IMG/VR virus record: IMGVR_UViG_3300021399_000152
Coordinates: 1 to 64,000 of that record
Reading direction: 5' to 3' (one strand)
Length of the DNA stretch: 64,000 nt
Source of the DNA: a virus
Shown here: piece after piece, positions 1-64,000 of the stretch
How the letters are laid out: each line of letters begins with the position of its first letter
Position numbering within the stretch: the stretch's first letter is position 1
The notes under the pieces: generated by a model
Databases searched by the model: none
What the model saw: only the letters and a program-made list of their open reading frames with translations
What the model was told of the DNA's origin: nothing
Made by a program: the position numbers and the translations under genes

Positions 1-207
1 GAATTAACCAAAAAAGAGCTGGAAAAGATGCTCGATGATGCTTATAAAGCAGGCAAAGATGATGCTGTGACGCAGTGGTCATACCCAGTGACGATCACGA
101 CACCTTCGAATCCGTTGGGCAGCGTTTATTATACAACTGAAAAAGTCGTTGACCCGTATACACGGATCACATGCTCAACTGCGAATAACTCGGAGGTACA
201 GTCATGA
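1..207 (+). CDS. 3' end of an upstream gene (partial, ...EVQS*), unknown function
   Basis: Frame-1 open from window edge to TGA at 205-207; stop overlaps next ATG (tcATGA). Confidence 0.4.
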   Translation, partial: ELTKKELEKMLDDAYKAGKDDAVTQWSYPVTITTPSNPLGSVYYTTEKVVDPYTRITCSTANNSEVQS

Positions 208-665
208 TCATATTCGCTGAACGAGATGGCAATGATGTGACATTATACTACGGCAATGAAATGCCGGACCACCCAAGCTGGCACAGAGTGCCATTTGACA
301 GGCATGCAGTGCCACCGAGTGACAAGTATGTCACATCACGTTGCACAATGACATTCGACCCATCGTATCAGGTCTTCACGCCAGCAGACTGGAACATGAA
401 CATTGATTCGCCGTTCAGTATTGCTGATATCATTCGCCTTGATCTGCCGATTGTCGTTGTTGCACCAAAGGCAAAGCTTACAAAAAAAATATCAAGGGAC
501 GACCTTTATAGTCAGGCCCCTTATGCCCGTATCAGAACTGGTGAGGATACAACCTATGGACATCTGTACAATGAAGCACTCAAGTGTGCAACATTTGTGT
601 TCAAGCTTGGCGAAGAACCAGAGTTTATAGACGAGGAAGCAAAATGCCGTACACAGTTTTCATAA
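204..665 (+). CDS. hypothetical protein (153 aa)
   Basis: ATG ORF preceded by GGAGG; co-directional tight packing with neighbours. Confidence 0.5.
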   Translation: MIIFAERDGNDVTLYYGNEMPDHPSWHRVPFDRHAVPPSDKYVTSRCTMTFDPSYQVFTPADWNMNIDSPFSIADIIRLDLPIVVVAPKAKLTKKISRDDLYSQAPYARIRTGEDTTYGHLYNEALKCATFVFKLGEEPEFIDEEAKCRTQFS

Positions 666-1153
666 TAACAAGGTGCGACCAGGATCCGCACGATCTGCCG
701 AGGAAAATGAAGACGAAGCAGTGGTATAGCGTCAATGAAAATATGGAGCTGCTGTTCCACGACTTCAAATGTTTTCAGCTGAAAGATGGCACATCTGCAC
801 CTACTGCAGCGATCAAAGACATCGACTTCTTTGCTGATAAAGAGCTATGTACTGCTTGCAAAGAGTGGTGGGAAGAGAACATTGCAGTAAGAAGGGTGAA
901 CAGATATAACAAACCTTACTTCAAGAAGATCTTCGGCAACATGGAGAACTATGTCAGAGCGAAGGCGCCGTTCTGGCCCCTGATCGTTGTAACTCCTGAT
1001 GGACAATGGCACATGTCAAAAAGTTTTTCAGTGAAAGATATTGATATCTGGGATGCACAGTTCTATGACAGGTTTATTGCGCCATATGATCCAGAAAATA
1101 CATGCATTACATGCATAGAATGCTTTGAACATGGAGCGTGGTCGAATGAGTGA
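644..1153 (+). CDS. hypothetical Cys-containing protein (start trimmed to internal ATG 644 with GAGGAAG RBS)
   Basis: ORF 584..1153 overlaps previous gene by 80 nt; internal ATG at 644 has RBS; C-terminal CxxC..CxxC. Confidence 0.45.
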   Translation: MPYTVFIITRCDQDPHDLPRKMKTKQWYSVNENMELLFHDFKCFQLKDGTSAPTAAIKDIDFFADKELCTACKEWWEENIAVRRVNRYNKPYFKKIFGNMENYVRAKAPFWPLIVVTPDGQWHMSKSFSVKDIDIWDAQFYDRFIAPYDPENTCITCIECFEHGAWSNE

Positions 1154-1418
1154 AGTTACTGAGCGCACTGAAGAGGAGCTCACAGAACAGGAGCTCAAAA
1201 AATATGCAGAGCTTGCGCAAAGAATAACAGAAGCTCTGTATCTCATACAAAATAAAGGTAAGATCCCATACACTGCATATCAGGGTGCGAAGAATTTCCT
1301 CATAGCAACACTGGTGTCATACCGTGATGGGATCATTGCTATGCTGGAGGGTTCAGCACATGATAAAACAGTTGTTGCACAGGAAGAAAAAGCCGAAGAA
1401 ACTGGGGACGCTGTATAA
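1146..1418 (+). CDS. hypothetical acidic protein
   Basis: ATG 1146 overlaps previous stop (ATGAGTGA); GGAG upstream. Confidence 0.45.
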   Translation: MSEVTERTEEELTEQELKKYAELAQRITEALYLIQNKGKIPYTAYQGAKNFLIATLVSYRDGIIAMLEGSAHDKTVVAQEEKAEETGDAV

Positions 1419-1431
1419 CTACGAAGGTTAT

Positions 1432-1668
1432 ATGGGTGCGTTCCCTATGGAGGTGTGCGTTGCCTCCAAAACAGACGACATCACACTGGAAGATGCGCAG
1501 CATACTGTTGCGCGAGAAGCCCATGAAAATGGTTATGGTTTCTATCGGCAGCTTGGTCCGAACGAGGATGGCGTAGTTTTCTATGACTATGGGTCGTACC
1601 ATAACTTCTACGTGTTTGTTCCTGATGATGCAAAGGACAAATACAACTTTACGGAAGAAAGTAAGTAA
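1432..1668 (+). CDS. hypothetical protein
   Basis: ATG after GAAGG RBS directly downstream of previous stop; in-frame part of ORF 1324..1668. Confidence 0.4.
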   Translation: MGAFPMEVCVASKTDDITLEDAQHTVAREAHENGYGFYRQLGPNEDGVVFYDYGSYHNFYVFVPDDAKDKYNFTEESK

Positions 1669-1676
1669 AGATCATT

Positions 1677-2018
1677 ATGAAATTGCCGAAAAAAGTAAAG
1701 ATAAATGGCGTTGACTATGCCGTAGAGTACACGAAAGACCTGAAAGATGGTGACGAAATACTCTACGGCTGGTTTCTTGAAGATAAGATGTTGATTCAGA
1801 TCAACACATCGAATCAGACAGAGGTTGGCATGTGGCGGACTCTGATGCATGAGATCTGGCATGCCATTATGTTTGAGACGGACCTGAAGTGTCGCGGTTA
1901 TAACCACAGAAAGATAAATGATGAGGAAGAACTTGCAGAAATGTTCTCCAGAAGCATGTATCAGATTGTTCGCGACAATAAAGAATTGTTTGAATGTGTA
2001 TACGAGGGAGAGAGTTAA
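1677..2018 (+). CDS. small HExxH zinc-metallopeptidase-like protein
   Basis: 'WRTLMHEIWHAIMFE' contains an HExxH motif; 113 aa. Confidence 0.5.
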   Translation: MKLPKKVKINGVDYAVEYTKDLKDGDEILYGWFLEDKMLIQINTSNQTEVGMWRTLMHEIWHAIMFETDLKCRGYNHRKINDEEELAEMFSRSMYQIVRDNKELFECVYEGES

Positions 2019-2020
2019 TC

Positions 2021-2938
2021 ATGAAAAAGACAGTTATTTCTATCACGGTCATCGTTGCGGTGATCCTGTCCATTATTTACTTCGCGCTGTCGCTTGCCTT
2101 TGTTCCGACCGGCTCGACCGGCATTCTGATTCACTACGGAATGATTCAGGATGAGCCCGTGAAGAGCGGCGAGCTTGTGTACCACAACTGGTTCTCAGAC
2201 AGGGTCGCCTTTGTGAACAACAAGCAGCAGGACTTCTATGTGAAGGACCAGATCTGGGGCGAAACAAATGATGCAACACCGGTGTATGCTCAGGGTATTA
2301 ATGTAACATATCAGATCCCTGTGGAGAAATCGGTCTGGGTGTACCAGAATGTGTCCGATCTTGACAAGAACCTTGTGACATATTCGCTTGTTGCTTCGGC
2401 AACCAAAGCTGCTCTTGTTGAACTCCCGCCGAAGGATAGCACGAACCGCGCAAAGATCGAACCGCTCGTTAAACAGAAACTGACAGAGCTGCTCAATAAT
2501 AAGTTCGGTGACAGCGTTGTTGTGATTAAGGGCGTAACGATTGATCAGATGGACTTCGAAGCACAGTATAACGACGCGATCCAGCAGAACAGTATTGCCG
2601 CAAGACAGGCAGAGCAGCAGCGGATCGCAAATCAGGTTGCTGTCGAACGTGCAGAGGCTGAGAAGAAGGTTGCACTGATCAATACTGAGAGCAGCATTGA
2701 GACTCAGAAGAAGCAGAAAGAGTCAGAGCTTAAACTTATGGAGCTTGAAGCACAGGCTGAGGCCGACCGCATTCTGAGGATCGCAGAAGCCGAGGCTGAA
2801 GCAAAGAGAATGCTTGTTGACACATTGACTCCTGCTCTGATCGAGTATGAAAAGGTGCAGAAATGGGATGGTCAGCTGCCGAAAGTCATGACATGCGACG
2901 ATCCGAACCTTGTTATCAACGAAACCGAACTGAAATAA
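2021..2938 (+). CDS. SPFH/band-7 (stomatin/prohibitin-like) membrane protein
   Basis: N-terminal TM helix (ISITVIVAVILSIIYFALSLAF), then an SPFH-like core and a long Ala/Glu/Gln-rich coiled coil (AEQQRIANQVAVERAEAEKK...EAQAEADRILRIAEAEAEAKRM); RBS GAGGGAGAG. Confidence 0.7.
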   Translation: MKKTVISITVIVAVILSIIYFALSLAFVPTGSTGILIHYGMIQDEPVKSGELVYHNWFSDRVAFVNNKQQDFYVKDQIWGETNDATPVYAQGINVTYQIPVEKSVWVYQNVSDLDKNLVTYSLVASATKAALVELPPKDSTNRAKIEPLVKQKLTELLNNKFGDSVVVIKGVTIDQMDFEAQYNDAIQQNSIAARQAEQQRIANQVAVERAEAEKKVALINTESSIETQKKQKESELKLMELEAQAEADRILRIAEAEAEAKRMLVDTLTPALIEYEKVQKWDGQLPKVMTCDDPNLVINETELK

Positions 2939-2950
2939 GAGGTGTCCGCC

Positions 2951-3148
2951 ATGCTGTCTATTTCAAGTTGCCCGTTTTGCGGGCATCAGTTTTCAGATGA
3001 AGATCGTGAATTGATTCAAACAAAACTTAACGAGAAAGATAAAAATGGCAAATACAAACTTGGTGGATTCCGTATCATTTGCACTGACTGCAACGCAGAA
3101 ATTACATTGATACGGAAATCCAAGTACGAATGGTTGGAGGATGAATGA
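2951..3148 (+). CDS. zinc-ribbon protein (CPFCG...CTDC)
   Basis: ATG 2951 with AGAGGTG RBS; two CxxC pairs. Confidence 0.5.
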   Translation: MLSISSCPFCGHQFSDEDRELIQTKLNEKDKNGKYKLGGFRIICTDCNAEITLIRKSKYEWLEDE

Positions 3149-3371
3149 CATGCTGAAGATCGAAGCAGACTTCACTGTGAAAATTGTAGACTATGGGGAG
3201 GAATCTCGTGCTCAGCCCTCCCTTATTGAAAAGGACACAAGAGAGATGAGTGCATTCCTCGAAAACAATATGGTCAGCCTGCTGCAGGAAGAGGCTATCT
3301 CAGAAAGCGGACATGTCGAGGTGCATTGCACTCACTTTGAAGTGTCGGAAGCCGACAAGACAGAAAAATAA
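3141..3371 (+). CDS. hypothetical protein
   Basis: ORF overlapping previous stop; co-directional. Confidence 0.4.
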   Translation: MNDMLKIEADFTVKIVDYGEESRAQPSLIEKDTREMSAFLENNMVSLLQEEAISESGHVEVHCTHFEVSEADKTEK

Positions 3372-3387
3372 CATGAGGTGATGTAAG

Positions 3388-3498
3388 ATGCCGATATGGG
3401 TACCGGTTGTGTCAGCATTTTTGGGTGCATGTGTTGCACTATTCGTTTATGCAATCATTACTGTCAACGACGACGATAATCATCGGAGGTTCAGCTGA
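3388..3498 (+). CDS. putative small membrane peptide (36 aa)
   Basis: ATG after GAGGTGA; single hydrophobic helix (WVPVVSAFLGACVALFVYAII); below the 60-aa ORF-track cutoff. Confidence 0.3.
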   Translation: MPIWVPVVSAFLGACVALFVYAIITVNDDDNHRRFS

Positions 3499-3863
3499 TG
3501 ATATACACAGAGCGTGTAGAAAATTATCAAATCTGCGATCCTACTTACATCGAAGATCTTCATTCAAACAACTTCGAAGCCAAGCCTGATCGACCTTTTG
3601 AGTTCGATGTTGTGAAGTGGTACAAGCTTGACAAACCGACAGAGATGTTGAGCTTTGATCGCACAACAAAGACATTCAAGCCAGAGATGATTGAAGAATG
3701 CTGCTATGTTGTTGCAACTCTGCAGTGGGACGAGTCAGAGGAAGACTTCGAACTGCATTCTATTGGCATGAGGTTCGTCGAAGAAAAGCCTTCGGCGGAT
3801 GTCATGCAGATGATCCTTGATTTCTGCAACAAAAAGTCTAAGGAGTTGACTGGAGAAGAATGA
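3498..3863 (+). CDS. hypothetical protein
   Basis: ORF, start overlaps previous stop. Confidence 0.5.
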   Translation: MIYTERVENYQICDPTYIEDLHSNNFEAKPDRPFEFDVVKWYKLDKPTEMLSFDRTTKTFKPEMIEECCYVVATLQWDESEEDFELHSIGMRFVEEKPSADVMQMILDFCNKKSKELTGEE

Positions 3864-4165
3864 AACATGCAATTATTGTATCGCTGCTTATTATTCTCAC
3901 TTTTTGTCTTGTGGGATGCTCGCAAAATGATACTCCGATGCACGCAAATGATATGTTTAAACCGCTCGAAAGATATGAATCAATCATGGGCGACTACGGA
4001 TACACATATATCGTGAAAGATGTGGATACAAATGTGTGCTATATCATTTGCTCAAAGGATGGAAAGTGGAGCTTGTGTCCTTACTATGTGATCAATGATG
4101 ACGGCAAGCCTGAGATTGCTGTTTATGGGGTGAATTATTATGCGAAAGATTCCGACCCTGTTTAA
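3860..4165 (+). CDS. putative lipoprotein
   Basis: Signal peptide plus lipobox (LVGC|S) at N-terminus. Confidence 0.55.
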   Translation: MKHAIIVSLLIILTFCLVGCSQNDTPMHANDMFKPLERYESIMGDYGYTYIVKDVDTNVCYIICSKDGKWSLCPYYVINDDGKPEIAVYGVNYYAKDSDPV

Positions 4166-4751
4166 ACGAACCTTTGATGACCACAATGTTGTAAGCATTT
4201 CACCTGAGCTTACAAGCGAAGATCTCAGGTGTGTGCTTGATGGTAAAACTTATGCAACAGAAAAAGTCGATGGTGCGTGTTGCGCATTTTATAATGGTGT
4301 CTTTTATAAAAGATATGATGCAAAGAAAGGGAAAACACCTCCGCCCGATGCTATTGCATGCTGTGACCCGGATCCAATCACTGGACACTGGCCTCACTGG
4401 GTTCCTATAAAACGTGATGATCCATCATCTAAATGGTTTCTGGAGGCTCGTGACAATATTTGCGATGCTCCTTGGCTGACATATGAAGAACAATTGGGGC
4501 AAGGTACATATGAAGCTGTTGGACCACACTTCAATGGCAATCCTTATCATTTGCCAATCGATATGTTGATCAAGCATGGCTCCATTAAATTGAAGGATGT
4601 ACCCTTTACTTTTGAAGGAATTAAAGAATACCTGCGAACACATGAGATCGAAGGTATTGTGTTCTGGAATGATGATGGGCCTGTCTGCAAGATCAAGAGG
4701 ACTGACTTTGGTTTTGAGTGGCCCATGAAACAGGAGCAAAAAGATGGATGA
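4140..4751 (+). CDS. putative minimal nucleotidyltransferase of the ligase/capping superfamily (RNA/DNA ligase-like)
   Basis: Motif I 'KVDG' at K42 (TYATEKVDGACC), motif IV-like 'EGIVFW' and motif V-like 'VCKIKR' near the C-terminus; spacing consistent with covalent NTase fold. Function not verified. Confidence 0.4.
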   Translation: MRKIPTLFKRTFDDHNVVSISPELTSEDLRCVLDGKTYATEKVDGACCAFYNGVFYKRYDAKKGKTPPPDAIACCDPDPITGHWPHWVPIKRDDPSSKWFLEARDNICDAPWLTYEEQLGQGTYEAVGPHFNGNPYHLPIDMLIKHGSIKLKDVPFTFEGIKEYLRTHEIEGIVFWNDDGPVCKIKRTDFGFEWPMKQEQKDG

Positions 4752-5289
4752 ATTTGAAATTGATGGCAGACATCCTATATACATAGTCCCGGACCAGGGC
4801 CGTGTTGAAATTAATCCTAGGACGCTTGAACCTTACGAGGCTACAACTATTAATGCTACAAGTATAGCTCTTGAGCATAACGAGGCTCCAGCAAGCATAA
4901 GTGCAACGGAGTTTGACATACCGATCCTCAAAGCTGATTGCCTGATGAATAATGATGTCGATCTGTGTATGTCATGTGCTTATGATCCACTTTCATGTGA
5001 CTCAAGCGCCTATCCGCAGATGCGATTTTATGGTCAGGATATGAATGTGTGCTGTTGCCGAAATTATAAGCCACTATGGTCGCAAATGCCGGAGTTTCAA
5101 TGCGGTTATGAGCAGGCTATGAGAGAACTGAACAGCCCACGATATGTGGATGTGTGGGATCATTACGATAAACCGCCTACGTATGTCTGCCCTCGTTGCG
5201 AATATGGTTTCTATGGTAAACAGGACGAGAAAAGATGCCCTCGTTGCGGGCAAAAATTGAAGTGGGATTTGAGGAGAAATGTAGGATGA
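4744..5289 (+). CDS. Cys-rich hypothetical protein with C-terminal zinc ribbon (CPRCEY...CPRCGQ)
   Basis: ORF, Cys-rich. Confidence 0.5.
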   Translation: MDEFEIDGRHPIYIVPDQGRVEINPRTLEPYEATTINATSIALEHNEAPASISATEFDIPILKADCLMNNDVDLCMSCAYDPLSCDSSAYPQMRFYGQDMNVCCCRNYKPLWSQMPEFQCGYEQAMRELNSPRYVDVWDHYDKPPTYVCPRCEYGFYGKQDEKRCPRCGQKLKWDLRRNVG

Positions 5290-5483
5290 AGAATGCTGAA
5301 AGAAAACAGATGACTGTTTCGGACCTTATTGATTTGTTGTCAAAAGTGATCACGAAAGATGCCCCTGTGCTCGCATCACATGAAGGTGATACGTTCTTTG
5401 ACGGCGACCCCATCGAGGGTATTCAGATTATGCACAATATGGTCGAAGGCAACAACGAAGTTAAAGTCTTTATCTGTTATTGA
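5286..5483 (+). CDS. hypothetical protein
   Basis: ATG overlapping previous TGA (ATGA), GGAGA RBS. Confidence 0.4.
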   Translation: MKNAERKQMTVSDLIDLLSKVITKDAPVLASHEGDTFFDGDPIEGIQIMHNMVEGNNEVKVFICY

Positions 5484-5494
5484 GGTGAAAGAAA

Positions 5495-5707
5495 ATGACT
5501 GGACGCGAGCTGATTAAGTGGATCCAAGACAACCATGCTGAAGATAAGAAAGTCATTGTGCAATATCGTGACTCCGGTGGCACGTACTATGGCGGCGAAG
5601 TTATGGAAATGCCGATGCTTGCTTATTACCATGACGACCACGGTGATGGTATCGATGTCTATATTGAATACTCGAAACTTCGTAAGCAGAATTGCATGGT
5701 GGTGTAA
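5495..5707 (+). CDS. hypothetical protein
   Basis: ATG after GAGGTGAAAG RBS. Confidence 0.5.
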   Translation: MTGRELIKWIQDNHAEDKKVIVQYRDSGGTYYGGEVMEMPMLAYYHDDHGDGIDVYIEYSKLRKQNCMVV

Positions 5708-5710
5708 AGC

Positions 5711-5914
5711 ATGGAAATTGTACATTGCAAAGAATGTAAGTATGCCCTAATGACATACAGCGGCGAAGCAAAGTATTGCCTCTTCTGGCAGAATGCAATA
5801 GACGATGAAGATGGGCCGCTCCAAGCTCTGTATCTTGATGGTGACTTCTTCTGCGCAGGCGGAGAAAAGAAAGATGACTCTGTTAAACAAATTACTTACG
5901 AGGAGAAAGAGTAA
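5711..5914 (+). CDS. hypothetical Cys-containing protein
   Basis: ORF, CKECKY...C..FFCAGG. Confidence 0.45.
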   Translation: MEIVHCKECKYALMTYSGEAKYCLFWQNAIDDEDGPLQALYLDGDFFCAGGEKKDDSVKQITYEEKE

Positions 5915-6249
5915 TGTCTGTACATTTTATTCGTGTTAAAGGGTGCGATGACAATATTGCATGGATTAACGCGGACCAGATCGAATGCTTTTACTATAGC
6001 CCGAAACTTAACTCGACAGACATCCATATGATCGGCAACCAGAACGAAAACTGGACCATCGATGGTGATGCGACGGGGTATATCACTGCCAGAAAGCAAG
6101 GAACGTGGGTCAAGATGACTGGCTCAATGCCGCCCAAGTATCAAGGTCATTATGAATGCAGCGAATGCGGTTGGCATGGTGAAGCGTATGAGCGAAGAGA
6201 AACTGATTACGATTTCTGCCCGCATTGCGGTGCAATAATGTCAAAATAA
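5914..6249 (+). CDS. hypothetical protein with C-terminal zinc ribbon (CSECG...CPHCG)
   Basis: ORF, ATG overlapping previous stop. Confidence 0.5.
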   Translation: MSVHFIRVKGCDDNIAWINADQIECFYYSPKLNSTDIHMIGNQNENWTIDGDATGYITARKQGTWVKMTGSMPPKYQGHYECSECGWHGEAYERRETDYDFCPHCGAIMSK

Positions 6250-6258
6250 ACAGGTATT

Positions 6259-6390
6259 ATGCTGTGGCGGAATAGGTAGACGCAAATAAAAACACGAACG
6301 ACCCATCCCTTCGCTGAAATGTAGCTACAAGTAAGCAAGGTATGACGGACAAAAGGAATGGTCATGTCAGGTGCAAATCCTGACCAGCAT
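6259..6390 (+). ncRNA. tRNA-Leu-derived structured RNA with large internal insertion (family copy 1)
   Basis: 5' half 'ATGCTG-TG-GCGG-AATAGGTAG-ACGC' (acceptor and D-arm, tRNA-Leu-like), 3' half 'GTCAGG-TGCAAAT-CCTGAC-CAGCAT' (6-bp T-stem, T-loop with G55, acceptor 3' strand complementary to 5' end); ~85-nt insertion between. Confidence 0.5.
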
Positions 6391-6394
6391 ATTC

Positions 6395-6536
6395 ATGCGG
6401 TGGTGGAATAGGTAGACATGCAGAGGCCAGGCGACAGCGGCAAGAGTAAACACTTTTGGTATCGCCGCTATGGGTTCGAATCCCTCCGATGCGAGCAGTG
6501 CACGGCTCATGCGAGGTGCAAATCCTCGCCCGTATT
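6395..6536 (+). ncRNA. tRNA-Leu-derived structured RNA (family copy 2), contains a nested GGTTCGAATCC T-arm-like hairpin
   Basis: 5' 'ATGCGGTGGTGGAATAGGTAGACAT', 3' 'GCGAGGTGCAAATCCTCGCCCGTAT'; ends pair as 6-bp acceptor with one G-U. Confidence 0.45.
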
Positions 6537-6559
6537 CTTTTAACTACAGGAGAGAGAAA

Positions 6560-6742
6560 ATGCAGAAGGTTTGCTGTGAATATTGTGTACATAGGTTCGA
6601 TGGTGAGCATGATGAAAACCAGTGCGACGTGTTGCTGGAGAAAGCAAAGTGGCTCGTTCCAATGACGGTCGAGCTTGACTGGTTTTGTGCAAACTTTTGT
6701 GCCAAAGGAGAAGCCGATGGACAAACGTCAGATGGTAATTAA
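6560..6742 (+). CDS. Cys-rich small protein
   Basis: ATG 6560 after GGAGAGAGAAA; CCEYC...C..FCANFC. Confidence 0.45.
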   Translation: MQKVCCEYCVHRFDGEHDENQCDVLLEKAKWLVPMTVELDWFCANFCAKGEADGQTSDGN

Positions 6743-6950
6743 GGGGCTCGAACACTGCATTGCCTGCAGCTCAGGCAAAAAGGATACGTGCAATGGTTGC
6801 CCTTATGTTAAGTATTGTTTCAGAGAAAATAAGCCGAACCCCAGCAAGATACTGCGCGACGCTTTGGAGATGGTCAAAACTCCTCACGTCGTTGTCAGAT
6901 ATATCGACGAAGATAGTTGCGATGATTACTATGAGCCGTACAATGCTTGA
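6717..6950 (+). CDS. Cys-rich small protein
   Basis: ATG after AAAGGAGAAG; CIACSSGKKDTCNGCPYVKYC. Confidence 0.45.
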   Translation: MDKRQMVIKGLEHCIACSSGKKDTCNGCPYVKYCFRENKPNPSKILRDALEMVKTPHVVVRYIDEDSCDDYYEPYNA

Positions 6951-6983
6951 TTGCAAAGAGGGTAAACGGAGAGGTAAAGCCGG

Positions 6984-7208
6984 ATGACTGATAATGAAAA
7001 AGTTCTGATGGAACTCAAAAGAGATGTTCTGCGATTGCTGAAGCAGAACGAAGCAAAGCCTGTTACTTATTATATCAATGAATACACAGGACTTCCTGTG
7101 GCAACATGTCCAAGCTGTGGAAAATGTTTGAAACAATTTCAGCAAAGTTATGATGATGAGGAGACGAAGTTCTGCTCGTATTGTGGTCAGGCGGTGGTGT
7201 GGAAATGA
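6984..7208 (+). CDS. Lar-like (restriction-alleviation family) zinc-ribbon protein
   Basis: CPSCGKC...CSYCGQAVVWK* C-terminus, paralogous to 7581..7853. Confidence 0.45.
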   Translation: MTDNEKVLMELKRDVLRLLKQNEAKPVTYYINEYTGLPVATCPSCGKCLKQFQQSYDDEETKFCSYCGQAVVWK

Positions 7209-7402
7209 AAGTTGGCTATTGCGAGAAATGCAAATGTTACGAGCGTAGAAAATGGAACGGTTATTACATGCCGAAGAATTATCACCCAATTGGAATGAGC
7301 CACGGATATGGATATTGTAAATTGTATTGTATGCGATGCAGTGAAATCAAGCCATATATTTGCAGCGGAAGATTGCTGATTGATGAGCGGGACGGGCGGT
7401 GA
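7205..7402 (+). CDS. Cys-rich small protein
   Basis: ATG overlapping previous TGA; CEKCKCY...C..C. Confidence 0.4.
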   Translation: MKVGYCEKCKCYERRKWNGYYMPKNYHPIGMSHGYGYCKLYCMRCSEIKPYICSGRLLIDERDGR

Positions 7403-7408
7403 TGTGGA

Positions 7409-7589
7409 ATGGTTGATAGAGCTAAACTTTTGAAAGCGCTTTCGTGCTGTTCAAATAAGCTTGTGGATGATCCATCAGAGGATCCTCATTGCCCGGATGA
7501 TTGTCCATATATCAATTATATTTACTGCGAAAGCACAATGGCTGACGATGTTTTGGAATTGTTGAAGGAGTTGGAGTTTCATGTCTAAC
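7409..7589 (+). CDS. small Cys-rich protein (59 aa, below ORF-track cutoff)
   Basis: ATG 7409; 'LKALSCCSNK..PHCPDDCPY' pattern resembling 7840..8031 product. Confidence 0.3.
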
Positions 7590-7853
7590 GTAGAGAACAT
7601 CATAGCACAACTGCAAGAGCTTCATGGCTCAGAAGAAACGATGAACGTTTTGTCAGAAGCAATCAGCCTGTTGCGCAAGAGCGAGCCAGTCAAACCAATC
7701 GAAGAATACTACGCAGATGGCTGGCTGGAATATTATTGTGGCAAGTGCAGGCATTTTCTGACATATAGCCGTGATAACAAACGAGTTGAAACAGAGTATG
7801 CTGCATATTGTGCTAAATGTGGACAGGCGGTGGACTGGAATGAAGAAGAATGA
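7581..7853 (+). CDS. Lar-like zinc-ribbon protein
   Basis: CGKCRHF...YCAKCGQAVDWNEEE*, matching the Lar-family C-terminal pattern (C..CG.A..WN). Confidence 0.5.
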   Translation: MSNVENIIAQLQELHGSEETMNVLSEAISLLRKSEPVKPIEEYYADGWLEYYCGKCRHFLTYSRDNKRVETEYAAYCAKCGQAVDWNEEE

Positions 7854-8031
7854 ACTGATCGAAGCTTTGCGCCACTGTGCTGAGCCCGAAGAATGCTGCG
7901 AAGGTTGCCCACGAAATGATGGTGAGCAACACGCATATTTGTATGCAATAGGCTGTTCGTATAATCTGCTTCAAGATATCTATGAATACATGAAAGAAGA
8001 GGCAGCAAATGAAGTTCAGGAAAGGCAATAA
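7840..8031 (+). CDS. Cys-rich small protein
   Basis: ATG inside previous gene's last codons; CAEPEECCEGCP...GCSY. Confidence 0.4.
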   Translation: MKKNELIEALRHCAEPEECCEGCPRNDGEQHAYLYAIGCSYNLLQDIYEYMKEEAANEVQERQ

Positions 8032-8236
8032 AACAATAGCTATCATCAATGATACTTTGTACCCGAATGGTCGAGACACACAGGTTATGCCGACACTGTG
8101 TGTTGGAGAAGATGGGTGGCTCAATCATGTTGCAACATTCAGTACACCAGGGTACGCCAAGATGTTTGCTGATATGCTCGAAGAGTTCACATGCAAGATT
8201 ACAGTCATAAAAGAAGGAGAAGGATTCGAACCATGA
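8009..8236 (+). CDS. hypothetical protein
   Basis: ORF. Confidence 0.45.
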   Translation: MKFRKGNKTIAIINDTLYPNGRDTQVMPTLCVGEDGWLNHVATFSTPGYAKMFADMLEEFTCKITVIKEGEGFEP

Positions 8237-8499
8237 AGCCCGGTGATATTGTTCGCAATGATTGGACGATAGACAGCCCCGCTAAGTATACGATGTATCT
8301 CAAGCGAGGTCGTGTCGGTAAGTATGCAACATTTGATTGCCTGACGTTCGATGGTCGCACCATACATCATAGTGTTGATCATAACAGGCTCGTTGTTGTT
8401 GGACATATTGATGAATATGATGCACTCAAGAAAGCTTTGTTGCAACTGAAGGAGATTGATCAAAATGAAACTCAAGGAAGCACTACACACACTGGATAA
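8233..8499 (+). CDS. hypothetical protein
   Basis: ATG 8233 after AGGAGAAGG. Confidence 0.5.
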   Translation: MKPGDIVRNDWTIDSPAKYTMYLKRGRVGKYATFDCLTFDGRTIHHSVDHNRLVVVGHIDEYDALKKALLQLKEIDQNETQGSTTHTG

Positions 8500-8731
8500 C
8501 ATGAGAATGTTTGTAGATATTCGCGTTCATCAAGTTGTGAGCCCTGATCATTATGACATATACAGCGACCTCATTGACATGATTGATATGCTTGAGGAGT
8601 ATCTGACAAATGTTGATTGCGAAGCAGCAGAGCATGACGGCAAAGGTTGCCTCGGATATAGTTATCAAGGCGACGATGAGCCGATACAAACATGCAAGTA
8701 CTGCCAAAAGTATACCGGGAACATAGAATAA
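8465..8731 (+). CDS. hypothetical protein with C-terminal CKYCQ motif
   Basis: ATG after AAGGAG. Confidence 0.45.
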   Translation: MKLKEALHTLDNMRMFVDIRVHQVVSPDHYDIYSDLIDMIDMLEEYLTNVDCEAAEHDGKGCLGYSYQGDDEPIQTCKYCQKYTGNIE

Positions 8732-8746
8732 GGAGATATTGTTGAC

Positions 8747-9142
8747 ATGGTTTGGTTTTGGGTAATTATCTTTTCTGTGCCGCTGATCGCTATTGTTGCA
8801 CTAATATTCAGTGGCGTAGAAGTAAAGATTGAAGAGAATAATGGTTGGCTCGTCCGCTGGATGAAGTATCTCAAATGCGGTGCGATTCATGGGCATGCCT
8901 ACCATGCAGGTAGTTGCGCAAGATGCGGCAAGGCTATGCCAAAGCACAAGCACGAGCTCAAGCTTGATCAATATAATAAAGCATTGCTTGGGCTGAAATG
9001 CTGCACGGTCGTTGGTAATGACGCAAAGAAATGTGTGCTCTGTCCTTATATGAATGAAAAAGATTGCATCAATATAATGAAGAATGATGCGCTTGAGTCT
9101 ATGGCAACATTTGAAAACGGAGGTACGGAGAATGCCAAGTGA
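8747..9142 (+). CDS. membrane-anchored Cys/His-rich protein
   Basis: N-terminal TM helix, multiple Cys/His pairs. Confidence 0.5.
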   Translation: MVWFWVIIFSVPLIAIVALIFSGVEVKIEENNGWLVRWMKYLKCGAIHGHAYHAGSCARCGKAMPKHKHELKLDQYNKALLGLKCCTVVGNDAKKCVLCPYMNEKDCINIMKNDALESMATFENGGTENAK

Positions 9143-9401
9143 TAAACTGACATCGGAAGAAGTCATTAAACTTGTGTGCAATGTGATCGGCAGCATTCAT
9201 CCGGTTGGCGATAGTCGTATCGATGCGGACCACTTTGACAATCTGCTCATCATGATTGATCTTACAGATTGGTGTATTGCACAAATCCATCATGCAAGTC
9301 TGAATAAATACAGTGAAATGGGCAGTGTTCGGGCAATTGGCAAGAGAGCAAGTAAAGCTGAAAGAGACATCCATCTTGATACAGAGCAAGAAGAGGAATA
9401 A
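9132..9401 (+). CDS. hypothetical protein, paralog of 10059..10346
   Basis: ATG 9132 after GGAGGT; shares 'KLT.EEVIKLV.NV.G.I...' and 'L.IMI.LTDWCI..I' with the downstream paralog. Confidence 0.5.
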   Translation: MPSDKLTSEEVIKLVCNVIGSIHPVGDSRIDADHFDNLLIMIDLTDWCIAQIHHASLNKYSEMGSVRAIGKRASKAERDIHLDTEQEEE

Positions 9402-9405
9402 GAGT

Positions 9406-9780
9406 ATGGCATATTGTGATTATGGAGCATCCGTATACAAAAATGGTGTGCGTCAGCTTGATAAAGAAGACGCATTTTTGTTTGAGGATACAAGGTCGGC
9501 AGCTTATCATGGAGTAATGGGCGATGGTGACATCAGGGTCGCCTGTTACAAGCAATATCTTCCGCAGATCTTTAAGCGAACCAAGGATGGTTGCGAAGAG
9601 ATCCCGTTTGTTGATGAATATACGGACCGGCTCGAATTCGGGACCATCTATACAGAGTGCGATGGGTATCTGTTTGAATTTCGGCAAGGCGATATGACTT
9701 GCTTCGCAATGATGACAGAGCCAGACGGCACAAAGTGGACATGCAATTATGGTTACGGCATCGAAACGGAGGACGAATGA
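9406..9780 (+). CDS. hypothetical protein
   Basis: ATG 9406 after GAGGAATAAGAG. Confidence 0.5.
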   Translation: MAYCDYGASVYKNGVRQLDKEDAFLFEDTRSAAYHGVMGDGDIRVACYKQYLPQIFKRTKDGCEEIPFVDEYTDRLEFGTIYTECDGYLFEFRQGDMTCFAMMTEPDGTKWTCNYGYGIETEDE

Positions 9781-9983
9781 AAGCTTTTTGTGAAGAGTGT
9801 CGTGATGACGTTGAATATCAGGTCTTCGTTGAACAGACGACGACCAATGTACATGGCAAGACGTATACATTCACTAGTCAGACGCCTCGCTGCAAGAGGT
9901 GTGGGAGCTATGTCTATGTTCCAGATATTATAGACTCGAATCTTGAAGTTCTGTATCAGAAGGTGAACGAACAAAATGGTTGA
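9777..9983 (+). CDS. zinc-ribbon protein (CEEC...CKRCG)
   Basis: ATGA overlap with previous stop. Confidence 0.5.
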   Translation: MKAFCEECRDDVEYQVFVEQTTTNVHGKTYTFTSQTPRCKRCGSYVYVPDIIDSNLEVLYQKVNEQNG

Positions 9984-10058
9984 TAGTGTTTTGGTATTTT
10001 GTGGCGTCATCGTATATTGTATACTTTGCCTTTTCTGTGAAGAGTGGGGTGATGGCAC

Positions 10059-10346
10059 ATGGTAAGAGATAAATTGACAGCACAGGAAGTCATTAAGCTT
10101 GTGAGCAATGTGGTCGGCGAAATCGAACCAGATGAATACTGCGACCACGATGAGAACTCAAAACGGTATGAAAACCTTTGCATCATGATCAGGCTCACTG
10201 ACTGGTGCATCGACAATATCATCAGGGCAACATGGGGCGTCAGTTGCGAAATCAGTGAGCAGCGTATCAACGACGAAGCAGATAAAGCTTTGGAAGTATG
10301 GTACAAAACATTGCAAAAAGAGGTAGAAGCAAATGCCATATATTAA
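10059..10346 (+). CDS. hypothetical protein, paralog of 9132..9401
   Basis: Clear sequence similarity to 9132..9401 product. Confidence 0.5.
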   Translation: MVRDKLTAQEVIKLVSNVVGEIEPDEYCDHDENSKRYENLCIMIRLTDWCIDNIIRATWGVSCEISEQRINDEADKALEVWYKTLQKEVEANAIY

Positions 10347-10557
10347 AACGCCAGAGGGCGAAAAGTATGTTGATGGTTTTATCAACTGTGTATGTGCACC
10401 TGATGGCAAAACCTATGCATTGCAAGCAAGCATTGTTGAAGTCAAGGAAATCAAATGTAAAAACTGCGGTCACCCATTGAAACTGGAGTATGGAGAAGGA
10501 ACATGCGAGATGTGCGGTTCACATTACAGTACACATTTCGAAATTGTGCAATGTTGA
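10333..10557 (+). CDS. zinc-ribbon protein (CKNCGH...CEMCG)
   Basis: ORF. Confidence 0.5.
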   Translation: MPYIKTPEGEKYVDGFINCVCAPDGKTYALQASIVEVKEIKCKNCGHPLKLEYGEGTCEMCGSHYSTHFEIVQC

Positions 10558-10718
10558 CGAAATGTAAAGCATGGTATCGCAAGTATATTCTTCGCGAACC
10601 GGGCTCGGATTGCGAGCTTGAAAGCTGCACTTACAACCTTGATGGCAAATGCTACAAATACTCTTTCGAGTTGAGTGGTTGCCCGCTCGATGTCTTCTGT
10701 GGTGATGAATATGACTAA
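10551..10718 (+). CDS. small Cys-rich protein
   Basis: ATG overlapping previous stop. Confidence 0.35.
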   Translation: MLTKCKAWYRKYILREPGSDCELESCTYNLDGKCYKYSFELSGCPLDVFCGDEYD

Positions 10719-10893
10719 CATTGTGGCAACCTTTATCGGCAAAGATGGTTCGATGGGGTTCCGTACTGGCAAAGAATATCAGCTATGGTTCTTTGAAAAG
10801 AATGGAAAGTATTATCTCAGCAGGCGTTCAGAGAATGCGGTCGCAATACCGTATGACACAATGAACGCGGTCAAAAAGAATTGGAAACTATGA
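10708..10893 (+). CDS. hypothetical protein
   Basis: ATG overlapping previous stop. Confidence 0.4.
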   Translation, partial: NMTNIVATFIGKDGSMGFRTGKEYQLWFFEKNGKYYLSRRSENAVAIPYDTMNAVKKNWKL

Positions 10894-11118
10894 GCGATGG
10901 CGGAATAAGTAGACGCTAAAGTGATGCTTCTTATAGATCGGTTGGGTGTGGTTGAGAGGTAACCCGTAAAACAATAACCCTGAGTTCCCTCCTGCAAGCC
11001 AATGCAGTAGACCTGTCGAGGAGACGTAAGACTCAGCAAGTATCCATGGCACTCATTAAGAGGGAGAAACCTGAGCAGTAAAACTCCGATCATGTCTGGT
11101 GCAAATCCAGACCCGCTC
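10892..11118 (+). ncRNA. tRNA-Leu-derived structured RNA (family copy 3, ~190-nt insertion)
   Basis: 5' 'GAGCGATGGCGGAATAAGTAGACGC', 3' 'GTCTGGTGCAAATCCAGACCCGCTC'. Confidence 0.4.
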
Positions 11119-11317
11119 GTATGTTTATAACCGCACAGCACACTTTGGGAGACGGCGTAGTCGTAACTGCTGCTAACACGCATGGCTACGCAAAAACAGA
11201 TCGACCCAGGCTTCAGGCAGTTGTCGAGGTTGTAAAGCACCCAAAGGTTAGCATCTTTGGACTTAGTTTGACGGCAACAAAACCAACGATGGCAGCTGAC
11301 ACGTTGGTACACAGTAG

Positions 11318-11459
11318 AATGCGGTATCCAAATAGGTAATGGACTGTTTGTATAAAACCTATCCATCGTGGTTGCAAACGCGTTGGTGTGGGGTTGTGGG
11401 AACCTGCAAACAAGGAGACTTGCGCGAGTCACTGCGAGGTGCAAATCCTCGCCCGCATA
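11318..11459 (+). ncRNA. tRNA-Leu-derived structured RNA (family copy 4) with fully compensated D-stem
   Basis: 5' 'AATGCGG-TA-TCCA-AATAGGTAA-TGGA' (D-stem TCCA/TGGA replaces GCGG/ACGC while preserving pairing), 3' 'GCGAGGTGCAAATCCTCGCCCGCAT'. Confidence 0.45.
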
Positions 11460-11462
11460 TTC

Positions 11463-11577
11463 GTGTGGTGGTGGAATAGGTAGACACAGCCAGTATCGGT
11501 AGGGCGGCAGACACATCCATCCGAGCATGCAAAAACAGCAATCCTGCCAATGTCGGGTGCAAATCCTGACCCACATA
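11463..11577 (+). ncRNA. tRNA-Leu-derived structured RNA (family copy 5)
   Basis: 5' 'GTGTGGTGGTGGAATAGGTAGACAC' (D-stem GTGG/ACAC covaries), 3' 'GTCGGGTGCAAATCCTGACCCACAT'. Confidence 0.45.
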
Positions 11578-11797
11578 TGAATAGCGGCTGCTTTCTTCGG
11601 AGAGCAGGAAGGATGAAAACCACTTCCGCCGAGATGTCGGCAGCAGCAAACACTCATGCGTGAGTAAAGGCGAACATCATGGGGACGATCCATCTGGGCG
11701 GGCCGTAGTGCGTGGCATAATAGAATAACGGACGTGGCATGGATCAAAGCAGATCGTCGGGTGCAGGCTTGGTCTGCTATTTTTTAGGAGTAACTGT

Positions 11798-11983
11798 ATG
11801 GAAAACATATTGAGAGAGTGTTGCCAGATGCGACCAGAGATCAAGGTAGTTACTTATCCGGGGACTACATACGAAATGTTTGTGATCGTATGCCCAAAGT
11901 GCGGTATGAGAACACAACCATATCGCAACTTGACCAGCGCATACAATGAATGGAATCACCCGGAAGATGTACACTTGAATTAA
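11798..11983 (+). CDS. Lar-like zinc-ribbon protein
   Basis: CPKCGMR...SAYNEWNHPED. Confidence 0.45.
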   Translation: MENILRECCQMRPEIKVVTYPGTTYEMFVIVCPKCGMRTQPYRNLTSAYNEWNHPEDVHLN

Positions 11984-11996
11984 AGGAGACTCGTAC

Positions 11997-12194
11997 ATGA
12001 CGAATCAGGAAGCAATTGATACGATCAAAGCTCACTGGCCTCCTGCGAATTGCCCAGAGTTGCGAGAAGCTTTGATGATGGCACTCAGAGCCCTTGATGA
12101 TGAGGGCGATTCAAGACGGTGCTCATATTATGAGCACAACAAAACGAAACCATATTGCACACATGACTGCTATGGTTGTATGTGGTATGTTTAG
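11997..12194 (+). CDS. hypothetical Cys-containing protein
   Basis: ORF. Confidence 0.45.
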   Translation: MTNQEAIDTIKAHWPPANCPELREALMMALRALDDEGDSRRCSYYEHNKTKPYCTHDCYGCMWYV

Positions 12195-12213
12195 GAGGTT
12201 CAAATGCCCTGTA

Positions 12214-12347
12214 AAAGATGTGGATACGCAAAATATCGAATGATTCACTACAAAAATGGACATAGATGCTCATGTGTCAAGTGTGGATATTGCACTAAGC
12301 TCAAAGAGACTCCTGAACTTGCTATTGAAGCGTGGAACCAAAGATGA
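12214..12347 (+). CDS. Lar-like restriction-alleviation zinc-ribbon protein (44 aa)
   Basis: AGGAGG RBS; CKRCGY...CVKCGYC...PELAIEAWNQR* (Lar-family C-terminal AWN.R). Confidence 0.45.
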
Positions 12348-12350
12348 TTT

Positions 12351-12468
12351 AATGCGGTGGCGGAATAGGTAGACGCAAAAAATTAAGATGCCAAGACATG
12401 GCTAACGGTTGCCGGTGTTACGGTGCTTGGGAAAACCGGTCTGTCAGGTGCAAATCCTGGCCCGCATT
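12351..12468 (+). ncRNA. tRNA-Leu-derived structured RNA (family copy 6)
   Basis: 5' 'AATGCGGTGGCGGAATAGGTAGACGC', 3' 'GTCAGGTGCAAATCCTGGCCCGCATT'. Confidence 0.5.
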
Positions 12469-12494
12469 TATTTTAAAGAACTGAGGCGAGAAAA

Positions 12495-12671
12495 ATGGAT
12501 GATGTACCGCTGATTTCCCTTGAGGGCTACGCGTTAACACATGAAGAAGTAATGCAGATGTTACAAGAAGTTGCAGTTGAATTATTAGAAACCAGAAAAG
12601 AGCTTGGTTATATACATGAGGAAACAATGGGCGAATGGACAAGCTGGAGGGAGAGAGCGCATGAAGATTGA
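12495..12671 (+). CDS. hypothetical small protein
   Basis: Sub-threshold ORF with ATG 12495. Confidence 0.3.
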   Translation: MDDVPLISLEGYALTHEEVMQMLQEVAVELLETRKELGYIHEETMGEWTSWRERAHED

Positions 12672-13047
12672 CAGAGTTCTGGAACTTTTGAAGATCGAGC
12701 GTGAATGCGTGACTCGTCAGAGTCCGTGCAACGAAAAGTCGAAGTTGTGCGATCGGAATTGCGGAGAGTGCGATATTGCCCAGAATGATCTCGAAATCAT
12801 CGAGATGTACAACTTTGTAATTAGCATGATCGAGACACTGAACGGTGTATCGCAATGGATCAGCGTGAAGGACAGACTGCCAGAGAACAGTGACACGGTG
12901 CTGATTACACACAAGGGCGGCGTTTCATTCGGTTGGTATAACGGGAGATACTGGGAGCGCGGGGCAAGCACAAAGCATCGGGAGATACGTACTGTCTCTC
13001 ATTGGATGCCGCTTCCAGAACCGCCGAAGGAGGAACCATATGATTAA
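12661..13047 (+). CDS. DUF551-like protein
   Basis: 'WISVKDRLPEN...VSHWMPLPEPP' matches the W..V.DRLP signature; tandem paralog follows. Confidence 0.5.
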   Translation: MKIDRVLELLKIERECVTRQSPCNEKSKLCDRNCGECDIAQNDLEIIEMYNFVISMIETLNGVSQWISVKDRLPENSDTVLITHKGGVSFGWYNGRYWERGASTKHREIRTVSHWMPLPEPPKEEPYD

Positions 13048-13399
13048 GGATACTAACCCCAATCACTATAAGGTAGAAGGGGCAAACTTTATTGAGTATA
13101 TGAACGATCCAAAAATCAGCGGTTTCGGAAACTGGATGTTTGCAAACGGCTTCAATTCTGGTGTGTGGGCGAGTACGAATTGGATTTCGGTCAAGGACAG
13201 GCTGCCGGATGAAAAGCAAAGTCAAATTACTCATGATTTCGAGTATGTCCTGTGCGCTACTACGTTTGGCGACGTAAGAGCATACAAATTTGGAACGCCT
13301 ATTGGATGGAGCGAACCGCATTTTTGGCACGGCGCCGGAATGATGGACGAATACGTCACTCATTGGATGCCGTTCCCGGACATGCCTGTCCTAACTTAA
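13040..13399 (+). CDS. DUF551-like protein (tandem paralog)
   Basis: 'WISVKDRLPDEK...VTHWMPFPDMP'. Confidence 0.5.
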   Translation: MIKDTNPNHYKVEGANFIEYMNDPKISGFGNWMFANGFNSGVWASTNWISVKDRLPDEKQSQITHDFEYVLCATTFGDVRAYKFGTPIGWSEPHFWHGAGMMDEYVTHWMPFPDMPVLT

Positions 13400-13426
13400 A
13401 TAACACTTTAAATAGGAGTTTATATT

Positions 13427-13633
13427 ATGGATAATTGCCCTATCTGTAAGTTGAAAATTGGTGAAAAAACAGTTCAAAGTTCATTTGCACCGTCTCTGTG
13501 TTGGCTTGAAACAAGTCGAAATAAAAGCGGATATATCATTATGAAATTTGGATATGGTGACGATTTTGAACACATTTTCTATAGCCCACGGTATTGTCCA
13601 GAGTGCGGAAAGAAAAATGAGCCAGTTACTTAA
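13427..13633 (+). CDS. zinc-ribbon protein (CPICK...CPECGKK)
   Basis: ORF. Confidence 0.5.
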   Translation: MDNCPICKLKIGEKTVQSSFAPSLCWLETSRNKSGYIIMKFGYGDDFEHIFYSPRYCPECGKKNEPVT

Positions 13634-13659
13634 ATAACACTTTGAATGAGGTGCATGAA

Positions 13660-13812
13660 TGAACTGCGACAATTGCCGATTTTACCGTTGGTATTATGAC
13701 CGTTGCGAAAAGTGGAATTGCGAGGTAGACGCAAGAGAAGTCCATAACTGCTTCGAACAGCGAGAAACACCTGTAAGAGATGCAATGGTTAATAATAGAG
13801 CAGGAGTGTAAA
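13660..13812 (+). CDS. small Cys-rich protein (50 aa)
   Basis: Sub-threshold ORF, CDNCRFY...C..WNC. Confidence 0.3.
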
Positions 13813-13814
13813 CA

Positions 13815-13997
13815 ATGAAGCAAACGGAAGCATATGATCATATCATTAAAGAGTATTTGTCAAAGTGCAATGAAACTGGCTGTGATGGATGTATAGCAGA
13901 ATATTACTGCATTGAGAACCATCTCCGAACAGACCGCTTTCCGCAAAAAGATTGCCCTGAAAAACTTAAGGACTACCTTCGTCTGAAAAGGAGATAA
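13815..13997 (+). CDS. hypothetical Cys-containing protein
   Basis: ORF. Confidence 0.4.
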   Translation: MKQTEAYDHIIKEYLSKCNETGCDGCIAEYYCIENHLRTDRFPQKDCPEKLKDYLRLKRR

Positions 13998-13999
13998 GC

Positions 14000-14126
14000 A
14001 TGGTTGAATATTGCGAATGCGAATGGTGCGGAAGGCTTGTAATTTGTAGAAAAATAGATGGCAAAATGTTATGCGACCGATGTTTCGCAGAATACAAAAG
14101 CGAAACTAATGCGGTGGCGGAATAGG
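14000..14126 (+). CDS. small zinc-ribbon peptide (42 aa); stop codon lies inside tRNA-like copy 7
   Basis: AGGAGATAAGC-ATG; CECEWCG...CDRC; TAG is the 'AATAG' of the tRNA-like D-loop. Confidence 0.3.
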
Positions 14127-14247
14127 TAGACGCGCTACCGGGAGACAGCTACCATCGGGGAGGTAACGTTACCCTGAGAGAATAAGCTCATGCGACACGC
14201 GATCTGGGTAAAGGCTGTCATGTCAGGTGCAAATCCTGATCCGCATT
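14108..14247 (+). ncRNA. tRNA-Leu-derived structured RNA (family copy 7)
   Basis: 5' 'AATGCGGTGGCGGAATAGGTAGACGC', 3' 'GTCAGGTGCAAATCCTGATCCGCATT'; 7-bp acceptor pairing AATGCGG/CCGCATT. Confidence 0.5.
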
Positions 14248-14275
14248 CTATCTGAAATGAAAGGAAATTGATATT

Positions 14276-14833
14276 ATGGATCTTGGAGCTTATGCAAACA
14301 TTGAGTCTCTCAGACATATCATGACTGAAAACAATATCGATGTCCCGAGACTTCGCGGAGTTCGACTGATGTCCGAAGAACGTCCTGCCTCTGCCGAGAA
14401 TATTGAGCAGTACATTAGGCAGATATGGCTATATGAATGCGAGAGCGCATGTGAATCTGACTTTGTATATCATCCGACGTGCTTTGAATATAGCAGCAGA
14501 ACAAGCCAGCTCAGGCATAAGTATATTGAGTATAACGAAAACAGTGAACCAATTGATATCCGCTGGGAGAATGTTCACGGAGAAAAGCGGAAGCTGTTCA
14601 AATATCTCAGGAAGACTGTTGAGAAAAGAGTCCGCAAGAACCACGAAACATTTAATTCGTACTGTGGTCGCAATGATGTTCTGTACATTCATGCACGTAT
14701 CGGCGGTAACAACTGGGATTACTATTGCCGAGAAGTCAAGGACCAGCCGTGGTTCCTCGAGAAGGTTGATGATCCTTTTGACTCAACTTACTGTGATATC
14801 TATGCAAAGATCAAACCGAAACAGATTAATTGA
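14276..14833 (+). CDS. hypothetical protein (185 aa)
   Basis: ORF, RBS GGAAATTG. Confidence 0.55.
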   Translation: MDLGAYANIESLRHIMTENNIDVPRLRGVRLMSEERPASAENIEQYIRQIWLYECESACESDFVYHPTCFEYSSRTSQLRHKYIEYNENSEPIDIRWENVHGEKRKLFKYLRKTVEKRVRKNHETFNSYCGRNDVLYIHARIGGNNWDYYCREVKDQPWFLEKVDDPFDSTYCDIYAKIKPKQIN

Positions 14834-14902
14834 AAAAACGGGACCAAAAATGCTGCTGTTATTTCAATAAACAGTATCGAAAAATAATGAGGAGGTAAAC
14901 AG

Positions 14903-15865
14903 ATGATCAATTTGTTTACTCACACAGACCTTGATGGTCTGGGATGTTCTGTACTGATGAAGTTGTATGCTGCCAAGACATATGACACCATTGATGTACT
15001 GTATTGCGACTATGACAACATCAATCAGAAAGTGTCTGGTTTTCTTGACATTCTGTATGATGTTGAACAGAGATGGAACATCGAACAACAAGACCGCTAT
15101 ATCGTTATCTCGGATATAAGTATTAACGAAGAGACAGCGCAGAAGCTGGATGAATATTGCAGTACGCATCGACAGACAAAAGTCATTCTGCTTGACCATC
15201 ATAAGACTGCGGAATGGCTGAACTCAAAATATCCTTGGGCTCATGTTGTTCTTGACACCACGGTTTGCGGGACCTCTCTTGTGTATAAGGAATTCATCAA
15301 TCCGCAATTCAAAGATGCACTCGATGAGTTTGTTGAAGCTGTTTGTCTGTATGATACATGGCGATTTAACCAAGATGAGCTCTGCCTTTCTAAGCAATTG
15401 AACTATCTGATTACACTGTTTGGTAAAGAAAGGTTTGTGGATTACGCAATCAATTCCATCATCTTCGGTGATATCCATGAACAGCACAGCATCAGACCTC
15501 ACTTCGGTCTTTCAGCAGAGTTGGATAGTCTGGTCCGTGGCTACGACGAATCTGTAAATGAATACATTGGTCGGCGAGTTGCGGAAGCTCATGTTTATCA
15601 GTTGCCAGATGCTTATCGTGTGGCTGTCACAACGGCAAATAAGAATTTCTCAGAGATCGGGCACAAGCTGATTGATGCATATACTGATGCGGACTTCGCA
15701 ATCGTGCTGGACTTTGAAAATGGTTCGGCTCATCTTCGTGGCAACGATAAGTCGCCAGACCTTGGGCAATTTGCACGGGCACACGGCGGCGGTGGGCACC
15801 CGTATGCAGCAGCATTCCGCTTCAAAGTTGATGATCAAGTGTTGAACAAAGCTATGTTTGGGTGA
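14903..15865 (+). CDS. DHH-DHHA1 family phosphoesterase (NrnA/nanoRNase-like)
   Basis: Motif I 'HTDLDGLGCS', motif III 'LLDHHKT', DHHA1 'GGGGHPYAAAF'; RBS GAGGAGG. Confidence 0.75.
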   Translation: MINLFTHTDLDGLGCSVLMKLYAAKTYDTIDVLYCDYDNINQKVSGFLDILYDVEQRWNIEQQDRYIVISDISINEETAQKLDEYCSTHRQTKVILLDHHKTAEWLNSKYPWAHVVLDTTVCGTSLVYKEFINPQFKDALDEFVEAVCLYDTWRFNQDELCLSKQLNYLITLFGKERFVDYAINSIIFGDIHEQHSIRPHFGLSAELDSLVRGYDESVNEYIGRRVAEAHVYQLPDAYRVAVTTANKNFSEIGHKLIDAYTDADFAIVLDFENGSAHLRGNDKSPDLGQFARAHGGGGHPYAAAFRFKVDDQVLNKAMFG

Positions 15866-16047
15866 GGTTGCCATGATCAAGATAGGGAGACGTATGTACA
15901 ATACGAATGAGTTCAAATGGTTTTATTGTCCTCTGCTTAAAAAGCATAGAAAACAGTACTACCATTTCTTCTTTTGGTTCGGGAAGCATTGGTACATTTG
16001 TTGGCATAAGAAGAACCCGGTAGTAGATTGGTAATGAGGGTGATGCG

Positions 16048-16851
16048 ATGAGTTGGCGTACATGGGTTTACTTCAAACCGTTGTTTGGTGATCAGAAATA
16101 TATTGATGATTTCTATGAAAATGTACAGAAGATGCCAAATTGTGAATGTTATAATGGCGTATATGAATTTATGATAATCAATGGAAATGCTGAGCAAGCA
16201 TGCGCATATATCGCAAACGAGTTTAAAGGTGTAACATTTTATGGATATGCTGTATATGACACAACAGTTGGGGAGGATTATGCAAGAAATGTTATCTTTA
16301 ATCATAGAAATGGGCTAATATTTTATGGGGCAAAAGAGTATTCTTATGGTATGGACTACAATTTGATTAAAGATGATGTTCTTATTCGCGGTACCAAAAT
16401 GGATGAGTCTTCTATCAAGTTTCACAAAGACGAAGACCCTGACTTTAAAGCACCGCCCCCAGATAATTGTGATGAGTATGGCGGTTATTCTATTAATAAT
16501 GTTGATTGTCAGCACTGTGAATATTGGCAACCAGATAACTTTGGCTTTTGTGATAAAGTAGATAGATACACGGATGCATTGTTCAGCTGCTCTGAGAGTA
16601 AGTATCACAAAAAGGAAGCATCTGAAAAGCCTGTGCAACCAAATGAGTATCGGTTGAATGTGCAATATGATAAGAACGCTGATGCGCTGCATGTATTGTT
16701 TCCTAGCGATGGTACACGATCAATAGGTATTCCTGAAGAGCGGGATGATGGTGTCGTCGTAATGCGCAATATACCTTACCGCTATATCACAGGGGTCGTG
16801 ATCCCGAAGCTTCATGAATACATAGGAGATGAAAAGCATGATGAGCAATAA
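16048..16851 (+). CDS. hypothetical Cys-rich protein (267 aa)
   Basis: ORF. Confidence 0.55.
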   Translation: MSWRTWVYFKPLFGDQKYIDDFYENVQKMPNCECYNGVYEFMIINGNAEQACAYIANEFKGVTFYGYAVYDTTVGEDYARNVIFNHRNGLIFYGAKEYSYGMDYNLIKDDVLIRGTKMDESSIKFHKDEDPDFKAPPPDNCDEYGGYSINNVDCQHCEYWQPDNFGFCDKVDRYTDALFSCSESKYHKKEASEKPVQPNEYRLNVQYDKNADALHVLFPSDGTRSIGIPEERDDGVVVMRNIPYRYITGVVIPKLHEYIGDEKHDEQ

Positions 16852-17009
16852 ACTTCGTTGGTGTCTCAATTTTCTGCGAGCAGACCACCTCAGAAGACAT
16901 AAAAGGTGGCGCACTCGCAAGAAAAATATCAATCGATTGCATCGTATGAAAATAAAAGCTTTCAAGCGATGGGGTTGTTTCCCGTTGCCAAAGGAATGGG
17001 GATATTAAA

Positions 17010-17174
17010 ATGAATCGTGATGATCCGAAATGCTGTGGTTGCGAATATGTCCTTGATGCATTCGGCAACTATGTGGAGTGCGGAAAGACGGCTGAAGCCG
17101 GAACACATATGTTTGTTGACTGGTATTACTGGAACAATAAATGCCCAGACAAATGTCCACTCAAATACAAAGAG
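17010..17174 (+). CDS. small Cys-rich protein (54 aa)
   Basis: Sub-threshold ORF CCGCEY...C..KCPDKCP. Confidence 0.35.
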
Positions 17175-17189
17175 TGCGACTGACCCGGT

Positions 17190-17247
17190 GCTCTCGTAGC
17201 TCAGTGGTTAGAGCCAATGGTCGGCAGTTCGAATCTGCCCGAGAGCA
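17190..17247 (+). ncRNA. 'armless' tRNA-like minihelix lacking the anticodon arm
   Basis: GCTCTCG-TA-GCTC-AGTGGTTA-GAGC-caatggtc-GGCAG-TTCGAAT-CTGCC-CGAGAGC-A: perfect 7-bp acceptor, canonical D-arm and T-arm, only 8 nt where anticodon and variable arms should be. Confidence 0.45.
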
Positions 17248-17248
17248 A

Positions 17249-17400
17249 GCTCATACATCTAATGCTCAGAAAGGAGAGCATGAATCAGCACAGGGTCTGG
17301 TGACTGCCTTTTGCCGCCCGCTGTGTGCGATATCACAGTAAAGTACAAGGTTCAATTCCTTGTTGTGTTGAGGGTGTATGAGCCTTCTTTTTTTATGAGG
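17249..17400 (+). ncRNA. structured RNA element: D-arm-like and T-arm-like hairpins closed by a 10-bp long-range helix and U-tract
   Basis: GCTC-AGAAAGGA-GAGC and CAAGG-TTCAATT-CCTTG hairpins; 5' 'GCTCATACATC' pairs 3' 'GGTGTATGAGC' followed by TTCTTTTTTT. Confidence 0.35.
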
Positions 17401-17406
17401 TGAAAT

Positions 17407-17589
17407 ATGACAGATATAGAGAAGCAGATCCTTGAAAATCAGGAAACTATAACTCTGGCTTTGAGCCAATTGATGTTGCACAGTATGGACAGCAGAGACA
17501 TCAATGACATAACCATACGCAACAGACTTATAGACAATTACCACAAAACAAGAATGGTCCTTGGCAAGGACTACATTAAGAGGTGGTAA
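17407..17589 (+). CDS. hypothetical protein
   Basis: ATG after GAGGTGAAAT. Confidence 0.45.
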   Translation: MTDIEKQILENQETITLALSQLMLHSMDSRDINDITIRNRLIDNYHKTRMVLGKDYIKRW

Positions 17590-17831
17590 GTATGGTTTGC
17601 AAGGAGTGCAAAGAACTCTGCGATTACTATCTCGATGAGTTTTGGAATTGTCAGGGTGAGTCTGAGCCTTGCCCTGACTTCTTTAACCGTGATGAATTCT
17701 TTAACCGTAAGACAACGACTGTGGTTAGCTGCTTGGGTTGTCCGATGCATGACGATCTTGAAGGATGTTATGCTGATGACCATGGAGAGCACTGCGATGA
17801 GGTTGCTCAGGATTACTATGGGAGTATGTAA
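17583..17831 (+). CDS. Cys-rich small protein
   Basis: ORF. Confidence 0.45.
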   Translation: MVSMVCKECKELCDYYLDEFWNCQGESEPCPDFFNRDEFFNRKTTTVVSCLGCPMHDDLEGCYADDHGEHCDEVAQDYYGSM

Positions 17832-17832
17832 T

Positions 17833-18051
17833 ATGTATAAGAAAGATATGATCGAAGATCTGATGGCTATACAAGGAAACCATCCTGTTTTTTGCATTAC
17901 CCCCGGTAGGGACCTTTATCAAATATCATCTCTCAACATTGTCAAAGACAACGATAAAACGGTTGCAATACTCGCTTATATAAAAAGGGACGGTGAACAG
18001 GATGACGAACACAACTCAGACGAACCAGAGTACTTCGTCTTCCAAGGTTAA
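17833..18051 (+). CDS. hypothetical protein
   Basis: ATG after GGGAG. Confidence 0.4.
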   Translation: MYKKDMIEDLMAIQGNHPVFCITPGRDLYQISSLNIVKDNDKTVAILAYIKRDGEQDDEHNSDEPEYFVFQG

Positions 18052-18146
18052 TAATCTGGACGAGATGTGGCGCATCTGTCACGACTGCGCATACTGGGAG
18101 ATATGCGAGCCGCCGTATGACTGTGCTGCAACAGAGGAGATGTTGC

Positions 18147-18365
18147 GAAATGGAAAGTGACATAAGAAGACCAAACGCTGTCATCCGAAGAGCGCACAAC
18201 GATGATGGCTCAAGATATTGGGATGAGATCGAATACTCCTGCCCGGTCTGTGGTAGGTATATCGGATCTTATGGATCTGAAGTCGGCTGCAAGCATTGCA
18301 AGATCTTTTATGACTGGGGCGACAGGGAGCCTACGATCAAGGTCGTGAAAACAATTCAATGGTGA
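18147..18365 (+). CDS. zinc-ribbon protein (CPVCG...CKHC)
   Basis: ORF. Confidence 0.45.
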   Translation, partial: EMESDIRRPNAVIRRAHNDDGSRYWDEIEYSCPVCGRYIGSYGSEVGCKHCKIFYDWGDREPTIKVVKTIQW

Positions 18366-18374
18366 GGTGCACAT

Positions 18375-18521
18375 ATGGTTGAGTTTTGTCTTAGTATACT
18401 AAGTCTGATCATGGCATTGCAGTTTGGAAAGCTGAATTGCATCCTCGAAACAATTGAGGAAGATTTGAAAGAGCTGTCAGGAAAGCATATCATGCAGACC
18501 GAAAGTAAAGAGGAGTTGTAA
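18375..18521 (+). CDS. small hydrophobic peptide (48 aa)
   Basis: Sub-threshold ORF with TM segment. Confidence 0.3.
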   Translation: MVEFCLSILSLIMALQFGKLNCILETIEEDLKELSGKHIMQTESKEEL

Positions 18522-18758
18522 GCAATGGAGTGGGGATCATTTCTTGTAGGATGTTGTGCTGGTGCACTTGTTATGCTGATCATTTTCCTGCTCAGTACAA
18601 CTTGTATATTCATGAGTATTCGAAAGTGAGACGCGTTGCCTCATTGGAACAGGGCATCTCGCTAAGGGATGGCAGGCCGTTCGAGTCGGTATTGGGCGAG
18701 GCAGACCCATGCAAGTTCGATTCTTGCACGCGTCATTCGTAAAGAGGTGAATTGTTGA

Positions 18759-18971
18759 GTGGCAAAGCTTATTTTTAAACCAGTATGCAGCAACTGTGGT
18801 TATCTGCTCACTATGCCGGTAACAGTATATCAAAACTCATGCAATAAGATCATTCCTCGTACTTGCCCGTGCTGCGATGAACCATTCGATAGCGCGGAGC
18901 TGGTTGCAGAAGGATCAGTAGACGATCGAACAGGAGTGTCAGCTATCACATTTTATACAGATACAGTGTGA
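18759..18971 (+). CDS. zinc-ribbon protein (CSNCG...CPCC)
   Basis: ORF. Confidence 0.45.
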   Translation: MAKLIFKPVCSNCGYLLTMPVTVYQNSCNKIIPRTCPCCDEPFDSAELVAEGSVDDRTGVSAITFYTDTV

Positions 18972-19080
18972 GTTTTCATACAGACTACCTGTGTGTAATG
19001 TGATAGGTGATAAGTTGTAAGGGTATTTTTACAAAGCGAAATTCACATAAAAATATACAGTAAATATGTGAGGTGATTTC

Positions 19081-19281
19081 ATGGACCAAAACTGTACGAC
19101 ATGCAAGCTGAAGCTACGCGTCCAGATCTGTGACTACTCACAGGGTGGGTGCAGATATCAGGAACCAGATGGTGACTTTGTATGTCTTGGCATGGCTGAT
19201 AATGGTCTGGCATGTTATATGCATATGGCGGATCCACTTGTCGGTTGCGAAAGATGGAAGGCGGCTGATTCAGCAACATGA
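19081..19281 (+). CDS. Cys-rich small protein
   Basis: ORF after a 110-bp AT-rich intergenic region with GAGGTGATTTC RBS. Confidence 0.45.
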   Translation: MDQNCTTCKLKLRVQICDYSQGGCRYQEPDGDFVCLGMADNGLACYMHMADPLVGCERWKAADSAT

Positions 19282-19583
19282 AGACTTGTTATTGCTGCAA
19301 TGAACCGCTCGAGCACAGCCACACCATTGTGTTCGACGACCATGAGAAGTGTTTTGTGTGTGATGCCTGCTACCATAAGATCAGGGAGCGTGTTGCACAC
19401 ACTGATATCGACCATGATTATGAATTCGATATGACGTGGACGGGTTATTATGCTCAGTCTCCCACAAGGAATGGTTTGTATGATGTGGTCACAACCGATG
19501 GCGAGCGATGGCTCGCAGCTTACGATACGCGGACAAAAACATGGGATGTGGATAACGTCCTTCTATGGAAAGAGCGTGATTAA
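19278..19583 (+). CDS. hypothetical protein with N-terminal Cys cluster
   Basis: ORF. Confidence 0.5.
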   Translation: MKTCYCCNEPLEHSHTIVFDDHEKCFVCDACYHKIRERVAHTDIDHDYEFDMTWTGYYAQSPTRNGLYDVVTTDGERWLAAYDTRTKTWDVDNVLLWKERD

Positions 19584-19946
19584 ATGATCGTGACAACATA
19601 CTTTGCGAACATCAGACATCTGCCAGAGGAGTTCGTGCCCATCTCTATCTGCGGCAAAGCTCCGAAAGGTTACACAGGGTTGCAGTATAAGAAGCTGGCG
19701 CCAAAGTGGGAGTTCTTTCAGGAGTGGAAGCAGAACCATAACAACGATTACTATCTCAAATGCTTCGACGAGCAAGTGCTCGCGCCTCTGAATCAGGATG
19801 AGGTTGTCAAAGAGTTGAAGGAGCTGGCCGGATCAGATGATATAGCTCTCGTGTGCTACGAAAAGCCAGGTAAGTTTTGCCATCGGCATCGTGTTGCCAA
19901 ATGGTTGCGTCAGGGAGGCTACTATGTTTGTGAATTCATGCAGTGA
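19584..19946 (+). CDS. DUF488-like protein
   Basis: C-terminal 'VCYEKPGKFCHRHRVAKWL' matches the DUF488 C.E....CHR signature. Confidence 0.5.
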   Translation: MIVTTYFANIRHLPEEFVPISICGKAPKGYTGLQYKKLAPKWEFFQEWKQNHNNDYYLKCFDEQVLAPLNQDEVVKELKELAGSDDIALVCYEKPGKFCHRHRVAKWLRQGGYYVCEFMQ

Positions 19947-20039
19947 GTGTCTATATCAGCAATGCTGCCCCGTTATGTGGAGCTTGCACAACGCAGCTTG
20001 CCTGACGCTTGCGAAGCAAAAGAATGATGATAGTGAATA

Positions 20040-20054
20040 TTGCACAAATGATAA
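20040..20054. repeat. 15-mer TTGCACAAATGATAA (copy 1), with inverted partner TTTGTGCAA at 20064-20072
   Basis: Exact copy again at 21541-21555 directly after the int stop codon; related half-sites at 21657-21667 and 21786-21800. Confidence 0.5.
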
Positions 20055-20078
20055 TGAGTAACTTTGTGCAACATGTAT

Positions 20079-20104
20079 AAGCTTGCGCGAGCAAGCTTTA
20101 TTGA
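20079..20104 (+). terminator. palindromic hairpin (AAGCTTGC-gcga-GCAAGCTT) with short T-tract
   Basis: Perfect 8-bp stem followed by TATT; immediately upstream of tRNA-Gln. Confidence 0.35.
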
Positions 20105-20173
20105 GGTGTAGTTAAACGGCATAACAAGGGACTTTGACTCCCTCGTCGTAGGTTCGACCCCTACCACCTCAGT
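20102..20173 (+). tRNA. tRNA-Gln(UUG)
   Basis: Canonical cloverleaf: acceptor TGAGGTG/CACCTCA, D-arm GTTA-AACGGCA-TAAC, anticodon arm AGGGA-CTTTGAC-TCCCT, T-arm GTAGG-TTCGACC-CCTAC. Confidence 0.8.
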
Positions 20174-20190
20174 CTTTTTTATAAGGAGAG

Positions 20191-20403
20191 ATGTATATGA
20201 AGTTTTCGATCACAAAAACAAGCGACCATTGGCAGCATAGCGAAATTGTCGAGCGCGAAAGCCTCGAGCAAATAGTTAACGAATGTCTTGATCCGAAGTT
20301 CTACTATGGATCGACACCAGAAGTTGTTGTAAGCCGCCCGGAAACATGGGAAGCATCCGAATGTGACTATGTCATTGAAATTTACGACGACTGGCGTGAA
20401 TAA
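20191..20403 (+). CDS. hypothetical protein
   Basis: ORF with AGGAGAG RBS. Confidence 0.45.
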   Translation: MYMKFSITKTSDHWQHSEIVERESLEQIVNECLDPKFYYGSTPEVVVSRPETWEASECDYVIEIYDDWRE

Positions 20404-20424
20404 TTGCTGCGGAGGATGTATAAT

Positions 20425-21537
20425 ATGAGTGTGCAACTTGACAACGGAATATCTGCTGTTGCAGGAGAGAACGATATGCTGTACAGAGCAGTCATTACTA
20501 CACCAAAAGGCGAGCAGAAGTGGTTATCTGCGCCAAATATGAACGAGCTGGCCCGTCGAGCATTCGCTTACGGCATGGAGACGGGACCATCGCTCGCAAC
20601 GCCGACCTTTCAGAGCTATTCTGACAGTGTGCTCACAAGGTTTAAGGCGAACACGATCAAACAGACGACCATGATAGGGTACAGAGGGTATTGCAAGAAC
20701 TATCTGTACCCTTATTTCGGCAACATCATGATCGATTGCATCAATCCAGCAATGATCCAGAGCTACTTGAATAATGTCAAGTACCTTGCGAAGAAAACAT
20801 TGCACGAACATCTGCAATATATGATTCAGGTCTTCGATTATGCCATTGCCGAGCACTACATTGCAGAGAACCCGGCCAGAAACAAGATCATTACCATTCC
20901 TTCGAGGCGAATCACGACGAGAGATACGCTTGCAGAGGATGACATCCGTGATATTTATGAGCACTTGCCTGATCTCCGCCCAGAAGATGCGAGCATTGTT
21001 GCTTTTTATCTGTTCACAGGCATGAGGCGCGGCGAGCTCGCCGGATTGCAGAGAAAATTCATTGGGCAGGACTTTATCGACATAAAAAAAGAGGCTGTTT
21101 ATCCCGGAGGCAACGAACCATACCTCGATTACACGGGAAAAACAGCCAGCGCACTGCGTTTGGTGCCGATCATTGATATCCTGCGACCATTCATCAGCGA
21201 TTGCGATCCAGAGTACTATGTATATAGGAAGGAAAAGGATCCGCCAACGCTCGCAATGCATCGCAGAACGTGGGACCGCATCAAAAACACCATCGATATA
21301 CATGGTGCAACACCACATATCCTCCGCCACACGTTTATTACTGTGTGCAACAATGCCTGCATCGATCTGAAGACGACAAAACTGATCGTCGGACATTCAT
21401 CACAGGATATTACGCTTGGTCGGTACACTCACGGCATGAAAAGCATGCTCACGAGAGCCGCCACAGAGATCAACAATGAGTTCCTTGCAATCATTAACCC
21501 GTCCGAGCCCAAGCAGGACAACGTTTTGAGGGCTTGA
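20425..21537 (+). CDS. int: tyrosine site-specific integrase
   Basis: C-terminal catalytic signature 'HILRHTF...GHSS..ITLGRYTH'; N-terminal SAM-like domain; start at ATG 20425 after GGAGG. Confidence 0.85.
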   Translation: MSVQLDNGISAVAGENDMLYRAVITTPKGEQKWLSAPNMNELARRAFAYGMETGPSLATPTFQSYSDSVLTRFKANTIKQTTMIGYRGYCKNYLYPYFGNIMIDCINPAMIQSYLNNVKYLAKKTLHEHLQYMIQVFDYAIAEHYIAENPARNKIITIPSRRITTRDTLAEDDIRDIYEHLPDLRPEDASIVAFYLFTGMRRGELAGLQRKFIGQDFIDIKKEAVYPGGNEPYLDYTGKTASALRLVPIIDILRPFISDCDPEYYVYRKEKDPPTLAMHRRTWDRIKNTIDIHGATPHILRHTFITVCNNACIDLKTTKLIVGHSSQDITLGRYTHGMKSMLTRAATEINNEFLAIINPSEPKQDNVLRA

Positions 21538-21540
21538 TGG

Positions 21541-21555
21541 TTGCACAAATGATAA
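21541..21555. repeat. 15-mer TTGCACAAATGATAA (copy 2)
   Basis: Identical to 20040-20054; the two copies bracket the integrase gene. Confidence 0.5.
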
Positions 21556-21564
21556 AATATAACA

Positions 21565-21587
21565 TAAAAAAGAAGCGCCCCGCTTCC
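21565..21587 (-). terminator. rho-independent terminator read on the - strand (GAAGCGGGGCGCTTC + TTTTTT)
   Basis: Hairpin 21573-21587 with A6 on the + strand (T6 on -) immediately downstream of the tRNA fragment. Confidence 0.45.
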
Positions 21588-21610
21588 TGAGAAGTGAGAC
21601 GCCCCAACGC

Positions 21611-21666
21611 ATGGCTCCGATTGGATTCGAACCAATGACACTCCGGGTATGAACCGGGGGTTGCAC
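21611..21666 (-). other. attP-like core: 3' portion of a tRNA(CAU) (anticodon arm, T-arm, acceptor 3' strand), no 5' half
   Basis: On - strand: ...CCGG-TTCATAC-CCGG...ATTGG-TTCGAAT-CCAAT-CGGAGCC-A; no matching 5' acceptor or D-arm upstream; adjacent to int. Confidence 0.55.
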
Positions 21667-21732
21667 AAAATATGACAGCAGATATTCACAAAAGTATTTG
21701 ATCGTCAAGTATTTCTCTGAATACCGGCGAAA

Positions 21733-21772
21733 TAAAAAGGGGTACACCGTAAAAGTGTACCCCATTTTTATC
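21733..21772. terminator. bidirectional rho-independent terminator (GGGGTACAC-cgtaaaa-GTGTACCCC flanked by A- and T-tracts)
   Basis: 9-bp perfect stem, A5 upstream and T5 downstream; sits between convergent int and late/lysis operon. Confidence 0.6.
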
Positions 21773-21834
21773 CGAACTTAAATTTTGTGCACATTTGCAC
21801 ATTTTTCAACTGAAATTTTATACCAACTACACAA

Positions 21835-21925
21835 ACTCGTATGAAAAAGTATGCGTTATCGCAAAAACTCGTATGAAAAAGTGTGCATTATCACAAAAAG
21901 TCGTATGAAAAAGTTGTTATTCAGG
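21835..21925. repeat. three tandem ~32-bp direct repeats (ACTCGTATGAAAAAGTRTGCRTTATCRCAAAA)
   Basis: Copies at 21835-21866, 21867-21898, partial 21899-21925; next to att core, candidate arm-type sites. Confidence 0.55.
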
Positions 21926-22261
21926 CTGCTTAATGCCTGCGTCGATCTGTTTAAGGTTCAGCTCCTGCCAAGCAGCGTTAATGTTGGCAATAACAGCCTC
22001 GCTATCGATGTTCCAGCCTTCGTCGGAGAGCAGCTTGAGCGCATACTTCAGCTTCTCTTCGCCTTTATAGCGACCATACATGGCTTCAGCAGCGTTGACA
22101 GCAACATAACAGGCTTCAACGAGCCCCTTGGATTCAAGATACGGCATGACATGGCGGTCAAAAACGTACTTAACAATAACAGTAAAGATCATAATGAGCA
22201 CGCCAACGATGGCGGTCCATGGAAATTCTTTAATCAGGTCCATATGCACCCATCCTTTCAA
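21917..22261 (-). CDS. holin-like small membrane protein (114 aa)
   Basis: One N-terminal TM helix (WTAIVGVLIMIFTVIV), charged C-terminal tail; last gene of lysis cassette. Confidence 0.5.
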   Translation of the reverse strand: MKGWVHMDLIKEFPWTAIVGVLIMIFTVIVKYVFDRHVMPYLESKGLVEACYVAVNAAEAMYGRYKGEEKLKYALKLLSDEGWNIDSEAVIANINAAWQELNLKQIDAGIKQPE

Positions 22262-22554
22262 CCAACGCTCTCTTCTTCTTCGTCATTTTGCTGATTATCG
22301 AGAGCTTTCTGAATACTTTTTCTGTTCGTGGCGAAGTCTTCAAGCGAAGCCCGCCCAAAATAACCTGTCACAACTACGCCAGCGAGCGTTGAGAAGTATT
22401 GAATCAACCTCACAACGGCATCAATCTGGGCAACATCGGTACAAACAAACACGCATAACGCCATAGCAATGATCACAAGAGTAAAAACTCCGAGCAGCGA
22501 CCACTTGCATACGCGCTTGCTATATTGCACAAACTCTTTGTCCTGCTTTGTCAT
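22258..22554 (-). CDS. holin-like protein with two TM helices (98 aa from internal ATG)
   Basis: TM1 WSLLGVFTLVIIAMALCVFV, TM2 YFSTLAGVVVTGYF, acidic C-terminus; GAGGTG RBS before ATG 22554. Confidence 0.5.
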   Translation of the reverse strand: MTKQDKEFVQYSKRVCKWSLLGVFTLVIIAMALCVFVCTDVAQIDAVVRLIQYFSTLAGVVVTGYFGRASLEDFATNRKSIQKALDNQQNDEEEESVG

Positions 22555-22564
22555 ATGGCGCACC

Positions 22565-23044
22565 TCACTTTTCAATCGGGCATTCCTCAAGTCTTTCGAG
22601 AAAGTCCGTAGGAATGTGGTTGCGCCCGCCTTTCGTGTACGCATGATAGATGCGCTGCAGCGAAGCAAGTCCTGAAACAGTAATCGGGTCACGTCGCACA
22701 CCATGCTTGGTGTAAGCCGCCATCAATTTATCATAAGTAAGGGCGGCGCTTTGTTCCTGTACATCCACAAGTGTTGCCTCAATCCTTTCTGTGCGCTTGA
22801 TCAGATCATCAATACGCTGCAGTTGGCTTTCGTCATTCTTGCGGACACTGTTATCAAGGTCATCAATAGCCTGCATGATACGGGCTTCCATGCTTTCGCG
22901 AGACAGTCTGTCTTTTGCTTTAGCTCTGATCCATTCTTTGATGCTATCGATACCTTTGACGAAACCAACAATGACAGCAATTCCACCAGAAACAGTAACA
23001 AGAATACCCCACCAGCTAGAAAGAAGCTCTTCCATACAATACAC
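22565..23044 (-). CDS. membrane-anchored coiled-coil protein (possible lysis accessory protein)
   Basis: N-terminal TM (WWGILVTVSGGIAVIVGF) then coiled coil. Confidence 0.45.
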   Translation of the reverse strand: MYCMEELLSSWWGILVTVSGGIAVIVGFVKGIDSIKEWIRAKAKDRLSRESMEARIMQAIDDLDNSVRKNDESQLQRIDDLIKRTERIEATLVDVQEQSAALTYDKLMAAYTKHGVRRDPITVSGLASLQRIYHAYTKGGRNHIPTDFLERLEECPIEK

Positions 23045-23051
23045 TCCTTTC

Positions 23052-24374
23052 TTACGCAGATAAGCCTGCTTTGTTTAGGGCAATCAAAAGACATTTCGCA
23101 ACGCTCTTGTCGAGCTCGAGAGTAACGGTGCTCTCGTCTTCTTCGGAACTCACATCTGTAGTGAGAAATTTTGTCATCATATAGCCTGTGTAACTGCCAT
23201 ACGTGACTGCGGCAAAGCCATTTGTTTCTTCGCCAACAAGCACGGTTGCACCAACAGGTACATGAGTGAGAATAGTACCAGATGTCGAAGCCGTCTTGCG
23301 AAGATTAACGGTCCGACCAGACTCTGCATATACTTGCATCTTCTGCATTGGTGCATCACCTTCCGCAACATCATATTCTGTGTTCACCAGTTTGCTCGCA
23401 TAGTCCCATGTGCTGATGTCACTGTACACGACACCATACTGTGTGCCTTTCGCTTCGATACACTTACCGTTGCCGATGTACAGACCAACGTGCTTGAAAT
23501 TTCCAAGCCCATCATTCAGGTACACTGTAGGAAGCTCGCCTCTTTTTGCTTCCTTCCAGCGGTAGACAGCCATTCCGGGGACCAACTTTATCTCGCCGAT
23601 CTTGCCTTTCTCTATAGAGTACTTTCTGTACATCGTGTTACTGCCGTGATACATGCTGCTTCCTGCCTCATTGTACCAATAAGTAAACGCACCAGAGCAA
23701 TCGACGGCGCCATTGCGAGCTGAGTCGGCAACATATTTCCATTTGTTGTCGGCCATGTACTTAAACTTTTCGATCAGCCAACTGGCTTTAACTTTCGCCA
23801 TAGCTCGATCACCTCGCTTTTCGAGGGCAGTATTTGGATAGTAGAAACGAAGAATGTCGGTATAAGAAAAGCCGAGCTTGGCAGCATTGATTGCACCAAG
23901 CTGGCTCATACCGACACCATGTCCTGTTTTCTTTTTGCTTGTATCCCAAGGGTCATCTTGTTCGATCAACCAAGCTCTTGCGCCGCCCCATCTGCTCTCG
24001 CTTGAAGTGGTCCGGCCCGCGTTGTCTGAAGAGAATGAGCAAGGCGAGCATACTGCGCCGTTGTATGTCAAAACCTCACCAGCAGTTTCTTCAGCAGCCT
24101 GACGGGCGACCGGGTAACCATTCATGCGCTCGGCTCGGAAAGCCTGAGCAGAAGAGGATGCATCAGAAATCGCGGACCCCTTATCGATGTAAATCATTGC
24201 ATTCGTTCTTGCTGCAACGGCCTGCGCCTTGCAGGCTTCGAGAGGCGAGTCTCCGATCTCTGATGCTACAACACCGTGGATATATTCCTCGAGCGGAATA
24301 TCAACGGTTTCATTGATTCGGCAACCAAGAAGCTCAGCGTTCTTTTGCCTTGTTATTTTTACTCTGACAGTCAT
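23052..24374 (-). CDS. endolysin: SpoIID/LytB-like domain + NlpC/P60 peptidase + SH3b
   Basis: 'EACKAQAVAARTNAM' (SpoIID/LytB signature), 'AVDCSGAFTYWY...HVGLYIGNGKCIEA' (NlpC/P60 Cys-His), C-terminal SH3_3-like 'MQVYAESGRTVNLRK...GFAAVTYGSYTGYM'. Confidence 0.8.
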   Translation of the reverse strand: MTVRVKITRQKNAELLGCRINETVDIPLEEYIHGVVASEIGDSPLEACKAQAVAARTNAMIYIDKGSAISDASSSAQAFRAERMNGYPVARQAAEETAGEVLTYNGAVCSPCSFSSDNAGRTTSSESRWGGARAWLIEQDDPWDTSKKKTGHGVGMSQLGAINAAKLGFSYTDILRFYYPNTALEKRGDRAMAKVKASWLIEKFKYMADNKWKYVADSARNGAVDCSGAFTYWYNEAGSSMYHGSNTMYRKYSIEKGKIGEIKLVPGMAVYRWKEAKRGELPTVYLNDGLGNFKHVGLYIGNGKCIEAKGTQYGVVYSDISTWDYASKLVNTEYDVAEGDAPMQKMQVYAESGRTVNLRKTASTSGTILTHVPVGATVLVGEETNGFAAVTYGSYTGYMMTKFLTTDVSSEEDESTVTLELDKSVAKCLLIALNKAGLSA

Positions 24375-24523
24375 GCAACCACTCCCATTCCGGGTTTAGA
24401 CTAGGCGGATCGTCATAGCATGGCCGATCAGACTTCGCTTTGTAAAAAGCGGTCCCGCAGACCGCAACATCATTCTTGCTGTAAGACAAGCCATGTTGCC
24501 ACGATCCACGGAACCGACCGCCA

Positions 24524-24796
24524 TTACTGTCCATACTTCCCAGTGCCATATACGGCAGCACCGTAACCAGTAGAAGTTCCGCCACCGCCTCCACCGCCAG
24601 TGTTAACGATACGAACCCAGCGCATGTTCTCGCCGAGCCGCCACACCTTGTCACCGCAAGTCGTGTAGGCAATCGAGCCAGGGCCGACGTAGCGGTAATC
24701 GATCTTGGCGTTGTTGATGCTCGTACCGTCAGGGATCATGATTTCGCACAGATTGCTGATAGCTGGCTTACCGCCAACTTTAATTACAAGAGCCAT
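24524..24796 (-). CDS. small Gly-rich protein (G7 run)
   Basis: GAGGTGATGAT RBS; NTGGGGGGGTSTGYGAAVYGTGKYGQ C-terminus. Confidence 0.4.
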   Translation of the reverse strand: MALVIKVGGKPAISNLCEIMIPDGTSINNAKIDYRYVGPGSIAYTTCGDKVWRLGENMRWVRIVNTGGGGGGGTSTGYGAAVYGTGKYGQ

Positions 24797-24850
24797 ATCA
24801 TCACCTCAATTCAAAGACGGACTGCCACATAAGTGACAGCCCTATAGACA

Positions 24851-27472
24851 TTAGATCTGAGTAGACATAGAGTTGATCAGAGAATTAGAGAAGGTCTGAT
24901 AGTTGCTTGCACCGTGTTGCATGTTCCGCATAAAGATCGGTTGAATGCCGTTGCTGATGGCAAGTTGGGCAAGGAGCTTCATGTTCTCACAATACTGGGC
25001 ACTTGTCAGCTTGTTGTTATAGGCATTGCCGTCAGGGCCAGCAACAGTATCAGGGACAAGGCTGGAATTTTTTGAGTTCGTGTCATTGATGACAAAGTCG
25101 TGGATGCTGATCGCAGGATGGTACTTGATAACGTTCTCATAGAACCAAGCCAAAGCCCACGCACTGGTCTGACTTCCCTTGGAGTAGTTCGTGTAATCAA
25201 CCGTTACAACACTGTTTTCACACTGCAACCGTTTGAACTCTGTGGCACTCGCCGCATGTCGCACAGTTCCCCAAGAGTCAAATTCCTGTGCAATAACCGC
25301 TCCCTTGGGGAACAGTTGAGTGTCAGGATATTCAAGTTCGTTTACCCACCAAGTGACCCGACCTATACCAAAGCCATACTTGCCACCATTGACAGGCCCC
25401 CAGCTATTGCTGTAGATCTCAAGCTTGGCAGTCCCAGCTCCCTCGTAGTCACAGATGATCCTGCGGCAGATGGAGGTTGTCAGGATTTCATGGAGCTTCT
25501 CAACTCCGTCAATCGTAACAACAACATGCACTTCCATACCTTCGGGAAGTTCAATCTGGTTGCACACAGGGAAGATGAACGCTTCAAGATAACCGCTGTT
25601 GCCCTGAAGGTTCTGCTCCCAGAAAACGCCAGTCTTACCAGTCCAAGGAGAATAACTTGCATATGCAATATACAAGCATGCATTTGTTACGGTTCTCTGA
25701 AGCCATTCCTTATTCATATTCTCGTTAACATAACGATACTGATCAGTCTGATAGCCGGAGCCAATCTTCTGCCAAGGGAATACGGTAGGATCTGTCACAT
25801 CAACTTCCGTGCCGGAGAACCGGGCAACGTATTTGCCAACCTCGCAATGTTTCGGGTTCTGGGCAAAGATATGCTGGGCATATGCTTTGTAACCGTTTGT
25901 CGTAAGATGCAGTCCAACGGAAGTAGAGGTAGAGTCCGTCAGCATCGTGGACAGAACACCGTTCGTGATTTCTTCGGTAAGCTTCGGGAACACGATCAGC
26001 TTCGTGGCATCGTTCGGATCTGCCTTGAAGTTGACAGTGTGGAAATGAATCCCATCAGCAGACAGAACACCACCGACCCATCCAAAGTCGGAAGTGAGCT
26101 GGGCAAGGTTCACAGTAGAAGAGAGGTCTGCATCTGTGTCGCAATGAACCGCCGCAAACGAGGAAACAGTCAAGCTGTCAGAATCCGCACTACCGCTGAC
26201 AGACATCGTGATATCTGCTTTAGTCCATGCATCCGGGATATACATACTGCACCAGCCAAAGCTCGCCATAATTTCAGGCATCAGGGGCTTTATCGGATGA
26301 GAAAGCATGTACTTCGGTTTGACGGTCACAGTAGACGAGCGGAGACCAACCTTCCCGGCCCCGTCAACAGCAAGGACTTTGCCAGCGTTCTCAACGCCTT
26401 GATCAATGTCAACCTTCTTCTCAAACTCAATTTCCAGAGTCCCTTTGACTTCAGCAGAGATGACGATCGGGTTCATCTTTGAGATTCTTGAAGTCATTAC
26501 ACAGAACCTGAAATACCCGGCAGTTGCAGGAATATCTATAGGAGTTGCCTTTGTATCACGGAGAACATTGAAGTGACTTACATAGCTGCCAGACGGCGTA
26601 TAGAAGAAAGCTTTCGCAGTGGGATCAATAGTCCCATTGTAGCTGATGTTGAGTGTCTTGGCGTTTGTTAATGTAATCGGGTCGGACACAGAGTAGGAAG
26701 AACCGTTTATAATGTTCCCGATCGTTGCCGCAGTCGTTGAGATGGTCTTGCCCTCTGTGAACGTAATGTCGGCAATGGCGATCGTCTGTTCGGAAGTAGA
26801 CCCGAATGCTTCTTCGATGGTAGATGACAGCGGGTCGATCTGGTCGACGATATCACCAAGATCAGTGTCAAGCTTTGCTCTGCTGATAGAACCATCCGCA
26901 ACCGCAATTACTTCAGGATGAGCATTAATATAACTCCCAACAGCACTCTCAACCGCCGTGCCATCCAGAGCATCATGCCAACTAGCTCCGCCCTGTCCAT
27001 CCGTCATCAGTACCTGTCCATTCGTGCCATCCGTAGCAGGCTTCGTGAGCTTCGTTGCAAGAGCGTCACCTGCTGCCTTGGCATCCGCTGCTTCGCCCTG
27101 TTGCGTAAGCGTATCGTCGATCTCAACGCTTGATCCACCGCTACCCTGAACTGTCTTCCATGTACGATGTCCGTTGCCATCAGTAGTAAGAACCTGACCG
27201 TTCTTTCCTTCCGTGGCCGGCTCATTTATCTTAGTCCCAAGAGTCGTATTAATCCCGTTAACCGTACTAGAGAGTCCGCTGACAGAAGTCTGGAGCGCAC
27301 TCACGTCGCTTTCGATCTGCGTAGTATCAGGCATATTCGTTTCGATCTGGTTCACCTTTGTCTGAAGTTGCCCAATAGCTGATTCGTTGGCAGCGATCTG
27401 TGTATCCTGTTCAATCGTAGTCTGAGCCTGGATCACATCGCCATTCGCCACATCGTGAATCTGGTAAGCCAT
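24851..27472 (-). CDS. tail fibre / receptor-binding protein (873 aa)
   Basis: AAGGAG RBS; N-terminal coiled coil, two 'K..EPAT.G.NGQVL.TDG.G...W' repeats, large beta-rich C-terminal domain. Confidence 0.65.
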   Translation of the reverse strand: MAYQIHDVANGDVIQAQTTIEQDTQIAANESAIGQLQTKVNQIETNMPDTTQIESDVSALQTSVSGLSSTVNGINTTLGTKINEPATEGKNGQVLTTDGNGHRTWKTVQGSGGSSVEIDDTLTQQGEAADAKAAGDALATKLTKPATDGTNGQVLMTDGQGGASWHDALDGTAVESAVGSYINAHPEVIAVADGSISRAKLDTDLGDIVDQIDPLSSTIEEAFGSTSEQTIAIADITFTEGKTISTTAATIGNIINGSSYSVSDPITLTNAKTLNISYNGTIDPTAKAFFYTPSGSYVSHFNVLRDTKATPIDIPATAGYFRFCVMTSRISKMNPIVISAEVKGTLEIEFEKKVDIDQGVENAGKVLAVDGAGKVGLRSSTVTVKPKYMLSHPIKPLMPEIMASFGWCSMYIPDAWTKADITMSVSGSADSDSLTVSSFAAVHCDTDADLSSTVNLAQLTSDFGWVGGVLSADGIHFHTVNFKADPNDATKLIVFPKLTEEITNGVLSTMLTDSTSTSVGLHLTTNGYKAYAQHIFAQNPKHCEVGKYVARFSGTEVDVTDPTVFPWQKIGSGYQTDQYRYVNENMNKEWLQRTVTNACLYIAYASYSPWTGKTGVFWEQNLQGNSGYLEAFIFPVCNQIELPEGMEVHVVVTIDGVEKLHEILTTSICRRIICDYEGAGTAKLEIYSNSWGPVNGGKYGFGIGRVTWWVNELEYPDTQLFPKGAVIAQEFDSWGTVRHAASATEFKRLQCENSVVTVDYTNYSKGSQTSAWALAWFYENVIKYHPAISIHDFVINDTNSKNSSLVPDTVAGPDGNAYNNKLTSAQYCENMKLLAQLAISNGIQPIFMRNMQHGASNYQTFSNSLINSMSTQI

Positions 27473-27537
27473 AAAACCATCTCCTTAGTCTAAATATAAG
27501 AGAAGAGGTTATCGCTTTAGATAACCCCTTCTCCTGT

Positions 27538-27801
27538 TTACGTAATAATTTGTAATGTCTCAGCGTCTACTGAGATCTGAATCGAAGCCGACGTTGTGAG
27601 CCAGCTTCTATTGCCGGAAGCGTCGAGTCCAAGCACTTGTCCCGGCTGTCCGGCTGTTGCGGGTTCGCTGATCTTCTGATCGAGTTGTTGCGTGAGTTCT
27701 GTAATATGCTGCTCGTTCGAAGCGATCTGCGAGTCCTGCTCGTTTACTGTCTGTGCAAGGATTCGCTGACCGGGCTGAACATTGTGAACTCTGTACGCCA
27801 T
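27538..27801 (-). CDS. short protein homologous to the N-terminus of the 873-aa fibre
   Basis: MAYRVHNVQPGQRILAQTVNEQD...ISEPATAGQPGQVLGLDASGNRSW vs MAYQIHDVANGDVIQAQTTIEQD...INEPATEGKNGQVLTTDGNGHRTW; own AAGGAG RBS. Confidence 0.45.
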   Translation of the reverse strand: MAYRVHNVQPGQRILAQTVNEQDSQIASNEQHITELTQQLDQKISEPATAGQPGQVLGLDASGNRSWLTTSASIQISVDAETLQIIT

Positions 27802-27813
27802 ATGATCAGCTCC

Positions 27814-30800
27814 TTAACTTAACATTGCGAGAAGCTGACGAAGTTGTGCTGCCGTGATCGTGACATCGCCTGTGCTGTCGTGGAGCGTGAGCGATCCGCC
27901 GTTGGCTGTAATGTTGCCAGCGAACCAACCGTTACCTGACCAATCGAGAGTGTAGCCGTTAGAACGAGTGACACTCTCAGGAGCTGCAGGATATTGCGGA
28001 TCAATACCATCTTCTCTTTCGACTGTTCCGTTGCCAACAATAACTGCATAAGTATCATTCGTGTCAATTATGTTAGCTCTGCCGGATACATGTTGACTCT
28101 GCCCATTTGCAACTGTTAATTCGCCTTCGCTGTGAGCATAATCTGCTCCAGCCAACGTAAGATTGCCTTCGATATGAGAAGCTATACCAGAAGCGCAACT
28201 CTCAACAAGCCATCCGTTTAGCGTTGTTTGTGATCCAAATGCCGGATCATTATAAGGGAACTTGCCATCAAACGTAATATCATACACACTGCCTGTGTGC
28301 GTTACAGACACAATTTTCCTAGCAACAAAAAAACCTTGTGTTCCTATTTTCACATAAACTACCATGCCAGGAAGAGGAGTCCCCGACAAATTACATCTAT
28401 ATGTTGTATCACTTATATACCCTGTAATTGTGCATGAGCTTTCTCCATATTCATATCCAGGATAACCGTTAAAAGTAGATGCATTTGAACCCAGACCATA
28501 TGCTAATGAATCAAAACCACTTGCATGTGAATAATTTCCTATGGCTTTTGTAGCATATCCTTCGCTATGACTACCTTCTCCGATTGCTAAAGTGCTGCTG
28601 CCTTCAGCGTGTGAATCCGCTCCAGAGAAATAACCACTGTAGTCTCCGGAATCATATGCTTCAGAAGATAAGAAATATCCACCAGCAGTACTTCCTGATC
28701 CCTCCGCATGAGAGCTTATACCGAGTGCGTGTGTATCGTATCCTTCAGAATGACTGTTATTGCTACCCGTGTTAGGAGGATAAAAATATATAGGAGTATG
28801 ATTGAAAACATATCCTGCGAGTCCATTAATGTCAATTGAATTCTCTGATCGATTAATAGTATCAACTACACCAGCATCATTAAAATCTGGAGACCATGCG
28901 ATAAAAAATTCGTTTATATTGTTCAATGTGTTGGTTGTATTAGTATCTGATGCATCATATGTGAAGTGAGTGTCATAAGTGCCAGTAATATATAAGTAAT
29001 AACTACTTCCACTTAATTCGCCTGTTCCTTCTGCCACGGAGTAATTACCAGTTGAAGTCAAATTACGCCCGAACGCCATGCCACCCAGACCAATATTTTG
29101 CGGATCGAAAGTATGATTGTTATTTCCTACAGAAATACTTTCGCCTGTAATCATTGGAGCTTTAACTCCCTGTGCGAAAACTCCTGCTCCATTCCAGTCA
29201 ACAGTAAACCCATTTCGACGAGCAGAATCTCTATATCCTATTCCTGTAATATGAGCATATTGATTCTGTGTGTCTTCAATATTGTACTTTCCTTCAACGT
29301 GTTGATTCTGTCCTCGTGCAATAGTGCCAAGTCCTTCTACATGTGCATTTGAAGCAGTTGGGTGCGTGTAGGTGTTGCTACCTTCTGCGTGAGAATTAAT
29401 TCCATCAGCTTGTGTTATGCTGCCTTCCGCATGGCTATTGTCACCGTATGCGCTGGTATTAGCTCCTTCTGAGTGTGCCGACGTACCAAATGCAACAGAA
29501 CTGTATCCTTCACTGTGCGAATTATCTCCGTATGCAGAAGATCCATAAACCGTTACAGTCAGCCCTGACACGATGCCTAATGTGTTATTTAGAAGAGTAA
29601 TTTTACTATTTGTTGTGTCAATGTTAGTTATAGCAACTAAATCGTTAGTACTGGGATTAACTACATACATGCCACGTCTCAGGGCTTGCGGGATAGAAGC
29701 ACAATTATATACAGTATTAGACGTTGACTGAATCGACGAAGTAAGTGTTAAGGAATATGTGCGAGTTTCACCTTCGCTATGAGCATACTTACCGGCAATA
29801 GTTCCATATCCTTCCGCATGTCCGCCTGTTTTTTGGGCATGTGTTTCTTCTCCTTCTGCATGAGCCGACATACCATTTGCTTTGGTGGAATAACCTTCCG
29901 CATGTGCAAAACTATCTGTTGCTTGTGTGTTGCATCCTTCAGCAAAAGAGCCAGTACCAGAAGCTGTCTGTGTATTAGTTATTGCGGAATCACCAGTCCC
30001 AACAGTCCAACTCTTCGTCTGTACAGATCCGACACCACTTCCACTCTCAACAGGACTATCTCCGCCCGCATTAGCATCAACATATGCTTTAGTTGCCAGA
30101 TCATTAGCGTTCGTTACAGGAGCGGGGTTCGCAACTGTGCCAGCGGAAACTGTTCCTGCGTACCAAGCGTTGCCATTCCAGTCAAGCGTGTGAGCGTTTG
30201 AACGCTCTCCAGCGACACCGTTGCCAACAATATGTGCATAAGTATTGCTCGTGTCTTCGATATTAAATTTGCCTTGTGCGTGTTGGGCTACACCCTTTGC
30301 GATAGTTCCAATGCCCTCTGTGTGTGAATCAGTTCCAATAGCTTGAGTTCCAGATCCTTCCGTATGTGCACTTCCGCCAATGGCAATATTATCTACCAAC
30401 ATGAAGACTGCATTTGTCAAAGCGGGATGAGGATTAATGACTTGGAAAGTTTGATGCGAAGTATCTATTGCTGAAATTTTCAGACAATTGCAAGCGAAAT
30501 CTTCTCCAGTATAAACGAGATACATACCGACAACACTGCTATTCAAATCGGCGGCAGTGTTATCTGGGAAGTCATAATTCAAAGTATGACTCTCACTGGT
30601 AACATTCTGTTCGCCTGTCAGTAAGACTTTAACACCCGCAAAATAACCTCTAGAACTTCCTTCTGCATGTGCGCCACTACCAAACGATGCAGTTATATAT
30701 CCTTCTGCATGTGCGCCACGACCATCTTGCACCCTATAAACAGTAATGGTTTGGCATCCTTCAGCATGAGATATATAAGTATTTGCCATAGTGCTATGGC

Positions 30801-32085
30801 CTTCTGAATGAGACTTATCTCCTGATATAGTTCTATAGCCTTCAGCATGACTGCAATCACCAGAAGCATTTGTTTCATGTCCCTCTGCGTGAGAGTATCC
30901 GCCTTTTGCTTTAGTGAGATTTCCTTCTGCATGTGTATCATTCAGTACAGCAATATTAGATGTCCCTTCTATGTGAGAAGCACTTCCAAATGCTCCATAC
31001 TTAAAGACATTATAATTTCCAGCGAGAACTCTTTTACTTAGCTTTATTTGTAGGTTTGCTGAGTCTATTCCAACAATTCGAACATAATCTTGAACTCCGT
31101 TGATGTCAGTGGCAAGAATAAAATTATCAACATTAATAAGATTAGACACAGAATCAACGGAATAAATTCTATTTGTAGCATCCACTTCTGCTGTTATTCT
31201 TATCTGTGTAAACCCGCCATAACTATAACTTTGTCCTTCTGAGTGAGAATACTGACCACCAGCCAGTGTGCCATACCCTTCCGCATGTGAATATGTTCCA
31301 AAAGCTTCAGTATTTGCTCCTTCTGCATGAGATGCGTTTCCAAGTGCGTCTGTTTGTAAACCTTCACTATGTGAACGTGTTCCACTAGCGACCGTTCCGT
31401 GTCCCTCAGCATGAGACTCCTGTCCTGACGCACTGGACTGATAACCTTCGGCATGAGAATAATCCGCAGTAGCTCCTGTTCCATACCCTTCCGCTGTTGC
31501 ATAATTTCCACTCGCTGTATTACCATCTACATCATTAACAAGAACAGCCCTAGTTCCTATACCGTTCTCTATATTCAAATTATTTTCATTCGGAGGCAAT
31601 AACCTACGATCAAACTGAGTATACGTAGTTACCGATCCATATATCCTTGCGGAGCTAGGAGCAGTCGGCACAAAGAAAGTAAGTGCCGTGTAATTGGAAT
31701 TCGGTTCAAGCCTGAAAACATCCTGAAGATAAATACTTGGATCGTCAGTATAAGTAAACTGATCAGCAACACTATTATACGTAGTGCCATCGATCGTCAC
31801 ATTAAACTCTTCATGGTTAGTAAACATTCTCTGCAACAGGGTTAACAATTCTGACGTGAGCGGAATTGTTGCCTTATACTCTGTGCCTTCCTGCGTGAAG
31901 TCCGCAGAGGTAAACTCACCAAGTACGAATGAGTCTTCCGTCACACTGTATCCATATCCCGGAGTCTGCACCCATTCACCATTCACAGACACAAGTCCAG
32001 TGCCATCTGCACCGGGAGCAGGAAGTCGTGCATCTTTAAGATTATAAGTAGTACTGTCTACTCTGATCCTGCTTATATCTGCCAT
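27814..32085 (-). CDS. tail fibre protein, 1,423 aa, beta-solenoid with ~70 'sHAEG' repeats
   Basis: N-terminal 'MADISRIRVDSTTYNLKDA' module shared with next gene; dozens of (S/T)HAEG..T.A.G repeats; C-terminal 'YTLDWSGNGWFAGNITANGGSLTL'. Confidence 0.75.
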   Translation of the reverse strand: MADISRIRVDSTTYNLKDARLPAPGADGTGLVSVNGEWVQTPGYGYSVTEDSFVLGEFTSADFTQEGTEYKATIPLTSELLTLLQRMFTNHEEFNVTIDGTTYNSVADQFTYTDDPSIYLQDVFRLEPNSNYTALTFFVPTAPSSARIYGSVTTYTQFDRRLLPPNENNLNIENGIGTRAVLVNDVDGNTASGNYATAEGYGTGATADYSHAEGYQSSASGQESHAEGHGTVASGTRSHSEGLQTDALGNASHAEGANTEAFGTYSHAEGYGTLAGGQYSHSEGQSYSYGGFTQIRITAEVDATNRIYSVDSVSNLINVDNFILATDINGVQDYVRIVGIDSANLQIKLSKRVLAGNYNVFKYGAFGSASHIEGTSNIAVLNDTHAEGNLTKAKGGYSHAEGHETNASGDCSHAEGYRTISGDKSHSEGHSTMANTYISHAEGCQTITVYRVQDGRGAHAEGYITASFGSGAHAEGSSRGYFAGVKVLLTGEQNVTSESHTLNYDFPDNTAADLNSSVVGMYLVYTGEDFACNCLKISAIDTSHQTFQVINPHPALTNAVFMLVDNIAIGGSAHTEGSGTQAIGTDSHTEGIGTIAKGVAQHAQGKFNIEDTSNTYAHIVGNGVAGERSNAHTLDWNGNAWYAGTVSAGTVANPAPVTNANDLATKAYVDANAGGDSPVESGSGVGSVQTKSWTVGTGDSAITNTQTASGTGSFAEGCNTQATDSFAHAEGYSTKANGMSAHAEGEETHAQKTGGHAEGYGTIAGKYAHSEGETRTYSLTLTSSIQSTSNTVYNCASIPQALRRGMYVVNPSTNDLVAITNIDTTNSKITLLNNTLGIVSGLTVTVYGSSAYGDNSHSEGYSSVAFGTSAHSEGANTSAYGDNSHAEGSITQADGINSHAEGSNTYTHPTASNAHVEGLGTIARGQNQHVEGKYNIEDTQNQYAHITGIGYRDSARRNGFTVDWNGAGVFAQGVKAPMITGESISVGNNNHTFDPQNIGLGGMAFGRNLTSTGNYSVAEGTGELSGSSYYLYITGTYDTHFTYDASDTNTTNTLNNINEFFIAWSPDFNDAGVVDTINRSENSIDINGLAGYVFNHTPIYFYPPNTGSNNSHSEGYDTHALGISSHAEGSGSTAGGYFLSSEAYDSGDYSGYFSGADSHAEGSSTLAIGEGSHSEGYATKAIGNYSHASGFDSLAYGLGSNASTFNGYPGYEYGESSCTITGYISDTTYRCNLSGTPLPGMVVYVKIGTQGFFVARKIVSVTHTGSVYDITFDGKFPYNDPAFGSQTTLNGWLVESCASGIASHIEGNLTLAGADYAHSEGELTVANGQSQHVSGRANIIDTNDTYAVIVGNGTVEREDGIDPQYPAAPESVTRSNGYTLDWSGNGWFAGNITANGGSLTLHDSTGDVTITAAQLRQLLAMLS

Positions 32086-32097
32086 TCATACTCCCCC

Positions 32098-33294
32098 TTA
32101 CGCCTGAACGGTGATCGTTGCGGGAGTACCAGTAAACGTCGGCTGAGACACCGTTCCTGCCGGTGTACCCGTTACGCTTACGACACTCTCGCCACCAGTA
32201 AACTCAGGCTGAGATACTGTTCCTGCGGGAGTAAACGTACCAGTCGAGGTCATCGCCGTACCATTGAACTTCAGCTGCACTCCATCGCCACTGAACGTAG
32301 GCTGAGACACAGTACCAGACGGAGTACCAGTAACGGACACATCGCCCTGAGAACCCGTGAACTCAAGGTTCGCCCCTGTGCCTGTGAAGGTCGGCTGACT
32401 AGAGGTCGCACTCGCAATACCCGTCGCAATCGTCTGGCTTGCAAAAGTCGGAAGCGTAACAGCGGTCGGCGTATTCGCAGTGAACGAGCCAGGAGTCCAA
32501 GACAGAGTCAGCGTTTCATTGACAACAGAAGTCGTGAGGACAGGAAGCGTACACTGAGCAGCCGAACCATCCGTGACAGACCCGCCACCCGTTGCAGAGT
32601 TCGCAACATACTTCGTAGCCGTGCTGGGCGTGACCGTGATCGTCGGGGTCGAGACAGTTCCTGCCGGAGTATAGTTCGCTTCACCCGAACCAACAGTGAT
32701 TTCGCCAGACGGAGTAAAGCGACCCGTAGAAGTCAGAGCCGAACCGCTGAATGTAGGACGGCTGACCGTTCCTGCGGGAGTATAATTCGCAGTCCCTGTA
32801 CCAACACTGATCGAACCAGTCGCTGTACCACTCACACTGACGTTGCCTTCCGTGCCTGTGAACGTAGGCTGAGAAACCGAACCAGTCGGAGTCAGCGACC
32901 CTGTTGCCGTAAGCGAAGCTCCAGTAAACGTAGGCTGAGAAACTACGCCTGCAGGAGTATAAGATCCGCTGGCTTCATCGTGCCAAGCCAGTTCACCAAG
33001 CGAACCAAAGTCACCAGCCGAACCAAGCTCGTGCCACTGGGAGTCTGTGTCCGCATAGATAAATTCTCTCTCGCCATAGATCGCAATACCGCCGTTCACT
33101 GCACCAATTGTCTGAGTGCCGACCACGATCTGGGTTGTGGTCGAACCATCGGCGAGAGGAGTTGTCGTGATGCCAAGAAAGCTTGTGCCACCAGCGATCA
33201 CCGCATCAATAGCTGCGATATCTGCACGAGCCTGAGCATCTTTGAGGTTATAAGTTACACCGCTGGGCAGTGTAATATGACTAATATCGGCCAT
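32098..33294 (-). CDS. tail fibre protein with tandem 13-aa repeats (TPAGTVSQPTFTG)
   Basis: N-terminal 'MADISHITLPSGVTYNLKDA'; ~10 tandem PTFTG/PTFSG-containing repeats. Confidence 0.7.
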   Translation of the reverse strand: MADISHITLPSGVTYNLKDAQARADIAAIDAVIAGGTSFLGITTTPLADGSTTTQIVVGTQTIGAVNGGIAIYGEREFIYADTDSQWHELGSAGDFGSLGELAWHDEASGSYTPAGVVSQPTFTGASLTATGSLTPTGSVSQPTFTGTEGNVSVSGTATGSISVGTGTANYTPAGTVSRPTFSGSALTSTGRFTPSGEITVGSGEANYTPAGTVSTPTITVTPSTATKYVANSATGGGSVTDGSAAQCTLPVLTTSVVNETLTLSWTPGSFTANTPTAVTLPTFASQTIATGIASATSSQPTFTGTGANLEFTGSQGDVSVTGTPSGTVSQPTFSGDGVQLKFNGTAMTSTGTFTPAGTVSQPEFTGGESVVSVTGTPAGTVSQPTFTGTPATITVQA

Positions 33295-33312
33295 AAGTTA
33301 TCCACCCTTTCC

Positions 33313-33780
33313 TTAATTGCGTGAGAAAATAAGGTCTTCGCCAATTACATCGCAGCTGACTTTCGCGTTCCAAGTGTTGCGGTCATCCGATGTTACGTGG
33401 ACAGTTGTGTTGTTGATATGATCCTGCAAAGCGTCGAGTGCTGGCTGAATCTGGGCGTCGCTGAGGAAGGGGAGATCGGCAATGTATGAATTGCCATCAC
33501 CGATCTTGAGCCGACCACAGTCAGAGTAGTAGCACACTTCGCCTTGCTGCGGCGTGTAATCTGGCACGGAGTCCCAGCCTGCTGTCGTATTCTCCGATAC
33601 GAACTTGAGGTCTGCGCTCGTAAGGTTGCCAGATAATGTCACACCATTGATGCTCGGTTTGTTGTATAGAGCATTATAGTTAGTCGTCCCGCCGCCTTCG
33701 CCACTGTTGGCAATCCATGTAGCCATGCGAACCTGAAGCGGTGTCGCAGGCTGCAGCTTGATCTTTAAAGTGTCTGCCAT
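33313..33780 (-). CDS. tail fibre-associated protein
   Basis: 'MADTLKIKL...' N-terminus; 'NYNALYNKPSINGVTLSGNLT' fibre-like motif. Confidence 0.5.
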   Translation of the reverse strand: MADTLKIKLQPATPLQVRMATWIANSGEGGGTTNYNALYNKPSINGVTLSGNLTSADLKFVSENTTAGWDSVPDYTPQQGEVCYYSDCGRLKIGDGNSYIADLPFLSDAQIQPALDALQDHINNTTVHVTSDDRNTWNAKVSCDVIGEDLIFSRN

Positions 33781-33784
33781 ACGA

Positions 33785-34129
33785 TCACCCCTCATTCGTC
33801 ACGAAGGTTACTTCGTTCGTCAGGTTAAGGTCGCCAACGCTCGTCTGCTTGATCTCAGTTCCTTTGACAACCTCGATGTCGAACACATACTTGCCGATAC
33901 GGAGGTTGTCAGTGTCAGCAGCTTCGATCAGGAAGCGGTACTCACCGTTGCCAAGAGAAGAGATGCCGCCATCAGACAGTCGTTTCTGGAACAGCGGCGT
34001 TTTGTCAAGATAGCTTTTCTTGACAGAGAAATAAATTTCATCGAAAGCAATGTCTACGAGCGCATCATTAGCATCGTAAACAAAAAAATTCACGGGGCGT
34101 ATATCGCCTCGCGGCATAGTAATCGTCAT
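33785..34129 (-). CDS. small beta-sandwich-like structural protein
   Basis: ORF in tail-fibre cluster. Confidence 0.45.
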   Translation of the reverse strand: MTITMPRGDIRPVNFFVYDANDALVDIAFDEIYFSVKKSYLDKTPLFQKRLSDGGISSLGNGEYRFLIEAADTDNLRIGKYVFDIEVVKGTEIKQTSVGDLNLTNEVTFVTNEG

Positions 34130-34150
34130 GAGAGTATACCCCCTTTTAAA

Positions 34151-36097
34151 TTATGCTGTACGTTTCCACATATAAACCGCTAAGTATGGCGGCATGTTGT
34201 TATGCGGAAGTGTAGTCTGTTCTGTAACCTGGCCGTTTTCATTAACTGTTAATCGTCCACCAGCAGGAGCTGTATATTGACGTATCTGAAGATCGCCCCA
34301 CTGCGAATTACTACCAAAACCGTAAATTGCATTTCCACTGTCTAATGCGAGTTTGCCAGATGTATCAGCAATATCTCGTATGGTAGCAAATCTCCAATTG
34401 CCACGATCATGATCATTTGATCCATACGGATTGTGCCTATGTACGGGCATTTCTTCTATATCCAATGTATGTTCTGCTTCGCCGCCAGTAGTCCCGTTAT
34501 TATATGTGCTGCCGCAAGCAAGCAAGAAAGTATCTTGGATTTGTACCCAAGTGCCGCCAAAAATGGTGCCTGGATTAATATCATTAACAGAAATATAGAT
34601 ACTTCCTACAGGATGAATGAGGTCCAGGATTTCCTGACCATGTGTATGGAATGTCCAACTTGGACTTAAATACACGCTGTTATCTGCAAAAGGATAAGCT
34701 CCGAAACCAAAAGCGTTATGTCCATGATCCCAGCGCATAAATACTTCTGCAGTGCCAATAGAATTCGCAGCAGAAGCAGAATTATTCAAAGCATCTGTGA
34801 CTGTTGCGAGAATTTTATATTGCGCATCAGGGCGAAAGCCACCATTAGCAGTGTCATCTGTTTCTGACGCATCAGCTGGATTGATCCGAAGCACGGTTGT
34901 TGAATCATTCAACACCGTAGTAACAGGCGGATTAAAGTCAAGCCACTCCGTCCCGTTGATGGGAGCATACTGGAATCGAACCTCAGCACTATTGTTGTCC
35001 GGCTCGGTATCATCGAATATTGTGTAATCAAAATGAATACGGCAAGCAATAAATGTACCATCTCTCTTTGAAACACCAGCTCTGTTGCAACGATAACAAG
35101 AAGCACTGATAGTTGGCGGACTATATGGCACAAATGTAATTGTAGTAGGCTGATATTCTCCTCCTACTTCCTCACCGGCAGTTATTGTGGTTGCCAAACC
35201 TCGAGTGCATGTCGCAGTAACATCAAATGTAAATGAACCATACACCGGGATAACAGTATCTGCAGCCCAGTCCCAAGTTTCACTATCTGCTCTTGCTGTA
35301 ATCTGGCTGCTTGGTACAGAAAGGTTAAGATTGCCGCCAGTTATATTAATGCTTGGGGCGCCACTCATAAAAGCTGGAGTGCATGTGCCACTAAAATGAA
35401 CAGATGTTGCACCAGCAAGGTTTCTTCCATGCCATTGACTAGCCGCCTGTACGGCAACATTGCCTGTAAGCAAAGGATTTATTTGCGGCAAGGTAAGAGT
35501 AATTGTTCTGCTTGTCTGCGAACCAATCTGGCGTGTGCCTTTATATGTTTTACATGTGATGGTCATGTTTGCACTGCTGCCAGTTGGAAATTGTGCACAT
35601 GCCTCGTAAATATTGTAAGATGCACTTGTAGCACCATTGTTTGTTGTAACAGTGCCGATAAAAGCACCGCACGTCCATGTAATAACATGGTGAATCTCAC
35701 TCATGTTCATCGTTGAATTACTAATGGTAACTTCGCTTGTAACACTTAGATTATTAATATCATTAGGAAAGGTAATATTGCTCGCATTAATTGTAGAAGC
35801 TGCTTCTACAGTATGATAATACAGAATAACAGTAGCAGTACACGAACCACCACTGGTTCCGCCTGCAAAAAATGTTTCACTGCCACTTGTACCACTGACA
35901 GCATAAGTGGATGATTGAGTGCCAGAAAGCTTCCATTGACCATTACGCCAATACAAGTATACTGACGCTGAACCGCCTTCACGTTTTACATATAAACTGT
36001 CAGCAGTGCAGCCTGCTGGCACGCTCCACGAAACCGTTTGAGCTCCTGCTCCAACCCAGTGGTTACTCCAATATGTAGTTGACCCCAACAATATCAC
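34151..36097 (-). CDS. receptor-binding protein with C-terminal phage tail-collar domain
   Basis: C-terminal 'GGEAEHTLDIEEMPVHRH' ... 'LPHNNMPPYLAVYMWKRT' matches tail-collar (T4 gp12 C-term-like) signature; start is GTG/TTG near 36097-36088. Confidence 0.7.
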   Translation of the reverse strand: MILLGSTTYWSNHWVGAGAQTVSWSVPAGCTADSLYVKREGGSASVYLYWRNGQWKLSGTQSSTYAVSGTSGSETFFAGGTSGGSCTATVILYYHTVEAASTINASNITFPNDINNLSVTSEVTISNSTMNMSEIHHVITWTCGAFIGTVTTNNGATSASYNIYEACAQFPTGSSANMTITCKTYKGTRQIGSQTSRTITLTLPQINPLLTGNVAVQAASQWHGRNLAGATSVHFSGTCTPAFMSGAPSINITGGNLNLSVPSSQITARADSETWDWAADTVIPVYGSFTFDVTATCTRGLATTITAGEEVGGEYQPTTITFVPYSPPTISASCYRCNRAGVSKRDGTFIACRIHFDYTIFDDTEPDNNSAEVRFQYAPINGTEWLDFNPPVTTVLNDSTTVLRINPADASETDDTANGGFRPDAQYKILATVTDALNNSASAANSIGTAEVFMRWDHGHNAFGFGAYPFADNSVYLSPSWTFHTHGQEILDLIHPVGSIYISVNDINPGTIFGGTWVQIQDTFLLACGSTYNNGTTGGEAEHTLDIEEMPVHRHNPYGSNDHDRGNWRFATIRDIADTSGKLALDSGNAIYGFGSNSQWGDLQIRQYTAPAGGRLTVNENGQVTEQTTLPHNNMPPYLAVYMWKRTA

Positions 36098-36106
36098 CCT
36101 TTCTTA

Positions 36107-39100
36107 TTATGGATTTTGCTGGCTCCAGACCCAGTTGATAGAGCCATTTGATTCATCAATGATTGCGTTAAGGTCGCCGATCTTAAAGCCATGAATAAAT
36201 TCACCTTGGTCAATAAATAGTTTTTGATCGTTAATGTATGCAACTTTTTGCGAACCTTCTTTAAATGCCAGCTCTCTGTTTGTAAGCTCTGCACTGAAGT
36301 CGCTCGTATTAGTGCCGAGCCTCAACACAGGAGCACCTGACTGATCTTGCTCAGCATGAATCCATGCTACAGCATCGTGTAAAGCATCAGCTGTTTCAAT
36401 TGTCACGCGAAGATCTGACTTGGTTTGGTTGATCGTTGTTCTTTGTAATGCATCTAATGTATTTGTAAATGTACTATGCTCTATTACTGTTTGTGTAATA
36501 TTATCCGGTTGCAATTGTATCTCTGCGTCTGTAACACGCTGCGCTATATTATTGAGATCATTCGTTGTCTGATTGTAAGCTTCGTTCAAAGAATTAATAA
36601 TTGGCTCAGAATAAACTGTAGCGTTAATGCCTTTCTCAAGCTTACAATGGTATATAAATATTTTAGCTTTATCTTTTTCTTCTACTGCTGACATAGCTTC
36701 GCTGTTCGCTGTTGCAGAAAACTTAACAGTAATAATATCAGACGTTGCCTTAAACGGAATAGTGATATACTGATATGTTTCGATTGTACCAGTAGGTTCA
36801 TATGTTATCTCAATAGGAAGCTGCGTCTCATACGGTTCAACAGCTACGCCATCTTCTCCAAGAATTGTGACGGAGCATTGCGTGTTGTGCAGTGTTGCAG
36901 CATAACAGCTGAATGTATAATATTCTCCGGCAACAACATTAGCACCAACATGCTCAATGCCGTATGGCATAGTCGTGCCAGTAGGTATCACAGCAAGTGT
37001 ATTGCACGAAGGATCTGTACGTGTAATAGAGTATTCGTTTACTGTCTCTGCATTATATATTTCTGTGAATCGACCAGGGTTCATTGTACTGTTGCTGACG
37101 ACAGCATCGGCTTGGAATGGTTCCCACTTTTGGTCAACGCCAACGACACCGGTCGAGCTGTATGTTGCGAAGCCGCCATTTGGCAAGATGTTGGCGCCGA
37201 TCATTGGGTCTGGCAAGCTTGATGCAACCCACTCTGTAGCGACATTGCCGGTCTGAACCATCAGCAAACGAATAGTTAGCTGAGTGTTATCTCTATACGG
37301 AACAACATTGATGGTAAGATTCATTGGTGGTGTTGCAGGCATTTGTACATTAGTGAATGGTGCAACAATTTTTGATTCATATAATTGCCCAACATAAGAA
37401 GTCATGACAGGAGTGCCGGTCATGCTGACATTTAGAGTAGCACTTTGAGTGCATGTTGCCACAAATGATACGGTATAGTCGCCAGATGCTTTAATCATAT
37501 GCAGCGGTAGTGTCATTGTGACACCAGCTCTAGGAATGTTTGACAATGTGATGCCATTATAGATGTTCTTTACGCACACAACACTGGCGTTATCTACAGT
37601 GGGGTTGTCATACGATTCAGCATACAAGTTAGTCTGACGAGTATTCTCAACAGAAGAAACCTTCTGGGAGATGTATCGTGGGTTTACATCGAGCACAGCC
37701 CGCTCAAGATTATGAACGTTGTCCTCAATATCATCTCGGCATTTGGAGAACTCCGTAGGGATTTCACCAAACTCAACCTTTGGCGAATGATAATTGATTA
37801 ACTGTGTTGTGCTTCCGTCAATGTATATGCCAAGCTTTGTTGCATTTGGAGGAAGGGTTGCGGAAACGGTCGACCATCCTTCGTTACCAGCAGCAATTTC
37901 GTTGCCATAATAATGAGTTGCTGTGTCACCAACATACACAACCAGATGTGCCCTGACAGTTGGCACAGGGTCCGGCATTGGTTCGATCAAAGAATTCTGA
38001 ATAAACACTCTGTACACGATAGAGTCAGAAGCCATCTCTGAATCTGTGAGATTAATGTTATTCAGCAAGTATGGAGTGTGAGCAAAGCGAGGTTCGGTCG
38101 ATGCACCTCGAAGCAAGTTGTCGCCATTTGAGTAATCGGTTTCATAGATCGCTGTATCGGCAACAATCTTAATGGACTGGTTGCCAACAAGGTTCAGTTC
38201 AGAGCCGACAGGTGCAGCGATCATTTCTGTTGTAATCGTGCCAGCCTCGATGAGGTTCGCCTTGATGTGACCACTCGTGATCAGGTCGGCAGTGAACCCT
38301 TCGCCAGTACCAAACGTGCGCCAGTTCCAGTCGCCGTCCTCATTCTTAGTGCTAGCCAAGCAGAAGCCTGCGCCGGTTAGCTTCATTGCGGACGAACCAT
38401 CAGACGTTTCAAAGATCCAGTTGCCGCGATCATCTTGATACACGTTTGATGTAGCGTTCGAAAGCTTCACCCTGTCGAGATCAAACTGGCCTTCGATATT
38501 CTCAGCGAGAATACGGTTGTATCTTCCGATCACAGCAGAGCGAGCGAACATTGTTTCGCGCCCACTAACACTGTTGGCAACCTCTGCGATATGAGCCATG
38601 ACATCTGCGAATGAGTGCTGGCCCATTGTCGTAAGGTTTGTGTTGATCTGGATCTGTGTCTTCCAAGGCTGATCAAGGCATGGCTTGAAGGTATCAATGT
38701 ATGCCCACTTGCTGATGCCTGTGTCATCGTCGATGAGGTGAGCGGCGGACCTTATTGTGACATGTTGATATTCTGGCAACATACCGTTGCTGGACTCAAT
38801 GGTGGCATTGCGGTAATCGACAAAGCTGATATTGTAAGTCTCTTCGGGATGCGAGATATGTTGCAGAGTTTTGAGAGCGTCATCGTAAAGCTTCTGTTCG
38901 TCGCCATCGACATAGGTTTCTTTCTGCCACCAACCTTCACGATACATCGAACCAAGCATGTTTGTCATAGTGTTCTGCCGCTGCTTTGAATTTTCCTGTG
39001 CTTGTATAAGAGCACTGCGATATACACCATAAGCATCATCAGCTGCATCAGCAAATGCTTTCAGCTGTGTGAGCAAACCTTTTCTTACACCGCTGCCAAT

Positions 39101-41830
39101 GACAAGTTCGCTATCAAGAATGTTATAGGTGTCGTTCTCAGCCGAAACGATGTTAAGGTAGTTACGAGCATGCAGACTGAAGCCAGATGAGATATTCATT
39201 GATGTTGCGATCCGAACAAAGCGAGCGTTCTCAGGTGTACTGAATGATCCGTTGTCAGACATGTCGAGAGAAGTGAAGCCGAGATAATGTCCCTTCTCAT
39301 TGTAGAAGCAGGCTGTACCGCTGCCAGCAATATTTGTTTCATAAGTAAGCTTCGGATAAATGCGGATATTCTTTGTTGCATACATCCCTGTAATCTCGAT
39401 CTCGCCGCCAGTCGAAGTGTCAAGTGATGTGTTCGTAGTGATCGCAACATTTGTTGCACCATTCTCTGGATGATAGAAGAGCGAATCAAACTGGAAGTGT
39501 TTTACTTCGATGACTTTGTCTTCTTCGTTCTCGTCAGTACTGTGCACGGTGATCTGCTTATGCGTTGAATCATAAGTCAGGGTCGAGCCATCAGGCAGAG
39601 CTTTATCAATGGTGAACAACCAGAACACACCATAATTCGAATCAATGGCATAATTGCCAGCAGGCAGTGTTCCTGTCACAGTGTAGGTGTATGTCTGGAA
39701 GTAACCATCGTAATAACTTTGTCTGCGTAGAGCAGCACTGATCACACGGTCGAAGCGGGAAGAGATCTCAAGCTCGCGACCTTCTTTGAATTCATGCCAT
39801 GTGCCGCTGTCTGTACCATAGCGCAGCACTTTGTCGCGCCAGTTGTAATGATAATAACCCGGCGTGGGGGAGGGCGTTACATCGTCGTAGTACACACGAG
39901 TCCACGGGCTCAGAGCATTGTTGCGCGGAGCATAAGAAAAGTACAGCTCGCGAAGAGGCGTGAAGACATTGTTCTCGACCTTGCCATATTTCCACCACCA
40001 ACCGTATGATGGGTTCTCACTGTACTCAAGCTGGTCCGACACACCGATACCATCACGAGAGGGCTCGGTTGTTGAGAAGTAAGTCGGATGGATCGTTGTG
40101 ATATCCTTGTTGCCTTCATCAAGAGACTCTTCAAGGCTGAGCACAGAGTCTTCGGCTGCACTGAGGTAACCGCGAGCACTGTTGCTCTTCATCACGTAGA
40201 CTCTCGCGCCATTGAAGTAACCTTGCTTGTATTGGTCCCACAGAACAATTGAGTCTTCTTCCTGCGAACCACTCTTGATATAATACTTTTCAAAAGTCAG
40301 CTTCTGTATATCATCAACGTTGCGAATGATATACACAATGGACGCACCAGAGTTCATTGCCGTACCATCTGTTTTGAGAGATGTTGCGGGGCGCCATGTG
40401 AAGCGGTCCTTCTCTTTCTTCATGTATTCGGTTGTGTAAGCAATGCCGCCAAAGTTAATGCGAGTGCTGCCGTCCTCATTCGTAAAGGTTGGGTTGCTCA
40501 GCTTCACAAAATCAACCGAACCAACGATCTGTGAAAGCTCATCGAGCTTTTCAGACATACGAGCCGAAGCATTGCTCACATCATCAAGGTAACCGGGAGC
40601 TTCGCGCTGATAGCTCGCAACAGCCTGAAGCATTGCATCATCGAATAAGCCGACCTCATCGTAATAAGAGAAGTCCATCATGGAGGAAAACATATTCTGG
40701 ACTTCTTTCTTTTCGCTGAGGTTCAATGGTATGGGGTTGTTTGTCTTTGGTTCACTGTAAACCTTGTATGCCCGGGAACCATCCCATACATACATCATGC
40801 TTGCTGGATCGAAGTTGGAGTAGACAACCGTGGGGTTGATATGTGTTCCAGCGGTAAAGTAACGAACAATGTCATTGTTCCTTGCGTCTTGATAAGTGAT
40901 GGAGTATTCGTTTCCTGCCTGAGCATTCTCAATAACATACACCCATTCTGTATGCTTGAGCTCATCAATGCCGCAATAGCCTGTTGCAACATCGCCATAT
41001 GAACCATACGCATACAGTCGCGTGACCATATTATCTGTGTCCATACTTTTGGCAACACTCTTGATGTTCTTGCCATAGTGCAGCTCGAACACACCATCAG
41101 CGTTGCGCTCAGTAACATCAGGCAGACCACCATTGACCGGCTCTTCGAACGGGTTCATATGCACAAGATCGACGGTGTTATTCTCACCGTGGAAGATCGC
41201 CTTTGCTTCAAACAAGTCGGCAATCTTTGTAATCAGCGTATAAGATCCGGTCCGCTCACTGGCGATCAGTGTTCGATACTTTGGCGAACCATCTTTTTCA
41301 ACGAAGTTCTCGACAAAGCCAGCTGCCCAACCAGTACCATCGAGGACAGTATCGAGCAACTGTTTAGCCGTGCCAACATTATTGCCTTCTTTATCAGAGA
41401 AGACCAAGCCAAGGTTCTTCGTTTTCAGGATCTGAGACACATGGTTCGCCTTGACAGAAACATTGACTGTGAAGTTTTCGTGAGAGATGCGAGGTTGCGA
41501 TATGATATACCAGTCAACCTTGTCTCGCACGAATCGATATCCGTCGCCATCTCGCACAGCGTGTGATTCGAGCAGACCATTACCATCATCATCTGTTGCA
41601 TAAAGGCGCAGCTTGTATTCTGGCTTGATATAGTCAAGGCGAAAGTTGCGCTGCTGCGGACCTTCGCCAACTTCCATTACACCGGGGATAACAAAGTTCA
41701 GCTCTTTCCAACCATTGCGCTGTGTAGTAGGAATGATGTCGTGGGCCTGACCAGAGACAGAGCTTGAACTATCATACAGAGAACAAAGAACATGACCAGC
41801 GTAATCGCATACGTCAAGCGTGACCTTCAT
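36107..41830 (-). CDS. tail-associated lysin/central fibre (Tal-like), ~1,908 aa
   Basis: Start ATG 41830 after AAAGGAG; N-terminus MKVTLDVCDYAGHVL...FRLDYIKPEYKLRLYATDDDGNG typical of siphovirus Tal N-terminal domain; directly downstream of Dit. Confidence 0.7.
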   Translation of the reverse strand: MKVTLDVCDYAGHVLCSLYDSSSSVSGQAHDIIPTTQRNGWKELNFVIPGVMEVGEGPQQRNFRLDYIKPEYKLRLYATDDDGNGLLESHAVRDGDGYRFVRDKVDWYIISQPRISHENFTVNVSVKANHVSQILKTKNLGLVFSDKEGNNVGTAKQLLDTVLDGTGWAAGFVENFVEKDGSPKYRTLIASERTGSYTLITKIADLFEAKAIFHGENNTVDLVHMNPFEEPVNGGLPDVTERNADGVFELHYGKNIKSVAKSMDTDNMVTRLYAYGSYGDVATGYCGIDELKHTEWVYVIENAQAGNEYSITYQDARNNDIVRYFTAGTHINPTVVYSNFDPASMMYVWDGSRAYKVYSEPKTNNPIPLNLSEKKEVQNMFSSMMDFSYYDEVGLFDDAMLQAVASYQREAPGYLDDVSNASARMSEKLDELSQIVGSVDFVKLSNPTFTNEDGSTRINFGGIAYTTEYMKKEKDRFTWRPATSLKTDGTAMNSGASIVYIIRNVDDIQKLTFEKYYIKSGSQEEDSIVLWDQYKQGYFNGARVYVMKSNSARGYLSAAEDSVLSLEESLDEGNKDITTIHPTYFSTTEPSRDGIGVSDQLEYSENPSYGWWWKYGKVENNVFTPLRELYFSYAPRNNALSPWTRVYYDDVTPSPTPGYYHYNWRDKVLRYGTDSGTWHEFKEGRELEISSRFDRVISAALRRQSYYDGYFQTYTYTVTGTLPAGNYAIDSNYGVFWLFTIDKALPDGSTLTYDSTHKQITVHSTDENEEDKVIEVKHFQFDSLFYHPENGATNVAITTNTSLDTSTGGEIEITGMYATKNIRIYPKLTYETNIAGSGTACFYNEKGHYLGFTSLDMSDNGSFSTPENARFVRIATSMNISSGFSLHARNYLNIVSAENDTYNILDSELVIGSGVRKGLLTQLKAFADAADDAYGVYRSALIQAQENSKQRQNTMTNMLGSMYREGWWQKETYVDGDEQKLYDDALKTLQHISHPEETYNISFVDYRNATIESSNGMLPEYQHVTIRSAAHLIDDDTGISKWAYIDTFKPCLDQPWKTQIQINTNLTTMGQHSFADVMAHIAEVANSVSGRETMFARSAVIGRYNRILAENIEGQFDLDRVKLSNATSNVYQDDRGNWIFETSDGSSAMKLTGAGFCLASTKNEDGDWNWRTFGTGEGFTADLITSGHIKANLIEAGTITTEMIAAPVGSELNLVGNQSIKIVADTAIYETDYSNGDNLLRGASTEPRFAHTPYLLNNINLTDSEMASDSIVYRVFIQNSLIEPMPDPVPTVRAHLVVYVGDTATHYYGNEIAAGNEGWSTVSATLPPNATKLGIYIDGSTTQLINYHSPKVEFGEIPTEFSKCRDDIEDNVHNLERAVLDVNPRYISQKVSSVENTRQTNLYAESYDNPTVDNASVVCVKNIYNGITLSNIPRAGVTMTLPLHMIKASGDYTVSFVATCTQSATLNVSMTGTPVMTSYVGQLYESKIVAPFTNVQMPATPPMNLTINVVPYRDNTQLTIRLLMVQTGNVATEWVASSLPDPMIGANILPNGGFATYSSTGVVGVDQKWEPFQADAVVSNSTMNPGRFTEIYNAETVNEYSITRTDPSCNTLAVIPTGTTMPYGIEHVGANVVAGEYYTFSCYAATLHNTQCSVTILGEDGVAVEPYETQLPIEITYEPTGTIETYQYITIPFKATSDIITVKFSATANSEAMSAVEEKDKAKIFIYHCKLEKGINATVYSEPIINSLNEAYNQTTNDLNNIAQRVTDAEIQLQPDNITQTVIEHSTFTNTLDALQRTTINQTKSDLRVTIETADALHDAVAWIHAEQDQSGAPVLRLGTNTSDFSAELTNRELAFKEGSQKVAYINDQKLFIDQGEFIHGFKIGDLNAIIDESNGSINWVWSQQNP

Positions 41831-41843
41831 GACATCATCTCCT

Positions 41844-42935
41844 TTACATGAATGTGGGTGAGTACACAAACTTTAGCCGATCAATTGACATGGTCGTGAT
41901 CGGCGTGATCCAGATATCATCTGTATCAACAATGCGTATATTGTCGTAACTGGTGATAACTCCTTCGCCGATAAAACTGCGAAGAAATATATTATTGTTT
42001 TCCAGCCCCGTTATTTTATAAGGTTTATTCTGAACGACAGCATACTTTCCTATGACATCGTTTGACAAAGGTTTATCAATCTCTAAGCCGAGTTGATCAG
42101 TTTGCGCATCTATAATTAGCTGTCCATGCAAATTACTTGCTAGCGTTCTTGCAGGCGAAATCTGCACGAAGCCACGATCATGCCAAAGATATTTCATATC
42201 TTTATCAGTGCCATTCGTCAGATAGCAATAGCCGTTCAAGCTATCACACACATAGTACTTACCAGCCTGTGTCGTTTCTGCTGCGCTCATTGCCACGATC
42301 TTACAAGTCTGCCCAGTTGTCCTGTTCTCGATGAGCACACCTTGCCCAACATCACCAGCAATTTCCAAGGCAACATCTGCTGTTTCGTTACCGGGGTTCA
42401 TCACATGCAACTGTGTTTCTGCAGTGAGGTTCGTGTATTCGATAGGGAAGGCGCCAGTCATATTCACGAACATGTTTGAATTCGCTACGATATCATCGTA
42501 ATATGGATCATTTTGATCAAGATTTAAAAACTCACAGCGACCAAACGGATAGAAGCACTGCATACGGATCGTGATCATACCGTTAAACTTATTCGTAAGC
42601 TGCGTGTCATCGTAGCTCGTAATGGTCGCGTTATAATAAACCCAAGGCCGCCGCCCAAGCACGAGCTTGCCGGTCGCGCCGACCCTGTAAAAGCTCTCGA
42701 CTTGGGACAGGATACCTTCGGTAATTTTCGATTCTTCAAAAAACATACGAAGCACAATTTCTTTGGGCTTCTTTGTTGCACCATAGAAGTAACCACCATG
42801 GTGACCATCAAAAGTCTGCGAATGTATGTTCGAGGTTGTTGGCCTCCAGACATACATGTCACGAATGTCAGGAGCATACCTGAGGCCAAACTCACCACAG
42901 GAAACACCATTAAATGTGAAGGTCGATAATTCCAC
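41844..42935 (-). CDS. distal tail protein (Dit)
   Basis: N-terminal 'FTFNGVSCGEFGLRY' Dit signature; position between TMP and Tal. Confidence 0.7.
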   Translation of the reverse strand: MELSTFTFNGVSCGEFGLRYAPDIRDMYVWRPTTSNIHSQTFDGHHGGYFYGATKKPKEIVLRMFFEESKITEGILSQVESFYRVGATGKLVLGRRPWVYYNATITSYDDTQLTNKFNGMITIRMQCFYPFGRCEFLNLDQNDPYYDDIVANSNMFVNMTGAFPIEYTNLTAETQLHVMNPGNETADVALEIAGDVGQGVLIENRTTGQTCKIVAMSAAETTQAGKYYVCDSLNGYCYLTNGTDKDMKYLWHDRGFVQISPARTLASNLHGQLIIDAQTDQLGLEIDKPLSNDVIGKYAVVQNKPYKITGLENNNIFLRSFIGEGVITSYDNIRIVDTDDIWITPITTMSIDRLKFVYSPTFM

Positions 42936-42994
42936 GCCTCATCATCTCCTAAGTAATACGAGGGATCGCAAAAGCGCGACCCCTCGTATAAGAA

Positions 42995-45900
42995 TTAAAA
43001 ACTAAATTTACTTGTACTGAGTCCTTGCATACTGAGGTCCTTAACGAACTCGCGACCAATCCGAACAGCAAGCTCTTCGAAATCAGCCTCATTGTTGATC
43101 TGGTTCGTGTTGATGTTGATGTCGCCGACCGTAACACGGGCGCCACTTGCCAGAGAAGAGTCGTCATAAATATGACGCACAAAACTGCTGGTGTTAATCT
43201 GCTTGAAAGAGGCAACCATAGTACGCATATCCTGCATGAAGCCACTATCGAGAATGCCGCGCATGGTATTGCGGTCTTCATTATCAAGGAAGGCTTCTGG
43301 CTTGGCGGGCGTGCCGTGAACCATAGCAAGACCAGTGTACTTGACTTCGCCGCCTTCGGAGAAGGGCACTGCATTAAGTCGGTTATTGTTTGCATTTGTG
43401 CTCGTCTTGGTCGGCTTTGCTTGTTGAGCAGTTGGCACGACTCGTTTTACCGTGTAACCCTCATTATATGCTATAAGATTTAAATATTGTTGTGCTCTGG
43501 CTTGGCTGTTAAATGTCTTAACAAGTCTGCCTGTATCGCTATATACACCCCATGTAGATGTTGAATTATTGGTTGTAGTGCTTGGAGAATTTGGACTACC
43601 GGGTCCACCACCACTACCACCTGAACCACCACCGCCGCCGCTTTCGCCGCCGACGTAGTCTGCGAACTCTTCGTCATCATGATGATAAGTTGCCCAGTCT
43701 TCACGCGTTCTCAAATAATACAGATAGCTGCCACTATTAACAGCATCAAGCCATTGATAGAGCAACTCTTCTTTTTCGGTTTCTGAAGCGTTCTTGTATT
43801 GGTCGCTCTCCATCATGAATGCCTTGAAGATATCCTTCCTCGAGAGGATCTGATTAACCTGATCCCAATACGTATCAGTGATGCCAAGCATCTGCTTGTA
43901 CGTATCTTCCCAGCTCTGGACCATCTGGGTTTGAGCGTCTTCAAGACTGTGAGAGTATTCTTTTACGTTGTTCTTCAGCCACTTGAACATATCTTCCTGA
44001 TTCATCTGCATAACTTTGGCAACATCTGTTGAGAAGTTATTTGCATCTTCAAGAAGAAGCTCAAGGTCTTCGTCACCATACTGCTCGTATTTCTCAACAC
44101 CTTTGATCTGGTCGTCGAGAGATTCCTTCTGGGCGTTCGCTTCTTGCTCAGCTGTTTTCCATGCAAGCTCGTCCTCTGTTTCGGCAATCTTCTTACGAAG
44201 TTCTGCTGCATCCTTGGTACGAGTGGAGTCCATGCTGATCAGCGCGAGCTGTCTGCGATACTCGGCAAGCTCTTCATACTTCTTCGCTTCATCTTCTGCA
44301 TCCTTGCGCATCTGCAAGCGTTTGTCGATCAAGCTCTTTTCTTCTTCGAGAGCTTCGCGCTTCTTTTCGAGATCCTTTTTAATTAAATCCCACTCTTCTT
44401 GATGCCTTTGCCTGATAGCTTCAAGAATGGTATCCTGCATTTCAACGGAAGCAGAAAGCATTTCACGCTGTTTCTGGATACGGGCTTCGATCTCTTGGAC
44501 GACCAAGTCTTCAAGATCTGTACGAGCTTTACGAATTGCAGAGTTGTTCTGCTGAATCTTCAGGGTGTTAGCTGTGATCGTATTGTTTGTCTGGTCGAGC
44601 TCTTCCTCATACTTGAGAATTTGTTCATACAGTTTCTGCCAGTCATCAGAACCACGATCAACGGTCTTGAGCTGATTGCGAAGATCAACGATATTTTTGG
44701 AAAGCCGTGAAGCTTTATCTTTCTGTAAAGTGTTTTCGTATTCGATCATATTGTTCTCATTACTGAGCATACCAAGTTGATTATATTTCTGTTCTTGTAA
44801 TTGTGTCATCTTAATACGGTGATCAGCTATGGTGATACGGTTCTTCACATTCTGGAGAAGCTTATCTGTTGCAGACTTCTCTTTATTACCGCCACCGCCG
44901 CCTCCGCCTCCACCGCCGTGGTATGCGCCGGTATTATTCAGTGCGCCAGTAACTGTTGCACCTTTGAGAGCATTCAACACAGTTTCTACAGTGATCTCTT
45001 CACCGTTTTCATGAATTTTGAGAGCAAGTGTGCCGACCAATCCAGCATAGTTTGCCAGCTCTGCAAGACCAGCATCCTGCAAAGACTTAGCTACAGCTGC
45101 AACTTCACTTGCATCGATCTGACCATCAGCAAGTACTTTAAAGTTAATAAGCTGTGTGATATCTACACCATTATTTGCAGCTGATTCAAGACCCTGAATG
45201 AGACGTTGCTTAATTGTTTCGCCAACGCTATTGAGGTAACCCTCATTAGCCGCTGCTTCCATACTGTCAGCAAGCTTAGCCATTTCTTCTGCGCTCATTT
45301 TCTTGAGGTCTTGTTCATCAAGTTCTGTTGCACCAGCAATGACCTTGAGATCAGCAGATTTCAAACCTTTGCCAGCAACGCCCTTACCATTTTTGCCACG
45401 CATTTTATTTGCGGCTATTGCCATATCTCCGTATTTGTTCATTTGCTTGATCATGCTTGATGTAGTCTTCAGAGCAGAAGCTGCGTTCTTGTCTAAGCCT
45501 TCAAGGTTGTTTTTAACTTCATCGCTATAGTCGCCGAATTGTTTCATTGAATTAATGCCGCCATTACGAAGTGTGTTGAAAAGAGCATTGAATACAGTTT
45601 GGCTATCTGCACCTTCTGTATTCAGCAGTTTAAGAGCTTCAGCACCACCATCAAGACTTTGGATCCATTGCTGTAAACCAGTAGTGTCGCCAGCAAGATA
45701 GTTGTTGAATGCTGCGACATCGAACACACCAGCGTCAGCACCGCCAAGGAATGATAAAGCGCCATTATTCTGAGCCCAAGTATCGAGCTGTCCCATACGT
45801 GCAGAATACATTCCATCATAACCAAGAGCTGCATACGAAGAGGCTGCTCTTGCGCGAGCTTCGATCACATCATAATCAGCACCACTTGCAAACTTGAGCG

Positions 45901-48900
45901 AGCCATCCTCATTTGTGGCAAGCTCACGGCCTTCATGTTCGAACAGATCATAGAAGATTGCAGCGATAGCAGGATCAGAGAAGAAGTCTTTCACCGCTCC
46001 TTTGTCTTTCATCCATGCAAGGTCGGAAGATTCAAATGCAGTCTGGAATTCTTCAGCAGAGCTTGAACTGCGAAGCATAGCATAGACATCATCAATTCTT
46101 TTCTGCTTTTCTCTCGTGTCACCAAGATGGCTGGCTTCATCAACCCAGCCTGCAATATCAGCAAAAGAAAAGACGTTGTTTTGGTCGATCTTGGATTGCA
46201 AACCAGCGATCAAATCAATAAAGTCTCCGATCACTGTTCCAATTGCAGTTAATGCGTGGTCGAGAGCAGACTGTTTCGAGTTAATGTCGCTCGTTAATTG
46301 ACTTACAGTAGCACTGGTTATTTGCATAGAGTCGATCTGATCTGTAGTCCAGCCAATTGCTCCAGCTATATCCTTCATTTTCTTAGCATCCAGAGATTCG
46401 CCAGGTTTAGTCATCAGAGCTAATGCATCCAGATATTCATTGTATGTTTTAATCCTGCTCTCAACATCGCTGACGTATTTATTTCTTTGATCTTGTGTGC
46501 CATACAGTTCTGTTGCTCTGCTCATGGTTTCTTGGTCAAAATAATCTGCGTTGGCATTATACATATTAGTCAACAGATTACTTGCTCGTTGCTGTCTGAG
46601 TTGTCTAGCTTCCTCGGAGCTTAATGCCGTGCCTCTCTGAATCAATTGTTCAATACTAAGGCCATTGATATTAGAATATTGGCTTGCTAATGCCGCCTTG
46701 ACTTCTTGATCTTCTCTAGCATAACCACGCAAGATGGCAGTACGACCTATCATACTTGGATTAAGCAATGCATTATAATATTTCATCACATCAGGATTAT
46801 TGTAATCCTGTGATAATGAATTGAAGTAATTTATTCCGGCACTTTCCAAGAATAATTTGCCCATAGTCTGGCGCCAACCATTCTGAACAGCATTTTGATA
46901 TTCAGGGTTTGTTAACATGGTTGACATAAATTCACGCATCATGTCTGAAGACGAAGCACTTAATGCCTGGTTAATAGATGCCGCATCCATGTTGGGTTTG
47001 CTAGTCAGATATCTGTATGCCGCCAATGCCTGATCTTCATATTGATATGGGCTTACATATCCTTTGAAAGCTTCAGATGCTTGATTGGTCCGCGCTGTGC
47101 TTGGCATGAAATAATATTGCCCGTTTGTAGTGGCAAAGAAACCATCACGCGTAGAAAACATATCTTTGACAAATGGCGCATACTCTGGATACGCATTTTG
47201 GAATTCTGCAAGGCCAGAATTTAATGCGCCCCATTCTTTGTCGATGAATGACTGGTATGTTTTTAACTCATCGGCAGTCTTGCCTTTGGTATCAATCTTA
47301 AAGAAAGATGATACTAAGTCGCGATCAGCTTCAGACGTACCACCATTCATGAGTCTTGTGAATGCATTGATAGCTTCGCTTTGTTGCACAAAAGTATTTA
47401 ATGTTGTAGAGACGGCAGACGATGCGTCAGCACCGCCAGTACCAAGTTTGATATTCTCAAGCTGTTTGAAGTTTTCGGCTACCTCTTTCGAGATGATACC
47501 AAGATTTACGAGATCATCATAATGGTCAATCTGAATCTCAACATTGGCTTTCAGGCTCAGTTGGTCAAGCTCTTTCTGAATTTGAGCATAATCAACATCG
47601 GCTGCTAACACCAATGAACCATTTTCATCTCGTTCAAAATTACCGGTATCAGTATTGAACTGGAATAAACGATAAAGCACAGATGCAACATCTTTATTAC
47701 CAGCAAACTCTTTAAACTGGTCAGCATTTTTTACCCAATCAAGATTACGTAACTGTTCAATGAATGCCTGTCCATTCTGAGCTCTGTTGGCAGCACCAGC
47801 AAGATCAGCATATTGTTGTTGACGATATCTTTGAGCACCCTTGCCACTGCCGGTATTAACCCAATCATACAATTCTTCTAATGTCCACTGTTTCGATTCT
47901 GCTGTAAGATCTTTGGTGGCATTGCTCAATGAGGTGGAGAAACCATCCGCAGCGTCTCCAGCCAAAGCAACAGAAGAAGTAAAGGTGGAAATTGTGCTTT
48001 CAAGAGTTATCGAAGCTTTAGCAATGCTTTCATCAGATGTCGTCAAACCAGCAATAGCATCCTCGGTCATACCGCCAGTTCTTGCAACTTCCTGAATAGC
48101 AGAAAGTGATCTTGCATATTCAGGCAGCCTCTGTTGGAATGCAAGAGCAGCACGACTAGTTCTGTATTGTTCTGAAGTTTGATGAACTTGATTGAGATAT
48201 TGCAACTGCTCTTGTTCAGTGCCATACAAATTTTGCGCACCAGATAAAATAGAGTAATCGTATCCATAAGGATTTGCAGCATATGACTGCATCAGTTTAT
48301 TTTGAGAATATGCAGAACGAACTCTGTTTATATCCTGTTGTGTTAGCTTTTGTCCTTGCGACACTTTGGGCAATAATTCTTCTAACAGGCTTTGCCCAAT
48401 CCATTGCCCAAGAACATTTTTCAGCGGATTGTTGTTATCTAAGTTTTTCAACACAGACTGATCAGATTTAAGTAAGGCATCATAATATGATTTAACTGTT
48501 GCATTATTGTAATCTGTGTTAAGAGGATTAAAGGCATTATATCCATACGCGCCTTGAGAGAAAATATCTGCAACACTTTGCCAATCTCCATTGTTAATAA
48601 AGTCAAAGTACTGTGCATTTTTCGATAATTCATTCAAGAAATCCGAAGATGTTCTCTCTTGCAATTGAGCATGGAAATTGTCTGGTATTTTGTAAGTTTG
48701 ACTTTCTTGATCATAAAAACTGTTGAGCAAATCATATGCGTTCTTATAATCATTGACTGCATTGTATTTAACAACATTCGCATCGAGTTTCTTTTCGTAA
48801 TCATACATAGAACGATCAGCTGCCTGATATATGTATGACCCTGTTTTATCATTCCAGATTAATCCAGACTCCAAAAGCCGTGAATCAATATCTGCCCTTT

Positions 48901-51900
48901 GCTCATCAGAGACGTATGAACGAAGCATGTTAGCTTCACGCACAGCTGTATCCATATCAGATTTATCATTTAGCAACATTTGTTTGTATTTATAAGATCC
49001 AGCTTGCACATCTTCTACTTCACGCCCAAGCATTGCAGCTACAGTTTGGTAATCCTGACTCAAGGCGCCGTTATCATTTGCAATTCTCGAAAGAGCACTA
49101 TAATAGTCAGCTCTTCCAGTAATTGAATTGACTATCTTGTCAATAGACGTTTGTCTTTCTGTGCCAGATGTAGATGTCTGCAAAGTTGTATAGTTGCTAG
49201 CAAAGTCACTTGAGATAAGACCAAGATCACGCTGTGCGGTAATTTCCTTTTGCGCAATTTCATCTAACAACTGTTTTCTGATTAATTCATCTGTGCCTTG
49301 GCTGTCAACAAACTGCTGCAGATTGGGATATGTAGCTTTAACACGCGCAAGCAATCCTTCGTTGGTCTGAGCAAATGCTTGAGTTTTGGCATACGGATCC
49401 GCAGCATTAAGTATCTGTCTTGCCATATCATTGATTTGAGCATTTGTATAATAAGTATCGAATGATGCAAATGGGTTTTCTTTATTCATTGTGATGCCGC
49501 CATTGGTATAGCGTGCAAGCACATTACCATTTTCATCCATATCAAATCCGATACCGTACATGCTAAACAAGTTCCACATACTCTGAAGCATCGGGTTGTT
49601 GTTGACAATATCACTTAATGCTTTGCCTTTGTTTGACGGGAGTTTGGCATAGCTTGATAATGTCTTACTATAATTTTGGTCAATGCCAGACAGGAAAGAA
49701 CCGCTGTTTGCATAATAATTCTGCATGAATTGGGTATAGATTGCATCAAAATTATCCTCGAGCATTTGAGGTGTTGCTCCGGGAACATACTTTGCAATGA
49801 TTTCCCTTAACTTCTTATCACTACGCGCAGACTCTTTATCAACACTCATCACCTGATATTGCTCTGCTAATGCCGTTGCATACTTTGTAATGTCTTCCAT
49901 GTAAGAAGTAAACGAATTGGCACCAAGAGACTTTGATAACAAATGACGCCCAAGATCATCCTGATCGTATACACCAGTACCTTTGAGCAGATCTGCCATT
50001 ATTTCAGTGAGATCATTGTCAGCCTGCTGCAGCTTTTCAATATTATCTACTCCTCTGGTTGCCTCGGAAAATTTGTTGATGTCTTCGGCATTGCTTGCCC
50101 ATAAAGCAAATAGCTGTCTATATTCATCAACATAACCCTTTTCTTTGCTTGTTAATTTATTAGCGTCAACAAGATCACCGAGAGATTGACGAGCACGTAA
50201 ACCAGTTGAATTTGTTATAGCTGCATTAGCGATGTCATTAAAGTTCATTGCACGAAGAGCATTAAGCTGCTGCTTAACTTCTTCCGAATCTGCGGACTTG
50301 TAGAAGCTGTCAATGGCTTGCGTGATAGCTTCTTCTGTGAGCTCATCGAAACCAATCAAACCATTGTAACTATACCGGAAAGCATTCTTATCATTTGGCT
50401 TAAAAATATCATAGATAGTACGGTCGCCATTAATGAATGATTCCATATATTTTTTAATATTGGCAGAGCTTAAACCTTCATCGCTCATCTGTTTGAGTTC
50501 TTTGTCATAGTATTGCCCGATGTAGTCTTGTGCGAATCCTTTAATCATCTCATCGCTGGTAATACTCATCGTTTCAAAAACAGGGCGCAAGTTATCTGTA
50601 AATAAAGTTTCGATCTGGTCAGCTCTCAAACTTTCGATAGTTTGTTTGCTTTCTTCCAAAACATTATTTAAAACACTGCGCGGTTGTATCATTGCAGTTC
50701 TAAAACCGTTGACTATGCTGTAAATATCGTTAAGATCTGCTTCATCTCTATCGATAGGATAAAGAGCATATTCCTTGAGGATTGAAGCAAACTCTTTGTA
50801 CGATGTGATTTCTTTACCACCAACTTTAAGACCGGGTGTTTGTTTGATATATTTATCGAGCGCATCCGTAATATCATTGATATTTCCAACTTGTTCACCA
50901 TTTTCATTCCAAAAGTTGGTATCAATTGCATTACTCATACCAGATGCATTTGCGAACAATAATTCCGTTAGTCCACCTAATGTGCTAGTGCTGGAAAATA
51001 ATCTGCCTTGCAATACTTTGCTTAATTCACCATATGACCCATTGGCAAGTAGCTCTTTTTCACTATCAGTAAGAGATATACCTATGTCTTTGAAGTCTTG
51101 TTCTGTTAAAATATCTTTGTCGCTTCGATATAATGCTTCTAAATTATCATACAACTGTGGAGTTTTACCAACAAAGTTATTTAATCTTGCATACACGTAT
51201 CCATCACTAGTCAATTTCGTACCAGTATGTTCAGCAAGAAATGTTTGCTCTGTATCTTTGTATGTGTTAAGACTTTCAGTAATGCCACCCATAGCTTCTG
51301 CTAACAAGGTTGAAGCATCAGTTTTATTTTGCTGCTCGCTTGCTTCTTTTGCTCTCTTTGCAACTTCAGTGTAATATTCAAGAGAACCAGAAGCTTGGTT
51401 AACATTATCAGTAAGGCCAGAAAAATACACTGACAACGTTTGGACCGCAGTACCAAGAGCATCGGTAGCCTCTGTAGGAATGTTATCAAATGTGTCTTCA
51501 TACTTTGTCGTGATGTTATCAATATCATTGATCGCATCTTGAACCGCTTTTCTGCGTCTATCTTGTTTTTCTTTGAGTGCATTTGTATTTGTTCTTGACA
51601 GTTCACCATCTGTTTCCTTTTGTTCCGGTTTGCCAAAAAGCGCATTTCCGATTCCACCAGCTGTGCCAGCAACACCGGCAATTGCACCAATAGCAGCAAC
51701 AGTACTAATCAGACCAGCAGAAGCAGCAGCCCATTTAGTAATAGCCAAAGCATCAGGCATAGTTGCGATATCTTTAAGGAAACCAAAGACCGCTATCTTA
51801 ATTGACAATGCACCAAGAGCCGCGATTAATGCTGTGATCACAGGGATCGCCGCACTGCCAGCCTCACTCAGATTTGTGAAACCTTGGACCAAACCAGTGA

Positions 51901-54900
51901 CACCATTGAGCAAACCAGTGATCATATTATCCGAACCAAGGCTTTCAACGAAACCATCAAATGTAGACTTCAGGTTATCCATTGCAGCCTGAATTCCTTG
52001 GATTACAACTTCATACTTACTCTGAACTGTGTTATCAGAATTATCAGCAAGACCAAGATATTCATCAAGCAGCTTGCCGCCATCTTCGCCCATGCCAGCC
52101 ATAAGTGTATTGAACATGTTAGCCTGACGACCGCCAGCCATTGCATAAGTAATGTTGCCTTTCTGTAAGTCAGACAACCCTTCCCATACAGAAGCAAGTT
52201 CTCGAAGCACATCGAAAGAACTACGGAACACATCTTTGCTTGATCTTAATCTGATGCCAGCAGTTTTCAATGCGGTTTCAACATCATTGATACTTGTGGT
52301 TTCACCGGTTTCGTCCGTAATGAAACCTTCTTTTGTAACACGATTCATACGGCTGAACAATGTCTGGAAAAATGTACCAGCCTGTGCACCACCGAGCTGT
52401 GTCTTACTTGTTGCAATAGTCAGCATTGATGTCAATTCATTGTAGGAGACTCCGGCAGTCTTTGCAGAGGCCGCAGCTTTCTGCATACCTTTTTCAATTT
52501 CTTCTGCGGTCGTAGCTGCACTATCGCCAAGAGCAGTGAGTACATCCATAGCCTGATTAATATTGGACACGAGTCCAGTTTGAATAGCAGTTGTAAGACC
52601 TTTTGTTGCATCAGTGATTTTCGCACCGGTTACAGTACTAAACTTAACGATAGCATTTGTTCTTTCTTCTACCTCTTTATCTGAAAGACCCTGTCTGTAA
52701 AGAGCAGCCTTAGTTGAAGTAACATTGGAAACAGATGTTTTTAATTCTTTTGCTTGCTTGATAGAAGAAGCACGCACTTCACCCATCTCACCGGTAGACT
52801 TACCAGAAATTGCTTGAATAGTCAACATGTCAGCGTTGAACTGACGCACGAATGTAGAGGCTTCTTTAAAAGCAGTTTGCAATGCTCGCTTGCCTAACTG
52901 AAGAAGGAGATTTTCCGCAGCATTGCTGACATTCATTAACGTAGTACGAAGCAGACCACCAGTAGAACTGAATTCTTTCATGGCAGCATCTGCCTGAGTT
53001 AAGCTTGCATCGTAGTCGGCAAGAGCATTATTGGCAATACGGATGTTTTCATCAATCAAAGCAAGCTTATCTGTATCGGTTGGATCAGTGTGCTTCCTTT
53101 GATAATTTAACTGATTGATATGAGCATTTGTTCTGTCAATTGCAGTTTGCGCTGAATTGCGTTGGTGCATCCATGACAAATACTGCTGATCATTATACTG
53201 CCAACTACGGCCCACAAATGTCGGACCATACTGTAAGCGAGCCATGTTATACTGCCTCTTAGCAGCATCAAGCTGAGCCATGTTAATTTTATGCCCAATG
53301 TCACCATTAGATTTTGTTTCTAATAATTGAAGCTTTTGACGTTCCTGTTCATCCTTTATAATATCCTGCAAGATTTCACCGGATTGAACTTTGCCATTTG
53401 CATCAATATATTTTTGTAAAGCAGAAGGTATATGTTGTTTACCATCACTGCCTTTAAAAGCATCGTCTTGAAACAAAGATTTAAGCTGCGTTGCCAAAGA
53501 AGCACTTCTAAGTTCTGACATTTTCATGCTTGATGTGCCGACCCCAGTAAGAGCAGCGGTAATGTTGGCAACTTGTTCCATCTGTTTGTTGTGGAAAGCC
53601 TCAAGCTCAAGTTTTTCATTAGCATCTAAATCAATAGATTGTGAACGGGCAAGTTGTTGTTTAAGTCGTTTAACTTTCAAATATTGTGCATACTCATCTG
53701 CATAATTCTGTTTAAGAAATGCTTCACCGTTTGCCTGACCTAAATAACCCTCAATTAAACCAGTACGCAAATTAGCGCTATTTTCCAATATATCATCTTG
53801 AAGCATCTTTTCAACAGCTTGTTTTTGACTGCGTTTTATGTCAAATGAGCTTTTGATTTTGGATCCACTTGTCTGTGTCTGATATGCATCAATTGCTTTA
53901 TCAATGAGTTGACTACGATATTCTTGCAAATCAAAACTATCAAGATCACGCAGCAATGCATCATATAGATGTTGCTGATCCAGATTTAAATTTTCACCCT
54001 CGAATATTTTGGCAATGGTTGCTTTGCTTTGATCAATATCAAACTGCTTTTTAGCAACCGCAGCTTGTATGTCTGCACGAGTATCTGACGCACCAATAAT
54101 ATCATTAACTGATGCTCGCTGTGATGTTAATGCATCGCCAATATAACGTTGACGGAGCTTTTCCATGTTATCATCAGTTAGAAGAGCTTGAGCCTGCATA
54201 CTAAGTGCAAGAGCCTTGTCGTCGGAATACAGACCGCTTTTTCTGAATTCTTCGATATTACCAAGATGTCTTCCTACCATCAGCTTGTAATTATCAAGCT
54301 GCTGTTTAATGCTTGGCACCTTTTTATCTGGACCAACCTCACCGCTGATTTCTCTTGATAAAGTATCATATTCATCTTCGATGATTTCGTCAGCCTGATT
54401 GCTTAATGTTTCCTGAAATTTTTGCCGAGCTTCTTCCGCCTTCAAACCTAACTTCTGTGCAAGTCTCTGGTTTTGTTTATATCCTTTGACTCGTGCAGCA
54501 GTTTCTTGCAGTTGAGAATTGAAGTCGCTTATTTTTGCATTATATTCCTCTTCAGAAACTTCATTCTTTTTCTGCTCGTCTGTCATAGTGCCAGAAGCTT
54601 TTGCTTTAGCAATATCTTTTTGCTGTTTTATAAAAGCACTGCGTTCATCTTTTATTTTCTTACCAGTACCTTTACTTTCATCAATAAGTTTACTCAACTC
54701 ATTGTAATCATTATTCGCATTCTGTACTGCCTTCGCTAAATCATTCCATTGTTCTGTCAAACCTTTTGCTTCTTTAGAAGCGATCATTCCTTTATTCGTT
54801 CTTTCAATTTGATCAGCAAGGTCAGAATAGCTACGGATAGCGGCTTCTGGAACAGTCCTATAATAAAGATCTTTTATATCATTTGTTTCTCGCTGTAACC

Positions 54901-57900
54901 TTGCAGCTTCTGCGAAATTACCACGAGCTTCAAGAGTTGCAATTGTATCTTCGTTCCCTCGGATTGTTGCGTGATAGCTGTCCCAAATGTTACCTATTGT
55001 TTTTTCGTCCTCTGGAATTAATTTTCTTTGGATCGATTTCGACAGCTTTTGTGTTCTCTCCATCGCCTCTTTGTAATCTTCATGCGAAGTTAAAACACCG
55101 CCCAAAGCACCGGCATCAGAGATTCCTGTGCCACGCATTTGCTTGATTGCGCGTTCAGACAATTGCAATTCTTTCGCGAACTCATCGTCGATTCCGCCAC
55201 TAAACATTAATTTATTAGCAAGTAAACTAGCTCTTTGTATTGCATCAAGTCCAAGCCCGGAAGTTGAAAAATTCTGTATTGTTTGAATGACACGCGATGC
55301 TGCACGCACAGCATGCGCTATGGATTCTTGACTAGAGTCTATAGCATACATGTTTTGTCCAGCTGCAGCGTCAGCCAAAAGCACATTCAATGCACCAATA
55401 CCATTGTTTTTGAATTTATCAGGACCGCCTTGACGGAACTCGTCAGCATTTGCATACATCTGCAGCTGGAAGGCAACAGCTCGTTTTTTATCCATTGTGA
55501 AATCTTCAAGACCGCCATATGTTTTAATATCAATAATGTTGAGCTTATTATCTTTGTCCAGCATTCTGAACAGCAAGTCCTGATGACCATGCATATCAAT
55601 GGATTTTGACGAGTCACCAAGTTGCTCACCAAGTTTACTAATAGTCAGATCATCTTCGCTACCGATATATTCATTTGCTAACTCTGGGAGAATAGACAGA
55701 ATGCCCTTTTGATTTTGAGATGACATAAAAGCTTTGAATCTTCTGTATTTCTTTTGCAATCTGGATTCTGCTATATGACCACCATTGGGCTTAGAAGTAA
55801 TTTCATCAATCATTGCTTCAATACGTTCGTCATCCCAGTTAGCATCTTTGCCCAATGCCCGAAGCCTATCACTAAATGATTCAAATTTAATATTCTTTGA
55901 ACTATCTTCTGGATCTACTATTTCTTTACCATTCCAGATATCTTCAAGCAGTTGTCTCTTAACAGCTTCTGGCAAAGCTCGTGTTGCATTTGGATCATCT
56001 TTCAATTGCTTGCGCACAAGCTTTTCGCGAATATCAAAGTAATCCTGAATCATATCTTCTGCAGCATGACCAAACATAGTATGTGCATTTGTACCAGTGT
56101 CTCGCTTGGTGTCCATTTGTCCAAGCTGATTAACAACCCAGTCAACAGGGTCTTCTGCAAAATGGATCAAGCTTGTTACAGACCATCCAGTATTATCGAG
56201 TTTATCTTGTATAGCATCGTGTGGGAGATATTTAAGTTTACCAAGCGCAGAGGACGGATCAACACGTTCATACTGCCTTTTAGATGACAAAGCCATTTTG
56301 GCAATACTGTCGAAGTCAAGATGGCTTGTGCTATATCCACCGCCGAATCTTTTAAAAGCACGCATAGTACGTTTAATTGAATCGGAAGCATCATTGATGT
56401 GTTCATCTGTCAAGCCGTAATTAGGGTCAAGCAAGTTGCTAAGAACAGTTCCACCAAACTCGCCAATAATATATTCTGCTTCTTGATGGTTATGTCCATT
56501 TCTCATTTCAGCGTTAATTGCTTTCGTGCGCATATCAAGCAACGCGTCAGCATCATGTTGCGATGCAATAACATAGTCGCCGCGAAGTTCGCCAAGAAGC
56601 AAGCTTTCCATGCCAGTAATAAATTGTCTTGTTTCTTTTGTTAATGCCGATTCTGATGCCTCATTTAAATAACCTTTATCTTTAAGTCTTTGTAAATTGC
56701 CCAGAGTAGAGTTGGCAAAAGCAGTACTCCAACTTACACCATTATCCAGCTGCACACCGTTTTGTGCAGCGGTACTTCTTGCAAGTAATGAAGCTAAGAT
56801 GTTCCCAGACATATGTATCGATGGCAAATTCATTTTGAACAAATTTGTCTTTAAGAAACGACCATAGTCAATATTGTTTTTACTATCTCTGCTCTTCATT
56901 AATTGGTTGTTAAACTGGTCCCAAGACTTATAACCAAACAAAATATTTTTTGCTGTATCTGGTGTTTCAAAGAAATAACCAGTTTTTGCAGAAGTAGAGT
57001 TTGTATCGTATTGGTCAAAAGCCATGATAAGTTCTTTCGCAATATCTGGAGTGATATCCATCTGCATTGCGTTTCTGGAAATAGCATTAGGCCCGCCCAT
57101 TCGAATTGATTGCATCATAGAGGCTGTGACCCACCGTCCAACATCCAACGCATTACGCGGATCGAACTTTTTCTGGTCACCAAAAATGCTACGCTTTTGT
57201 TTCTCAAGAATACGGTCGCGCTCATCCGGGGCAAGCTGAGCTCTCGCAACAAGATCGTTATGATATGTAACAGTCTTATCCCAGATTTTATTCATCATGT
57301 CTTGCATGGTAGTGCCATCTTTGCTCATAAGATCAATGATATCTGACATATCACCGTCAAAGTCAGCACCTTGCATTAATCCGAGAAGAGGAGAGTCTTG
57401 TGCCAAATAGATAGCATTCGGGTCCATACCAAGCTGTTGGACGAGCTTCCTGAAATTAGTACTTTTAAGTGCCTTATCATTAGCTCTGTTATTTATTTTT
57501 TGTGCTGATTGGATCTGTGCCGGGAAACGGCTAATACCCAACAGTGTAGCCATACTCTTAGAGAACACAGCATCGTTCTCGCCTATACGTAATCTGGCAA
57601 TATCTGCCGAGCTTAATTCTTGCCCATTGGCATCCTTCGGCAACAGATCTTCTATAACTTGCCCAGTCTTTTTATCGATAAAACGCCTTGCTTTTCCGTT
57701 AGTAATCGGGCCAGCTTCCGGTACCCAGCCTCCATCCCACATATTCCGCGGAACTTGGTCGGCACCGATTTGCCCTCTTTTATACATTTCATTGATAGCA
57801 TCTGAGAATACATTGATTGCCCAAGGAGCCAGCATGCCACGATGCGCCTGTACTCCCTCAGGCATAGGAAGATCGCCTCGACTCATACGTTCAATCATAT

Positions 57901-60406
57901 GAGTTCTAAATGCTTCAATACGATTCTTGTAAGGTTTCTTATTTAATAGAGCGGCACCGCCTTCTGAAAGCAGGCTGGTTGAGAGGGCACTGTCATCAGC
58001 GAAAATATATTTCGCCGCACCTGTTGGCGTACCAACACTTCTGAATATATCCCAGAATGTTTTTTGAAACACATCGGCTTGGTTCGCATCAATATCAAGT
58101 GTCTGAGCAAGCTGTGCAGGAATCCATGTTAAATGTGTACGCCCAGCTTGATTTGCAGTTCTATTAACATAGATACTATTGTCGGCAATGTTCTGTGCAA
58201 TAATTTTTTGGATCTCATCATAAGAAGCATTTTTGCCGAACCTTAATCCAGCACCCTTTAAGTCTTCCATATTGATGACCATCTGGGTGTCCTTTGTAAT
58301 CTTTTGCAATGTGCCGCCATAGCCAGGAACTACGATTTCACCATTCTTGTTGCCGGTAAAAGCTTCAACAACATTACCCATATTGACAGAGTTCAGAACA
58401 CCTTTGTAGCCAAACATACGAGCCTGAAATGCGTTGCCACCAGTCAACCCGCTACTGATATAACTAGCACCGTTCAATCCTGGAACTTTTGTTTTATCGT
58501 TCGCACCAGTGTATGCTGCCATATCAACGATAACAATTTTGTCTTTGTCAGGCAAAGCATCTTTACCATACAGTTGTCGTATATCTACACCTTCTGTAGC
58601 GATCTTGGAACTGTACTCCATGAACTTGGCAAAGTCTTGGCTGTTATCGAAAACTCTTGGAGTAATGCCACCAGTAAAGAAATTTTTCAAACCTTGTTTA
58701 TTTTCAATGTTATCAACTATGTCAGCGCGAACCATTTCAATGCCAAGGGACTTCGGATTAATTCTGGTTGCTTTGAACTTTGTTTTTTGACCGCCAATTT
58801 TAACTGACGTTCCTTTTGTGTACAGTTCGCCAACTTGACGCATAAGATTATCGCGTACATCCTGCGGAGTAGATTCGTCGATCAAACGCGGATCCAAATC
58901 AATATAAAAGACATAATCAAGAGCAGAATTGTGAGGGAGTACTCGACCACCCTCTGCAGTTCTCATTATTTTGTCCAACCCCATACTGCCATTGACAACC
59001 ATCTTGTGTGCTCGATCAGTCTCACTATAAGGATCTCCGCTCTGCCAACTTCTGTGCTGTGCAATATCGTCTAATGAATAATGAGTAACCTGATAAGCAT
59101 TAGGAGTCGCATCAAAATGAATGTTGCCTAATTGCCTCGTGCTGTTATTAATTCTATTAAGATCCACCTTGGGATTCTTTGCTTGCGCTTTTGTGCGCAT
59201 CTGAGATACAACTTGTGTGTTTAAATCATTGATTTGTGATGAACCATACAGAAGGGGAGTAAGCCAATCAAAATGATCCGACAGGAATCTGGCAGCACTC
59301 ATAGAACCGTTCAGCAATTTATTGTTTTTATTCAAGATGCGTTCAAAGTCGTCAGGATTATTTACATCTTTGATACCATACATCGGCATGCCACGAGCGC
59401 CGTTTTCGATCATCTGATACAAATAACCGGCAGCAGCATTAACTTGCTGTCTTGTCACGTGCCTATTAACACTCAAAGTGCCTTTTGATCTTGATGCAAT
59501 GCCAGCAAGTTCTGCAGCCTGAGCCATATAAGTATTTTCTTGAATTACATCTCCAAGACTCTTTTTCTGTCTTCTGGTAAGAAAGTCATTGTTTGTAAGT
59601 AATGAAGCAAAGTCTGCATTGGACACTTGTGTAAGACCAGTGCGAGCTTTCTTGAAAGCTTTCGGAAGCATATCCTCATAACTCTCAAAAGAGCCAATAT
59701 GACTATGCTTCATACCTTTGAAATGTTGCATGTAGTCATATCGTTGCACAGCATCCAAAACATTCACAATGCTGTAATCGACAAGTGACTCCATAAAATT
59801 ATCTAAGTTTTGACCTTTGGGTATTTTGCGCTGTTTGCCTTTTGCTGTCTTTGTCTGAAAGAAAGCCAAGCTCGACATGCTTTCCAAAATACCTTGATAT
59901 TCTTCGGTTGCCATAACAGCTGAGCGTATATATTTATCAGGAGATAAAGAAGTAATTCGACTTGTGTTATCTCCGAACGTGTTGCCAACTGACCGAATAA
60001 GTCTGTTCAAAGCTGGAAGCTGCTTTTCAATATGATGGATGTCAGACTCACTAAAGTGGAACCCATTCAGTGTTTTAGAAAGAGCTTGCAGCTTAGACAA
60101 ATCGTGTGAAATAGCAGTCATTGTCTTAGCGCCAAATTCATATTCACCAGTACGAAGCTCAGATGTATATGAATTCATTTTAGTATCTGGATCTGTTAAT
60201 TTCTCTTTAGCGGAGTCCATCAAATCAACGGCATCCTGAACTTCTGTGCGTAAATGCCGTGTGTAATTATTAAAAATTGTTGGTCCTCTGCTCGCTGTTC
60301 TCTCTATATTTTCCAAAGACTGATTTAATTTTTCGCCAGCATCAGCTGCCGCAATAAGATCTTGATATCCATCAAGTTGTATTGTCATTGATAATACATC
60401 AGCCAC
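42995..60406 (-). CDS. giant tape measure protein (5,803 aa) with ~2,400-aa N-terminal polyvalent-like extension
   Basis: AGGAG RBS; uninterrupted ORF. TP901-type tape measure core at nt ~52330-52990 (...AIQTGLVSNINQAMDVLTALGDS...GVSYNELTSMLTIATSKTQLGGAQAGTFFQTLFSRM), Gly/Ala-rich hydrophobic segments, periodic aromatic helical repeats, typical C-terminus (...VTVGDININTNQ...). Position MTP-G/GT-TMP-Dit-Tal. Confidence 0.85.
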   Translation of the reverse strand: MADVLSMTIQLDGYQDLIAAADAGEKLNQSLENIERTASRGPTIFNNYTRHLRTEVQDAVDLMDSAKEKLTDPDTKMNSYTSELRTGEYEFGAKTMTAISHDLSKLQALSKTLNGFHFSESDIHHIEKQLPALNRLIRSVGNTFGDNTSRITSLSPDKYIRSAVMATEEYQGILESMSSLAFFQTKTAKGKQRKIPKGQNLDNFMESLVDYSIVNVLDAVQRYDYMQHFKGMKHSHIGSFESYEDMLPKAFKKARTGLTQVSNADFASLLTNNDFLTRRQKKSLGDVIQENTYMAQAAELAGIASRSKGTLSVNRHVTRQQVNAAAGYLYQMIENGARGMPMYGIKDVNNPDDFERILNKNNKLLNGSMSAARFLSDHFDWLTPLLYGSSQINDLNTQVVSQMRTKAQAKNPKVDLNRINNSTRQLGNIHFDATPNAYQVTHYSLDDIAQHRSWQSGDPYSETDRAHKMVVNGSMGLDKIMRTAEGGRVLPHNSALDYVFYIDLDPRLIDESTPQDVRDNLMRQVGELYTKGTSVKIGGQKTKFKATRINPKSLGIEMVRADIVDNIENKQGLKNFFTGGITPRVFDNSQDFAKFMEYSSKIATEGVDIRQLYGKDALPDKDKIVIVDMAAYTGANDKTKVPGLNGASYISSGLTGGNAFQARMFGYKGVLNSVNMGNVVEAFTGNKNGEIVVPGYGGTLQKITKDTQMVINMEDLKGAGLRFGKNASYDEIQKIIAQNIADNSIYVNRTANQAGRTHLTWIPAQLAQTLDIDANQADVFQKTFWDIFRSVGTPTGAAKYIFADDSALSTSLLSEGGAALLNKKPYKNRIEAFRTHMIERMSRGDLPMPEGVQAHRGMLAPWAINVFSDAINEMYKRGQIGADQVPRNMWDGGWVPEAGPITNGKARRFIDKKTGQVIEDLLPKDANGQELSSADIARLRIGENDAVFSKSMATLLGISRFPAQIQSAQKINNRANDKALKSTNFRKLVQQLGMDPNAIYLAQDSPLLGLMQGADFDGDMSDIIDLMSKDGTTMQDMMNKIWDKTVTYHNDLVARAQLAPDERDRILEKQKRSIFGDQKKFDPRNALDVGRWVTASMMQSIRMGGPNAISRNAMQMDITPDIAKELIMAFDQYDTNSTSAKTGYFFETPDTAKNILFGYKSWDQFNNQLMKSRDSKNNIDYGRFLKTNLFKMNLPSIHMSGNILASLLARSTAAQNGVQLDNGVSWSTAFANSTLGNLQRLKDKGYLNEASESALTKETRQFITGMESLLLGELRGDYVIASQHDADALLDMRTKAINAEMRNGHNHQEAEYIIGEFGGTVLSNLLDPNYGLTDEHINDASDSIKRTMRAFKRFGGGYSTSHLDFDSIAKMALSSKRQYERVDPSSALGKLKYLPHDAIQDKLDNTGWSVTSLIHFAEDPVDWVVNQLGQMDTKRDTGTNAHTMFGHAAEDMIQDYFDIREKLVRKQLKDDPNATRALPEAVKRQLLEDIWNGKEIVDPEDSSKNIKFESFSDRLRALGKDANWDDERIEAMIDEITSKPNGGHIAESRLQKKYRRFKAFMSSQNQKGILSILPELANEYIGSEDDLTISKLGEQLGDSSKSIDMHGHQDLLFRMLDKDNKLNIIDIKTYGGLEDFTMDKKRAVAFQLQMYANADEFRQGGPDKFKNNGIGALNVLLADAAAGQNMYAIDSSQESIAHAVRAASRVIQTIQNFSTSGLGLDAIQRASLLANKLMFSGGIDDEFAKELQLSERAIKQMRGTGISDAGALGGVLTSHEDYKEAMERTQKLSKSIQRKLIPEDEKTIGNIWDSYHATIRGNEDTIATLEARGNFAEAARLQRETNDIKDLYYRTVPEAAIRSYSDLADQIERTNKGMIASKEAKGLTEQWNDLAKAVQNANNDYNELSKLIDESKGTGKKIKDERSAFIKQQKDIAKAKASGTMTDEQKKNEVSEEEYNAKISDFNSQLQETAARVKGYKQNQRLAQKLGLKAEEARQKFQETLSNQADEIIEDEYDTLSREISGEVGPDKKVPSIKQQLDNYKLMVGRHLGNIEEFRKSGLYSDDKALALSMQAQALLTDDNMEKLRQRYIGDALTSQRASVNDIIGASDTRADIQAAVAKKQFDIDQSKATIAKIFEGENLNLDQQHLYDALLRDLDSFDLQEYRSQLIDKAIDAYQTQTSGSKIKSSFDIKRSQKQAVEKMLQDDILENSANLRTGLIEGYLGQANGEAFLKQNYADEYAQYLKVKRLKQQLARSQSIDLDANEKLELEAFHNKQMEQVANITAALTGVGTSSMKMSELRSASLATQLKSLFQDDAFKGSDGKQHIPSALQKYIDANGKVQSGEILQDIIKDEQERQKLQLLETKSNGDIGHKINMAQLDAAKRQYNMARLQYGPTFVGRSWQYNDQQYLSWMHQRNSAQTAIDRTNAHINQLNYQRKHTDPTDTDKLALIDENIRIANNALADYDASLTQADAAMKEFSSTGGLLRTTLMNVSNAAENLLLQLGKRALQTAFKEASTFVRQFNADMLTIQAISGKSTGEMGEVRASSIKQAKELKTSVSNVTSTKAALYRQGLSDKEVEERTNAIVKFSTVTGAKITDATKGLTTAIQTGLVSNINQAMDVLTALGDSAATTAEEIEKGMQKAAASAKTAGVSYNELTSMLTIATSKTQLGGAQAGTFFQTLFSRMNRVTKEGFITDETGETTSINDVETALKTAGIRLRSSKDVFRSSFDVLRELASVWEGLSDLQKGNITYAMAGGRQANMFNTLMAGMGEDGGKLLDEYLGLADNSDNTVQSKYEVVIQGIQAAMDNLKSTFDGFVESLGSDNMITGLLNGVTGLVQGFTNLSEAGSAAIPVITALIAALGALSIKIAVFGFLKDIATMPDALAITKWAAASAGLISTVAAIGAIAGVAGTAGGIGNALFGKPEQKETDGELSRTNTNALKEKQDRRRKAVQDAINDIDNITTKYEDTFDNIPTEATDALGTAVQTLSVYFSGLTDNVNQASGSLEYYTEVAKRAKEASEQQNKTDASTLLAEAMGGITESLNTYKDTEQTFLAEHTGTKLTSDGYVYARLNNFVGKTPQLYDNLEALYRSDKDILTEQDFKDIGISLTDSEKELLANGSYGELSKVLQGRLFSSTSTLGGLTELLFANASGMSNAIDTNFWNENGEQVGNINDITDALDKYIKQTPGLKVGGKEITSYKEFASILKEYALYPIDRDEADLNDIYSIVNGFRTAMIQPRSVLNNVLEESKQTIESLRADQIETLFTDNLRPVFETMSITSDEMIKGFAQDYIGQYYDKELKQMSDEGLSSANIKKYMESFINGDRTIYDIFKPNDKNAFRYSYNGLIGFDELTEEAITQAIDSFYKSADSEEVKQQLNALRAMNFNDIANAAITNSTGLRARQSLGDLVDANKLTSKEKGYVDEYRQLFALWASNAEDINKFSEATRGVDNIEKLQQADNDLTEIMADLLKGTGVYDQDDLGRHLLSKSLGANSFTSYMEDITKYATALAEQYQVMSVDKESARSDKKLREIIAKYVPGATPQMLEDNFDAIYTQFMQNYYANSGSFLSGIDQNYSKTLSSYAKLPSNKGKALSDIVNNNPMLQSMWNLFSMYGIGFDMDENGNVLARYTNGGITMNKENPFASFDTYYTNAQINDMARQILNAADPYAKTQAFAQTNEGLLARVKATYPNLQQFVDSQGTDELIRKQLLDEIAQKEITAQRDLGLISSDFASNYTTLQTSTSGTERQTSIDKIVNSITGRADYYSALSRIANDNGALSQDYQTVAAMLGREVEDVQAGSYKYKQMLLNDKSDMDTAVREANMLRSYVSDEQRADIDSRLLESGLIWNDKTGSYIYQAADRSMYDYEKKLDANVVKYNAVNDYKNAYDLLNSFYDQESQTYKIPDNFHAQLQERTSSDFLNELSKNAQYFDFINNGDWQSVADIFSQGAYGYNAFNPLNTDYNNATVKSYYDALLKSDQSVLKNLDNNNPLKNVLGQWIGQSLLEELLPKVSQGQKLTQQDINRVRSAYSQNKLMQSYAANPYGYDYSILSGAQNLYGTEQEQLQYLNQVHQTSEQYRTSRAALAFQQRLPEYARSLSAIQEVARTGGMTEDAIAGLTTSDESIAKASITLESTISTFTSSVALAGDAADGFSTSLSNATKDLTAESKQWTLEELYDWVNTGSGKGAQRYRQQQYADLAGAANRAQNGQAFIEQLRNLDWVKNADQFKEFAGNKDVASVLYRLFQFNTDTGNFERDENGSLVLAADVDYAQIQKELDQLSLKANVEIQIDHYDDLVNLGIISKEVAENFKQLENIKLGTGGADASSAVSTTLNTFVQQSEAINAFTRLMNGGTSEADRDLVSSFFKIDTKGKTADELKTYQSFIDKEWGALNSGLAEFQNAYPEYAPFVKDMFSTRDGFFATTNGQYYFMPSTARTNQASEAFKGYVSPYQYEDQALAAYRYLTSKPNMDAASINQALSASSSDMMREFMSTMLTNPEYQNAVQNGWRQTMGKLFLESAGINYFNSLSQDYNNPDVMKYYNALLNPSMIGRTAILRGYAREDQEVKAALASQYSNINGLSIEQLIQRGTALSSEEARQLRQQRASNLLTNMYNANADYFDQETMSRATELYGTQDQRNKYVSDVESRIKTYNEYLDALALMTKPGESLDAKKMKDIAGAIGWTTDQIDSMQITSATVSQLTSDINSKQSALDHALTAIGTVIGDFIDLIAGLQSKIDQNNVFSFADIAGWVDEASHLGDTREKQKRIDDVYAMLRSSSSAEEFQTAFESSDLAWMKDKGAVKDFFSDPAIAAIFYDLFEHEGRELATNEDGSLKFASGADYDVIEARARAASSYAALGYDGMYSARMGQLDTWAQNNGALSFLGGADAGVFDVAAFNNYLAGDTTGLQQWIQSLDGGAEALKLLNTEGADSQTVFNALFNTLRNGGINSMKQFGDYSDEVKNNLEGLDKNAASALKTTSSMIKQMNKYGDMAIAANKMRGKNGKGVAGKGLKSADLKVIAGATELDEQDLKKMSAEEMAKLADSMEAAANEGYLNSVGETIKQRLIQGLESAANNGVDITQLINFKVLADGQIDASEVAAVAKSLQDAGLAELANYAGLVGTLALKIHENGEEITVETVLNALKGATVTGALNNTGAYHGGGGGGGGGGNKEKSATDKLLQNVKNRITIADHRIKMTQLQEQKYNQLGMLSNENNMIEYENTLQKDKASRLSKNIVDLRNQLKTVDRGSDDWQKLYEQILKYEEELDQTNNTITANTLKIQQNNSAIRKARTDLEDLVVQEIEARIQKQREMLSASVEMQDTILEAIRQRHQEEWDLIKKDLEKKREALEEEKSLIDKRLQMRKDAEDEAKKYEELAEYRRQLALISMDSTRTKDAAELRKKIAETEDELAWKTAEQEANAQKESLDDQIKGVEKYEQYGDEDLELLLEDANNFSTDVAKVMQMNQEDMFKWLKNNVKEYSHSLEDAQTQMVQSWEDTYKQMLGITDTYWDQVNQILSRKDIFKAFMMESDQYKNASETEKEELLYQWLDAVNSGSYLYYLRTREDWATYHHDDEEFADYVGGESGGGGGSGGSGGGPGSPNSPSTTTNNSTSTWGVYSDTGRLVKTFNSQARAQQYLNLIAYNEGYTVKRVVPTAQQAKPTKTSTNANNNRLNAVPFSEGGEVKYTGLAMVHGTPAKPEAFLDNEDRNTMRGILDSGFMQDMRTMVASFKQINTSSFVRHIYDDSSLASGARVTVGDININTNQINNEADFEELAVRIGREFVKDLSMQGLSTSKFSF

Positions 60407-60429
60407 ATCAATTCACTCCTTTCACAAAC

Positions 60430-60705
60430 TCAGCAGATCTGATTCCGAACGTTGTACACTTTCTTGTATGCACAACCTTTGGTCTGCTCAACAGGGTCGC
60501 GCCGATGAGCACGCGAAGCATGCGTTTTCACAAACTTCTTGCGCACATGCCAAGCGCTTGTTGCGACGGCCCTCTGTTTATCTTTATCGAACCATATGTT
60601 GCGCCAGAACGGAATGTATTCACACATTTCCTTGCGGCGTTTATTCTTCAACCTAGTCATCCTACGTTTATAAGCGCGGTCATGTTTCATGCGCAACACC
60701 TCCAA
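60430..60705 (-). CDS. small highly basic protein (91 aa)
   Basis: ORF between tRNA and tape measure gene; Lys/Arg-rich. Confidence 0.4.
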   Translation of the reverse strand: MEVLRMKHDRAYKRRMTRLKNKRRKEMCEYIPFWRNIWFDKDKQRAVATSAWHVRKKFVKTHASRAHRRDPVEQTKGCAYKKVYNVRNQIC

Positions 60706-60716
60706 AAATAATTAAA

Positions 60717-60791
60717 TGCCCAAGACGAGACTTGAACTCGTAGTTGTACGGATTTTAAGTCCGCTGTGTCTGCCTATTCCACCACTCGGGC
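60717..60791 (-). tRNA. tRNA with anticodon UAA (Leu) but class-I-sized variable region
   Basis: On - strand: GCCCGAG-TG-GTGG-AATAGGCA-GACAC-A-GCGGA-CTTAAAA-TCCGT-acaact-ACGAG-TTCAAGT-CTCGT-CTTGGGC-A; D-arm nearly identical to the tRNA-like family. Confidence 0.65.
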
Positions 60792-60830
60792 AAGCTTGCT
60801 AAGGACACGAATGCCCCTAGCAAATTGCGA

Positions 60831-61166
60831 TCACTTCTTAGCGAAGTCCCAGCCTTCATTCTTCTTGCCGTTGAGATATTCGAGCGCACCATGCATGAGG
60901 TCCGTTTCGAATTCATCAAGAGTGGGGTCGACCGTTTCGGTCATCAGCTTATACAGCCACTGGAGAATAGGGTTCACCTGATTATCGATAGCATTCTTCT
61001 TATCGACAGTAAGCTTCAGCACTTCGAGCAGCTCGGCATAGTCACCATCATAACCATACAGGATGGGGGAGTCGCGCCACATCGGCGTGACGTACCACAC
61101 ACCGCTCGGAGCCTGCTCGATACAAGTGTCAATTAGCCCATTCAATACTTCTGCTTTCCTCGTCAT
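60831..61166 (-). CDS. hypothetical tail-module protein
   Basis: ORF between chaperone and tape measure genes. Confidence 0.45.
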   Translation of the reverse strand: MTRKAEVLNGLIDTCIEQAPSGVWYVTPMWRDSPILYGYDGDYAELLEVLKLTVDKKNAIDNQVNPILQWLYKLMTETVDPTLDEFETDLMHGALEYLNGKKNEGWDFAKK

Positions 61167-61374
61167 TGCGCTTCGCCCCCTTCTTTGTTACAACACCCTG
61201 AATCTTGGTCGGCGCGGGCTGCTGCGGAGTGAAGGGATTCGGACCATCCTGCTCGAGGAGTTCGAGAGCAGCAGAGATTGCGCATCTGTATGCGTAGTTC
61301 GCGCCAGCGCCACCCTGTTTATATTTACGGTAGTTGGTCTGCATTCTTGAATACAGAATATAGGGATCAGTCAT
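61129..61374 (-). CDS. hypothetical small protein
   Basis: ORF. Confidence 0.4.
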   Translation of the reverse strand: MTDPYILYSRMQTNYRKYKQGGAGANYAYRCAISAALELLEQDGPNPFTPQQPAPTKIQGVVTKKGAKRNDEESRSIEWAN

Positions 61375-61388
61375 AGTACATCGCTCCT

Positions 61389-61724
61389 TTACATAGCCCA
61401 GTCAATATCTTTCATCTTACTTGCTGGGGTGAAATTCTTGGAATCGGCGAGCAAGTTCGCAAGCCCAGCACCATATGCAACTTCTTTGTGCAGAGGGTTC
61501 GCTTGTTCGATTGCTTTGCCCGCATCTTTTGCGAAAGCGTTGCCATAAAGATTGACAACAGCTGTGTAATTCAAGCTCTTGCCAAGAGCCTTGAGCACTT
61601 CCTTGAAGAAAGGTATGCTCATGTTATTAATTTCATCTTCGCTGGTTTGGTGTAAATGCACGGCGACAACGGCAACAGCCTCTTCAAGGCTTAATCCGTC
61701 GTCGTTGCCGCCAACCGGTTTTTT
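61389..61724 (-). CDS. T-extension of tail assembly chaperone (GT product, reached by -1 frameshift)
   Basis: -1 frame open from slippery site through 61389; reads KKPVGGNDDGLSLEEAVAVVAVHLHQTSEDE... Confidence 0.55.
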   Translation of the reverse strand, partial: KKPVGGNDDGLSLEEAVAVVAVHLHQTSEDEINNMSIPFFKEVLKALGKSLNYTAVVNLYGNAFAKDAGKAIEQANPLHKEVAYGAGLANLLADSKNFTPASKMKDIDWAM

Positions 61725-62167
61725 ACTTGCTCCTCCATCTCATCGATCTTGTTGAGGCGGAGGAAGATATCCAGCAGCCGATAAATATCTTCCGAAGTCA
61801 TATTGTCAAAGTGCTTCTTGGTGAAAGCCGGATCATCAACAACGGCTGACACCCAGTCCATCAGGCACTTTGTGGGAGTCCGCTTCGCATCGAAGTAATC
61901 GTCTGGAAGCTGGAAAATATAAATGAGAGGCATCGACTTCAGGACCTTATAAAAACCAGCGACACCACTCCTCTGATACTGGAGCTTGGTCGCCTTGATC
62001 TCTATGCGCTCGCCATCAATCGTAATACTGTTATCAACATTGTATTCAGGCGGAAGGTCTTTCTTCTCAATGTCTTCTGCTGGCAATGCTTCGACAGCCT
62101 CGACCTCTTCCGTTGGCAGCTCTGGCGCCTCGGGGAGAGTTGCTGTCGGTAGTTTTGTCCTCGGCAT
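61691..62167 (-). CDS. tail assembly chaperone (gpG-like), acidic
   Basis: Acidic 158-aa protein immediately upstream of tape measure region with canonical slippery site near 3' end. Confidence 0.6.
   Translation of the reverse strand: MPRTKLPTATLPEAPELPTEEVEAVEALPAEDIEKKDLPPEYNVDNSITIDGERIEIKATKLQYQRSGVAGFYKVLKSMPLIYIFQLPDDYFDAKRTPTKCLMDWVSAVVDDPAFTKKHFDNMTSEDIYRLLDIFLRLNKIDEMEEQVKNRLAATTTD
61718..61724 (-). promoter_or_regulatory. programmed -1 ribosomal frameshift heptamer A_AAA_AAC
   Basis: In G frame: GTA AAA AAC, 33 nt before the G stop; -1 frame continues open. Confidence 0.55.
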
Positions 62168-62316
62168 AGGATCACTCTCTCTTCGTAAAAATAAAGGGCT
62201 GCCGCTTTAACGCAGCAGCCCTCGTTGAGCTTAACCGTATACATCGGTATCGTAGAAACTATTGTTGTAAACACCTCCGCTAGACGGAGAAGGGGGAGTT
62301 GGCGGAGGTGTTGGCC

Positions 62317-63111
62317 TTAGTTTTTTACGTTATCAATGATACCCATCTGCCACACAACTTCGTCGTTGCGCTCAGGATCCATGGTGGACAGAGTCAGCGG
62401 GAAGGTAGCAGGAGACTTATAGCTGGTGTCGAAACCGGGCAGTGTGGTAACACGGGTCTTGAAGATACGGACCACAACATACTTGATGATACCGTTTTCG
62501 GTGCAGTCCTTGTTATCGCCATAGACAGGCCATTTGAGAACGGTTTCGCCGCAAGCAACCTTGTTGTTCGTGATGTCAACCATCTGGGCTTCATCAACGG
62601 TCTTGTAGCTGATTTCCAGATCTTCGACCACATCGTCAGCGAAAGTGATCTCCTTGGTTTCAGCGTTCACAACATAGGTACCCTTGGCTTCATCGGAACC
62701 AGCAGTGGGAGTATCACCGGTTGCTTCTTCCAGACCATTGATATAAATGCTGCCAGCAACGGGAACGTTGTCGAGGACAACCTTATGGGAAGTAGCATCC
62801 GGCTTGTGATGTTCCATGATGTAATGTTCGAAGTTTGCTTCTTTCTTGAAGTCTTCGGCATTAGCCATAGCAAAGATCTCAGCATCGAACTGACCAAGAG
62901 TCAGCTGAACATCCATCGTAGCCTGTCCGGGCAGATAAGCCGCAGCATAGCTGGACCAACCAGCACGAACTTCCTGGAAGTCGATCTGAGGAGTCAGGGA
63001 GCACTGAGTCACGTGCTTGTTGACAAAGACACGGTTATCAGCACGTTTGAAGAAAAACTGAGGCACATCAGCGATGTAGCCTCTGAGAGAAGGTACATAC
63101 GTACTTGCCAT
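62317..63111 (-). CDS. major tail protein
   Basis: 264 aa from MASTYVP...; position upstream of G/GT; beta-rich. Confidence 0.6.
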   Translation of the reverse strand: MASTYVPSLRGYIADVPQFFFKRADNRVFVNKHVTQCSLTPQIDFQEVRAGWSSYAAAYLPGQATMDVQLTLGQFDAEIFAMANAEDFKKEANFEHYIMEHHKPDATSHKVVLDNVPVAGSIYINGLEEATGDTPTAGSDEAKGTYVVNAETKEITFADDVVEDLEISYKTVDEAQMVDITNNKVACGETVLKWPVYGDNKDCTENGIIKYVVVRIFKTRVTTLPGFDTSYKSPATFPLTLSTMDPERNDEVVWQMGIIDNVKN

Positions 63112-63178
63112 AACGCAACACATCTTTTCATTTTATTTATATCTCTGCACGTCCTCCTACAAACGCACATTAATATAC

Positions 63179-63667
63179 TTAGTAATAACGCTGATATGTC
63201 AGACTGTAGTTATATCTGTCATAGCCCACGGTACGAGTGCCCATCGTTGTTTCTCTCGGATCATAGAAGCGGAACACACCAACGAAACCATTGCTGTGCT
63301 CACGCGGCTCAAGGTACAAAAGTTGGTTCAGCCTTCGAGCAATCCGCTGTGTTCGAGCAACAAGAGCATCGACCTCATCCACATCGTACAGTCGCTCCTT
63401 GCGCACATAGATGTCGAAGCTAAGCGTCATCTCATGAGCGTTCGGAATGTTAGTGGGGTTGCCAGAAAAGAACCCGTATACAACACGAGTATCCTCGTTG
63501 GTAAGAAGTTCTGATGTGGTCGAACCAGCAGGAATAAAGTAGTTTTCGATAAAGTCAAGGATGGTCGTGCCCTCGGGAACACACATGTACTCCTTCAGCT
63601 TTTCATCCGGGAAAATAACATCTCGTACAATGTCGAGCCAGTCGTCATCCCATTGTTCATACAGCAT
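63179..63667 (-). CDS. tail completion / neck protein
   Basis: ORF upstream of major tail protein; start trimmed to internal ATG to avoid 80-nt overlap. Confidence 0.45.
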   Translation of the reverse strand: MLYEQWDDDWLDIVRDVIFPDEKLKEYMCVPEGTTILDFIENYFIPAGSTTSELLTNEDTRVVYGFFSGNPTNIPNAHEMTLSFDIYVRKERLYDVDEVDALVARTQRIARRLNQLLYLEPREHSNGFVGVFRFYDPRETTMGTRTVGYDRYNYSLTYQRYY

Positions 63668-63913
63668 TCTCACCACCGCCTTTCTGTCTGCGTTTCTTAG
63701 CGTTTTCATAATAGATATCGTTGAGCAGCTCTTTCTCATAATCGGAGAGCCCGCTCAAGTCAAAAGAAATGGAGTCCTCTGTGACTACGGGGTCGCCGAT
63801 GTGAACCTCGCCGTACTCAACAGAGAACTCGTATTCAATCGCTGCTTTTATTTCATATGCGACACTTGTCAGGTAGTCTTTGATCTTAGCCTTGAACATT
63901 TCCTCAAGTTGCA
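63657..63913 (-). CDS. head-tail connector/neck small protein
   Basis: ORF with AAAGGCAGG RBS. Confidence 0.45.
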
Positions 63914-64000
63914 TAGTCAAGACCGCCTGCCTTTTCGTTACACCACAGCACGAGTGTACCGCTTGTCTGCTCCAGATTCAGACCAGACCGGTTGACATCA
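63904..64000 (-). CDS. 3' end of upstream structural gene (partial)
   Basis: Open frame from window edge to TGA overlapping next start. Confidence 0.3.
   Translation of the reverse strand, partial: DVNRSGLNLEQTSGTLVLWCNEKAGGLDYAT

Follow-up and report, generated by a model that had tools for sequence, protein, structure and literature searches.

What would an RNA polymerase be doing inside a phage tape measure protein (TMP)? The question is raised by a single giant gene on the minus strand of the stretch of viral DNA analysed here (64,000 nucleotides, hereafter the window), in whose product an initial annotation, made from the letters alone, had recognised a pair of motifs resembling the beta-like and beta'-like barrels of single-chain RNA polymerases. 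Three matters are at stake: whether the protein is really a TMP, whether the motifs belong to a polymerase, and at which moment of the infection such an enzyme would work. The positions of all features discussed are collected in Table 1.

Table 1. Features of the giant tape measure gene and of its surroundings, in window coordinates (aa, residues of the giant protein)
Feature	Position	Strand	Basis
Giant tape measure gene	42995..60406	minus	Single ORF, 17.4 kb, 5,803 aa, 0 Cys (ORF list, translation)
YonO-like single-chain two-barrel RNA polymerase module, aa 211-1400	56207..59776	minus	Predicted
Beta-like barrel (DPBB-B) motif F660-Q-A-R663-M-F-G-Y-K668	58403..58429	minus	Conservation, beta-hairpin in the model, YonO alignment
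K717, invariant lysine of the beta-like barrel region	58256..58258	minus	31/31 sequences
R960-F-P962, RxP element opening the beta'-like barrel (DPBB-A)	57521..57529	minus	29/29 covering sequences; YonO alignment
G-A-D1015-F-D1017-G-D1019 (aa 1013-1019), predicted Mg-binding Asp triad	57350..57370	minus	Conservation; alignment with YonO DNDGD
RecB/Cas4-type PD-(D/E)xK nuclease module (predicted), aa ~1401-1740	55187..56206	minus	E1584, D1610, D1626-x-K1628, Q1647xxxY1651
Tape measure core, aa 2550-2758	52133..52759	minus	Pfam PhageMin_Tail, E 1.9e-23; PHROG matches
Hydrophobic, probably membrane-spanning segment, aa 2892-2925	51632..51733	minus	Hydrophobicity scan
Dit (distal tail protein), next gene downstream of the TMP gene	41844..42935	minus	PHROG 33 and 202
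Large 1,920-aa tail protein, Tal position, downstream of Dit	36107..41869	minus	PHROG minor tail / tail protein families; faint Prophage_tail Pfam match
Integrase	~20425-21537		Gene call
SpoIID/NlpC-P60 lysin	23052-24374		Gene call

Judged from its sequence, the product of the giant gene is a genuine tape measure protein, to whose N-terminal third two enzymes would have been added. It has the core domain, for which 10 of the 11 PHROG matches are to TMP families, as well as the hydrophobic segment, and its gene is placed between tail tube/chaperone genes and the gene of the distal tail protein. Upstream of it we find a YomU_Tube tube gene together with further genes matching SPbeta-named Pfam families (YonB, YomX_C, YomU_Tube). 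The identical protein was called on five metagenomic contigs of ~117-118 kb.

The plus strand of the window offers from 1 to 21.5 kb a row of tightly packed, small unidirectional genes, and leftward of this region there are genes for replication and nucleotide metabolism (Pol III alpha, ThyX, dUTPase and NrdD), with the DNA polymerase III alpha subunit encoded within 10 kb of the window's left end. Six tRNA-like elements, recognised neither by Rfam nor by ARAGORN and with unremarkable folding energies, lie between the small early genes of the plus strand (6.2-14.3 kb). The occurrence of an integrase and a lysin suggests that this SPbeta-like phage is temperate and has a Gram-positive host. The early region had been described as promoter-poor, a claim that was weakly borne out: 30 sigma-70-like sites were counted in positions 1-20000 versus 42 ± 7 in shuffled sequences, that is, ~1.7 standard deviations below. 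Such a mildly low count makes this a weak argument, and transcription of the early genes may well be left to the host RNA polymerase. A second polymerase was looked for in the part of the genome covered here, all but ~38 kb of ~118 kb: HMMs of alignments A2 (see below) and A3 and the DxDGD motif found none in the window and L002, and no RNA polymerase Pfam family was present among the gene calls of the further 10 kb to the left.

The polymerase-like region is shared by a whole family of proteins. An exhaustive phmmer search with aa 401-1400 against 1.8 billion cluster representatives yielded 46 proteins, including one identical to the window protein and 23 giants of 3,695-6,003 aa. Homology spans aa ~200-1400 in all the relatives found in this way, and a TMP core follows the polymerase module in each of the 25 giant homologues. 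All family members are metagenomic, and neither megablast nor tblastn gave any match to the family in INPHARED. When the single protein was used to search genome and viral contigs, no related loci were found; a degenerate DNA pattern for Y-x11-Q-x2-DFDGD, later scanned across IMG/VR, gave 13 further family loci on contigs of 45-151 kb.

Trimmed segments of 31 sequences, with 21-42% identity to the window protein, make up alignment A2, in which Q661, R663, K668, K717 and Q765 are kept in all the sequences. Likewise, D1015, D1017, D1019, R960 and P962 are kept in each of the 29 homologues spanning that site, around a central triad residue that varies among F, E, I, L and Y. The beta-like motif takes in the family the form F-Q-x-R-x-x-x-x-K, which by the conservation counts of A2 is, together with the Asp triad, one of the two most conserved spots. 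R960-F-P962 is placed 52 residues before D1015 and passes the filter [RK]xPx{20,100}DxDxD, which looks for [RK]xP at 20-100 residues upstream of DxDxD (PMC10770324, Suppl. Data 4); the signature occurs in 29 of the 31 sequences, the remaining two being fragments that end before the site. As for chance, the composition of the protein itself leads to an expectation of 0.006 occurrences for DFDGD and 0.0006 for ADFDGD. The looser patterns DxDxD and GxKG are each observed once in the whole protein, versus 2.6 and 1.8 expected, respectively.

Most of what the initial annotation had read in these motifs stands. GADFDGD is found at the residues it gave, preceded directly by PLLGLMQ (aa 1006-1012), but its coordinates were one base off (57349-57369 for 57350-57370), whereas the range given for the beta-like motif, 58395-58424, does span the core of FQARMFGYKGVLNSV (aa 660-674, 58385-58429 on the minus strand). 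The gap of ~350 residues between both motifs amounts to 352 when counted from R663 to D1015, and the annotation was right both in the order, beta-like first and beta'-like afterwards, and in the placement within the N-terminal extension of a real TMP. The proposed equivalence of 'GYKGV' with the 'GNKGV' motif of the beta subunit can be kept for the conserved R663 and K668 and has to be dropped for G666, G669 and V670, which are not conserved.

Membership of the two-barrel RNA polymerase superfamily is marked by a DxDxD Asp triad in the beta'-like barrel (PMC7824862). In the second barrel, where two basic residues are expected, the invariant R663, K668 and K717 all lie on predicted beta strands and are aligned to R/K residues of YonO; we infer that two of them serve the active site. 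Regarding the overall fold, AlphaFold2 run on A2 modelled aa 211-1400 with confidence (mean pLDDT 83.9, pTM 0.81), placing FQxRxxxxK on a beta-hairpin (fragment strands 450-454 and 457-464) and the Asp triad in the loop that joins a short helix to a beta strand, an arrangement known from the barrels of RNA polymerases. Past the triad, where a bridge helix and a trigger loop would be expected, the model shows long helices, and G1104, Y1133 and K1141 are conserved in this stretch. A Foldseek search of the PDB with the predicted model retrieved solved polymerases, namely RDR2 from maize (E 5e-7) and Arabidopsis (E 3e-6), gp62 of P74-26 (E 7e-3) and gp64 of P23-45 (E 0.05), all the other matches being noise (E > 1).

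The closest relative of the module by sequence profile is YonO, which is encoded by the Bacillus prophage SPbeta. A comparison with hhalign of the A2 profile gave 92.8% for YonO alone and a probability of 96.7% for a 20-member YonO alignment (E 4.2e-10), over 433 columns that take in the N-terminal domain as well as the two barrels (A2 257-758 versus YonO 88-559). In this comparison, FQGRxxGxK is paired with FMVRLPWIK of YonO, LGIxRxPAT with VDILRSPHL and LQxADFDGD with MLQFDNDGD. The relationship is a remote one: the window protein escapes a simple HMM built from the YonO alignment. For YonO, DNA-dependent RNA polymerase activity is proven and the Asp triad is essential for catalysis (PMC5467207), and the alignment of GADFDGD to this triad, added to its conservation in the family, supports the early reading of the motif as a Mg-binding beta' barrel element. 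A profile comparison with the YonO family and a structure prediction had been named as the ways of checking that reading, and both came out in its favour, with RNA polymerases as the only matches among solved structures. Altogether, the predicted fold and the homology give good support to reading aa ~211-1400 as a YonO-lineage RNA polymerase, single-chain and with two double-psi beta-barrels.

Next to the polymerase, the protein carries a predicted nuclease, in which the series E...D...(D/E)xK...QxxxY is found on a RecB nuclease fold. In its more distant half, the family has no nuclease motifs, which indicates that the polymerase is independent of the nuclease. A further peculiarity concerns cysteine, which is absent from the 5,803 residues of the window protein and occurs from zero to three times in its relatives, in comparison with 14 residues in the 839 aa of YonO and with cysteine contents of 0.8-1.7% in other proteins of the window. 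This composition supports a module that would be adapted to the life of an ejected virion protein and not to the cytoplasm.

When, then, would such an enzyme act? The best guide is gp96 of the Thermus phage P23-45 (PDB 8H2M/8H2N), a demonstrated case of such a fusion which the initial annotation does not mention. It is a 5,002-aa TMP whose N-terminal ~1,200 residues form an active RNA polymerase of clamp-less, flat shape; it is found at full length in virions, occupies and transcribes the pre-early genes, and, according to the proposal of the study's authors, works at the pore of the TMP while the DNA enters (PMC10770324). By analogy, we regard as probable, at about 0.7, that the window gene encodes a YonO-lineage polymerase which is delivered by the virion as part of the TMP, injected and used to transcribe early genes. 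The whole polypeptide would be assembled into the tail as a TMP and, at infection, expelled into the cell envelope, where the TMP part would act as a DNA conduit. As the N-terminal end would adjoin the entering DNA, the tethered polymerase may be able to transcribe the first genes to enter without the host RNA polymerase. Its beta-like barrel would contribute R663/K668 (and K717), and its beta'-like barrel R960-x-P962 and the Mg-binding D1015/D1017/D1019, whereas the nuclease would act on DNA at the same site. The logic of gp96 carries over to this case because a polymerase expressed from a late tail operon could act early only if carried by the virion. We infer here the catalytic activity, the presence of the N-terminal part in virions, its injection, the genes transcribed and the substrate of the nuclease. 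Two observations count against delivery by the virion: the closest characterised relative, YonO, is a non-virion enzyme of late genes, and there is no detectable sequence relationship between the A2 profile and gp96, the one proven TMP-fused RNA polymerase (hhalign 0.4%).

The kinship with YonO, which is non-virion and transcribes the late operon of SPbeta (PMC5467207), is also the main point for a different role, in which the newly made protein, either whole or as a proteolytic N-terminal fragment, would transcribe the late operon in the cytoplasm, the fusion merely coupling its synthesis to late expression. This possibility fits the SPbeta-like character of the structural genes and the presence of a gene for a DNA polymerase III alpha subunit within the 10 kb on the left side of the window. 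We nevertheless hold it to be rather unlikely, given that the gene lies inside the late structural operon, so that its own product would be unable to start that operon, and that the module is as free of cysteine as the virion enzyme gp96, in contrast to YonO. Moreover, the fusion has been retained in 25 of 25 giant homologues, and the sole TMP-polymerase fusion studied is packaged at full length. The module could also be active without being a transcriptase of early genes, making primers together with the nuclease, copying single-stranded templates (DNA or RNA) in the way of QDE-1 and RDR enzymes, or helping to pull the DNA in. This strikes us as very improbable, since YonO is strictly DNA-dependent and processive (PMC5467207) and the nuclease motifs are missing in the more distant half of the family.

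That the two motifs coincide by chance, or that the module is a decayed, inactive remnant now serving the tape measure as mere extra length or as a plug, might be argued from the result of direct sequence searches, which for aa 1-1500 gave nothing relevant in Pfam, in PHROGs and, with phmmer, in the PDB. Against it stand the very low expectation for DFDGD, the invariance of catalytic and basic residues among relatives that share 21-42% identity, the confident fold with its exclusive matches to RNA polymerases, the hhalign result with YonO (E 4e-10), and an Asp triad that no family member has lost. We give hardly any credit to coincidence or decay, which can be considered effectively excluded. 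To return to the virion-delivered early polymerase, a more daring version of it is also conceivable, in which the injected protein would 'resect and transcribe' at the opening of the TMP channel. The entering genome end would first be cut back by the nuclease to a single strand, on which the polymerase would start in a QDE-1-like manner, without a promoter of the host type. We find this distinctly unlikely; if true, it would be an initiation strategy undescribed for any phage. As a looser addition to this idea, the six tRNA-like elements might be start, stop or processing signals of the polymerase.

Among known systems, YonO is related to the window module by the order of the barrels and by its closeness in sequence profile, and SPbeta-like structural genes surround the module. 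In other respects they differ: YonO is a free-standing protein with DNDGD, whereas the window module has DFDGD, exceeds it by ~350 aa and forms one protein with a nuclease and a TMP. In the YonO alignment, C799, C802, C816 and C819 are invariant and form two CxxC pairs, probably a zinc-binding element, and the window protein lacks these four C-terminal cysteines. The absence of cysteine and the fusion to other modules indicate a sister lineage of YonO, not its orthologue. The podoviral enzymes, such as phi14:2 gp66 of a crAss-like phage and the N4-type virion RNA polymerases, are giant internal or ejection proteins and not tape measures; a 2020 crAss-phage preprint describes a DFDxD motif in virion proteins of crAss-like phages. 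Finally, the non-virion RNA polymerases gp62 of P74-26 and gp64 of P23-45, and the eukaryotic QDE-1 and RDR2, are free-standing and share ~10% identity with the window module.

It is with gp96 that the window protein has its architecture in common, a genuine TMP whose N-terminal part is a polymerase module. Searching PDB sequences with the family profile found nothing, although the gp96 structures are deposited there. In the window protein, a Pfam search finds no metallopeptidase domain, in contrast to gp96, and there is an additional RecB/Cas4-type nuclease. The carriers also differ, P23-45 being a Thermus Oshimavirus and the window phage an SPbeta-like one from an animal-associated metagenome, with its integrase and SpoIID/NlpC-P60 lysin. 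The searchable literature yielded no description of a TMP carrying a YonO-like polymerase, and a 'Cyano_RUMTOR_01356' family with DFDGD is listed for the gut siphovirus genomes BK033905.1 and BK034237.1 (PMC10770324, Suppl. Data 4). On sequence grounds, and judged against the systems compared above, a YonO-lineage polymerase with a nuclease in a TMP would be a new version of the known fusion of TMP and RNA polymerase.

TMP-fused virion RNA polymerases were earlier thought to be peculiar to a few Thermus phages. The present family suggests that a different polymerase lineage, the one to which YonO belongs, has given rise to this solution or at least possesses it, with a fusion spread through a sizeable clade of metagenome phages of ~45-150 kb (23 clusters below 50% identity and 13 IMG/VR contigs). 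TMP-tethered transcription during DNA entry would then be a recurrent strategy and not a one-off, for which a mesophilic system becomes available for testing. Moreover, the added nuclease suggests that a small set of enzymes can travel with an ejected TMP. In this line, gp96 has zero cysteine, as the window protein does, and this absence in both independent fusions offers a simple signature by which further ejected enzymes might be searched for.

The aspartate triad of the predicted YonO-like RNA polymerase module (D1015/D1017/D1019 of the giant tape measure protein, TMP) occurs in variant sequence contexts among metagenomic homologues (P0015, P0018, P0019, P0020, P0024, P0026, P0034 and P0036), namely DEDGD, DIDGD, DLDGD, DYDGD and DFDSD, and all three aspartates are retained in every one of them. 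Not all of the family has the nuclease module that follows the polymerase: the closer half conserves it, whereas the distant half lacks it. In the C-terminal half of the TMP, an internal duplication with repeated blocks of the form '...DYNN..V..YY.ALL...' suggests that the protein has been lengthened through segment duplication.

The giant TMP contains not a single cysteine in 5,803 residues, and neither does P23-45 gp96, the TMP-fused virion RNA polymerase of a Thermus phage. Relatives of the giant TMP contain 0-3 cysteines; by contrast, the 839 aa of YonO include 14, and the cysteine content of the proteins neighbouring the TMP is 0.8-1.7%. Ejected tail proteins may be recognisable by such an absence of cysteine.

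Features of the tape measure protein and of other loci in the window
Feature	Position	Strand	Remarks
Giant TMP	42995-60406	-	5,803 aa
RecB/Cas4-type PD-(D/E)xK nuclease module	55187-56206	-	aa 1401-1740 of TMP, immediately C-terminal to polymerase
Internal TMP duplication	46761-46807, 48468-48514		aa ~3960-4550
tRNA-like elements (6)	6250-6400, 6386-6545, 10883-11128, 11455-11586, 12343-12477, 14100-14256	+
tRNA-Leu(taa)	60716-60792	-	Within late operon, 310 nt upstream of TMP start
tRNA-Ser(cga)	18653-18735	+
tRNA-Gln(ttg)	20101-20174	+	Directly upstream of integrase gene
Tyrosine integrase	~20425-21537	+
Three tandem 32-nt repeats	21830-21925		Gap where plus- and minus-strand gene blocks converge, adjoining integrase
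SpoIID/NlpC-P60/SH3 lysin	23052-24374	-
Tail-fibre-like protein	27814-32085	-	1,423 aa; 8 stretches matching one PHROG family (25468)
SPFH/Band-7 protein	1994-2938	+	Early block
RNA ligase 1-like protein	4140-4751	+	Early block
DHH/DHHA1 phosphoesterase	14903-15865	+	Early block

Besides three tRNA genes, the window carries six tRNA-like elements of ~115-245 nt each, all within intergenic gaps of a plus-strand cluster of small genes. They share a conserved 5' part, ATGCGGTGGCGGAATAGGTAGACGC (acceptor plus D-arm-like), and a conserved 3' part, GTCAGGTGCAAATCCTGACCCGCAT (T-arm-like plus acceptor complement), separated by a variable middle, and none was recognised by ARAGORN or Rfam. Among the tRNA genes proper, tRNA-Gln(ttg) could be an attachment-site tRNA, and the tandem repeats (CAMAAACTCGTATGAAAAAGT...) might represent operator or attachment-region repeats. 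As the integrase and the lysin suggest, the phage is probably temperate and its host Gram-positive (Bacillota), although one partial member of the family bears a Prevotella MAG label. As for the tail-fibre-like protein, its PHROG 25468 stretches correspond to the DNA repeat families D1, D2 and D5.

The general layout of the genome is similar to that of the Bacillus prophage SPbeta, as seen in the 10-kb flanks on either side of the window in the 118-kb contig (L002 and L038, 1-10000 of each). These flanks contain a long unidirectional gene block encoding DNA pol III alpha, ThyX, dUTPase, NrdD and glutaredoxin, together with YonB, YomX and YomU-type structural genes.

Follow-up and report, generated by a model that had tools for sequence, protein, structure and literature searches.

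A giant open reading frame in a siphovirus tail module

The window, by which we mean the whole 64,000-nucleotide stretch of viral DNA analyzed here, contains a single uninterrupted open reading frame (ORF) of 5,803 amino acids (aa) on the minus strand (42995-60406), beginning with a GTG start codon. The genes for Dit (41844-42935) and Tal (36107-41869) lie immediately downstream of it in a siphovirus tail module. From its N terminus onward, the giant protein is made up of N-terminal helices, a predicted RNA polymerase module, a predicted nuclease domain, a coiled coil, a tape measure core with transmembrane helices, and a helical C-terminal stretch.

The tape measure core (PhageMin_Tail, PF10145; E value, 2.8e-23) maps to aa ~2550 to 2758 (52133..52759, minus strand), and nine PHROG tape measure families match the protein, covering aa ~2300 to 3450. 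A Kyte-Doolittle scan located two hydrophobic, transmembrane-like segments at aa 2846 to 2878 and 2892 to 2917 (51656..51871, minus strand). The profile match, the transmembrane segments, and the position of the gene in the tail module are all as found for siphovirus tape measure proteins. Searches of NCBIfam and PHROGs returned no match for the N-terminal 2,000 residues, and a Pfam search did not find a Peptidase_M23 domain in the giant protein. Elsewhere in the window, an integrase gene (20404-21537) adjoins tRNA genes, and on the basis of this gene arrangement the phage is probably temperate.

The N-terminal region resembles a two-barrel RNA polymerase

The first-pass annotation had treated the N-terminal extension of the tape measure protein as anonymous. 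We found that aa 230 to 1330 (56417..59719, minus strand) carry the hallmarks of a single-chain, two-barrel (double-psi beta-barrel) RNA polymerase. The catalytic metal-binding motif D1015-F-D1017-G-D1019 (57350..57364, minus strand) recurs as DxDGD in all family members that cover the region. It is preceded in the same, beta-prime-like barrel by an RxP motif, R960-F-P962 (57521..57529, minus strand), which is invariant in 18 sequences and aligns to RSP of YonO. The second, beta-like barrel supplies two basic residues in the motif F660-Q-A-R663-MFGY-K668 (58403..58429, minus strand), whose F, Q, R, and K vary little or not at all among 18 sequences.

Pairwise BLAST comparison with YonO was not significant; only the profile comparison gave a match. 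When the polymerase profile was compared with YonO of prophage SPbeta using hhalign, the probability was 92.8% (E value, 4e-7; 288 columns), and the alignment covered the FxxR....KG, RxP, and DxDGD motifs. In this alignment, the FQxR....K motif is paired with FMVRLPWVKG of YonO, so that R663 and K668 fall on the YonO R and K. The overall fold is likewise similar to that of solved two-barrel members. A search for a second polymerase gene found no other DxDGD motif in window ORFs of at least 250 aa. Together, these motifs and alignments show, at the level of sequence, that aa ~230 to 1330 correspond to an RNA polymerase of the YonO/QDE-1 type, and this context alters the likely role of the nuclease that the extension also contains.

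A RecB-family nuclease domain follows the polymerase

The nuclease domain starts ~65 residues after the polymerase module and lies ahead of the coiled coil, transmembrane, and tape measure parts. Its presence had been proposed from three peptides, and these indeed occur in one minus-strand frame of the 5,803-aa ORF, within the N-terminal part of the tail protein that is not tape measure: MHGHQDLLF (aa 1605-1613; 55568-55594), LNIIDIKTYGG (aa 1622-1632; 55511-55543), and AFQLQMYANA (aa 1645-1654; 55445-55474). The original coordinates pointed to the right location but were off by 1 to 6 bases, and the residues singled out as D1625 and K1627 were correctly chosen but numbered one too low, being D1626 and K1628 when the GTG codon is counted as residue 1. 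The motif labels were also shifted by one relative to the usual RecB nomenclature: what had been called motifs I, II, and III are motif II (D1610), motif III (D1626-x-K1628-T), and QxxxY, respectively, while the true motif I lies upstream at G1446.

The domain spans aa 1395 to 1720 (55247..56224, minus strand). Pfam family PDDEXK_1 (PF12705) matches aa 1408 to 1709 with E values of 4.3e-7 and 2.4e-7 (30.6 to 31.4 bits; curated gathering cutoff, 22 bits) and was also matched by 9 of the 12 nuclease domains of the family, with a best E value of 6.2e-11. We aligned these 12 domains, namely, that of the window protein and those of 11 homologues, which share 18 to 32% identity. Eight columns are invariant, six of which correspond to G1607, D1610, D1626, K1628, Q1647, and Y1651. 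The catalytic motifs follow one another in the correct order: the motif II Asp in G1607-HQD1610-LLF (55568..55588, minus strand), the (D/E)xK signature of motif III in I-I-D1626-I-K1628-T (55520..55537, minus strand), and QxxxY in Q1647-LQM-Y1651 (55454..55468, minus strand). D1610 is the upstream acidic residue on whose presence in alignments the assignment had been staked beforehand. Farther upstream, E1584 (55655..55657, minus strand) occupies a nearly invariant acidic column.

Motif I (G1446-HAAEDMIQ-1454; 56045..56071, minus strand) was located from the alignment, in which G1446 is invariant. Most relatives read GxAxHxAIE, and the window protein has E1450 in place of the His and Q1454 in place of the Glu; E1450 could still bind metal. 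The hhDhK[TS] pattern occurs only once in the giant protein, at motif III, and among 2,000 shuffles of the protein, 1.45% contained the motif set in a relaxed form.

The domain has the restriction-endonuclease-like alpha/beta core that the first-pass annotation had proposed as a fold check, with a helical insertion of ~120 residues separating motif I from the beta-sheet core. AF2 confidence was low for this model. Its best structural matches were AdnAB, Dna2, ACE1, RecE, MGME1, ExoV, RecB, AddA, and lambda exonuclease, and all strong matches were RecB-family DNA nucleases. The enzymes in this group of best matches act on DNA ends or 5' strands. A sequence search of the PDB, with the single sequence or a profile, gave no relevant match for the domain, and hhalign comparison of the nuclease profile with the RecE C terminus was not significant, aligning only the N-terminal S.S..a..P / G.A.H stretch.

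We are highly confident that aa 1395 to 1720 form a RecB-family PD-(D/E)xK nuclease domain. Its catalytic set is shown by the alignment to be complete (E1584, D1610, D1626-x-K1628, and Q1647xxxY1651), and a domain with these residues is probably catalytically active. The earlier description as RecB/Cas4-like holds for the RecB family, with a Pfam score above the cutoff, but not for Cas4 in the strict sense: the giant protein has no Cys among its 5,803 residues and therefore lacks the four-Cys Fe-S cluster, which rules out a Cas4-type Fe-S nuclease.

The fusion is shared by a family from gut-type metagenomes

The polymerase family comprises no fewer than 18 full-length proteins, as well as fragments, and homologues of 3,695 to 5,883 aa share the same architecture. 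Because many independent contigs encode it, an assembly artifact is excluded. Its sequences come from metagenomes of gut type and from an Acutalibacteraceae (Clostridia) metagenome-assembled genome (MAG), and a representative protein library contains a protein 98% identical to the giant protein. Searches of 50,697 phage records with aa 1 to 1750, using megablast and tblastn, found no match; neither did a word-indexed protein search with the single sequence or the nuclease alignment, nor a pattern scan of viral contigs.

Most family members carry the nuclease with intact catalytic residues. In 14 proteins (the window protein, 11 homologues, and the products of two MAG loci), it is found at an equivalent place behind the polymerase; the motifs are complete in two genomic loci, L007 and L008, as well. 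A sister clade (P0017 and P0019-P0023) has kept the fusion of polymerase and tape measure, and a nuclease is not detectable in it, indicating that the nuclease is accessory and dispensable for polymerase function.

Given the polymerase context and the known tape-measure-fused polymerase of Thermus phage P23-45, our reading of the sequence is that a temperate siphovirus infecting gut Clostridia encodes, in this giant protein, a fusion of polymerase, nuclease, and tape measure.

Possible role of the nuclease at genome entry

Since the nuclease directly follows a putative virion polymerase at the start of a tape measure protein, the phage, which is of gut type, probably delivers polymerase and nuclease into the cell as one module together with its DNA. 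At infection, the tape measure would leave the tail and build an entry channel, as proposed for P23-45 gp96, which would place the N-terminal enzymes where the channel opens into the cytoplasm, beside the leading end of the genome. The nuclease would act there as a Mg2+-dependent DNA nuclease, in cis with the polymerase. Its most likely action would be to resect the entering linear genome on its 5'-ended strand, thereby exposing a 3'-ended single strand that such polymerases could transcribe, and the outcome would be host-independent, pre-early transcription while the DNA enters.

The physical coupling of nuclease and polymerase in the 14 proteins supports this mechanism. Precedent comes from P23-45, in which the virion polymerase fused to the tape measure carries out pre-early transcription at the entry pore (PMC10770324). 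The polymerases nearest in structure, phi14:2 gp66 and QDE-1, strongly favor single-stranded over duplex DNA as a template for transcription (10.1101/2020.03.07.982082). The end- and 5'-strand-processing enzymes among which the nuclease finds its best structural matches also speak for resection. Weighing against the mechanism are the departure of the window protein's motif I from the family consensus, the sister clade that has the polymerase-tape-measure fusion without the nuclease, and the fact that P23-45 gp96 functions with no nuclease that Pfam detects. So does YonO, reportedly a DNA-dependent polymerase (Forrest et al. 2017) for which no nuclease requirement is known.

We lean toward delivery of the nuclease along with the tape measure; this reading presumes that a folded module of ~1,700 residues can pass through the tail tube. 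Cooperation of the nuclease with the polymerase on phage DNA through end resection is a tentative proposal, and a full “resect-and-transcribe” machine, in which the 5' strand is stripped and the exposed 3' strand is transcribed during DNA translocation, is more doubtful again. For the explanation as a whole, anatomy and mechanism taken together, we regard the balance as even.

Supplying a single-stranded template by resecting the end of the phage DNA as it enters seems likelier than an attack on host DNA. An injected nuclease that cuts the host chromosome, plasmids, competing prophages, or defense DNA, and so shuts off the host or disarms its defenses, would be compatible with a catalytic set that is intact and kept by purifying selection, and with the location of the domain in a protein that should enter the cell on ejection (PMC10770324). 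It would also suit an accessory domain confined to one clade, as counter-defense modules often are. However, degradation of the host chromosome at entry is incompatible with the lysogeny indicated by the integrase beside the tRNA genes, and a covalent tether to a transmembrane tape measure would limit the reach of the enzyme. Tape measure proteins are present in only a handful of copies per virion, and a low copy number likewise argues against this role. The integrase and the tether to a membrane-inserting tape measure thus make wholesale destruction of host DNA less attractive, and we consider an offensive role unlikely.

Less probable still is that the domain is a pilot for the DNA end, mainly binding the packaged DNA at its terminal 5' end, with cleavage minor or absent. 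The DNA would be anchored to the head-proximal N terminus of the tape measure, drawn in behind it, and shielded from host RecBCD/AddAB. In siphovirus tails, the N terminus of the tape measure is indeed head proximal and adjoins the DNA terminus. RecB-family domains have a 5'-end pocket, the QxxxY motif is invariant, and motif I of the window protein is degenerate. Against this reading, D1610 and D1626 (metal ligands) and K1628 (catalytic) do not vary among the 12 diverged sequences, which would be unexpected had binding alone been selected.

The location of the nuclease right behind an RNA polymerase also brings to mind an RNA-directed role, such as trimming or terminating the transcripts of the polymerase or cutting host RNA for primers. 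Viral polymerases with fused PD-(D/E)xK nucleases do exist, the cap-snatching endonucleases of influenza virus and bunyavirus polymerases being examples, and in vitro, relatives of the polymerase can elongate RNA primers (PMC10770324). Yet the strong structural matches are all to RecB-family DNA nucleases, and the Pfam match is to PDDEXK_1 and to no RNase family, so we consider this role very improbable. Finally, a chance cluster of motifs, or a decayed and inactive remnant acting as a spacer between polymerase and coiled coil, is scarcely credible: low AF2 confidence, the lack of a sequence-level match in the PDB, the nonsignificant RecE alignment, and the altered motif I could be cited in its favor, but it is largely refuted, with chance motifs rejected outright, by the Pfam E value (2.4e-7), the rarity of the motif set among shuffles, and the family-wide invariance of the catalytic residues.

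Our preferred reading, a nuclease that resects the phage's own DNA for the polymerase, offers a testable idea of where phage polymerases that prefer single-stranded DNA obtain their template; if true, resect-and-transcribe would be a new route for a virus to begin gene expression, in this case a temperate phage of the gut. The first demonstration of virion RNA polymerases fused to a tape measure dates from 2024 and concerned a single group of Thermus phages (PMC10770324). The proteins described here would form a second such family, unrelated to the first in sequence and found in phages of human-gut-type Clostridia, so that the fusion is no curiosity of thermophiles and reaches a temperate phage. 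They would also add a DNA nuclease to the enzymes deliverable through siphovirus tails. As a caution for annotation, “tape measure protein” ORFs of 4 to 6 thousand residues may conceal enzymes.

Comparison with known systems

RecB, AdnA/AdnB, AddA, RecE, and lambda exonuclease are RecB-family nucleases without an Fe-S cluster, as is the window domain. They differ from it in being helicase-nucleases or recombination exonucleases, whereas the window domain lies in a virion tail protein beside an RNA polymerase and has the helical insertion after motif I. In Cas4, AddB, and Dna2, four Cys hold an Fe-S cluster; the window protein has no Cys.

Among the polymerases, phi14:2 gp66 (from a crAss-like phage) and the N4 virion polymerase are internal or ejected proteins of podoviruses and not tape measures. 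To our knowledge, a nuclease domain has not been reported for either of them. The word “nuclease” is absent from the gp66 preprint (10.1101/2020.03.07.982082). YonO, from the Bacillus prophage SPbeta, is nearest by sequence profile, and both proteins come from temperate siphoviruses of Bacillota; YonO, however, is a free-standing protein of 839 aa that is fused to neither a tape measure nor a nuclease.

In architecture, the closest counterpart is gp96 of Thermus phage P23-45, a tape measure of 5,002 aa whose N-terminal part is a virion RNA polymerase (PDB 8h2m and 8h2n; PMC10770324, Chaban et al. 2024). We found no similarity between the window protein and gp96, either with tblastn or by hhalign of the polymerase profile (probability, 1%). 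Only gp96 contains a Peptidase_M23 domain, it has no Pfam-detectable PD-(D/E)xK nuclease, and the paper describing it does not mention a nuclease (PMC10770324). P23-45 is also a lytic phage of a thermophilic Thermus host, in contrast to the temperate phage of a gut-type metagenome described here, with relatives in Clostridia. A “Cyano_RUMTOR_01356” RNA polymerase family, listed for gut Siphoviridae in the same study (Supplementary Data 4; PMC10770324, Chaban et al.), may be connected with the family described here. Both gp96 and the window protein are giant tape measures in which the N-terminal ~1,000 to 1,300 residues form a single-chain, two-barrel polymerase with a DFDGD motif, followed by a tape measure portion that includes transmembrane segments; going by gp96, the window polymerase should carry out pre-early transcription at the pore through which the DNA enters.

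A PD-(D/E)xK nuclease domain lies within a giant tape measure protein

The flagged site falls within a giant ORF of 5,803 residues (42995-60406, minus strand), which forms one uninterrupted frame starting from a GTG codon (residue 1). The three peptides quoted by the first-pass annotation as a nuclease motif set were all confirmed in this same minus-strand frame: MHGHQDLLF (aa 1605-1613, 55568-55594), LNIIDIKTYGG (aa 1622-1632, 55511-55543), and AFQLQMYANA (aa 1645-1654, 55445-55474). Its coordinates were correct to a few bases, and its residue numbers were one below the present numbering. When the giant protein was shuffled 2,000 times, a loosely written pattern covering the motif set appeared in 1.45% of the shuffles, and hhDhK[TS] occurs a single time in the real sequence.

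Pfam PDDEXK_1 (PF12705) matched aa 1408-1709, scoring 25 bits within a 2,000-aa segment and 30.6 to 31.4 bits with the isolated domain (E values of 4.3e-7 and 2.4e-7), relative to a curated cut-off of 22 bits. We aligned 12 nuclease domains (aa 1395-1720), which share 18 to 32% identity with the window domain and nine of which matched PF12705 individually (best E value, 6.2e-11). Strict invariance is limited to eight columns (G1446, R1460, G1607, D1610, D1626, K1628, Q1647, and Y1651), with E1584 nearly invariant. Six of these eight (G1607, D1610, D1626, K1628, Q1647, and Y1651) belong to the RecB-family motifs GxxD, DxK, and QxxxY, a signature of catalysis-directed selection; the upstream acidic residue that had been named in advance as a test is the invariant D1610. 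Motif I reads GHAAEDMIQ in the window protein and GxAxHxAIE in the majority of its relatives. The Glu that takes the place of His could still bind metal, and this deviation is the sole soft spot of the predicted catalytic set. Structural matches to the domain include, lower in the list, MGME1, Cas4, ExoV, RecB, AddA, and lambda exonuclease. Four independent lines of evidence identify aa 1395-1720 as a nuclease domain by sequence and structure match.

The original label, “RecB/Cas4-like,” was half right: the PF12705 match and the invariant motifs bear out a RecB-family PD-(D/E)xK fold, but a Cas4-type Fe-S nuclease is excluded, as there is no cysteine among the 5,803 residues of the giant protein. 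An Fe-S cluster is the defining feature of Cas4, AddB, and Dna2; without cysteines it is impossible, and the domain is accordingly classed as RecB/RecE/AdnA-like and not as Cas4-like. The absence of cysteine could stem from ejection or unfolded transit of the giant protein.

The nuclease adjoins a two-barrel RNA polymerase

What the first-pass annotation called an N-terminal extension, with no mention of a polymerase, is a YonO/QDE-1-type two-barrel RNA polymerase (aa 230-1330, 56417-59719, minus strand) that fills the tape measure's N-terminal third and was recognised through barrel motifs, an 18-sequence alignment, a profile match to YonO, and a structural model; its activity is predicted from sequence and model. 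GADFDGDM (aa 1013-1020, with DFDGD at 57350-57364), SRFPAQ (near aa 960), and FQARMFGYKG (near aa 660), spotted in the minus-strand translation, resemble the double-psi beta-barrel signatures of the two barrels of multisubunit-type RNA polymerases. Invariant or near-invariant alignment columns include F660, Q661, R663, K668, R960, P962, Q1012, D1015, D1017, G1018, and D1019, and DxDGD is present in all family members spanning that region. In a profile comparison, the alignment matched YonO of the SPbeta prophage, a single-peptide RNA polymerase characterised by experiment, with 92.8% probability (E value, 4e-7; 288 columns), both barrels aligning motif by motif. The AlphaFold2 model of aa 230-1330 was good (pLDDT, 81.7; pTM, 0.80), and its best Foldseek match in the PDB was maize RDR2 (E value, 1.3e-4). 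About 65 residues separate the end of the polymerase from the start of the nuclease domain.

The nuclease is an accessory of one clade

With aa 505-1704 as the query, HMMER was run exhaustively against 1.84 billion representative proteins and identified 41 relatives, including giants of 3,695 to 5,883 aa. A word-indexed protein search returned zero matches to the family; it missed P0001, a relative of 5,803 aa and 98% identity held in the representative library, and its empty result is thus no evidence of novelty. A domain HMM detected the nuclease, in an unchanged relative position, in P0002-P0008, P0010, P0011, P0013, and the fragment P0025, as well as at two loci of one Acutalibacteraceae MAG. 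It follows the polymerase in the window protein, 11 relatives (10 full-length and the fragment), and the two MAG loci. These loci (L007, JAZQFG010000001.1; L008, JAZQFG010000009.1) represent two different polymerase-nuclease-tape-measure members on two contigs; they are 31% and 29% identical to the window protein, respectively. P0024 carries nuclease remnants at the motif level (GEADFIF, IVDSKN, and QMGTY) and gave no Pfam-significant nuclease match. No nuclease was detected in the sister clade P0017 and P0019-P0023, in which the polymerase is followed directly by the coiled coil and the tape measure core and the metal motif is DEDGD, DIDGD, DLDGD, or DYDGD, indicating that the nuclease is a clade-specific accessory and not a prerequisite of the polymerase-tape-measure fusion. 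At the level of sequence, the analysis established the identity of the nuclease, its intact and conserved predicted catalytic residues, and its fixed place beside the polymerase inside the tape measure protein.

The element is probably a temperate siphovirus or prophage

The tape measure region (aa ~2300-3450, minus strand) matches nine PHROG tape measure families, with PhageMin_Tail at aa ~2550-2758 (E value, 2.8e-23) and two transmembrane-like segments within aa 2846-2917. The next gene downstream encodes Dit (41844-42935), followed by a Tal-like protein (36107-41869), baseplate and fibre proteins, and then a SpoIID, NlpC/P60, and SH3 lysin. A tyrosine integrase (20404-21537, plus strand) adjoins genes for tRNA-Ser (CGA; 18653-18735) and tRNA-Gln (UUG; 20101-20174), both on the plus strand. 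Several metagenome contigs carry an identical lysin, the same integrase lying close by, and relatives of the giant protein also occur in a Clostridia MAG (Acutalibacteraceae). Together, the tail genes, the integrase beside tRNAs, and the Clostridia relatives mark the element as a siphovirus or prophage that is probably temperate. The host is most probably gut Clostridia. A temperate lifestyle is unusual among phages with a virion RNA polymerase.

Several further features were observed. A tRNA-Leu gene (anticodon UAA; 60716-60792, minus strand) is part of the tail-gene block, where it precedes the giant gene by ~310 bp in the same orientation, and might, for example, supply a rare TTA decoder to this 17-kb gene. 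The C-terminal tape measure contains an internal duplication of ~360 residues (aa 3922-4277, 47576-48643, and aa 4492-4849, 45860-46933, minus strand; 24% identity; E value, 1e-23), presumably giving a longer tail. A run of at least nine glycines (aa 5164-5172, 44891-44917, minus strand) lies between the helical body of the tape measure and a highly charged coiled coil (aa ~5180-5500), and a second, G/S/P/T-rich linker near aa 5560-5580 precedes the C-terminal domain. Elsewhere, a 1,423-aa protein (27814-32085, minus strand), in which eight repeated stretches match phrog_25468 (function unknown; E value, 2.6e-68), probably represents a fibre or adhesin rich in repeats, and nonstructural plus-strand ORFs at 1994-2938, 4140-4751, and 14903-15865 carry SPFH/Band 7, RNA ligase 1-like, and DHH/DHHA1 phosphoesterase domains, respectively.

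Possible role of the nuclease during DNA entry

Based on the model for Thermus phage P23-45 and general siphovirus biology, the tape measure would be expelled on infection, and its head-proximal N-terminus would end beside the leading genome end. There the nuclease would degrade the 5' strand at the end of the entering DNA, and the remaining 3'-ended single strand would serve as the template for the adjoining polymerase. In structure, the nuclease is closest to enzymes that act on DNA ends or 5' strands. The polymerases nearest in structure, gp66 and QDE-1, are far more efficient in transcribing single-stranded than duplex DNA (10.1101/2020.03.07.982082). On these two grounds and the inferred position of the N-terminus, we tentatively favour end resection as the best single mechanism.

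The first-pass annotation had suggested that the nuclease could attack host, plasmid, or defence DNA. We consider this unlikely; it is hard to reconcile with a phage that is temperate and an enzyme that is tethered and present in low copy number. A pilot role, in which the nuclease domain would hold the DNA end, appears somewhat less likely again. An RNA-directed role of the domain is improbable, and we give least credence of all to the domain being an inactive remnant.

Comparison with known tape measure polymerases

The direct precedent is gp96, the 5,002-aa tape measure of P23-45: its N-terminus is a two-barrel virion RNA polymerase with DFDGD at 779-783, which transcribes pre-early genes and has been proposed to do so at the tape-measure pore during DNA entry (Chaban et al. 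2024, PMC10770324). The two proteins have this architecture in common, and the window polymerase matches gp96 structurally; however, the window family has no sequence similarity to gp96 and is nearer to YonO, and gp96 has no Pfam-detectable PD-(D/E)xK domain, only Peptidase_M23. A nuclease is mentioned neither in that study nor in the crAss gp66 preprint (10.1101/2020.03.07.982082), and our literature search found no paper joining “tape measure,” “two-barrel,” and “nuclease.” Supplementary Data 4 of Chaban et al. (PMC10770324) includes an RNA polymerase family, “Cyano_RUMTOR_01356” (DFDGD; gut Siphoviridae), which may be the same family as the window polymerase. The fusion context carries more weight than the nuclease motif itself: polymerase-nuclease-tape-measure proteins make up a sizeable uncharacterised family in gut-type metagenomes and Clostridia, and their fusion is a new form of the tape-measure-fused virion RNA polymerase, itself a recent discovery.
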